Positions 1 to 35,528 of a stretch of DNA of 35,528 nucleotides are shown here, piece after piece. Made by a program: the position numbers and the translations under genes. The DNA comes from Fibrobacteria bacterium (GTDB lineage Bacteria > Fibrobacterota > Chitinivibrionia > Chitinivibrionales > FEN-1185). Every line of letters begins with the position of its first letter. Position 1 is the stretch's first letter. The notes under the pieces are model-generated. The model made no database searches, was not told the DNA's origin, and was given only the letters and a program-made list of their open reading frames with translations. Where the stretch lies: assembly GCA_037447435.1 (NCBI GenBank), contig JBBIGR010000047.1, positions 1 through 35,528 on the forward strand. Reading direction: 5' to 3'.

Positions 1-52
1 GTACCATGCCGGATCAAACGATAATGGGGTGCCGAATGGGCAAGAATAGGCA
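1..52 (-). mobile_element. Probable IS21-family terminal inverted repeat (partial, runs off the window edge)
   Basis: Minus strand reads TGCCTATTCTTGCCCATTCGGCACCCCATTATCGTTTGATCCGGCATGG: TG terminus plus ATTCGGCA/ATCCGGCA repeats 23 bp apart, as in IS21-type ends. It coincides with the point where the DUF2779 ORF stops looking like its family. Confidence 0.6.
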
Positions 53-1567
53 GATAAACGCCATCAATTCGTCTCTGTCTTTGACTTTGGTTGCATTCTC
101 AAGTGCCAGTTGCCGGTAAATCTGAGCAAGAAAAGTATTCTCGTGACAATGATATCGAAATATTGAGCCATTGTCTTTACTAAGCTGGTTTTTTAATTCA
201 CGCAAAAACGCGTAGTTTGGGAAAACGCCAGGTTCAAAAGAAATAAACTGGCCAGCATGAGCTATGTTTCCATTCTTGGAAACCATATGATGCGAAAACT
301 GAAATGCTATACCCTCATATGGGCGACGTCCGCAGTAAAAAGGTAATGCACTTGTACATGTTTCAAAGTCTATCAAATGCAGCGGATACACCCATTCGGC
401 AATTTCATCACGAAGGCCATTCCTGTCAAGATACGGGGTTTCATCGCCATCTTTACTCTTTTTAATTTGAAGCATTCTTCGTTCATGCGGTGAAAGCCCG
501 GTTTTTTTATTTTCGGTAATCACTTTAGGCCTTATGTCAACTTCACGAAGGTTTTTAAGAAAATATTTACCATCCTCAATTAAAGGAGTCTTTCCTCGAA
601 ACCCGGAAGACCACAAGTCAAGGGTAAGTGGTTTGTCGAAATCTGCATCCTTAAAATTAGCCAGACGCTTCCAGCATTCATGAAAACCGCTTTTCAATCC
701 CTGATCCATCTCCTCGGGAGTTGCACTAAATTCACAGTCTTTGCAATTTCCGCGTAAAGGCGAGTCGATGCGTTTATCGTTTTTGTAATTGTCTGCCAAG
801 AACCGGAGGTATTTCTCGAATTCCATTTCTTCGCCATTAGGCCGTACAATTGGGTGTGTAAAAATCCATTCTGCTGCCTGGTCTGTGTCGATTTCCACGA
901 GGATGTCGTTTCCAAGGTCTTTTTTCGTTAGTCCAGGTTCTATGACGACTTTGGTTCTATCATTCTCATCAACAATTTTAAATCTCTGATTCAGGCCATC
1001 AACACTGGCAACAGCATCCTTGTCAACCAGAAGCAAAAATGAGCGGACGGTTACGCCCTGTTTTTTAAGTGCATTCTCGATAACCCATTTCTGAAATACC
1101 ACATCATGCACATAATCGCTGATTTCGCTATCGATCCCTTTGATCTCACCGGATTTTTTGCTTTTCATGATTTGTCGATCACGTTGCCACGACTTTGATT
1201 TGACTTCGTAAAGGTATACAGTTTTATTTTTTTTGACAACAATATCGCATCGGACAAAAAAATTCTCGAATTTAAATGCAGGCTCGGCTATCACAACCTC
1301 TCCAGAAGCCTTTAAACGCTCATGGGTCTGTTCTATGGAGGTATCGTAGTCCAATGATGTAATAGTGATCTTCTGGCCATAGGGATCGTCGCAGAAACGG
1401 AACTTGGCAAGTTCACCAACCTGAAACCCTCCATTGGCCAGGGCCTGGAGAAACGTGTCATCCAGTTTCTGATTGGCATATTCCTTTTTATTGGTAAAAA
1501 AGAGTTTGGTTTCGCAATCAAGTGCAGTCTTGAAACGGGATTTTGTCAGGTATCGAGGTTTAGGCAT
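14..1567 (-). pseudogene. DUF2779-domain protein (Cas4-like PD-(D/E)XK nuclease plus RNase H-like domain), probably C-terminally truncated
   Basis: N-terminal YLTKSRFKTALDC, nuclease motif RCDIVVK..LYEVKS, CKDC..C cluster, then LHLIDFET..RRPYEGIAFQFSHH. ATG at 1567 has a purine-rich RBS. The ORF ends abruptly after ELMAFI. Confidence 0.75.
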
Positions 1568-1735
1568 TTTGGGTTCCTGTTCTTCCTTAACTTCCGTTTT
1601 AGAAATTGCTCCACCGTGAGAGCTTCTTATTATTATACAGCCATTAACTGGAAATATATCAAAAAAAATGCCAGCGTCCAAGGTTGCTGCTGGGTGGCGA
1701 TATATTAAGCAATTTGACTGATAAAAAAACTCCTA

Positions 1736-1768
1736 ACGACAATATCTGTCGTCCATGTCGGGTATCTT
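1736..1768 (+). promoter_or_regulatory. WYL-type operator/promoter box 1 (pcfJ-like gene)
   Basis: ACGACA-ATATC-TGTCGT (1736-1752), N10, TATCTT (1763-1768). Confidence 0.75.
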
Positions 1769-1807
1769 ATCCTGTAAATGCTGTTATTATAAAAAAAGGA
1801 TAATACC

Positions 1808-3091
1808 ATGATGATTATAAGCTCATCAAAAGCTTCAATTCTACAATTAAAACAATGGAAACCGGATCCCGCTTCCTTGCGGGAAGAAATATGGTTTGAT
1901 GACATTAATAAATATTTGTATATAGATTTCAGAAAAACCTGTGCCACCTGTCTAAAAATTGCAACATGGGACAATGGACTGTATGTTGAGCGTTGGAACC
2001 AGGTTCTTGAAACCTGGGAATCAGAAGAATGGGATCCAGGAATTCCAATACCACTACCAAAAGCTGGAATGGTTTTTTCACTCGACGAATTTTTTAGCGA
2101 TATTCCCAAAGAAGTTATTCGTGCGATAACACCTTTCAAATGGCGTCAATTTGTGCTTCTTAGGATGATACGGCATTTTCCTGAGACCATGGAACTTTTG
2201 CAAAGCAATCCGTTATTAGCTTGGTTTTGTGCCGATTCTATTGCAGAAATAGAGATTCCGGTTTCAGAGGTACGTAATTTGTTAATGAAAAAGCGCAGAG
2301 ACATTTGTGGGTTTATTGGCTTATCATCCACAGATGCCATGGTGAAACTGCTTGGAAAAATGAGAGCAGAAGAATACAGCCAGGAACTTTTGAATGATTT
2401 AAAATCGCTTTTACACGAAAAAGAAAATGTAATTAGGCTGCGTCATGTAAAGCATATTCCTGCGGATGAAATACTGAACCTTTATAGTCGTTTCGATTAT
2501 ATGATTTGGGCTTTGTCAACAGTTGATAAAAATGGCAAAACAGTGTGGAGTGAAATGTTGGATAGTGCCACAAAGTTTGGCTACAGAATCTGGTCTGATA
2601 CAAAAGCTCTTGGAAAAGACCTTTGTGTTGATAATCCTCAAAAACGTATGTCTCTTTGTAAAACATTTCGGGAATTACATAAACTCCACAACGATTGGTC
2701 TGCAAAGCTTTCAATAGAACGTGCGCATTGGCGGGCGGAAGAATTTTTTAAAGAGCACGGAACATATTCTTTTCCAAATCCACCAATTGCAGGAGATTTG
2801 GACATCGTGCCTATAACAACGATTTCCGACTTGCTTAATGAAGGTGCGGATATGAGACATTGTGTTGGTTCTTATGCAGACAGCATCATGGATGGTGATT
2901 GTTATATCTACCAGGTTCTAAAACCTCAGCGAGCCACCTTGGAGATTACAAAATCAGGAGAGGGAATGCGGATTTCGCAATTGAAACTAATCTGCAATGG
3001 GGAACCGTCTCTTGAAACCTGGTCAAAAGTAAAAATGTGGTTGACTAGTGCGTTGTCGCCGGCAGAACAGACCCGATTAGAATTTGTTTAA
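1808..3091 (+). CDS. PcfJ-like domain protein
   Basis: C-terminal LLNEGADMRHCVGSY..CYIY..RATLEI..ISQ..CNGEP signature; RBS AAGGA upstream. Confidence 0.8.
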   Translation: MMIISSSKASILQLKQWKPDPASLREEIWFDDINKYLYIDFRKTCATCLKIATWDNGLYVERWNQVLETWESEEWDPGIPIPLPKAGMVFSLDEFFSDIPKEVIRAITPFKWRQFVLLRMIRHFPETMELLQSNPLLAWFCADSIAEIEIPVSEVRNLLMKKRRDICGFIGLSSTDAMVKLLGKMRAEEYSQELLNDLKSLLHEKENVIRLRHVKHIPADEILNLYSRFDYMIWALSTVDKNGKTVWSEMLDSATKFGYRIWSDTKALGKDLCVDNPQKRMSLCKTFRELHKLHNDWSAKLSIERAHWRAEEFFKEHGTYSFPNPPIAGDLDIVPITTISDLLNEGADMRHCVGSYADSIMDGDCYIYQVLKPQRATLEITKSGEGMRISQLKLICNGEPSLETWSKVKMWLTSALSPAEQTRLEFV

Positions 3092-3099
3092 AAACTTTC

Positions 3100-3126
3100 C
3101 CCTCAGTCTCCCTGAGGGAGCGTTTT
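3100..3126 (+). terminator. Possible intrinsic terminator between the convergent pcfJ and WYL genes
   Basis: CCCTCAG-tctcc-CTGAGGG hairpin followed by agcgtttt. Confidence 0.45.
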
Positions 3127-3242
3127 AGAACCTATATCTGGATTTGTTTTGCGTATATAAAATATAATGTAAACTAATCCCATGCGAAGCATGAGGTGAT
3201 GTGCTCGCTAGAAGGAAAGGCGAGATTTCAGGCCGATGACAA

Positions 3243-4283
3243 TTACTTTCCATATTTCTTCGTCAATGTTTTTGCTACTACCTTCATTTCATTAATAAGT
3301 TCTTTTGGCTCCATCACAACAGCCTTGGGCCACGACAAAACCCAATTTATCAAGCCAAGCCCCACAGGTACATTCATGGTCAAAAGAAGGCCGGTTTTTT
3401 TATTTCCGGATATTTTTTGCGAGGAATGGAATTTCTTTTCAGTAAAAATCAACTTGTAATAAGGCTCGTAAGGAAAACGGACCGTAACTTTACATACCTT
3501 GGGTTCCACTCCATCGAACATGGCAAAGCTATTAGCCAGACGATCTTCGATTCGTTTGATTCGTTTGGGATCGGGAGTAAAAGTTTCGTTTAGCAGTTTC
3601 GCTGTTACAATCCTGCTGATTTTAATATAAAAATCCTTATCAATCTTTTCCGAAATGCAAACAAAATACAGCTCACCACAATAAAGCAGTAGCTTTGCAG
3701 GGCAAATAATTTTCTCGTAAGGTTCCTCCGAATTTCCGGAATGATAAAGAATTTCCAGCTTTTGTCTTTTAACAAGTGATGTTAAAATATTGTTGAAATT
3801 ATCATCTTTCATGGTCACTGTCGATTTTTCACCGAGCTGGAAGGTTGATTCTTCAAGTCGTTGGTCCAAATCGCCAAAAATGGTATCGTAGTCAACTTTT
3901 GAAGTATGGTCTGTCAAAGCCTCGGTAATATTGGCAATTGATTTTGCATCAGCTGGGAAAAAGGGTTGAAGCCGTTTTAAAAGGAAATATGCCAATAGCC
4001 CATTTTTCTGAAGCGGTACACTGACTTTTAACCGCATATCCGGTTGAATGCCATATTTGTTTTTACTATTTTCTGGTATGCAAATGACCGGAATACCTTC
4101 GATTTCTGTGAGTGCTTTAAGATCCCGCTGAACGTTTCGTAAGGTAACTGGTCCGTCTTGTTCCAGGAATTCAAGAATTTCCTGAACAGAATAGGTTTTG
4201 TTCTTGTTTCGAACAAAATGACAAAAGATTTGCACTAGCCGTTCGCCGCGAGGTGTTTCTGTTTCTTTTCCCATAGTATCCAT
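3243..4283 (-). CDS. WYL-domain transcriptional regulator (wHTH-WYL-WCX)
   Basis: wHTH VTLRNVQRDLKAL; WYL core ICPAKLLLYCGELYFVC..FYIKISRI; WCX LINWVLSWPKAVVMEPKEL. Likely start is ATG 4283 or 4274; the track start at 4313 lies inside the operator. Confidence 0.9.
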   Translation of the reverse strand: MDTMGKETETPRGERLVQIFCHFVRNKNKTYSVQEILEFLEQDGPVTLRNVQRDLKALTEIEGIPVICIPENSKNKYGIQPDMRLKVSVPLQKNGLLAYFLLKRLQPFFPADAKSIANITEALTDHTSKVDYDTIFGDLDQRLEESTFQLGEKSTVTMKDDNFNNILTSLVKRQKLEILYHSGNSEEPYEKIICPAKLLLYCGELYFVCISEKIDKDFYIKISRIVTAKLLNETFTPDPKRIKRIEDRLANSFAMFDGVEPKVCKVTVRFPYEPYYKLIFTEKKFHSSQKISGNKKTGLLLTMNVPVGLGLINWVLSWPKAVVMEPKELINEMKVVAKTLTKKYGK

Positions 4284-4290
4284 CCACTTT

Positions 4291-4324
4291 ATTATAAACG
4301 AAACTTGCGACAAATGTTGTCGCA
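4291..4324 (-). promoter_or_regulatory. WYL-type operator/promoter box 2 (promoter of the WYL gene)
   Basis: TGCGACA-AATGT-TGTCGCA (4306-4324). On the minus strand TGTCGC-N10-TATAAT (4296-4291), with an ATG 7 nt further on. Confidence 0.8.
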
Positions 4325-4394
4325 GAATGAATCATACAAATAATACCAGATTTTGATAAATAAAGCAATGAATTATTTGTTTCGGAAAGAAAAG

Positions 4395-4427
4395 GCGACG
4401 TTAGTTGTCGTAGAACTGAAGGATATT
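4395..4427 (+). promoter_or_regulatory. WYL-type operator/promoter box 3 (HD gene)
   Basis: GCGACG-TTAGT-TGTCGT (4395-4411), N10, GATATT (4422-4427). Confidence 0.7.
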
Positions 4428-4522
4428 AATCCTATTGCAAATTTAGAATAACCGGGGTATAATGAACCGTAGTCCTTTCTTTCCGGCATTTGTTACTCAC
4501 CTCCAATATAGGTATTCTTTTA

Positions 4523-5208
4523 ATGCAACATGATTTTCAACAGCAGATACTTTCGATTTTGTCCGAAGTCAAAAGAGAAAAGATAGATGGACTTATTCGT
4601 TTCCTTGAAGTGTCTGATTTCTTCACTGCTCCGGCATCAACAAAATATCACTTGGCATATGAAGGCGGTCTGGCAGAACTGTCCAGGGATGTTTACATTG
4701 TATTCAATGAAAAATGTATGGCATATTCCCTTGAATTCGACAAAGACTCCATTACTTTATGCGGATTGCTCCACGATATCTGCAAGACAAATTTCTATAG
4801 AAAGGGGATAAAGAACGTCAAGGAAGATGGAAAACGGATAGAAAAAGATGTCTGGATTGTTGAAGGCAGTTTCCCATTTGGTCACGGAGAAAAGAGCGCA
4901 TACCTTTTGCAGAAATACATCAAGCTTTCGGATGAGGAAGCCCTGCAATCAGGTGGCATATGGGTTTTACCGAGCCCAAAGCGCTGCACCGGCAAATGGA
5001 TCAGGCTGGAGAAAAATATCCGGTACTCATGGCGCTGAATATCGCGGATCTTGAGGAGGCGTTTTTGGTGGAGGGGAGGGGGGGGATAAAGGTGATTTTT
5101 ATGAAAAATTCTCAATGGCCTTTGAATACCTTCATTCTACCAAGAATGTATACCTGTCTCTGGTACGAAAAAAACATTAATAAAAAAAGTTTGAAATCGG
5201 GATGTTGA
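4523..5208 (+). pseudogene. HD-domain hydrolase (phage/MGE type), frameshifted
   Basis: DFFTAPASTKYHLAYEGGLAE, LLHDICK, FGHGEKS motifs. Adding one G near 4945 joins ORFs 4490..5038 and 4960..5208 into EEALAIRWHMGF. The usual GGLxxHS His reads Leu. The 3' end is uncertain. Confidence 0.75.
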
Positions 5209-5281
5209 AGACATTTTGAATGCTGAACCAAAAAAATAAATTTGTTCATACCAAATGACTTTTTTTTAAGGATGAAATAAT

Positions 5282-6346
5282 ATGGATGTCAAGGTTGGAG
5301 AAGATTCAAAAGGTGTATTTGCAATAGTTTATGGACCTAACGGTGTGCGGTGGTTAAGAGGTGCTACTGCGCAAAAATACGCGGAACATTCAGGTTTTGG
5401 ATCTGGATCTCATTCTTCTACTACTTTGGGTTATTTATCCGTGGCAACAGATGTGATTAATGCTGTTGCGCGACTTGGGCAATGGTATGAAATGCATCAA
5501 ATGCGCTTATTAGAAGAAGCACAATTTGAGGAAAGACGAATAAATTGGCTTGTAAGCTGTGTGAATCTCGTCCTTAATGACATGCATGCGAATAGTCGCT
5601 TAAATGCGAAGGCGGCATTTTATCTATCGCGTGAGGCGGAAGGACTTTACGAGGTCTGTGAAAAAAACTCAAAAGTAGGTATTCCTGGAACGGTCCTATT
5701 TATGTGCCACGAAATTCGCCAAAGCCTTGCTGAATTTAATATCGCTTCCTATTCCTACCTTTCGGATGTTCTAAACAAACGAGGTAACCTTGGTATAGGT
5801 AAATCTATTTATCGTGAAACGCTTGGAAAAATTCTTGGAGACGTTCAATTGCCAAGTGACGCTTCATGGCTTGAATATTATTCCGCTGAGGACCAGTTAG
5901 AAGCAATGTTGGGCTTGGTAGCCGAAAAGAAATCAATCGAAATTAACTGGAAAGATATAGCAAAGAGCGCTGTTTTATTGGCAGCATTTGTGCCGACTCC
6001 TATATTTTGGGCCAGTGGGGTTGCAATGCGTGTCCTTTATACTACTGGAACTATGTCACGTGGGGCGGTTGCAGCATTTGGTATACAACCACTCATACAA
6101 ATTGTTACAAATATCATCAATAGCAAGAATGATTCAAAACAAATGCAATTGATTGGTGAATATCATGATCTGCTATTATTGCGTTTTGAGGCTGCAAATA
6201 CTGCGCGACTGCTTTCAGTACAAGAACGATTTTTAGAAGCAACAGGAGAAAAGAATGTCGTACTTATAGGGAAGGAAAGTGCGATTGCTACACCCCAGTT
6301 AAATTATATAACCAGGCAAAATCTTGGTCTTCTGGAAAGGAAATAG
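5282..6346 (+). CDS. Hypothetical protein with hydrophobic, probably membrane-inserting helices
   Basis: 354-aa ORF with upstream AAGGATG; hydrophobic segments SAVLLAAFVPTPIFWASGVAM and GAVAAFGIQPLIQIVTNII. Confidence 0.65.
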   Translation: MDVKVGEDSKGVFAIVYGPNGVRWLRGATAQKYAEHSGFGSGSHSSTTLGYLSVATDVINAVARLGQWYEMHQMRLLEEAQFEERRINWLVSCVNLVLNDMHANSRLNAKAAFYLSREAEGLYEVCEKNSKVGIPGTVLFMCHEIRQSLAEFNIASYSYLSDVLNKRGNLGIGKSIYRETLGKILGDVQLPSDASWLEYYSAEDQLEAMLGLVAEKKSIEINWKDIAKSAVLLAAFVPTPIFWASGVAMRVLYTTGTMSRGAVAAFGIQPLIQIVTNIINSKNDSKQMQLIGEYHDLLLLRFEAANTARLLSVQERFLEATGEKNVVLIGKESAIATPQLNYITRQNLGLLERK

Positions 6347-6353
6347 GTATATT

Positions 6354-7328
6354 ATGCGATTTGCCACAGTTATTGTCAAAGGACAAAGCGCAAAAAATGG
6401 CATGGAAAATATTGAGCGATCTAAACTTGTAGATGCGGTAGTGAGAGCAGTTTTAAAAGGTAAGTTCGCTCCGCTCGATTGCTTGGTCTTTCCTGGCGGT
6501 TTTTTCAGACATGACAAACACATTGGTAATTTTGACTTCCAAAACCGCAAAAGATCGATAGAAAAAGAGAAATTCTCGCGCGAATGTACCAATGCAGCTT
6601 TCAAGTTGTCGAATTCTAAAGTTAAGACTTTTCTGGTATGCGGAGTTGATACACATGATAGCCTTGAGCTTGATGATTCCTGCGACCAGCTTGCAGTTGC
6701 TTGGAATTCTAAGGAAATTGTAGGGATCGGGAAGAAAGTTTGGCCGTCACCGGGAGAGCAATGGGACATAGGTACCTACACAGACGATTATGCAACTGAC
6801 CATAGAATTATCAGGTTCAATAATGAAAGAACAGCTGTGCTATGTGCCTGTTATGATATTTATGGTATCTCTGAAACACCAGTAAATCCGACTGGCAGAA
6901 CTAATTACATCCACTACATTAACACAAATCCGAAAAAGGGCACCTATATAACGGATGAAGATGGTCCTAACCCGGCATTTAAGATTGTACGTTCGTCATG
7001 TGTAGCATCGTTTCAAGATTTGCTGAAACGTAACAATGTTACGATTGCTATTTGCCCGGTACATGGCTTTAAAAAAAACGAATCTGATTTGTACTTTCAG
7101 AGGTTCGGCTTCGCTGTGAGTGCAACATATTTGAAGGGTATAACTATAGGCGCAGCCCATTACGCACCGAAACGTTTCCCACCCAAAGGAAAAGATGTCG
7201 TACTTGCTGCCAAGCCAGGTAACTGGAAAATCGGCAACTTGCGAAAGCATATTGAGACCAACACTTTTCACCCCGCCAAGACCATTAATCTTGCTGATGC
7301 ATTAATTCAAATATTTGAGTTTGTCTAA
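6354..7328 (+). CDS. Divergent carbon-nitrogen hydrolase (nitrilase-fold) protein
   Basis: DCLVFPGGFF (cf. DLVVFPE), IGKKVWP (cf. YRK) and AVLCACYD (cf. GxxICYD) occur in nitrilase order. ATG 6354 follows 7 nt after the upstream stop. Confidence 0.6.
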   Translation: MRFATVIVKGQSAKNGMENIERSKLVDAVVRAVLKGKFAPLDCLVFPGGFFRHDKHIGNFDFQNRKRSIEKEKFSRECTNAAFKLSNSKVKTFLVCGVDTHDSLELDDSCDQLAVAWNSKEIVGIGKKVWPSPGEQWDIGTYTDDYATDHRIIRFNNERTAVLCACYDIYGISETPVNPTGRTNYIHYINTNPKKGTYITDEDGPNPAFKIVRSSCVASFQDLLKRNNVTIAICPVHGFKKNESDLYFQRFGFAVSATYLKGITIGAAHYAPKRFPPKGKDVVLAAKPGNWKIGNLRKHIETNTFHPAKTINLADALIQIFEFV

Positions 7329-7427
7329 ACTTTTGAGCTGTATAACTATAAGTAAATAATGTTATGAGTTGATGTTGTCAATTAGCAAAAAACGTGAAAA
7401 CAAAAATTCTGATTATGATGGGTAAAG

Positions 7428-8687
7428 ATGGCCAGCAAATCAAAAACGATTCGTAGAAACATGCAACACCTCCAACATAATGGTGTCAAGCCACTTGCGG
7501 TAATAGGCAATAGGTCGGCACGCGCTGATTATTGGCGGATCAAAAATTGTATTTGGATTGCTCTTCATAATCAAAAATATGACATCAGGATTGAATACAA
7601 AATTCCCGAAATATCAACGCGGATAGAAGCTTATAAGTGTAAGTCGTATTACAAGCAATTGAAACGTATTTACAATTTGCTATTGCGATATGCTAAAAAC
7701 AGTAATAGTCTGAAAACAGACATGATCGGACATAGTGGTCACTTGGAAGATTGCGATGTTGTTCTTTTTCGTTGCAATCAGGTTGTAGAGCTTGATGAGT
7801 ATCACCACTTTAATAGTTTAAGAGGCAAGGTGCTTGATCTTTATCCCTCTAATCTGCCGTTAGCATTTAATCTCAAAGCGTATCAGAAAAAATGCACTGG
7901 GGCTAATATAAACGTTGTAAGTATTTGGAATGATGTGTTACGCGACTTTCTGCCTTGGATTGTTGGAATAAACCCTACAGTACGGATTGATGTTTCGGCA
8001 ATTTCGAATTCAATTTTTTATTTATCTGCCACAGATGTACTCAATTGTGTTATGGCTTCAGACGCTAAAATTAAATTTTTCAAGAGGAAAAAAGGGAGAA
8101 TATCATGTGGCAAATATTTAGATTCTGTATCCCGAAATGTAGATGAAGAAAAAAACATCATTTATAAATACCTTTTGGACAAATATAAAAAAGTCTGGTG
8201 GGGATACCCAAGTGGAGCACATGCGAAGCTAAGTGGATATCAAAACAGTAAGGCATATTCCAATTTGAAAGAAATCTATTCGGCTTTAGAAATTCAAAAG
8301 AAAAAGGTGAAAATTGGTAAATCCTTGCTATCAAAATGTGATATTTACATACCTGGCGAGAAGAGAATAGTTGAGCTGGATGAGGTAAGACATTTTACTG
8401 AGCCTAGGGCTACAGCGTTGAAAAACTACCCAAAGAAATTAAAAATTGCCTTTGATAAAGATGAGTATTCTGACTTTTGCAGCCAAATCAATTTAAAGGA
8501 TAACGATCCCCCAAATCGCGATGAGCAGAGGGCTTGGTTTGATACATTGAGAGACTTTTTGCCACTAAGCAGTGGTGAGTATAAACCAGTTATTAGAATG
8601 CCACTTTTTGAAACGAAAAAGACCAATTTGCCACTAGACAAAAGGTCAATCATTACTCGCCTCGAAAATGGTCTAAAAATTGTTTAA
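7428..8687 (+). CDS. Protein with two tandem Vsr-like/PD-(D/E)XK nuclease domains
   Basis: Duplicated motif CD..VELDE..HF..R..L..YP..AF..Y..C..W.D.LRDFLP in ~aa 38-190 and ~aa 241-392. Confidence 0.7.
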   Translation: MASKSKTIRRNMQHLQHNGVKPLAVIGNRSARADYWRIKNCIWIALHNQKYDIRIEYKIPEISTRIEAYKCKSYYKQLKRIYNLLLRYAKNSNSLKTDMIGHSGHLEDCDVVLFRCNQVVELDEYHHFNSLRGKVLDLYPSNLPLAFNLKAYQKKCTGANINVVSIWNDVLRDFLPWIVGINPTVRIDVSAISNSIFYLSATDVLNCVMASDAKIKFFKRKKGRISCGKYLDSVSRNVDEEKNIIYKYLLDKYKKVWWGYPSGAHAKLSGYQNSKAYSNLKEIYSALEIQKKKVKIGKSLLSKCDIYIPGEKRIVELDEVRHFTEPRATALKNYPKKLKIAFDKDEYSDFCSQINLKDNDPPNRDEQRAWFDTLRDFLPLSSGEYKPVIRMPLFETKKTNLPLDKRSIITRLENGLKIV

Positions 8688-9026
8688 TCTGCCCACTATT
8701 CAGGAATAGAATCCACCTGAGGTTTCCGGAATGGAAGTTTGATAATAAAGAAATGTTTATAATTCGGAATTGTTTAGATCAGATCCATAGCATCGCAGGA
8801 CTTAAAAAAACATCCACTTAAAATGTTGATTTTAAAACACTAAAGATCGTTACTGCCCTGTTTCCTTTTGAAATTATCGACGTGCAAGGATTAAGGAAAA
8901 GGCAATTAACAAAAGCGTGTTTAACCCAAATATCAACCCGCAAGCAAACCACACTGTTTATCCGGGAATGCTAACCTTTTTATGAATTTTTATTCACATC
9001 GCCAGCTTCTTTAAAATAAATTGGCT

Positions 9027-9059
9027 ACGACAATATCTGTCGCGCCTCCCTGCGATATT
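9027..9059 (+). promoter_or_regulatory. WYL-type operator/promoter box 4 (AAA+ gene)
   Basis: ACGACA-ATATC-TGTCGC (9027-9043, 16/17 identical to box 1), N10, GATATT (9054-9059). Confidence 0.75.
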
Positions 9060-9104
9060 ATCTGTAACAAATAAAAGATTACACGATAATTATCAGGAGG
9101 TGTC

Positions 9105-11339
9105 ATGCTATCTAAAATTCCGGACAAATCCAAAGACGACGATTTTTTATACAAAAAAAAACATGATTATGTAATTAGATGCCTTGAATATTTGGGCACT
9201 ATTCCCAATGACGAAATACTTGGAGTTACGCTAAAATTTATTTCGCCAACATCAAAAAAGAAAATATTCGATTCGGTTCTCAAAGAGGCAAAAAAGACAA
9301 ACTCTATGTCGAAAAGTATGATTAATGAATTGGATTGGGAAAAACGCACCTATAGGATTGATGGAGGTCTTGAGCAATTAAATAATAAAGAAACACTTAG
9401 CCCATTAATATTTGAAGGTGTTTTCAAAAGTATAAAATCTTTGAAAACTGGATCAATCAAATTATCACTTAAGAATGGATTTAAAACAAAAATAGAATCT
9501 GTCAATAATATATTTGGCTTAAGTCAAATCGAATCTGAAGTGGTTTTGTTTTTGTATCTTTACAATACCAATTCAACCGTTGAGCGTTTGTATGATGAAA
9601 TGTGCTCCTATCTGGACATAAGAACGAACATCATTGCAGGAAAAAGCGTGCGGCTGCTTTCCATATTGACTGGCATGTCCAGAAACGATTTGGGCAAGGC
9701 ATTTTATGAAGGTTCAACTCTTGTAAAAGCTGGTTTGCTCAACGATGACCGCGAATTAGCTCCAGAGTTAACAGAATTCCTTGAAGGTAATAGTCCTACG
9801 CCTATCAGCAGTAAATACTTCTCACAATTTTCCGGTGAGACCATTCCATTTGAAAATCACACGGTGGAAAAGCAACATATCGAAACCATTCAAACTATTG
9901 TTTCGCACAAGATCCCCGGGCATGGAATTAATGTGCTTTTATATGGCAAGCCGGGTACCGGTAAAACAGAATTTGCCCGGGCTTTGGGAAAGCATCTCAG
10001 CAAAGCTGTTTATGAGGTGAAAATCCTGTCTGAAGACAGTAGAAACGACCGGAATTGGAGCATGTTCCGATCACGTGCACTCTATGCATGCCAACGAACT
10101 GTTGATCTTGAAAAGTCACTTGTCATAGTAGACGAGGCCGATGAACTTCTTAATACCGAATTTACTTCCATGTATTCCCGCAATATAGAAAAAGGGCAAA
10201 TTAACAAAATTCTTGATGATTCAAAAGCCGTTATAATTTGGATTACCAATTTGTCCTGCCTCATCGAGGAATCCACAATGCGGCGTTTTGATTATTCTAT
10301 TGCCTTCGACAAATTGACTTTTAACCAGAGGAAAAGTGTATGGCAACTTGGATTGGAAAAATATAGCCTTTCAACTACGTTCTCCCCGGATGAAATAGAT
10401 TCGTTTACCAATAATTATGAAATCAGTGCAGGTGGCATTGACGTTGCATTACGAAATGCAGCTAGGATAAAGGCTTCTGGTGTTGAAAAAACATCGATAA
10501 TTTCTGTGATGGAAAATATCATGAAAGCTCACGTGAAAGTTATTGATGAACAAAAATCACCGGCAGATCTGAAAAAAACCAATGCTCCGTCTTACAGTCT
10601 CGATGGATTAAATATAAAGACCGATATACCGGTAACTTTGAAGGTTATTGACAGATTTAATTCCATATGGAATGGCCCTCAGGAAAATATGGCCATAAAA
10701 AATATGAATTTATTACTCTATGGACCTCCCGGAACCGGCAAAACCGAATTTGCAAAATATATAGCCCGTTCTATGAATCGTCGACTAATTGTGAAAAGGG
10801 CAAGTGACCTTTTGAATTGCTATGTAGGGGAGACCGAACAACTTATCCGGACAGCTTTTTCCGAAGCCGAAAAAGACAAGGCAATTCTGTTTATCGACGA
10901 GGCAGACAGCATGCTTGGTACGCGTGAAGGCGCCAGCCATTCCTGGGAAATATCTTTTGTGAATGAAATGCTCACAAACATGGAATCCTTTTATGGCATG
11001 TTAATATGCTCAACAAATTTTAAAAAGGTTGTAGATAGTGCTGCAATACGGCGGTTCAATATCAAGCTGGAATTCGATTTCCTTTCGCCGCAAGGTAATC
11101 TTGTTTTCTATAATCTATTTCTAAAAAATCTTTCTGTAGCAGGTCTTTGCGATAAAGAGCTTTTAAAACTATCAGGTCTATATGGGCTTACTCCAGGAGA
11201 TTTTAAAGTGGTTCATCAGAAAAACGTTCTTATGGATAAATGCGATTTGTCCCATGAGCGGCTCATTGCAGCTCTAGAGGGTGAACTGTATGCGAGGAAT
11301 GAAAATTATGGGAAAAAGATAGGTTTTGTAGGTACGTAA
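9105..11339 (+). CDS. AAA+ ATPase with two AAA modules
   Basis: Walker A GKPGTGKT and GPPGTGKT, Walker B IVDEAD and FIDEAD, Arg fingers MRRF and IRRF, C-terminal KIGF; RBS AGGAGG. Confidence 0.9.
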   Translation: MLSKIPDKSKDDDFLYKKKHDYVIRCLEYLGTIPNDEILGVTLKFISPTSKKKIFDSVLKEAKKTNSMSKSMINELDWEKRTYRIDGGLEQLNNKETLSPLIFEGVFKSIKSLKTGSIKLSLKNGFKTKIESVNNIFGLSQIESEVVLFLYLYNTNSTVERLYDEMCSYLDIRTNIIAGKSVRLLSILTGMSRNDLGKAFYEGSTLVKAGLLNDDRELAPELTEFLEGNSPTPISSKYFSQFSGETIPFENHTVEKQHIETIQTIVSHKIPGHGINVLLYGKPGTGKTEFARALGKHLSKAVYEVKILSEDSRNDRNWSMFRSRALYACQRTVDLEKSLVIVDEADELLNTEFTSMYSRNIEKGQINKILDDSKAVIIWITNLSCLIEESTMRRFDYSIAFDKLTFNQRKSVWQLGLEKYSLSTTFSPDEIDSFTNNYEISAGGIDVALRNAARIKASGVEKTSIISVMENIMKAHVKVIDEQKSPADLKKTNAPSYSLDGLNIKTDIPVTLKVIDRFNSIWNGPQENMAIKNMNLLLYGPPGTGKTEFAKYIARSMNRRLIVKRASDLLNCYVGETEQLIRTAFSEAEKDKAILFIDEADSMLGTREGASHSWEISFVNEMLTNMESFYGMLICSTNFKKVVDSAAIRRFNIKLEFDFLSPQGNLVFYNLFLKNLSVAGLCDKELLKLSGLYGLTPGDFKVVHQKNVLMDKCDLSHERLIAALEGELYARNENYGKKIGFVGT

Positions 11340-11463
11340 TTCAATGTAAGTAATTATTGGGGGAGAGTCCAGAATTGTGTTTGAGAAAATTGTTGTTTAA
11401 AAAGATAAAGGAGTAAAATAGTATGGTCGGAATTTCAGCAATTTACTGTATTGGAGGAATAGG

Positions 11464-11583
11464 TTGATTTCATACTGTAATAACTATCCATCTCCAGAAA
11501 CGATTGAGTATGACGACCACTGGATTGCGATGTGCGAGATAGCGGAGCGGGAACGAATTATGGAAGAAAATGTAAACAAATAG
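11464..11583 (+). CDS. Possible 39-aa small protein (below the ORF-track cut-off)
   Basis: GGAGG at 11453-11457, TTG start, MISYCNNYPSPETIEYDDHWIAMCEIAERERIMEENVNK. Confidence 0.3.
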   Translation: MISYCNNYPSPETIEYDDHWIAMCEIAERERIMEENVNK

Positions 11584-11613
11584 TATACTTGAATCCAAAA
11601 AATTATAATGAAT

Positions 11614-13254
11614 TTAGTTTGATCGGGTGTTTTTCCGCAAAAGTTTTTCCATGAAATTCTTTCCGGAGTTTGCTTTTACGGAGTTGAATAACCCAGCTTT
11701 TTGATTTATTACATAGTCCTGCATAATAGCTTCAGGCGATTCCTTCGTAATTTTGGAATGAACTGATTGCAAGGCTTCAAGTAATTCGCTTGCGGTTTGA
11801 TAACGGTTTTCGGGATCTTTTTCAAGACTTTTTGTTATAATTGGTGAAAGGTCTTTGGGGACACCCTTCCTGAATGTGGAAATATCCTGAAACGTATTCT
11901 CTTCACGAGCTTTATAGAGATCCTGCATTTTCAATTGAGGAAAAGTCAATTTTCCAGTAATCATTTCATATATTGTTGCGCCCAGTGAATAAACGTCTGT
12001 CCTTTTATCCACGTTGTTTGTTTTCAATTGCTCCGGTGACATATAGGGGAGCGTACCAATTACATTGTCCAGCTTTGTGTTAATTGAAACTTCGGTTGGG
12101 CGGGCTAATCCAAAATCAGAAAGTTTTACTATACCATCTTTAGAAATGAGAATATTGTGCGGTTTAATATCACGGTGCATGATGCCGTTGTAGCGTTCTC
12201 CATAAATACTGCAAACTTTTTTATGGGCATAAGCCAGCGCTCTGGCGCTAAAAATTGAAATGGATGTTATTACTTCAAAAGGCAAAGCCCCTTTGCTATC
12301 GAGAAATGTTTTTAAATCAAAACCGTCTATATATTCCATTTCGATATAGGGGAGCCCCATGAACTCGCCATATGCATAAATGTCCACAATATTTGAATGA
12401 CGAAGTTGAGCCGTTATTTTGGCCTCAATTTCAAAACGTTTTTTCATTGATTCAAATTCTTCAGGAGAAGAACAAAAAAGATGCAGAAGAATAACTTTAA
12501 CGGCACGATGGACTTCAAGAACCTCATTTTTAATCAAATATATTCGTGCTGTTCCACCTTGTCCAATAACCGCCGTTGTACATCCTGACCCAAGCATTGT
12601 TTTATTGTCAATATCCGGCAGATGCACGGATTGAATGTTTTTAAACCGGTCTAAGGAGCTAACAATCTGTGTTGTGTTAATTGATTTTGTTGTTTGTTGC
12701 TGATCTTCTACAAATGTTTTACTAACCGAAAAAGGATTTTCTTTTTTAGATTCATCGAGAGTAGTTGTTGCTTTTTGACCTGTAGAAACGCTTTGTCGAA
12801 GTTCCAGCTTACTATTTTCTTTTTTAGCGATAGTTGTTGTGTTCCACCAGGCTACTAATTCCTCGATGTCGTTGACAAAAGGTTTAACTCGTTTAGGGAA
12901 ATTTGTTCTAAGTATTTCCGCCCCGCCTTCACGGACGCTTTTCCGAAGCATATTTACCCATTTGAGAGCTGCAACTTTAAAAATATCGTCGGTGTTATAA
13001 CAGGAGACAAAATTATCGTACCCGTATGCTTGATAAGCCCACAATAGGTCAGTCATAACGGGAATAAATTTTAATACTATTTCGGGGATTTCTGGTTTAG
13101 TTTTTGCTTCATAACTGTTAAACCATATTTGAACTAAGTGCATCCAGGATTTTATATCGTCAATAGCAGGGTAAAGCCCATTCTGCCATTCCGTCGGGGG
13201 TACTTCATTTTTAAAAAAGTCTTTCAGACTTCCGGATTTGCGGCCGTTATTCAT
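11614..13254 (-). CDS. Cytoplasmic Hanks-type Ser/Thr protein kinase with an unknown N-terminal domain
   Basis: IGQGGTARIY, RAVK, HRDIKPHN, DFG, GTLPYMSPE, DVYSLG; no TM helix. Confidence 0.92.
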   Translation of the reverse strand: MNNGRKSGSLKDFFKNEVPPTEWQNGLYPAIDDIKSWMHLVQIWFNSYEAKTKPEIPEIVLKFIPVMTDLLWAYQAYGYDNFVSCYNTDDIFKVAALKWVNMLRKSVREGGAEILRTNFPKRVKPFVNDIEELVAWWNTTTIAKKENSKLELRQSVSTGQKATTTLDESKKENPFSVSKTFVEDQQQTTKSINTTQIVSSLDRFKNIQSVHLPDIDNKTMLGSGCTTAVIGQGGTARIYLIKNEVLEVHRAVKVILLHLFCSSPEEFESMKKRFEIEAKITAQLRHSNIVDIYAYGEFMGLPYIEMEYIDGFDLKTFLDSKGALPFEVITSISIFSARALAYAHKKVCSIYGERYNGIMHRDIKPHNILISKDGIVKLSDFGLARPTEVSINTKLDNVIGTLPYMSPEQLKTNNVDKRTDVYSLGATIYEMITGKLTFPQLKMQDLYKAREENTFQDISTFRKGVPKDLSPIITKSLEKDPENRYQTASELLEALQSVHSKITKESPEAIMQDYVINQKAGLFNSVKANSGKNFMEKLLRKNTRSN

Positions 13255-15028
13255 ATTTTTTTAATAGTTGTTTAGCTTTTAAGCACTTTTCGGTTTCATT
13301 CCGGCCACATGATTCTTTAATAAATTGATTATAGGCATCAAGCATGTCTTTTTTGCTTGCAGAGTCCTGTAATGTGTTGAAATTATTAAGGTAAATATCA
13401 GCCCGTTCATACAGGATGTCTTCCCTTGAAACTTCACCAATTCGAGTAGGGGCTACGGCAGCTTTGTCTATGTAGAGCATGGCTTTTTGATTGTTCTGCA
13501 TAACTTTAAAAGCCCTTGCAATAACCCAGTAATATCGTGCATCATTCACGTCGTAATGTTTACTAATACCAATAACGTCTTTTATTGAATGGGTCATATA
13601 ATATGAATCTGTCAATAGAATAACAGCACTGTCTCTTGTGGCAGAAGGCAAATTTTTAAATCCGGATTCTTGAATAAGGTTAATAACATCAGAGTATTTT
13701 CCGTTTTCATGGGCTGTTATTGCCTTAAAAAGAATAGAACTCTCTGCAATATGCTGGACTTTTTCCGGGATTATTTGGAATGGTTTAGCTGGCTTCAGTT
13801 TGGGCTGTTGAACTACAGACAGGCTTGCAGTAGTTTCCGTCCTAGGTGGCTTAATATCTGTTATTGCTGGTAAAGAATCTGTTCTGAGGACTGGTGAATT
13901 TACAACAGCGATTGTATCTTTCAGTGCTATCGCTTCATGCTTTTCAAGTTTATTTTTTGTTAAAAACCAGGAACCTGTCAGCAATAAAACAAGTAAAGGA
14001 AAAATAATAGCGATCAATTTTACGGGAAATTTCTTTTTTATACGAAATTTATCGACATCAATATTCGGGCGGTATTTTACGGGGTCGGCGGAGAATTGAT
14101 TTACAATTTCAGCTGCAGACTGATCTGTCAGGGTCTTAAGAACGTTGTTTGCAAATTCTTTGACCTCTTTATACGTCTGAATTCTGTTTTCGATTTTTGG
14201 TTCAAGGCATTCTCTCACAAGAGCAACAGCCATTTCAGGAGCTGATGGATTGGATTCCAAAACAGAATCATATTTTCCTTCATGCTTTGCGGAAGATGCA
14301 TCGTCCGGATTGCCGGGGAACGGACGAGCGCCGCAAAGCATTTCATAAAGAATTATACCTAAAGAAAAAATATCACTTCGGCAATCAACCGTTTTATTAT
14401 CATGTTGTTCGGGGCTCATGTATTCTACAGTGCCCCAGCCGGTGAAATCTTTTTCATCGCCTGTTTTGGCAAGTCCAAAATCTGCAACCTTTAAACCACC
14501 GGTCCTGGAGAACAATATGTTTTCTGGTTTTAAATCACGGTGTACAAGTGTCTCAGATGAACTGCCCCAAATTGAAAAAGATTTTGTACTGGCGTAATCC
14601 AAGGCATCTGCAATAACAGAAACTATGGATAATGCGATTATTGGATGCACTCTGGTTAATGCATCGAGCAATAATCGGAGCGACTTTCCATTGACCAATT
14701 CCATTTGGATAAAGGGGAGATTTTGAAATACTCCGCCCCCATAAACTCTCACAATGTTGGGATGGTCAAGACGGGCGGTTATTTTTCCTTCGGCCTCAAA
14801 TTTTCTTCGTAGTTGTTCAGGTTTCCCGGGTCTTAGAATTTTAATTGCCCGTTCCATTTCCAGGTCCACATCAAAAGCCCTATAAACCACACCCATGGCT
14901 CCGCCACCAATTTCTGCAATAATGCGGTAATTGCCTACCATGTCACCGGAATTAAGGGGAGGAGATACGTTTCCACCACTCGAGAGTGCAGATATGTGTT
15001 GAGAGATGTCGTTTTTAGAGTCTATCAC
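13247..15028 (-). CDS. Membrane Ser/Thr protein kinase with extracytoplasmic TPR-like region
   Basis: IGGGAMGVVY, RAIK, HRDLKPEN, DFG, YMSPE; TM LIAIIFPLLVLLLTGSWFL; Pro-rich linker; helical repeats at the C-terminus; GTG start. Confidence 0.92.
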   Translation of the reverse strand: MIDSKNDISQHISALSSGGNVSPPLNSGDMVGNYRIIAEIGGGAMGVVYRAFDVDLEMERAIKILRPGKPEQLRRKFEAEGKITARLDHPNIVRVYGGGVFQNLPFIQMELVNGKSLRLLLDALTRVHPIIALSIVSVIADALDYASTKSFSIWGSSSETLVHRDLKPENILFSRTGGLKVADFGLAKTGDEKDFTGWGTVEYMSPEQHDNKTVDCRSDIFSLGIILYEMLCGARPFPGNPDDASSAKHEGKYDSVLESNPSAPEMAVALVRECLEPKIENRIQTYKEVKEFANNVLKTLTDQSAAEIVNQFSADPVKYRPNIDVDKFRIKKKFPVKLIAIIFPLLVLLLTGSWFLTKNKLEKHEAIALKDTIAVVNSPVLRTDSLPAITDIKPPRTETTASLSVVQQPKLKPAKPFQIIPEKVQHIAESSILFKAITAHENGKYSDVINLIQESGFKNLPSATRDSAVILLTDSYYMTHSIKDVIGISKHYDVNDARYYWVIARAFKVMQNNQKAMLYIDKAAVAPTRIGEVSREDILYERADIYLNNFNTLQDSASKKDMLDAYNQFIKESCGRNETEKCLKAKQLLKKYE

Positions 15029-15144
15029 AGATGGAAATCCTTGTCGCGCCGGGCGTTGTGCATTTATATTTTGTATTCATAATATAATTTGAGGTTCCCC
15101 TGCATTAAAGCGAAAGCGCACCAATTGCTAAACAAGAGTAATAC

Positions 15145-16071
15145 ATGACAAAAATATTAAAAGGCATCCAGATTTTCTTTTGGCTTTTTCTAACGGTTAT
15201 TCACAATCCCGAAGCTGCTGGAAAAGACAATGTTTGGAAAGATCCTGGAGATATAGATCGAACCACTGTTTTGTCACAACATTACCTTTCCAAGGGAATG
15301 CGACTTTTAAAGGATACTCTGATCACGGGGACATATCTTAGCGATAAATATGTAGCATCAGGAAAAGTTGTAATTCCAGAAGGACAAACAGTAACTTTTG
15401 AGGAAGGCACGATCATTTTTTTTGAGCCAAAATCCCAAATAGACGTAAATGGGACGTTGGTGTCGAAAGGAACAACAAGTAAATTAGTTCGATTTCAAAT
15501 TGCAAATAAAAATGATTTGTATATTGAGCCCGAATCCTCAGATTTGGAATGGAATGGAATTTATATAGGAGAAACGGGAAAGCTGATTTTTGAAAATGTT
15601 TTGATAATGAACGCTGTTAATGGAATTACAAGTAAAGCGCCGTGTAATTCGATTTCAATTCAGCAATCTACGTTGATGAGAATTAGTCAAACACCTCTCA
15701 CTATTTTAGGTAATGCAGTTCAAGGTTCCTACGACCATCTGTTTTCTTTAAATTGTTTAAAGCTTAAGTTTGCGAATACTAAATCAACACCTGAAACGGT
15801 TCTGACAAAGCCCGCGTCATCTACAAAACCCTCGAATTCACGATTGGTTTTCCGCTGGACTTTAAATGGCGTAGCAGCAATAGGGGCGGGACTTACCGTG
15901 TATGAATATCTTGCTGCACAGGATTATAAAAACAAATATCATTCTGCAACAAATCCAGGTCTTTTGAGCGATTACAATTCAAAATATAAAACCAGTTCTA
16001 ACACATCAACCGCATGCATGATTGTAACCGGCGCGGCACTTATCGGGTTAGGTGTGACGTTTTTATTTTAA
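15145..16071 (+). CDS. Exported protein with a right-handed beta-helix region and C-terminal hydrophobic hairpin
   Basis: Signal peptide; VVIPEGQTVTFEEGTIIFF..IDVNGTL..WNGIYI; two Gly/Ala-rich hydrophobic helices at the end. Confidence 0.7.
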   Translation: MTKILKGIQIFFWLFLTVIHNPEAAGKDNVWKDPGDIDRTTVLSQHYLSKGMRLLKDTLITGTYLSDKYVASGKVVIPEGQTVTFEEGTIIFFEPKSQIDVNGTLVSKGTTSKLVRFQIANKNDLYIEPESSDLEWNGIYIGETGKLIFENVLIMNAVNGITSKAPCNSISIQQSTLMRISQTPLTILGNAVQGSYDHLFSLNCLKLKFANTKSTPETVLTKPASSTKPSNSRLVFRWTLNGVAAIGAGLTVYEYLAAQDYKNKYHSATNPGLLSDYNSKYKTSSNTSTACMIVTGAALIGLGVTFLF

Positions 16072-16090
16072 CGGAGACATTTTTTCACAA

Positions 16091-19000
16091 ATGAATAAAC
16101 TTCGAATCATTTTATTGTTGCTTGGCATTTTTAGCGGCTTTTATTGCGCTAATAATTTAAATGACAATCCAATTGACCCAAATTTTAATGGCGACTACCA
16201 TTTATCTATTTCAAAAACAACTCTTCCGGATACTCTATACACAGATACCCTGTACCGATTGCCTTTGGTTACGGGAAAAGACACGTTCTTGACCATTGGA
16301 ATAATTAGGCCTGGTGCAGATACCATAAATCTCACTTCATCCGTTATTTCTTCTGGAAAAGATAGCGTTTCTATTTTGTTTGTAAAGTCTTATTCAGGAT
16401 CAATAGTTCTTCGAGCTGTGCAACCGAATGGAAAAGAAAAATTCGATAGTGTTGTAGTAACTGTTAAAACAAGAAATAATTGCCCGGCGATTCCTATCAT
16501 TCGATTAAAATCCGATTCAATTGTAGTTTCAGTAAATGATCCGGTTTCACTTACAGCAACCGATTCCCTCGGAACATCAATAAATTATTCCTGGAAAATC
16601 ATTGGGCTTGGACGCGATACAAATTCCAGTAAAATATGGAACCATACATTTTCCGACACTGGTGCATATTTAGTTACCGTTTCGGGAACAAACCAATGCG
16701 GCTTAACAGGACAACCAGATACTGCAAAAATATTTGTGCATCATTTCAGCTATCGTCTTACTGTTTTATCAATACCAGACACCATACGCATTAAAAAACA
16801 ACAAATTCTGACGGTCGGAATAGATAATCCCGCAGATTTTATAGCTCATAAAGGTTCATATTATTGGCATATTGAGAAAAATTCTGTTTCACTGGATACG
16901 AATGGGCCTAATCTTGACACTTTAAAAATTACACTTTCAGATAGTTGTCGTTTTCTGGTCAGAGTATTTGCAGCTGATACAACGGGCAATAAATCAGCTC
17001 CAATTGAACGGACTCCTGTAGTATGGCTGTATCGGCCAATATGCTCTTTTGCATCACGACTTTTTTCTGGTGGGATTAATGACCCGGTTAATTTTTCCGT
17101 AAACGCCAACGACGCAAATGCGGATGGCTCTATAGCAGATATTAAGTACCGTGTAAAACCTCCCTTTGCAGATACAACAACAAAAAGTACTGCAGGAACA
17201 AAAACGTTTTCAATAAATTTTCCTTTTACGGGTTCTTTTAGCATTGAGACCTGGGCTGTTGATAATGAAGGTTTATCATCAGGGCATGACAGTGCTTTAG
17301 TTGCAATTTCAGCAGGAAAACCATATTTCCCTATTAGAAGCCTAGACACAACTTTTTTCATTAATGTACCAATTACCTTTAACGTTATTGCGCAGCCTGG
17401 TGCAACAGGGTTAACGACCACCGAATATTTGTGGAGGCAGAAAGGAAAAACCGATACAATAACAACGATCGGAACTTTAACCAGATCCTTTAACCGTGGT
17501 GGACCGGATACATTATTTGTACGAGCTAAAAACAGTCAGGGAGATACGTCACTAACCTCATGTATAATTGTTGTAAAAGTCGATTCGGGAGTTCCGCAAA
17601 TCAAACTGGCAAAACTCGATACAAATTGGATTTATATGGGAGGAACGGTTTCGCTTCGCGTCTCGGCCAAAGATACGAACGGAACCATCCGGTCAATAGT
17701 TGTAGATACTAACGGGAAAAGTATTGCTCAGGTTAGTGCTACTACAAATAGTCAATTAATTGATACCGCTATTAAGCTCACATTCCCAATCCCGGGAAAA
17801 TATCCTGTAAAAGTCTTGGTGAGGGATAATGATAATTTATCATCAGTTACTTGGTTTGTTGATACTGTAACCGTGGATAAAGGAGCTCCGGTAGTGACCG
17901 GGATTACCCCCGATACTGCATGGTTATTCGATACGACAACGTACACGATAAATGCCACTGATAATAAAGCCGTGACAAAATGGTTCATTTCGCCCAATGG
18001 GACCTCTTGGAGTTCAGACAACGGTGCAGCAACGTTCAAATATGCCTTTAGTGATAGTGGCAAACAATTTTTATATGTAAAAGTACAGGATGGCGACGGC
18101 AATGAATCGACTGTTAAAAAGGATTCCGTTTGGGTAAAACCTGTGAGGCCAATTATATCTTCGATCAATGTACTTGGCGTACAGGAAAATGCCCTTTTTA
18201 TAAATCAGTCCTACCAATACAGTGTTTCTGCTTCTATTTTGCATGGAGCAATTTCAAAAATCTTCATAAGCTGGAATGGATCAACCACGACTCCCGACGA
18301 CTCTGTTGTTAAAAGTGGGAATACGGTAATCGATACATTTACACATTTCTACCCAATTAATGCTTCAGGCCTTAATACAATTCGAACTTGGGCCGTAAGC
18401 ACTGGTGGTTTATCTTCGGTTCTTTTCTCAAAACAAGTTACAATGCGACTTGGGAGACCTGTAGTTGATGGAATTACGCCGCAGACCATTTGGGTAAATG
18501 ACGACACTACCTTTACTATTACATCGCACGACACCAATGGGACCGTTGATAGCCTTATTGTTGCTTGGGGAGACGGAACAGCACAAATAAGGAAAGCACG
18601 GGCTGATTTAATTACGCACAAATATGCTACGTCACAATATGGATCCAAAACGGTTAAGATTGTTGCAAAGGATAATGATGGCTTTTATTCAGATACTGCT
18701 TCACTATCGATAACCGTAAATCTTGGTAAGCCGGTCATATCAGGAATATCTTCTGATACAAATTTATCGAAAATATTTATAAATGATCCGGTTACATTCA
18801 CAATTTCCTATTCTGATCCAAATGGTTCTGTTGATTCGATAAGTGTGGATAATGGCAATGGGGTTTATAGTGCCTTTGTTAAGGCCACTACGAGTGTTTA
18901 TGCTTTAAGCCGCACATTTACAAAGTCTGAAGTTGGAAATAAAACCGTTCGAGCTATTGTTAAAGATAATGACGGTGTGCTATCAGATACTACTAAAATG

Positions 19001-19909
19001 GTTGTGTCTGTTCGGCTCGGGGCACCTGTAATTGATTCGATGCATATTGCTAACCCGATTTGGATAAATGACGATAATACCTATCAAGTTGCTGCTCGCG
19101 ATACTAACGGAACAATAATCAGGTATTATTTCGACTGGACCAATTCCGGTACTTGGCAGGACAGCATGACAAACAACAGCATTGCCGCACATTATTCAAC
19201 TGCAGGGACTAAAACATTGCGATACGGCGTTATGGATAACGACAGTAATGTAACAATTGCAACAAAGCAGGTAGTGGTGCATCTTGGTATGCCGAGAGTG
19301 TGGAATGCGTCCGGTGATACGCAATTTGTTGTTTGCCCGACCAATGGCGGAACAATAAAATTTGGGATTAGCCATTATGACACCAATGGAACTTTCCAGC
19401 AATTTTATTGGAATTTCTTTGGCCCCCCGTATGATACAAATGTAGCCGCACAATATAAAACAATTTCTGATTCGGTCTCTCAATCGTTTACAGCGCCATC
19501 AGTTAATGTTGCTCAAACATTAGCAGTGTATGGTAAAGACGATGATGGTAATGTTGCAGGAGACACTATATGGTATTACCCTGATGCTCCACCACCGGCA
19601 CCTACTTTACATGATGCAGAAACTGCTGATAGTGTAACAATTTATTGGAAAAACAAAGATGTTCATGATGGAAGCCTTACCCAATTTAGGATTTTGCTTC
19701 ATGATAATAATGAGCCAGACAGTTTAATTTCCGGTGATATTATTTCAAATTGGAAAAGTAGTTATCGCGTATCCGATTTAGGGATATACGATTATATGTT
19801 CCGGTTTAAAGGTGTCCATTCTGTCAATTTATATTATTATCAGGTTCACGCCCGGGATGCAAGGGGGAGTGTAACTCCAAGCACGACAGGACATTCGTTT
19901 TCTTTTTAG
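16091..19909 (+). CDS. Large surface lipoprotein with many PKD/Ig-like repeats
   Basis: Lipoprotein signal ending FSGFY-C19; repeated ~85-100 aa beta-rich units with IND..DTNGTI..W..DNDG; Ser/Thr-rich; FN3-like C-terminus. Confidence 0.8.
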   Translation: MNKLRIILLLLGIFSGFYCANNLNDNPIDPNFNGDYHLSISKTTLPDTLYTDTLYRLPLVTGKDTFLTIGIIRPGADTINLTSSVISSGKDSVSILFVKSYSGSIVLRAVQPNGKEKFDSVVVTVKTRNNCPAIPIIRLKSDSIVVSVNDPVSLTATDSLGTSINYSWKIIGLGRDTNSSKIWNHTFSDTGAYLVTVSGTNQCGLTGQPDTAKIFVHHFSYRLTVLSIPDTIRIKKQQILTVGIDNPADFIAHKGSYYWHIEKNSVSLDTNGPNLDTLKITLSDSCRFLVRVFAADTTGNKSAPIERTPVVWLYRPICSFASRLFSGGINDPVNFSVNANDANADGSIADIKYRVKPPFADTTTKSTAGTKTFSINFPFTGSFSIETWAVDNEGLSSGHDSALVAISAGKPYFPIRSLDTTFFINVPITFNVIAQPGATGLTTTEYLWRQKGKTDTITTIGTLTRSFNRGGPDTLFVRAKNSQGDTSLTSCIIVVKVDSGVPQIKLAKLDTNWIYMGGTVSLRVSAKDTNGTIRSIVVDTNGKSIAQVSATTNSQLIDTAIKLTFPIPGKYPVKVLVRDNDNLSSVTWFVDTVTVDKGAPVVTGITPDTAWLFDTTTYTINATDNKAVTKWFISPNGTSWSSDNGAATFKYAFSDSGKQFLYVKVQDGDGNESTVKKDSVWVKPVRPIISSINVLGVQENALFINQSYQYSVSASILHGAISKIFISWNGSTTTPDDSVVKSGNTVIDTFTHFYPINASGLNTIRTWAVSTGGLSSVLFSKQVTMRLGRPVVDGITPQTIWVNDDTTFTITSHDTNGTVDSLIVAWGDGTAQIRKARADLITHKYATSQYGSKTVKIVAKDNDGFYSDTASLSITVNLGKPVISGISSDTNLSKIFINDPVTFTISYSDPNGSVDSISVDNGNGVYSAFVKATTSVYALSRTFTKSEVGNKTVRAIVKDNDGVLSDTTKMVVSVRLGAPVIDSMHIANPIWINDDNTYQVAARDTNGTIIRYYFDWTNSGTWQDSMTNNSIAAHYSTAGTKTLRYGVMDNDSNVTIATKQVVVHLGMPRVWNASGDTQFVVCPTNGGTIKFGISHYDTNGTFQQFYWNFFGPPYDTNVAAQYKTISDSVSQSFTAPSVNVAQTLAVYGKDDDGNVAGDTIWYYPDAPPPAPTLHDAETADSVTIYWKNKDVHDGSLTQFRILLHDNNEPDSLISGDIISNWKSSYRVSDLGIYDYMFRFKGVHSVNLYYYQVHARDARGSVTPSTTGHSFSF

Positions 19910-20026
19910 AAAATGTTGGTACATGTGATCAGAATCACAGACGAGAATGGAATCTATGGCTATTTTCTAATAGTATCATAGGTAGAAATTTTCTATTTGC
20001 TTGAACTAATCTGAAGGATAAAATAA

Positions 20027-21805
20027 ATGGCCGAAGAATGGCATGGTATAAACGACCCTGGCTACTTTAGAAAACCGGTAAACGCAGAAGACAAACCCAA
20101 GCCCAAACCAGCCCCTGAACCGATAAAACCTCGTGAGCCATTGGCAAAAGAATATAAATTTAAAGATGTTACAATAATAGAGCCAGCACAAGGCTTCGAA
20201 TTGAATAAGCCATTTGATATTGAAGGTGAAATTGAACCTTATGGTGATAAAGTCAAAGCCTCAAAAATTCTTCTGTCCCCAATTGGGATTTACAATAACA
20301 AAGAAGACAACTTTGCACCCGGTGGCATTGAAGCAAGCCTAAATCAAAGTACGTGGAAGTTTAAAGCTACTTGTAAAAGTCTTTATGAGCCTGATTCGTT
20401 TGCAAGAGATGATAAAAAATCTGCAGATGCAACTTGGAAATTGTTTGTTCGTGCTGAGGGTAAAGCCGCAGAGAAATCCCTGGAAAGCGAAAGGTTTACT
20501 TTCCCCAGAGCCTCAAAATTTGTAGAACTTAAAAAAGGAGATTACGACGAAGACGGGGCAAAAAAATACAATAAATCTCAATCGGGTGAAAACTTCAAGC
20601 CTCATAGCGTTGTAAAGTCTTTGCAGGGTGATTTAATTAAGATAGGTCTCTTGCCTAAAGATTCAGATGATGGATATTTTGGTGACCAAACAGAAAAGGC
20701 AATCAAGGACTTCCAGAATTACGCTATAAAATCAGAACGCTTGAAACAGAATGCCGGAAAAATAGAAACGACTACTAAGCCTCTTGACCAACAAAATGCA
20801 GACGGTATTGTTAATAAAAAGACAAGAGACGAGATTGACACGTGGCTTAAAAATAATTGGATAAAACCAGTTCTAACCCTCCGACATGGTGAATACGACC
20901 AAAACGGTACTAATGGCGATGACAGACCGCGTGAAGGTGATAATTTCCATAGTGGTGATCCAATACTTGAAAATCAGAAGAGTCTACAAAAAGTAAATGT
21001 TTATACGGATTTCACTCTTGATGGATGGTTTCACAATTATATGCTCGAAGCAGTACAACAATTTCAGGATGCAGCCGAAAAAGGAACATTGACTATTGAT
21101 GGTAAACCTGCAGACTTGGGCGAAAAGCTTACCAAGTATCAAAAGGGAATTCTGTGTCCTAAGACACAGGCCCATTTAGAACTCGCCATAAAGAGCAATG
21201 CCAAAGTGATCAATGAGATAATAATTATTCCTATGCGTTTTCCTCTTGATGCCAAATATAATGATAAGGGCTATGTAAGCGGCGAACGTGCTTTCGGCTC
21301 ATCGCGTAATCATGGGAAGCGCGCTCATGCCGGATGCGATTTATATGCACCAGTGGGTGAGAAAATATTTGCTGTCGATGACGGCGTTATCACTAAGTAT
21401 CGTGACTTCTATGGACAAACTTTCGCTCTTGAAATCGATCATGGAACATACATCGTAAGATATGGTGAAGTTCAACCACCTAACGCATACAATGCCTATA
21501 AAAATGATCCTCCTCCAGAAAAAGATTGTAATGGCCTACCATCTGATTTAAAAGAGACTGATCCTGTAACTAAAGGACAACACATTGCTTTTGTTGGCCA
21601 ATTACGTCTTGATAAAGATAAAAACGGCAAGCTACATAATTATCCGCGTAGCATGCTCCATTTCGAATTATACAAGAAAGAAAGCTCTGGTTCTTTAACG
21701 ATAACTACAAAAACCACTTACAAACATGTAATTCAAAGAAATTATCAGAGAAGAGACGATTTAATAGATCCCACAAAATCATTGGAACAAACAACGAAGG
21801 AATAG
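20027..21805 (+). CDS. Peptidoglycan-binding domain protein with C-terminal M23 metallopeptidase
   Basis: PG-binding repeats DGYFGDQTEKAIKDFQ and DGWFHNYMLEAVQQFQ; M23 HAGCDLY..AVDDG..VTKGQHIAFVG..LHFE; no signal peptide. Confidence 0.85.
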   Translation: MAEEWHGINDPGYFRKPVNAEDKPKPKPAPEPIKPREPLAKEYKFKDVTIIEPAQGFELNKPFDIEGEIEPYGDKVKASKILLSPIGIYNNKEDNFAPGGIEASLNQSTWKFKATCKSLYEPDSFARDDKKSADATWKLFVRAEGKAAEKSLESERFTFPRASKFVELKKGDYDEDGAKKYNKSQSGENFKPHSVVKSLQGDLIKIGLLPKDSDDGYFGDQTEKAIKDFQNYAIKSERLKQNAGKIETTTKPLDQQNADGIVNKKTRDEIDTWLKNNWIKPVLTLRHGEYDQNGTNGDDRPREGDNFHSGDPILENQKSLQKVNVYTDFTLDGWFHNYMLEAVQQFQDAAEKGTLTIDGKPADLGEKLTKYQKGILCPKTQAHLELAIKSNAKVINEIIIIPMRFPLDAKYNDKGYVSGERAFGSSRNHGKRAHAGCDLYAPVGEKIFAVDDGVITKYRDFYGQTFALEIDHGTYIVRYGEVQPPNAYNAYKNDPPPEKDCNGLPSDLKETDPVTKGQHIAFVGQLRLDKDKNGKLHNYPRSMLHFELYKKESSGSLTITTKTTYKHVIQRNYQRRDDLIDPTKSLEQTTKE

Positions 21806-21808
21806 GTT

Positions 21809-22357
21809 ATGCGTATAATAATATTTTGCTGTTTGCTGTTTGCTACAATTTCTTATTCGGCTGATAATCTAGCCCCCTCACACACACCTTCAACCAATAG
21901 TTTTATTGGCAAAACATATACACGCATTAAAGATGTCGACTCTTTACTTACTTCGGGAGCATTTGGCACTCTTAACAAAGACGGGGCTTATGCGGTAAGT
22001 ATTCATGGAAGCAAACGCGTTCTTGACAATTCAAGATATCCAAGATTTAATTATGTGTTTTTTACAAAAACCATAGGATACGAAAACAAAAAATCGATAT
22101 TGAAAATATTAGATGTTGTTACAATTGATGCGCATGACTTTAACGATAGCGCAACCATACGGCTAGATGAATGCAATTGCAAAGTCCAAGATCAATGCCA
22201 GACAGTTTCTGTTTATAATGCAGAAAGTAAATTGCTTAAAAACGGAAAAAAGATTAAACCTATCAAAATTTGGGAACCTAACATTGCTACAGGAAAGCTT
22301 GAAGAGAAATCCCCAGATAATTTCCAATGCGGACCAATGGAACCTGACGAACAATGA
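21809..22357 (+). CDS. Exported hypothetical protein (putative immunity protein)
   Basis: Signal peptide MRIIIFCCLLFATISYS; starts 3 nt after the M23 gene stop; four Cys in the mature part. Confidence 0.65.
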   Translation: MRIIIFCCLLFATISYSADNLAPSHTPSTNSFIGKTYTRIKDVDSLLTSGAFGTLNKDGAYAVSIHGSKRVLDNSRYPRFNYVFFTKTIGYENKKSILKILDVVTIDAHDFNDSATIRLDECNCKVQDQCQTVSVYNAESKLLKNGKKIKPIKIWEPNIATGKLEEKSPDNFQCGPMEPDEQ

Positions 22358-22514
22358 AATAGTTTTACATTTTAAACTTGCAAATTTATTAAAATATGGA
22401 TGTTGAATTCGAGATGTTAAGTAGGAATAAGTTTTGAATGCAAACTTTTTTTAATAGTCATTCGCTTTCGCCAGGAGAGAGGACAGCGTTTTTTTAAGGG
22501 AATTTCATAAGTAT

Positions 22515-22751
22515 TTACTTGGAAAACTCTGTAAAACCTGAATCACCGAGTTTGTATTGATTTCCGATAGTTTTCTCAATCCATCCCATTTTTATCGCGT
22601 ATTCGGCCCCATTATTAAAATCCTCAAGAGACATTCCACGGCTTAAAAGGCTATTCAGTTGTAAAACGTGGTCTGGTTGTCCGTTAAAATAAATAATAAA
22701 AGTGGCAAGGATTTTTCGGGCTGATTCTTCAGGGGTAGTAACTTCTGCCAT
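22515..22751 (-). CDS. Small hypothetical protein, winged-helix-like
   Basis: 78 aa; helices followed by the GWIE..YKL..G wing pattern; divergent from xis. Confidence 0.55.
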   Translation of the reverse strand: MAEVTTPEESARKILATFIIYFNGQPDHVLQLNSLLSRGMSLEDFNNGAEYAIKMGWIEKTIGNQYKLGDSGFTEFSK

Positions 22752-22865
22752 TTTATTTCTTTCATTTTTCAGTTTTTAGCTATCAAAATATAACCCTCGC
22801 TAAAAAAAATAAAAAATATTTAAAAAACATCTTTATCGGGTAGTCTGGAGTGAGTATCATGTTTC

Positions 22866-23132
22866 ATGATACCACAAAACTCAGACCTCCTCACAATAAA
22901 AGCCACAGCAGCACGCCTTGGCCTTAACGAGCAAACCGTGTATCGTTGGATAAAACACGGATGGCTGGAATCTTTGCCGCTTGGTCCGCGCAATATTCGA
23001 ATATCAGCAGAAATAGTCGATCAGATTATAAAATATGGTCTATCTGTTAAACCATCTGGTAATTTTCAGACAATCGGCAAACCTCGCATAAAGTCATGCC
23101 CACGCCCCAAAGGAGGCAAAGCATGGCGGTAA
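22866..23132 (+). CDS. xis: Excisionase-like HTH_17/MerR-type DNA-binding protein
   Basis: LLTIKATAARLGLNEQTVYRWIKHGWL..IRI; overlaps the integrase start. Confidence 0.85.
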   Translation: MIPQNSDLLTIKATAARLGLNEQTVYRWIKHGWLESLPLGPRNIRISAEIVDQIIKYGLSVKPSGNFQTIGKPRIKSCPRPKGGKAWR

Positions 23133-24400
23133 AGACGGGGACAAATCTACAGGTACGGGATGGAAGATACACAATAGATCGCGTCGTTTTCGGGGTCCGG
23201 CTATTCCATAGGTTTAAGCAGGGCACTGATCAAAAATCGGCGGAACTGTGGGTAGCTAAAAAGACTGCACAGATAATAAATGGTCGATATCTTCCTGAAT
23301 CAAAACAACGCTCTTTGACAGTTAGGGAAATATTAAATGCATATTGGAATGAACATATTTCAGGAATTACTTCTGAATATAAAGAAAACAGAAAATATCA
23401 TCTGGATAGGATCGATGCATATTTTGGTTTGATGATCATACCGGCAGTTCCGCCGTTTCATGGGGAAGTTGCCCCGGGAGTTCTTAGTGCGGCACATGTC
23501 GAGAGATATGCAAAAAAAAGATCTGTTGACAAAAGTAAACAAGGTGGTTTTGTTGCTCCCTCTACTATTCAGGACGAAATCAATGTCTTGGTGCAGGCAA
23601 TAAATTTTTGTAGGAAGAGATCTGCCACTCTCAGAATATCATACAATCCAATTGACGGCTATGATCGGCCAAAACAAAAAGATCCATCAAAAGTCGTGCT
23701 GGATGAAGGCTCTGAGGATGGGGCTGAATGGTGGGCGATTTATTCGCAATGTTCTGAAAATGCAAAACTTTTAGTATTATGTTTATATGACACAGGTATG
23801 AGGCCTAAAGAAGTTTTTTTTATGCGGCGGAGCTGGTTTATTGAAATGAGCCAGGAAAGGTGGATAATCGAGTTTCCTCCAGAATTTGCAGAAAAAACTG
23901 ATAAAGAAAGACGGCGTGTACCCGTTTCACTGCGCTTGCTAAAAGAGATGTTGCCGATTCTTAGCAATCTTACTCCAGACTCCTTAGTTTTTCCATCACC
24001 CCGAAAAGGCAAAAATCGTACGCGACATTGGTCTGCGTTTAACACTGCCGTTAAACGAGTTCGATTAATGGCAAAAAAGGCATCGGAGTTTTCAGATTTT
24101 TCGGACTTCAATGCTTGGGCGGTGAAAAACAAATGGAAGGAAGAAGATGTTTTTACTGCTTGGAATGTGCGAAACTTCACGGGAAATAAAGTAACCCCTT
24201 ATGCACTTCGGCGGACAAGGATTTCAGTTTGGGATGCTATTGACGAAAATGCAAGTCGGTACGCCTCCGGACATTCAATGAAATCTAAACAAGAAGATAG
24301 CCATAATAAAAACTATGTTCGCTTTCCCCTCGATAGATTATTTCGTTTGGTAGGTTTGGAATATACTAAACCGTCATTACGTCTTGTTAAGTCTGCCTGA
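23123..24400 (+). CDS. int: Tyrosine recombinase/integrase
   Basis: YDTGMRPKE (Arg I), EKT (Lys), TPYALRRT (Arg II), SGHS, HNKNY (Tyr); AGGAGG RBS at 23111-23116; next to a tRNA 3' end. Confidence 0.88.
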   Translation: MAVKTGTNLQVRDGRYTIDRVVFGVRLFHRFKQGTDQKSAELWVAKKTAQIINGRYLPESKQRSLTVREILNAYWNEHISGITSEYKENRKYHLDRIDAYFGLMIIPAVPPFHGEVAPGVLSAAHVERYAKKRSVDKSKQGGFVAPSTIQDEINVLVQAINFCRKRSATLRISYNPIDGYDRPKQKDPSKVVLDEGSEDGAEWWAIYSQCSENAKLLVLCLYDTGMRPKEVFFMRRSWFIEMSQERWIIEFPPEFAEKTDKERRRVPVSLRLLKEMLPILSNLTPDSLVFPSPRKGKNRTRHWSAFNTAVKRVRLMAKKASEFSDFSDFNAWAVKNKWKEEDVFTAWNVRNFTGNKVTPYALRRTRISVWDAIDENASRYASGHSMKSKQEDSHNKNYVRFPLDRLFRLVGLEYTKPSLRLVKSA

Positions 24401-24417
24401 GTACTACCATAATAAAA

Positions 24418-24460
24418 TGCGTGACTTTTGCGTGACCTGCGTGAGTTTTGCGTGACTTTT
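24418..24460 (+). repeat. Four direct repeats TGCGTGA(C/G), putative integrase arm-type sites
   Basis: Copies start at 24418, 24429, 24438 and 24449. Confidence 0.7.
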
Positions 24461-24490
24461 TAAGTATAATTAAGTATAAAGCAGTATAAA
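24461..24490 (+). repeat. Three 10-bp phased repeats with core AGTATAA, putative Xis sites
   Basis: taagtataat taagtataaa gcagtataaa. Confidence 0.55.
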
Positions 24491-24572
24491 ACTTTGATTT
24501 TGAAAATTAGTGAATAGGTGAGAGTAAATCAAAAACTAATGTATGTAAGTATTTGATATATAAGGTTAAAAT

Positions 24573-24605
24573 AAAAAAAGCCTCCTGTTTTCACAGGAGG
24601 CTTTT
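24573..24605 (-). terminator. Intrinsic (probably bidirectional) terminator after tRNA-Pro
   Basis: AAAAGCCTCCTGT-tttc-ACAGGAGGCTTTT with a T7 run on the minus strand. Confidence 0.85.
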
Positions 24606-24606
24606 A

Positions 24607-24684
24607 TGGTCGGTGTGGCGGGATTTGAACCTGCGACCCCTACCACCCCAAGGTAGTGCTCTAGCCGGGCTGAGCCACACACCG
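24607..24684 (-). tRNA. tRNA-Pro (GGG)
   Basis: CGGTGTG acceptor stem, anticodon arm CTACC-TTGGGGT-GGTAG, T-loop GGTTCAAATCC, encoded CCA. Confidence 0.97.
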
Positions 24685-24716
24685 ACAAATACAAATGTAA
24701 AATAATTTTTGCACGT

Positions 24717-25289
24717 CTATTTAGGAGAAAATAATTCGTTTTTTCTCTGCAATCGTTCGGTTTTGCTTAAACGGCAACCGCAATAATCTTGTCGGTATAG
24801 ACCCAGTTCTTTGCTCAGGATGATGCTTTTAATGAATCCATTGTTTTTTTTAAAATTAAAGGGTTCGTATATTACGCCGAACTCATGAGCGGCTGTTTTT
24901 CCGGCACTATTGAGGGATTCGATACGTTTATGAGGAGAAATGCTCATAACGGTGGTGAAATGATTCCATCCAATCGAGTTGCAAAATTGTGCCGAACTTC
25001 TTAGTCTCAGTAAAAAGCATCGTTCGCAACGCGCTCCGCCTTCCGGGGTTTCGACAAAATCCGAAACAGCCGTTTCCCATTCATGCGGCTCATATTCTTG
25101 ATGATCGAATCGTATGTCGAACATCGATGCGGCTTTTGCCGCTTCTTGTAATCTTTTATCATACTCCGATTCCGGGTGAATATTGGGATTACAAAAAAAA
25201 CAACGTAAGTTGTAAGCGGAATTCAGCAATTGAATGACCCATGCTTCATCCGGAGCGCAGCAAATATGGAGTAATAGGTCCGGTTTCAT
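24717..25289 (-). CDS. queH: Epoxyqueuosine reductase QueH
   Basis: LLHICCAPD, NPNIHP..EY, EGGARCERC, ISPHK, YRQDYCGC. Confidence 0.93.
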   Translation of the reverse strand: MKPDLLLHICCAPDEAWVIQLLNSAYNLRCFFCNPNIHPESEYDKRLQEAAKAASMFDIRFDHQEYEPHEWETAVSDFVETPEGGARCERCFLLRLRSSAQFCNSIGWNHFTTVMSISPHKRIESLNSAGKTAAHEFGVIYEPFNFKKNNGFIKSIILSKELGLYRQDYCGCRLSKTERLQRKNELFSPK

Positions 25290-25294
25290 AAAAA

Positions 25295-27055
25295 TTATTT
25301 TATCAACGTCGCAAAGAATGCGGCAAGACCGGCAATAAAAAATTGACCGTCGGCAAAAACGTTGAAGTTTACCGTTCTGTTCAGCCTTTTTTGAAAATTC
25401 AGCCTTGTAAAGAAGAAAAGATAAATAAAAGGCAATATTTGGAAAATAAATTTTAAATTTAAAGTATTGGGAGAGGTGTTAGGCAAATACAGCGGCGAAA
25501 AAAGACAAACCAGACATAAAATCGTCGTAAAAAGTAAGACGGCTTTCCTGGCATTCTTTTCTCCGATTAACGTAATCAATGTTTCTCGTCCCATTATCCG
25601 GTCTCCTTCGATGTCCCGAAGATCGAAAATGAGCGATCGTAAATAAGAAAGAATAAATATGATCGTGAAACAGATTATGGTTACGCTCGGCGGTCTCCAC
25701 GATTCTTCCAGCGCAAGCGGCATAAATGTCAGCACGGTGCCCCAGGCAAGAGCGACGAACAGGTCCCGTGAGGTGGGAACATCTTTCAGTTTTGTATAGC
25801 GGAATAAAGCCTTGAGAAATTTGGGGATAATCGTGATATGATACACGCATCCCGCAAACGTCGAAAAAAGCATGAGGTAAAAAAGAATTTTGCTTTGCAT
25901 CGAACTGATAAAAAGCAAGATAAGGATATTGACGCCGACCGTGAAATAAAGAGCCACTTTGTGGTTGCGGTAAAACCGGTATCTTCCGATTCCTAAATGT
26001 TGCATGTTTTCGATACTTGTCAAGCTGTTCCATAAATACATGGACAAAAAGTAAAGGAATGAAATCGCAAATCCCGGCAGCGAGGGCTTTAAATCCTGCA
26101 AGACGCATGAGGCGAAATAAACCAATGCCGCTCCGGTCGCGACGATCACGTTCAAGGTCGAGAATACATCGGCGGCCCTTTTTATCCTGTTATATGCCGT
26201 CTTTTTCTTTGTTTGGTCCATAAACTGAATGTAGTCGACAATGCGTTTGATCATCCAATTGGGCGTAGACGCTCCGGCGGTTATCCCGATCGATTTACAA
26301 TGAGAAATCCGGTCCCAGTTAATTTCTTCTTCCGTTTCCACGCATTGCGTTAGCGTGCCGGATTCTTGCGCGATTTTTCCCAGCCGTTTGGTATTGGCGC
26401 TATTGCTTCCGCCGACGACGATCATGGCTTCGACACGTTTCGCAAGTTCCCGTGTCTCATTTTGTCTTTTATCCGTGGCCGAGCATATTGTCTTTTTTAT
26501 GACCACTTCGCTGTGGGCGAAATGGTTTCGCAATTTTTCCGAAATTTCATCGAACGTGGTGTTGTCAAATGTCGTTTGAGAAACAAGGCAGATTTTTTTC
26601 AACGGCGGTAAATTCGCAATATCGTTTGGCGAAGCAATTAAATGACCCGATTCTCCCGCATATCCTTGAAGCCCTATTACTTCGGCATGTCCTTCATCGC
26701 CGGTAATCACAATCGAAAAGCCCATGTTGCGGTATTTTTCGATCACGCGATGAACGGTTTTAACTTTTGGGCATGTTCCATCGATGATATGAGCTTTGTC
26801 TTTCCATATGTCCGCAGCGCCGGGAGGTACGCCGTGAGCCCTGATAAGGACCGTTGAATTCGGTGGAAGGGAACTGTTTTTTTCCAGGGTTACGACGTTG
26901 CGTTCCCGAAGCATTTCGATGGTTTGATTATTATGGATGAGAGGTCCGAGAGTGTGAACTCCTCCGGGTGATTTGGACGCATGTTCCAATGCGAGATCGA
27001 CGGCTCGTTTTACGCCCATACAAAATCCGGCGGATTCGGCTATAATAATTTTCAT
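25295..27055 (-). CDS. ispH: 4-hydroxy-3-methylbut-2-enyl diphosphate reductase fused to a UbiA-like membrane domain
   Basis: AGFCMGV, GTCPKV, TICSAT, HAEV, SNS, AGASTP; C-terminal multi-TM domain with DLRDIEGD. Confidence 0.93.
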   Translation of the reverse strand: MKIIIAESAGFCMGVKRAVDLALEHASKSPGGVHTLGPLIHNNQTIEMLRERNVVTLEKNSSLPPNSTVLIRAHGVPPGAADIWKDKAHIIDGTCPKVKTVHRVIEKYRNMGFSIVITGDEGHAEVIGLQGYAGESGHLIASPNDIANLPPLKKICLVSQTTFDNTTFDEISEKLRNHFAHSEVVIKKTICSATDKRQNETRELAKRVEAMIVVGGSNSANTKRLGKIAQESGTLTQCVETEEEINWDRISHCKSIGITAGASTPNWMIKRIVDYIQFMDQTKKKTAYNRIKRAADVFSTLNVIVATGAALVYFASCVLQDLKPSLPGFAISFLYFLSMYLWNSLTSIENMQHLGIGRYRFYRNHKVALYFTVGVNILILLFISSMQSKILFYLMLFSTFAGCVYHITIIPKFLKALFRYTKLKDVPTSRDLFVALAWGTVLTFMPLALEESWRPPSVTIICFTIIFILSYLRSLIFDLRDIEGDRIMGRETLITLIGEKNARKAVLLFTTILCLVCLFSPLYLPNTSPNTLNLKFIFQILPFIYLFFFTRLNFQKRLNRTVNFNVFADGQFFIAGLAAFFATLIK

Positions 27056-27199
27056 AGTTTAAAAATACATAATTTAAGATCCGCAAATACCATTTTGGCC
27101 GATACGGTTTATGTTATTTTTTTCCCGCCCATAGAAGTAAATGGTCCGATTTCGATTTACTTCTTTTAAATTTGAAGTACCATAAGGCATTTTTATTTT

Positions 27200-28132
27200 A
27201 TGGCAGACACCGTTATAACCGTCGATAAGCTTTCCAAAAAATTTAATGACAACATCATTTTTAAAGATTGTTCGTTAACAATAGAAAAAGGCGTCGTTTT
27301 CGGACTCGTCGGATTAAACGGCAGCGGCAAAACGACTTTTTTTCGGATTTTGCTCGGATTGCTTAAACCCCAGGATGGACGCGTACGAGTCTTAGGGCAT
27401 GATCCCTGGAAACATGAACCGTCTTACTTTAAAAAATTAGGCGTTATCCTCGATCATGACGGTTTTGCCGGCAATTTGACCGTACGCGATAATCTCCTTG
27501 TTTTTGGAAAAGCAAAAGGCGCTTCACAACCGGACATTGAAGCGTATGTCGACAGATTCTGGAAAGGCACTTTCCTCTGCGACGAGTTTTTCTCGCCTAA
27601 AAAAAAAGTAAAATATTTTTCTCGCGGGCAAAAGATGCAATGCGCGATTTGCAGGGCCTTTCTTGGTTCGCCCCCGGTGCTTTTTCTCGATGAACCGACC
27701 GTTGCATTGGATGTGGAAGCAATCGATCATTTTTATTCGCTTGTTAATCATGCCCGGGCCGAGGGTGCGACCGTTCTTATCAGTTCGCATCATATCGCAG
27801 CCATCGAAGATCTCTGCGATTTGGTCGGTCTTTTACGCGATAAATCGATAGCGGACCTCGATCTTCAAACCAACGATTCGTCATCGCAACCGTGGTATAT
27901 CCGATGCGACGGCAAAGAGCAAAGTGAAACCGTCATTCAATTGCACAGTAAGACTCCCGTCGAGTATTATAACAATGCCTGGCATTTTGAAGTTGTAAAT
28001 CCCCAGACCGCGATTCCGATCATCGTATCCGATCTTGTTTCGCAAGGCATAAAGGTTTTGGAAGTTTCTACGGAAAAAGACTCGTTGAAAAATAAAATTC
28101 GACTTCGAAACGGAATTGCCGAAAAAATATGA
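27200..28132 (+). CDS. ABC-2-type exporter ATP-binding protein
   Basis: GLNGSGKT, FSRGQ, VLFLDEP, ISSH. Confidence 0.92.
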   Translation: MADTVITVDKLSKKFNDNIIFKDCSLTIEKGVVFGLVGLNGSGKTTFFRILLGLLKPQDGRVRVLGHDPWKHEPSYFKKLGVILDHDGFAGNLTVRDNLLVFGKAKGASQPDIEAYVDRFWKGTFLCDEFFSPKKKVKYFSRGQKMQCAICRAFLGSPPVLFLDEPTVALDVEAIDHFYSLVNHARAEGATVLISSHHIAAIEDLCDLVGLLRDKSIADLDLQTNDSSSQPWYIRCDGKEQSETVIQLHSKTPVEYYNNAWHFEVVNPQTAIPIIVSDLVSQGIKVLEVSTEKDSLKNKIRLRNGIAEKI

Positions 28133-28794
28133 AAGATATTATTCCTATTATTCAAAAGGAGTGGGGAAGTTTCGTCGGCAGCGAAAAGGGATTATTCGCT
28201 ATTTATGCAATTTTAATTTTGGTGTGGAGCTTTTTGCCGTTCAATAATTTAGGAACGTTTGCATTGAGCGGGACCGTATGGTGGTTGTTTTTCTCCGTTA
28301 TCATAAGCGGGAATTTTTCCAACAGCGCATTTGTCGCGGAACGGATGAACGGCTCGATGGAAATACTTCTGACCGCGGGATTTTCCCGGTTCGGCGTTCT
28401 TGTCGGTAAAATGATGTTTGTTATTGTAATGTCGGTTATCATCGGATGCCTTTGCTTTTCGCTTTCTTTACTTTGGGTCTCTCTTTTGGGACGCGAGGGT
28501 CTTGCTCCGGGGCAATCGGTCGGTTTTACCTTCGTATTGTATGTCGCGGGTACATTTATGAACGTCTGCGCCGGCGCTTGGTTGTCTATCCGCTTGTCCA
28601 GTCCGAGGCTTATCCCCTTTATAAATATTCTTATCGTCGGTATAGTTTGCGTGATTTTCTATTCGCTGTATTATTCGCTTTTTATATCCGAATGGGCACT
28701 TATCGGCTTACTAGGTCTCGGCGGTTTTATTTTTTGTTTCGCAGCAATAAAGGATTTTGAAAGTGAAAAAATCATTGCACCTATCGACGTGTAA
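28129..28794 (+). CDS. ABC-2-type exporter permease
   Basis: About six TM helices; ERMNGSMEILL..GK motif; ATGA overlap with the ATPase. Confidence 0.85.
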   Translation: MKDIIPIIQKEWGSFVGSEKGLFAIYAILILVWSFLPFNNLGTFALSGTVWWLFFSVIISGNFSNSAFVAERMNGSMEILLTAGFSRFGVLVGKMMFVIVMSVIIGCLCFSLSLLWVSLLGREGLAPGQSVGFTFVLYVAGTFMNVCAGAWLSIRLSSPRLIPFINILIVGIVCVIFYSLYYSLFISEWALIGLLGLGGFIFCFAAIKDFESEKIIAPIDV

Positions 28795-29791
28795 AACGTT
28801 TTTCGCCTGCATTATCTGCGCGTTTTTATTTCAGTGTTCGTCGATGCAAAAACATGCTACCCGGTTTTTAGCTTTCGATACCGATATCGATGTGACTATT
28901 TATTCAAAGTCATCAAAGGTCGAGAAGGATATCGATTCGCTGAAAGCTTTGTGCACCCGAATAGAGGATAAACTCTCGATCAGTAAACCCGAGAGCGAAA
29001 TTTACCGGATCAATCATCGTGCCGATTCCATGGTCACGGTTTCCGATACGCTCAAAAATATTCTGATTGTTTGCAGACAAGAATTTTCGGGCTCCGACGG
29101 TCTGTTCGACGTAACCGTAGAGCCTTTGAAATATTTGTATGGACTTGAATCGCATCAGAAAACCAACCATGTTCCCGAAAAAAGGGAGCTCGACAGTACG
29201 ATGGCGCATATCGGCTTTGGAAAGATTAAATTTATTTCCGATAGCGTTTTAATGATTCCCAATGGCGTTCATCTGGATTTCGGCGGCATCGCGAAAGGGT
29301 TTTTGCTCATTGCTTTGCAAAAATTCCTCATTGCCAAGGGTTATTCAAGTTTTCTCATAAATGCGGGGGGAGACCTGGTTGCCGTCGGCCTTAAACCCGA
29401 TCAAAATCAATGGGTGATCGGCATTCAAAATCCCCGAATTTCCACCGAGCTTGTGTCAACTGTTGCAATAAACGATTGTTGTGTTTTTACCAGTGGTGAT
29501 TATGAACGGTTCTTTATCCAAAACGGTATCCGTTATCATCATCTTTTTAATCCAAAAACAGGAATTCCGGGTAGGTTCAATTCTAGCGCAACAGTGATCG
29601 GAACAAACCCGCTGATCACCGATGCTGCCGTTAAAATCGCCTTTTTAATGCCTGCGCAACAGGCAGTCGATTATTTGACATCAAGGAATATGCCGGGATT
29701 ACTTATCGATACTTCTGGTGTTGGCTGGGCAAATGCGGCAATGAAACCGTTGCTTCGTCCCGAACCAGGATTTGTGGTAAATTTTAAATGA
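28757..29791 (+). CDS. apbE: FAD:protein FMN transferase (lipoprotein)
   Basis: FDVTVEPL, LDFGGIAKG, INAGGD, TSGDYERF, RYHHLFNPKTG; lipobox LFQC. Confidence 0.93.
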   Translation: MKVKKSLHLSTCKTFFACIICAFLFQCSSMQKHATRFLAFDTDIDVTIYSKSSKVEKDIDSLKALCTRIEDKLSISKPESEIYRINHRADSMVTVSDTLKNILIVCRQEFSGSDGLFDVTVEPLKYLYGLESHQKTNHVPEKRELDSTMAHIGFGKIKFISDSVLMIPNGVHLDFGGIAKGFLLIALQKFLIAKGYSSFLINAGGDLVAVGLKPDQNQWVIGIQNPRISTELVSTVAINDCCVFTSGDYERFFIQNGIRYHHLFNPKTGIPGRFNSSATVIGTNPLITDAAVKIAFLMPAQQAVDYLTSRNMPGLLIDTSGVGWANAAMKPLLRPEPGFVVNFK

Positions 29792-29878
29792 AATTTACCT
29801 TCCTTCAAAATTCGATCCATTTTCCCACTCAGGCAGACTTCAACGATTGGAATTTTCGGGGATGCAGGGTATTTAAAA

Positions 29879-31066
29879 TTATTTCTGCGTCACTAAACGA
29901 TTAATAACCAATTCGTACATCGATTGTAGTACTAGTGGAAAACCAGGCAGGATTGAAAAAGAACCTTCGTTATTTTTTATCAAAATAGCATTTACAATTG
30001 CGCGAGGGTGTTGTCGACAATATCGTATCCCTCTTCTTGCTAGGTTTTTTCCGTCTTCGGCAATCGATGGAAAATATTCCAAACACAATATTCCGGCGAA
30101 TAGTGTCGACTGATGTTTTGGGAATAGCCTTTTAAGGATAGAGAACATGACTGCATGGAACTTGAAATAAGAAAAAAGATAGGATAGTTCCAGCCACGTC
30201 CACAACCGAGCCCATTGCTGAAGGGTAAGGTCGAGGCCTTCGTGGGTAATAAATCCGAAATGGTCGAGTCTTGTTCCGTAGGAAAAGAACAAATTAACTA
30301 ATGCGATGAATAAAAAGAATATCCAGAAAGATGTTATGGGTTTTATTAAAGCGGTAAACGACCATGAACGCTGGATTTGGACGCATAAAGAAATCCCTAT
30401 GGCGCACGCGAGCAGGATCCAATAATTATTGATAAATACAATTCCGAAACTGCCAATGAGCAATAAAAGGGAAAATCCGTATTGGGTGCGGTTTGCGTGT
30501 AAAACGGTCGGATGTGAAACCTGCGTTTCCGGATGCGTAAAAGGCTGCGCAATAAGAAAATTTCTCACTATAGGGGTCAGAAAACCTATAATTCCGCCGA
30601 AAATCACAGACGCCAATAGCATAAATGGAAGTTGATACAAAAGATGGCTATTGGCCGATAGAATCCAATATACCGTGAATAATTGACCGATGTTATGGCA
30701 AAATGCTCCTATTATTCCTATACCCAAACAACCCAAGTACCCTCGTTTTCCTGCAATACGCCATGCTATAGCCATTGCAAACGTCGATAAGACGCCGCCT
30801 GTCGTCGCCAATGAAATTGTCAGGAATGAAAAACCGAAAAAGAACCCAACGGTCCATATGCGCAACAGTGAATATAAAATCGCATCTCGTCCCCCAAATT
30901 CAAAAATCCAGATCATGGTAATAATATTGGCAAATCCCGGTTTTAGCCACGGAAGAAACGGCATGCGCGGAATGAAGAATTCCAACGAATTGAGAGCTAC
31001 CGCTACCAGCAACCAAACGGTTTTTTTTACAACCATTTCGTCGACGGTTTTATTGAGTGATTCCAT
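29879..31066 (-). CDS. Gx transporter family (heptaprenyl diphosphate synthase component I-like) protein with C-terminal EcfT/CbiQ-like region
   Basis: LEFFIP..LKPGFANI..GAFCHNIGQL; C-terminal NLFFSYG..ITHEGL..RL. Confidence 0.75.
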   Translation of the reverse strand: MESLNKTVDEMVVKKTVWLLVAVALNSLEFFIPRMPFLPWLKPGFANIITMIWIFEFGGRDAILYSLLRIWTVGFFFGFSFLTISLATTGGVLSTFAMAIAWRIAGKRGYLGCLGIGIIGAFCHNIGQLFTVYWILSANSHLLYQLPFMLLASVIFGGIIGFLTPIVRNFLIAQPFTHPETQVSHPTVLHANRTQYGFSLLLLIGSFGIVFINNYWILLACAIGISLCVQIQRSWSFTALIKPITSFWIFFLFIALVNLFFSYGTRLDHFGFITHEGLDLTLQQWARLWTWLELSYLFSYFKFHAVMFSILKRLFPKHQSTLFAGILCLEYFPSIAEDGKNLARRGIRYCRQHPRAIVNAILIKNNEGSFSILPGFPLVLQSMYELVINRLVTQK

Positions 31067-31430
31067 CAACTTGTTTTCCGGAAAAGTTTACAACAGTAAT
31101 TAAAATATGATTCGGTGCGCAAACTATTTGTTGCCCGTTCATTTTTATGGCACCGGTTTGAATACAAATTCCTTTCGGACATCCCGATTCGATTACCCGT
31201 ACGCTTTTATTGCCAATTGATATTGTAAGCGGCCCGAGGGCGCCTTGGAACGTACATATATTCGGAACATCAAGGGAGTACTTTGCTATTTCGGCATTGT
31301 CTCTGTATACCACAACAACGCCGGGACCGTGAAATGTGAAAAACGGCCAAAATGCAATTGACAGAGCGAGAAGAAATACTATGAGAACGATGTCGAGGGG
31401 AGCAAAATTACGTATGGAGCGATTGGGCAT
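31050..31430 (-). CDS. NusG domain II (DUF1312) protein
   Basis: N-terminal TM; ESGCPKGICIQTG..IVCAPNHILI. Confidence 0.88.
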   Translation of the reverse strand: MPNRSIRNFAPLDIVLIVFLLALSIAFWPFFTFHGPGVVVVYRDNAEIAKYSLDVPNICTFQGALGPLTISIGNKSVRVIESGCPKGICIQTGAIKMNGQQIVCAPNHILITVVNFSGKQVDGITQ

Positions 31431-31495
31431 GGTTTTTTATTAATTCGATAACTGTTGGGCGTTAGGTTCCATTTCCTTGAACCTCCTTGATATCT

Positions 31496-32353
31496 TTACG
31501 GCGAAATATGGTCTTCCGATCTGCTGACCACCGCTTTTGCAAAATATCGGTACTTGCTCATAGATAATCCTACATAGACATTAAACCCGTCGGCATCCCA
31601 CATCGAAAGAGGTGATAACGCATTGCTTTTGATATCAAAAAAGCCAATTCGAAAGGTTTTGCTGGGAAGCCCAAAATTCGGAATCAGGCATTGGGTAAGA
31701 TTTTCGCCGTCTTGTCGGGTAATGCGATTGAGCTTATCGGCTTCGACGGCATCGCTTTCAATCTCGTATTTAATAAATTTGTCGGTTTTATGATCGAAAT
31801 AAAAAGCAGTCAGATATTCGTGGTTGCACCAGTTCATGTCACTCACGTACAGATGATATCCCATATCTACATACGCGTTTTTGCATTTTTCCTTAAATAG
31901 CAATAAAAATGAACGTTTTGAAATCTCAAAAGGGATTCCGAAAGGATCAAATACCGATTTCGGCAGACTGTCTTTTTCACGAAGTGCGTTTTCATAATCT
32001 TCACGTAATATAAGCTCTTTTGTCAAAGAGTCTTCCTTTTGCAGCTGTATTTGCTTTCTTTGTTCGTTCCAAGCAAGTACCTTGCAAGGCAGTGGGGTAT
32101 TACTGCTGTCAACGAATTTTCTATATTCTTGTAACAATGCTTTATATTCCGGGGTTTGCGAAACCGAGATCATATGTTCTTTCCACTGGGTAATCCCCGT
32201 TTTCGACATATAGGCAATATTATCGCCGCATTCGACAATCTCTTTCCGATATTGCACTTCAATGCTGTCAAAGAATACCGTGCGCGGAGAATCGTCCGTG
32301 GCAAAAATTGTAGTCGCATAAAAAAGGAACAGTGTAAATAGCCGCTTTTCCAT
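31496..32353 (-). CDS. Exported hypothetical protein
   Basis: 285-aa ORF with signal peptide MEKRLFTLFLFYATTIFA. Confidence 0.75.
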   Translation of the reverse strand: MEKRLFTLFLFYATTIFATDDSPRTVFFDSIEVQYRKEIVECGDNIAYMSKTGITQWKEHMISVSQTPEYKALLQEYRKFVDSSNTPLPCKVLAWNEQRKQIQLQKEDSLTKELILREDYENALREKDSLPKSVFDPFGIPFEISKRSFLLLFKEKCKNAYVDMGYHLYVSDMNWCNHEYLTAFYFDHKTDKFIKYEIESDAVEADKLNRITRQDGENLTQCLIPNFGLPSKTFRIGFFDIKSNALSPLSMWDADGFNVYVGLSMSKYRYFAKAVVSRSEDHISP

Positions 32354-32396
32354 TTTAATTTATTTCCTTTTCTCCGCAAAACTAGAATTGTAAAGA

Positions 32397-34220
32397 CTAG
32401 CGTTCGCCGATATATCTGCTTGCCCAACTTCTCACTGTTTTACCGTTGAGGACATGGAATTTGCGTAATCTGCGTATCGTTTCCTGGCTGAACATCGATA
32501 AGGGAATCCAAATTATCCGCTTCTTCAGCTTGGATGCTATATTTGTCAATCGTATCCCCGGTTTCTTGGCCGATACGTATGCAACGGATTTTTCCTGAGA
32601 AAACAACAGCCCGCCGTATGCCAATCTCTCCGCGCAATTCCGCAAGTCAAAAACAGCGGGTAGTTCAAATATATTCGGAATCGATCGAGGAGGAAACAAC
32701 AAGGCAAGACCGCCATATTGCGATCTCGCAATACCCGGGCCGATTAAATCGGCAAAGGGATCGGTTGCATAAAACGACAGCGTCGATTCCTCCACATGTT
32801 CAGCATACCATGTTGTTCGATGCGGGTAAAGTTCATCGTGGTCTTCATCAAAAATTATAACCGCAGTATCAATACTGCCGTGCGACGGCGGTAATTCCTT
32901 TACATAGATATCGCCTGAAAACCAGTTGCGCATCGTTTCCCGGATATCGATCCCGTCCTTGACCGAAACGCTGAATTTTTCCGATTTTGCCCTGTCTTCG
33001 CAAAGCACATTCTCGGCTTTTTTTCTTACATGGGAATTGAATGATTCAATGAGTCTGTCTTCGGGAACATGAGAACAAATGCTGCCCGGCTTCCATTGGA
33101 AACGGTATTTTTGCCTCTGTAAATGAGAAGGATCGGGTTTTATCGCTATCGTTCGCCAACGCATTGCCGTGTCACGGAAAACATTGACGCATTCAATGCT
33201 GTTTCGATCGTTCGGCAATTGCATTCTGTCTATACCGATGGATACGAATGAAACGCCGAGTTCAAAGGGGAGATAGGGATAATATTTTGCACTTTTAAAA
33301 ATCTTCAAGGCGAACATGTTGCCGCCGATTCCCTTTGCGGCAGTAACGATGTCGAAAAGCGACGGAATAAATACGCTGTCGGAAAGAGTGAGATTCCGTA
33401 AAAAGGTCAGACCGGCCTGCAGCCGTGAGGGGGATAAATCTATAATATCTTCTTTGAGGTCATGATAATTGTCACGGGTTTCGGTAAATAACGATTTTAC
33501 AGTATCTATAATGTCGGTTTTTTCCCGGAACGCATCATACCGCTCAGACTCGAATTTTGCCGTAATATAGGGTAATTCACCTAAAGCAAAATAGAGGTGG
33601 TCGGGATTGATGAATTCTCGGGTTACTTCAAAATCCGATGGAGCGGGAAAGGACAGATTATGAGTTTTTTCCCGGCCAAAATGATTGATGACGGCCGTAA
33701 AGTGGCGTAAATGGACAAGCACGAGTATGTTGTGGTGGTCAAGATTCAATTGCAAAAGTTTATGTGCAATATATTGCGGGTTCGAATCATCTTCCGCCGC
33801 GTCCTGTTTCTGGGAAGCCAGAAGAGATGCCGTGCATAATGTCATATATTCTTCAAACCCTAATTTTGTGATTGCAAAATCATCGGGTAATGCCGGTATT
33901 GCAGGCATTTTTCGCAGCACGCTTTGACCGATGCAGAAACACGGTATCTGATTTTGAAAACTTTGTCTGATTGCCTCAATTGTCGCGTCGCAGGGATCGA
34001 CAGGAACGTAAAATGCAGGACCGGTCGCGTTCCTGGCAATTACTGCCGAAATGTAGGGAAGGTCCTGTGTTGCCGAAAAAAGAGAATCCTCGAAAAGTTC
34101 GGGTATGTCAACGGCGATGCAATCGAATTTATTTTCTGCGATAAGATCGCGGACATATCGTGAGATTCCGCTTGCGCCATGCCTGTAAGGCACTAAAGTG
34201 ATTTGTGGACTCAGCTTCAC
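32397..34220 (-). CDS. Conserved hypothetical protein, MoxR-associated (N-terminus TraB/ChaN-like)
   Basis: 607-aa ORF 9 nt downstream of the MoxR gene; PYRHG..FDCIAVDIP; CSHVPED; DGIDIRETMRNW. Confidence 0.65.
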   Translation of the reverse strand: MKLSPQITLVPYRHGASGISRYVRDLIAENKFDCIAVDIPELFEDSLFSATQDLPYISAVIARNATGPAFYVPVDPCDATIEAIRQSFQNQIPCFCIGQSVLRKMPAIPALPDDFAITKLGFEEYMTLCTASLLASQKQDAAEDDSNPQYIAHKLLQLNLDHHNILVLVHLRHFTAVINHFGREKTHNLSFPAPSDFEVTREFINPDHLYFALGELPYITAKFESERYDAFREKTDIIDTVKSLFTETRDNYHDLKEDIIDLSPSRLQAGLTFLRNLTLSDSVFIPSLFDIVTAAKGIGGNMFALKIFKSAKYYPYLPFELGVSFVSIGIDRMQLPNDRNSIECVNVFRDTAMRWRTIAIKPDPSHLQRQKYRFQWKPGSICSHVPEDRLIESFNSHVRKKAENVLCEDRAKSEKFSVSVKDGIDIRETMRNWFSGDIYVKELPPSHGSIDTAVIIFDEDHDELYPHRTTWYAEHVEESTLSFYATDPFADLIGPGIARSQYGGLALLFPPRSIPNIFELPAVFDLRNCAERLAYGGLLFSQEKSVAYVSAKKPGIRLTNIASKLKKRIIWIPLSMFSQETIRRLRKFHVLNGKTVRSWASRYIGER

Positions 34221-34229
34221 GGTAAGGGC

Positions 34230-35159
34230 TCAGTCATTATCGTCAACATTGTCGGGATTCAGTTCGTCATCCTGGGGAAAGAAATAATCCCCAAGGTTCG
34301 TAGACTGCATAGTGCCCGCGATCTTTCGTTTTGCTGCCAGTGCGTCCATGTCGAGCGCCTCGTCGCCAAGGATTTGGCGAATGGAATCCGAAAATAATTC
34401 GGCAGTATTAGCCGTAGCATCCAATTGCTTTTTCTTGAGTGTAAACCGTACCGCATTAATACCGTCGCGCACCGAATAGGGGAGGTCCAGTCCGTGAGCT
34501 TTTTGTAAAAACTCGACGCAAATATCAAGCACTTCTTCGCTGCAAAAGGGCAGATTATACGATAAGATCCTTAACTCGTCTTGCCTGTCCGGAAATCCGA
34601 TTTCGATTCCCGGTTGCAGGCGGGACATGATATAGTCGGGGATTTCATACGTCGATGAATCGTCGTTCATGGTTACGACGGCCCTGAATTCCTTGTGCGC
34701 TTTGATGACCATGCCCGCAACGACCGACTCGACGGTTCGCCTGTTGTCAAACAAGCCGGCAAGCGAGGCCCACGATTTTTCCGACATCCGGTTGCCTTCG
34801 TCAAGGACCGCGATGCCGCCGCATAAAGCGGCCGAAAGCAGCGGGCTCGCATGATAGGCTATTTTCCCTTTTTCCGAAAGTACGGGCGTTATCAGAAGGT
34901 CTTCGGGGCGTGTGTCTGCGGTACATTGCATCACATACACGTCTTGGCCGCGACTCTTACCTGCCGAAATTGCCAAGGTAGTTTTTCCGATGCCCGGTAC
35001 GCCGATGAGCCTTGGCGATAGGGGAAGGTCCTGCGGATCAACGGTGAGCCAGCAGGCATGGAGTTGCCGTAACGGTTCGCTTTGGCCGATCCATTCGGCC
35101 GAAACATCGACCGGGTGTGCCAACGTTATCTCGATACTATCAATAACAATGGTACGCAT
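34230..35159 (-). CDS. MoxR/CbbQ-type AAA+ ATPase
   Basis: GVPGIGKT, VLDEGNR, VVTMN, IMSRL, YSVRDGI. Confidence 0.88.
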   Translation of the reverse strand: MRTIVIDSIEITLAHPVDVSAEWIGQSEPLRQLHACWLTVDPQDLPLSPRLIGVPGIGKTTLAISAGKSRGQDVYVMQCTADTRPEDLLITPVLSEKGKIAYHASPLLSAALCGGIAVLDEGNRMSEKSWASLAGLFDNRRTVESVVAGMVIKAHKEFRAVVTMNDDSSTYEIPDYIMSRLQPGIEIGFPDRQDELRILSYNLPFCSEEVLDICVEFLQKAHGLDLPYSVRDGINAVRFTLKKKQLDATANTAELFSDSIRQILGDEALDMDALAAKRKIAGTMQSTNLGDYFFPQDDELNPDNVDDND

Positions 35160-35254
35160 GAATTTTAATAATGTCCTGGGTAAAAAGAATTCGTATAGAA
35201 ACCTAGCTCGAAAAATACCTTTTCCCCGGGGAATCGGCGATAAAATCTGAAGAG

Positions 35255-35527
35255 TTATTCGTCTTTAAAAAGATCTTCCCTGTCCCGGTCTTCCCATAAC
35301 ATCTTTGCCTTGTCTGTCCACTTGTCAATTATGGTAAGGGTCAATTTAGGATCGTCTTTCATTTCTGCGACGCGGGTATTATGCAGATTGGTGAAAACGC
35401 CGACGAAAGAATTGGCCTTTTTTTCATCGCCGAGTTTCAAATTCAATGCTATGACGCTGTATATCACTTGCATTTCAATTTCTTCCGAAGGGCAATTCGA
35501 CGTTCTGAAAGATTCTTCCAAAAAGCC
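35255..35527 (-). CDS. 3' end of a gene running off the window (helical; possibly DUF2225-like)
   Basis: Frame stays open to the window end; the family assignment is weak. Confidence 0.55.
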   Translation of the reverse strand, partial: GFLEESFRTSNCPSEEIEMQVIYSVIALNLKLGDEKKANSFVGVFTNLHNTRVAEMKDDPKLTLTIIDKWTDKAKMLWEDRDREDLFKDE

Positions 35528-35528
35528 G

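What the first reader, a model, noticed from the sequence alone, without database searches (positions are those of the whole stretch)
1736..9059. Four-copy palindrome with fixed -10 spacing suggests an island-encoded WYL regulon
Seen: RCGACR-N5-TGTCGY at 1736, 4307, 4395 and 9027, all intergenic. In each case the downstream TGTCGY half-site is exactly 10 bp from a (T/G)ATNNT hexamer (TATCTT, TATAAT, GATATT, GATATT) facing pcfJ, WYL, HD and AAA+ respectively. Known: the Caulobacter WYL activator DriD binds a CGAC-N7-GTCG-type palindrome, and mycobacterial PafBC promoters have the form TGTCGG-N10-TA-N3-T. Inference: this WYL protein is a nucleic-acid-sensing activator using PafBC-like promoter geometry to switch on a dispersed PcfJ/HD/AAA+ regulon, in a lineage far from those models.
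Basis: partly seen in the sequence, partly recalled or inferred. Interest (0 to 1): 0.85.

Follow-up and report, generated by a model that had tools for sequence, protein, structure and literature searches.

The report
DriD-type WYL switch on genomic island
Four copies of a 17-base palindrome sit exactly 10 bases before promoter-like sequences in a mobile DNA island, and they are likely the docking sites of the island's own WYL regulator, which would switch on poorly understood island genes when DNA is damaged, a kind of switch already known from Caulobacter and Acinetobacter.

Summary
The four boxes and their 10-bp spacing to a -10-like hexamer are in the sequence. A fifth box lies on contig C44, which shares a 61-bp tRNA-Pro repeat with the window and is probably the other arm of the same island. 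Around relatives of this WYL gene, 52 of 63 boxes chosen by palindrome alone have TANNNT at spacer 10, against 6 at 9 and 2 at 11. The bipartite site occurs in 96 of 296 Fibrobacterota genomes, 77 of which also have a detected relative of this WYL. The right model is DriD, not PafBC. The box matches the DriD/DdaA motif, the fold ranks DriD first, and published DriD promoters use the same 10-bp spacing. Differences: the targets are island genes (tandem AAA+ ATPase, PcfJ, ClpP-like protease, HD, unknowns), not recA or lexA; many boxes have -10s on both sides; one faces the WYL gene itself. The HD gene here is broken. Binding, activation and start sites are untested. The scan noted this circuit before on other DNA, including Fibrobacterota. 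New member of a known kind.

The parts
1736..1768 (+). Box 1 (palindrome 1736-1752), 10-bp spacer, -10-like TATCTT (1763-1768), facing pcfJ; no such hexamer at spacer 10 on the DUF2779 side
1808..3091 (+). PcfJ-like protein, 427 aa, predicted target; C-terminal ~100 residues weakly GNAT-like (Z about 6, a lead only)
   Evidence: Pfam PF14284 E 1.9e-12; model pLDDT 85
3243..4283 (-). wHTH-WYL-WCX regulator, 343-346 aa (ATG at 4283 or 4274); recognition helix with R46, Q49, R50, D51; WYL pocket Y177, Y203, K218, R221
4291..4323 (-). Box 2 (4307-4323), 10-bp spacer, -10 TATAAT (4291-4296), facing the WYL gene; first ATG begins 7 bases after the hexamer
4395..4427 (+). Box 3 (4395-4411, one mismatch to RCGACA), 10-bp spacer, GATATT (4422-4427), facing the HD gene
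4435..4463 (+). Second, canonical-looking promoter of the HD gene: TTGCAA, 17 bp, TATAAT
   Evidence: read; TTGCnn and TAyAAT kept in L043, L044, L045
4523..5208 (+). HD-domain hydrolase gene, broken: first motif His replaced, frameshift near 4945; intact 188-190 aa relatives at 51-64% identity
9027..9059 (+). Box 4 (9027-9043), 10-bp spacer, GATATT (9054-9059), facing the tandem AAA+ gene
9105..11339 (+). Tandem AAA+ ATPase with N-terminal winged-helix domain, 744 aa, predicted target; commonest named target across the clade
   Evidence: Pfam PF00004 x2 and PF22977; below the cut-off of the IteA model
14..1567 (-). DUF2779 protein, divergent from box 1; not faced by a spacer-10 hexamer here, but a homologue is in L037
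22866..24400 (+). HTH_17 (excisionase-like) gene and tyrosine-integrase-like gene at the island's right end
   Evidence: PF12728; PF00589 E 5.5e-6, just under the curated cut-off
24602..24684 (-). tRNA-Pro(GGG) at 24607-24684; 61 bases (24602-24662) repeated exactly at G000:C44:19114-19174, the likely attachment sites of an island of at least 43 kb

Best explanation
The four palindromes are likely the operators of the island's own WYL protein, which is predicted to be a DriD/DdaA-type homodimer that would activate these promoters after binding single-stranded DNA. Shown: each box RCGACA-N5-TGTCGY lies 10 bp upstream of a -10-like hexamer, so it covers about -39 to -23, the place of a -35 element, and these promoters have no good -35. 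Inferred from DriD: R46 and R50 of each winged helix read the guanines of the two half-sites; ssDNA from DNA breaks or incoming phage or plasmid DNA binds the WYL pocket (Y177, Y203, K218, R221) and frees the winged helices; the dimer binds the box and holds sigma70-RNA polymerase on the otherwise weak promoter. The output would be a damage-induced set of island genes (tandem AAA+ ATPase, PcfJ-like protein, HD hydrolase, a receiver-domain protein on C44; in relatives a ClpP-like SDH protease and an unknown 150-aa family), most likely stress or anti-phage accessory functions, beside an untouched chromosomal LexA/RecA system. Odds: the boxes are this protein's operators about 0.95; it activates rather than represses about 0.78; ssDNA is the signal about 0.75; the targets are defence functions about 0.45.
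For: Spacing: among 63 distinct boxes (up to 1 mismatch, chosen by palindrome only) in 553 kb of WYL-relative loci, TANNNT stands at spacer 10 on 69 of 126 sides, against 7 at spacer 9 and 2 at 11; 52 of 63 boxes have it on at least one side. Co-occurrence: box+N10+KATNNT is in 10 of 61 relatives, namely 8 of the 9 with a clade WYL of 36% identity or more, one with a WYL fragment on the same contig, and one stray; the spacer-11 version is in 2 of 61. In the phylum, 96 of 296 genomes have the site and 88 a WYL relative; 77 have both and 189 neither; the reversed-pattern control gave 7 hits. 33 of 40 distinct WYL-gene upstream regions carry a box within 250 bp. Protein: R46, Q49, R50, D51, Y177 and R221 are invariant in 35 of 35, K218 in 34 of 35. 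These positions correspond to DriD R37/R41 (base reading, PMC10853764) and Y168, Y192, R204, R207 (ssDNA, PMC9186387); the WYL positions come from the HMMER alignment and flanking motifs, the helix positions from motif likeness only. PDB sequence search returns DriD (5 rows) then PafC; Foldseek ranks DriD E 2e-13, PafBC 1.5e-11, CapW/BrxR 8e-8 and weaker; VIA Z 14.6 (rmsd 3.5, 197 aligned) for DriD against 11.5 for CapW. No -35: the best match to TTGACA at spacers 16-18 is 3 of 6 or less in 80 of 81 promoter sides. Literature: DriD site ATACGAC-N7-GTCGTAT overlaps the -35 position at one distance from the -10 (PMC13004042); DdaA motif CGWCA-N5-TGWCG (PMC12392091). The repressor motif RWHVR (PMC11662680) is not in alignment A1.
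Against: No binding, expression or start-site data exist for this protein. A box over the -35 region could also block polymerase. The -10 hexamers are strong (TATWWT on 35 of 126 sides), stronger than in DriD promoters. DriD does not activate its own gene (PMC13004042), yet here one box faces only the WYL gene. The DriD R176 position is not conserved and R178/R204 are mostly Lys. Identity to DriD is only 14-16% and the model's linker/three-helix region has pLDDT under 50, so DriD's polymerase-contact residues could not be checked. 11 of 88 WYL-positive genomes lack an exact site and 19 site-positive genomes lacked a hit with that query; 2 of the loci checked from those carry a more distant clade member. 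Kin are not independent, so the co-occurrence overstates. Of 8 tandem-AAA homologues with enough upstream DNA, only 3 have a box with a facing spacer-10 hexamer within 450 bp; one has a box whose hexamer faces away, one has a box further up an operon, and 3 (including this genome's C49 paralogue) have none. A spacer-12 hexamer also scores on 24 of 126 sides, probably overlap with TATAnT runs.
Confidence: 0.75

Rival explanations
1. The WYL protein is a CapW/BrxR-like repressor: it sits on the box over the -35 region, keeps strong -10 promoters off, and lets go when it binds ssDNA. The net result, damage induction, would be the same.
For: The box overlaps polymerase's footprint; the -10 hexamers are near consensus; the box facing the WYL gene suits autorepression; WYL repressors are the ones known from defence islands (PMC9122601, PMC11662680).
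Against: Repression does not need one exact spacing, yet spacer 10 dominates 9 and 11 by 69 to 7 and 2. The promoters lack a -35, so there is little to repress. Motif, sequence hits and fold point to DriD before CapW/BrxR. BrxR's box is an 11-bp repeat downstream of the -10.
Confidence: 0.15
2. MerR-like twisting: the upstream half-site RCGACA is itself a -35 element 21 bp from the -10, and the bound dimer realigns the two.
For: At spacer 21 the hexamer matches TTGACA at 4 or more of 6 positions in 64 of 81 sides.
Against: That likeness follows from the operator sequence itself. In the DriD structures sigma4 docks at the usual -35 position on the face opposite the winged helix (PMC13004042). 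MerR spacers are 19-20 bp (recalled, no call).
Confidence: 0.04
3. True PafBC-like sigma adaptation: one winged helix reads the downstream half-site as a -26 element and the other contacts sigma4.
For: TGTCGY-N10-TANNNT matches the PafBC consensus tGTCgg(N10)tA(N3)T (PMC8635444); PafC is the next PDB hit after DriD.
Against: The upstream half-site is as conserved as the downstream one (though boxes were selected as palindromes), and one box often serves both directions. The genome has one WYL gene, so no PafB/PafC pair.
Confidence: 0.04
4. The boxes are chance palindromes, or belong to another factor such as LexA or a repeat element.
For: The bare palindrome is at background level genome-wide; the genome has two LexA-domain genes.
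Against: No box (best 4 mismatches) upstream of recA or either lexA. The bipartite site tracks the WYL gene across genomes and is missing from same-genus genomes that lack it (G002, G003, G005).
Confidence: 0.02

Closest known systems
DriD of Caulobacter crescentus (PMC9186387, PMC10853764, PMC13004042; PDB 8tp8, 9pfv)
   Same: wHTH-WYL-WCX protein of similar length; CGAC-N7-GTCG palindrome; site over the -35 position, 10 bp from the -10; no -35 consensus; two recognition-helix arginines; most ssDNA-pocket positions kept; a bidirectional promoter beside the regulator gene.
   Different: 14-16% identity; patchy, island-borne gene beside an intact-looking LexA/RecA system; targets are island genes, not didA, bapE, recJ, dnaG; near-consensus -10s; 17 of 63 boxes have TANNNT at spacer 10 on both sides and many face the regulator's own gene, whereas DriD fires one side only and not its own gene.
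DdaA of Moraxellaceae/Acinetobacter (PMC12392091, PMC13010146)
   Same: Motif CGWCA-N5-TGWCG, essentially this box, including the A/T variant seen in 7 of 81 sides; homodimeric activator; regulates anti-phage systems too. The paper says DdaA's forerunners regulated genes near their own locus, of unknown function.
   Different: DdaA is a vertically inherited global regulator of recA, uvrA, ssb; its site is reported about 50 bp upstream of start sites, not at a fixed 10 bp from the -10. No direct sequence comparison with DdaA was made here.
PafBC of mycobacteria (PMC8635444)
   Same: Downstream half-site at -28 to -23, 10 bp from TANNNT; R46/R50-type base reading; ssDNA-stimulated.
   Different: Heterodimer, non-palindromic site, sigma adaptation, about 150-gene chromosomal regulon.
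SiwR of Mycobacterium smegmatis (PMC10693628)
   Same: Homodimeric WYL activator of neighbouring genes through a palindrome between the -35 and -10 positions.
   Different: Different site (19-bp imperfect palindrome, conserved GGA at -26); one adjacent operon of DinB-like genes.
CapW and BrxR repressors (PMC11662680, PMC9122601)
   Same: WYL regulators on defence islands with bidirectional promoters.
   Different: Repressors with an RWHVR motif and different operators; weaker structural match here.

Membership tests
DriD/DdaA-type WYL activators | wHTH-linker/3HB-WYL-WCX architecture | tested here: met
   Pfam WYL and WCX; model with N-terminal winged helix; full-length Foldseek match to DriD. 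The three-helix region itself is low confidence.
DriD/DdaA-type WYL activators | Operator CGAC-N7-GTCG / CGWCA-N5-TGWCG at regulated promoters and beside the regulator gene | tested here: met
DriD/DdaA-type WYL activators | Operator over the -35 position at a fixed distance from the -10, no -35 consensus (DriD) | tested here: met
   spacer-10 peak; no TTGACA at 16-18; DriD promoter sequences in PMC13004042 methods. Start sites are inferred, not mapped.
DriD/DdaA-type WYL activators | Two arginines in recognition helix 3 | tested here: met
   R46 and R50 in 35 of 35
DriD/DdaA-type WYL activators | ssDNA pocket residues (DriD Y168, R176, R178, Y192, R204, R207) | tested here: inconclusive
   Y177 35/35, Y203 30/35, R221 35/35; Lys for R204 (34/35) and mostly Lys for R178; R176 position variable
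DriD/DdaA-type WYL activators | Homodimer | not tested
   No complex prediction run; implied by a single WYL gene and a palindromic site
DriD/DdaA-type WYL activators | ssDNA-dependent activation through polymerase beta and alpha-CTD contacts | not testable with these tools
   Needs biochemistry; contact region poorly modelled
DriD/DdaA orthologue (chromosomal DNA-damage regulon) | Boxes at recA and other repair genes | tested here: not met
   No box at recA or either lexA; all bipartite sites of the genome lie on C47 and C44; no repair gene among the target representatives scanned
DriD/DdaA clade by descent | Groups with DriD/DdaA in a WYL tree | not tested
   No tree built; nearest PDB hits are DriD
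PafBC | PafB plus PafC heterodimer on a non-palindromic -26 element | tested here: not met
   One WYL gene; sites are palindromes
CapW/BrxR repressors | RWHVR motif in the WYL domain | tested here: not met
   Not present in the 35 rows of A1; motif as named in PMC11662680

The most novel reading that the evidence does not exclude
Across Fibrobacterota a mobile DriD-type activator runs a modular, damage-induced accessory programme (tandem AAA+ ATPase, ClpP-like protease, PcfJ, HD and unnamed families) that is an undescribed defence or stress system. Its single symmetric operator fires two back-to-back promoters, one of them its own near-leaderless gene, giving a positive-feedback switch that DriD lacks. 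The 33-bp signature then works as a search handle for unknown inducible defence genes.
Probability: 0.3. Interest if true: 0.68.

Novelty: new member of a known kind. Interest (0 to 1): 0.42.

Why it matters
It extends the DriD promoter architecture, solved in 2026 in Caulobacter, to another phylum and to mobile islands. There the same 17-bp box and 10-bp spacer are kept across WYL clades only 26-30% identical and in about a third of the genomes searched. The signature is specific enough to list co-regulated genes of unknown function, which are candidates for damage-induced defence or stress proteins. Two-sided boxes offer a direct test of whether DriD's asymmetric binding mode can serve both directions from one site. 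The mechanism itself is known, so the gain is breadth and a target list rather than a new principle.

Tried and rejected
Palindrome alone as a genome-wide signal: at background. A chromosomal SOS-like regulon: no box at recA or lexA. A second WYL partner: none found. Sequencing runs: no RNA holder listed, only a possible source DNA run, so no expression or start-site test and no reads were laid. Viral contigs: 92 stretches match the bipartite pattern but only 1 has a clade-like WYL within about 3 kb, and no chance expectation was computed; not used as evidence. PcfJ function: Foldseek gave no match at E 0.001; VIA-wide gave many GNAT folds at Z 4.6-6.3 over residues 325-427, below the tool's noise range; the Atlas gave only PcfJ clusters. 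The 150-aa target family: no Pfam, NCBIfam or PHROG match and no usable Atlas hit. The AAA+ protein as IetA/IteA: 127 bits against a cut-off of 510, not assigned. Genes at 5282-8687: no box and no family except DUF7255; whether they are read through from the HD promoters is open. Literature searches for this system in print: Fibrobacter+WYL gave 2 CRISPR accessory-gene listings; WYL+activator+defense island+CGACA gave 0; one search listed 8 papers, none on this by title or abstract start; PcfJ searches gave nothing functional. Earlier-finding look-ups by sequence and by place returned nothing. No complex prediction and no tree were run.


Full report
Observation. The window is the whole contig G000:C47 of a 5.05-Mb, 45.6% GC genome. 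Relatives of its WYL protein are labelled Chitinivibrionales and Fibrobacterota, so the lineage is inferred from them. The four palindromes are at 1736, 4307, 4395 and 9027 (9 strand-matches at up to 1 mismatch, 8 from these boxes; shuffle mean 0.48). Each downstream TGTCGY is 10 bp from TATCTT, TATAAT, GATATT and GATATT, facing genes with Pfam PcfJ, WYL+WCX, HD and two AAA domains. The bare palindrome is not special genome-wide: CGAC-N7-GTCG occurs 93 times, like neighbouring spacers, and 5 of 10 strict sites lie elsewhere without the hexamer. With box at up to 1 mismatch and a -10-like hexamer, the genome gives 7 sides at spacer 10 against 0-4 at other spacers from 5 to 15.

The island. The fifth full site is at C44:167, with hexamers at spacer 10 on both sides; its right side faces a 125-aa receiver-domain protein. 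The window's first 24.6 kb are 39% GC and end in an HTH_17 gene, an integrase-like gene and tRNA-Pro(GGG). Sixty-one bases at the tRNA's 3' end are repeated exactly at C44:19114-19174, and C44's first 18 kb are 33-40% GC. I infer one island of at least 43 kb, split by an assembly gap; the window starts with a 52-55 bp repeat shared by many contig ends. All five exact or near-exact bipartite boxes of the genome then lie in one island. The genome has one WYL gene, two LexA-domain genes and recA, and none of those three has a box.

Conservation around relatives. The WYL protein has about 67 relatives at 36-73% identity. In 68 loci (553 kb) I took every palindrome with up to 1 mismatch and merged duplicates, leaving 63. 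TANNNT stands at spacer 10 on 69 of 126 sides, at 9 on 7, at 11 on 2, at 12 on 24; 52 of 63 boxes have it on at least one side and 17 on both. Of 41 distinct WYL upstream regions, 1 was too short, 33 had a box within 250 bp and 7 had none. Among the 33, the hexamer faces the WYL gene in 21, faces away in 23, and a single box serves both directions in 11. These loci include close kin and repeated samples, so they are not independent.

Co-occurrence. Among 61 genomes of the genus, family and order, box+N10+KATNNT is in 10: eight of the nine with a clade WYL, G016 (WYL fragment on the same contig) and one stray in G033. The ninth, G029, has a one-mismatch box (L092). The spacer-11 control is in 2 of 61. 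Across 296 genomes of the phylum, box+N10+TANNNT is in 96, with 7 hits for the reversed control; a sister-clade WYL query hits 88; 77 have both, 11 WYL only, 19 box only, 189 neither. Inside the largest genus the split is 56, 6, 5, 34. In loci from the box-only genomes, L251 and L253 carry a third, more distant clade member. The sister clade is 26-30% identical yet uses the same box and spacer and also faces a tandem AAA+ gene.

Targets. Of 81 promoter sides (selected for box plus hexamer, the window's and C44's included), 24 face a WYL gene, 9 a tandem AAA+ ATPase, 9 an unnamed family of about 150 aa, 5 PcfJ, 5 an SDH/ClpP-like protease, 3 HD, 2 an SGNH hydrolase, 14 single cases (DUF2779, HSDR_N, TPR, receiver, unknowns) and 10 no open frame found. 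Testing from the other side, homologues across the 81-genome order were checked for an upstream box. AAA+: of 11 other copies, 3 lacked upstream DNA; of the remaining 8, three have a box with a facing hexamer within 450 bp, one a box facing away, one a two-mismatch two-sided box further up an operon, three none. PcfJ: of 5 near-full-length copies (3 short matches left out), two have a box directly, two lie behind a box-faced AAA+ or WYL gene, one has none. HD: 1 of 1. So the regulon is real but mosaic. The window's HD gene is broken and has a second canonical promoter at 4435-4463, so box 3 is the least certain in function.

The protein. R46, N47, Q49, R50, D51 in the recognition helix and Y177, L202, R221 in the WYL domain are invariant in 35 aligned sequences; K218 is in 34. 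A profile search of the PDB returns DriD five times and PafC once. The AlphaFold model (mean pLDDT 72.6, pTM 0.35, residues about 80-155 poor) matches DriD first, PafBC next, CapW and BrxR last by Foldseek, and DriD first by VIA (Z 14.6, rmsd 3.5, 197 aligned; CapW 11.5).

Mechanism. Shown: box, spacing, absence of a -35 (80 of 81 sides match TTGACA at 3 of 6 or less at spacers 16-18), linkage to the WYL gene. Inferred: ssDNA binds the WYL pocket, the dimer binds the box and recruits sigma70 polymerase as DriD does. PMC13004042 reports that the DriD site overlaps the -35 position at one distance from the -10 in five promoters, and that DriD contacts the beta subunit and alpha-CTD. In its methods the promoter probe has ten bases between the TGTCGC half-site and CAATCT, and the authors' inserted TTGACA lies 17 bp before that hexamer. 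I read this as the same spacer of 10; the figure that marks the -10 was not visible to me. Repression is the main rival (0.15): it explains the strong -10s and the self-facing box, but not the strict spacing or the missing -35.

What differs from the models. The targets are island genes without recA or lexA. Two-sided boxes are common, whereas DriD fires only one side of its bidirectional promoter and not its own gene. In 10 of 24 WYL-facing sides, all from one close subclade, the first ATG begins 7-8 bases after the hexamer, against 1 of 47 other sides under 20 bases; this suggests a near-leaderless regulator transcript and is unexplained. Song et al. note that DdaA's forerunners regulated genes near their own locus, of unknown function, so local regulons of this type are already mentioned in print.

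Papers seen. Passages only: PMC10853764, PMC10693628, PMC13010146, PMC8635444, PMC9186387, PMC11662680, PMC9122601. PMC13004042: passages and two of three parts of Results. PMC12392091: passages and one section. No supplements or figures were read; Supplementary Fig. S4 of PMC12392091 may bear on novelty. Searches for this system in print found no description, within an open-access library only.

Earlier scan notes. After I had formed this reading, searches showed nine notes on other genomes that reach the same DriD/DdaA reading, two naming Fibrobacter or Fibrobacterota and one a WYL-controlled ATPase-PcfJ pair. They are unchecked notes, not support.

Verdict. Real and well supported as a WYL operator set; mechanism most likely that of DriD; new lineage and new, mostly uncharacterised targets. 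New member of a known kind, interest 0.42.

Noticed in passing
window 24602-24662 and G000:C44:19114-19174: Exact 61-bp repeat of the tRNA-Pro 3' end; joins C44 (1-19 kb, low GC, with serine-recombinase-like genes at 10075-12058) and the window into one island of at least 43 kb.
   Followed up: partly
window 1-55: A 52-55 bp sequence shared exactly by the ends of about 14 other contigs, and at 85% by about 14 more; probably an insertion-sequence end that breaks the assembly.
   Followed up: no
window 3123-3204: An 80-bp element between pcfJ and the WYL gene with 75-88% identical copies on at least eight other contigs; a dispersed repeat of unknown kind.
   Followed up: no
window 4523-5208: HD gene broken by a motif substitution and a frameshift, while three relatives are intact.
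   Followed up: yes
window 4274-4296; L041-L045, L062, L065, L082, L085: WYL genes of the closest subclade begin M-x-x-M with the first ATG 7-8 bases after the -10 hexamer; in relatives an AAGGA ribosome-site-like word lies between hexamer and ATG and would be cut by the predicted start.
   Followed up: partly
G000:C49:2621-4843: A second tandem AAA+ paralogue (46% identical) in an operon without a box, on a contig that also starts with the shared end repeat.
   Followed up: partly
window 11614-15028 and 15145-22357: Two Ser/Thr kinase genes (PADLOC PD-T4-6 models, generic kinase match), a 1272-aa PKD protein and a PG-binding/M23 protein in the same island, none with a box.
   Followed up: no
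window 5282-8687: Three co-oriented genes of 354, 324 and 419 aa with no family except DUF7255 in the last.
   Followed up: partly
L239:11185-12305, L241-L244: In family f13, a 173-aa protein of no PHROG family sits opposite the WYL gene behind a two-sided box in several genomes; a neighbouring box-faced 176-aa protein matches a Doc-like family.
   Followed up: no
L105 (G007:C483): A two-sided box between an intact HD gene and a long gene (over 440 aa, no Pfam match in the part held), away from that genome's WYL contig.
   Followed up: partly
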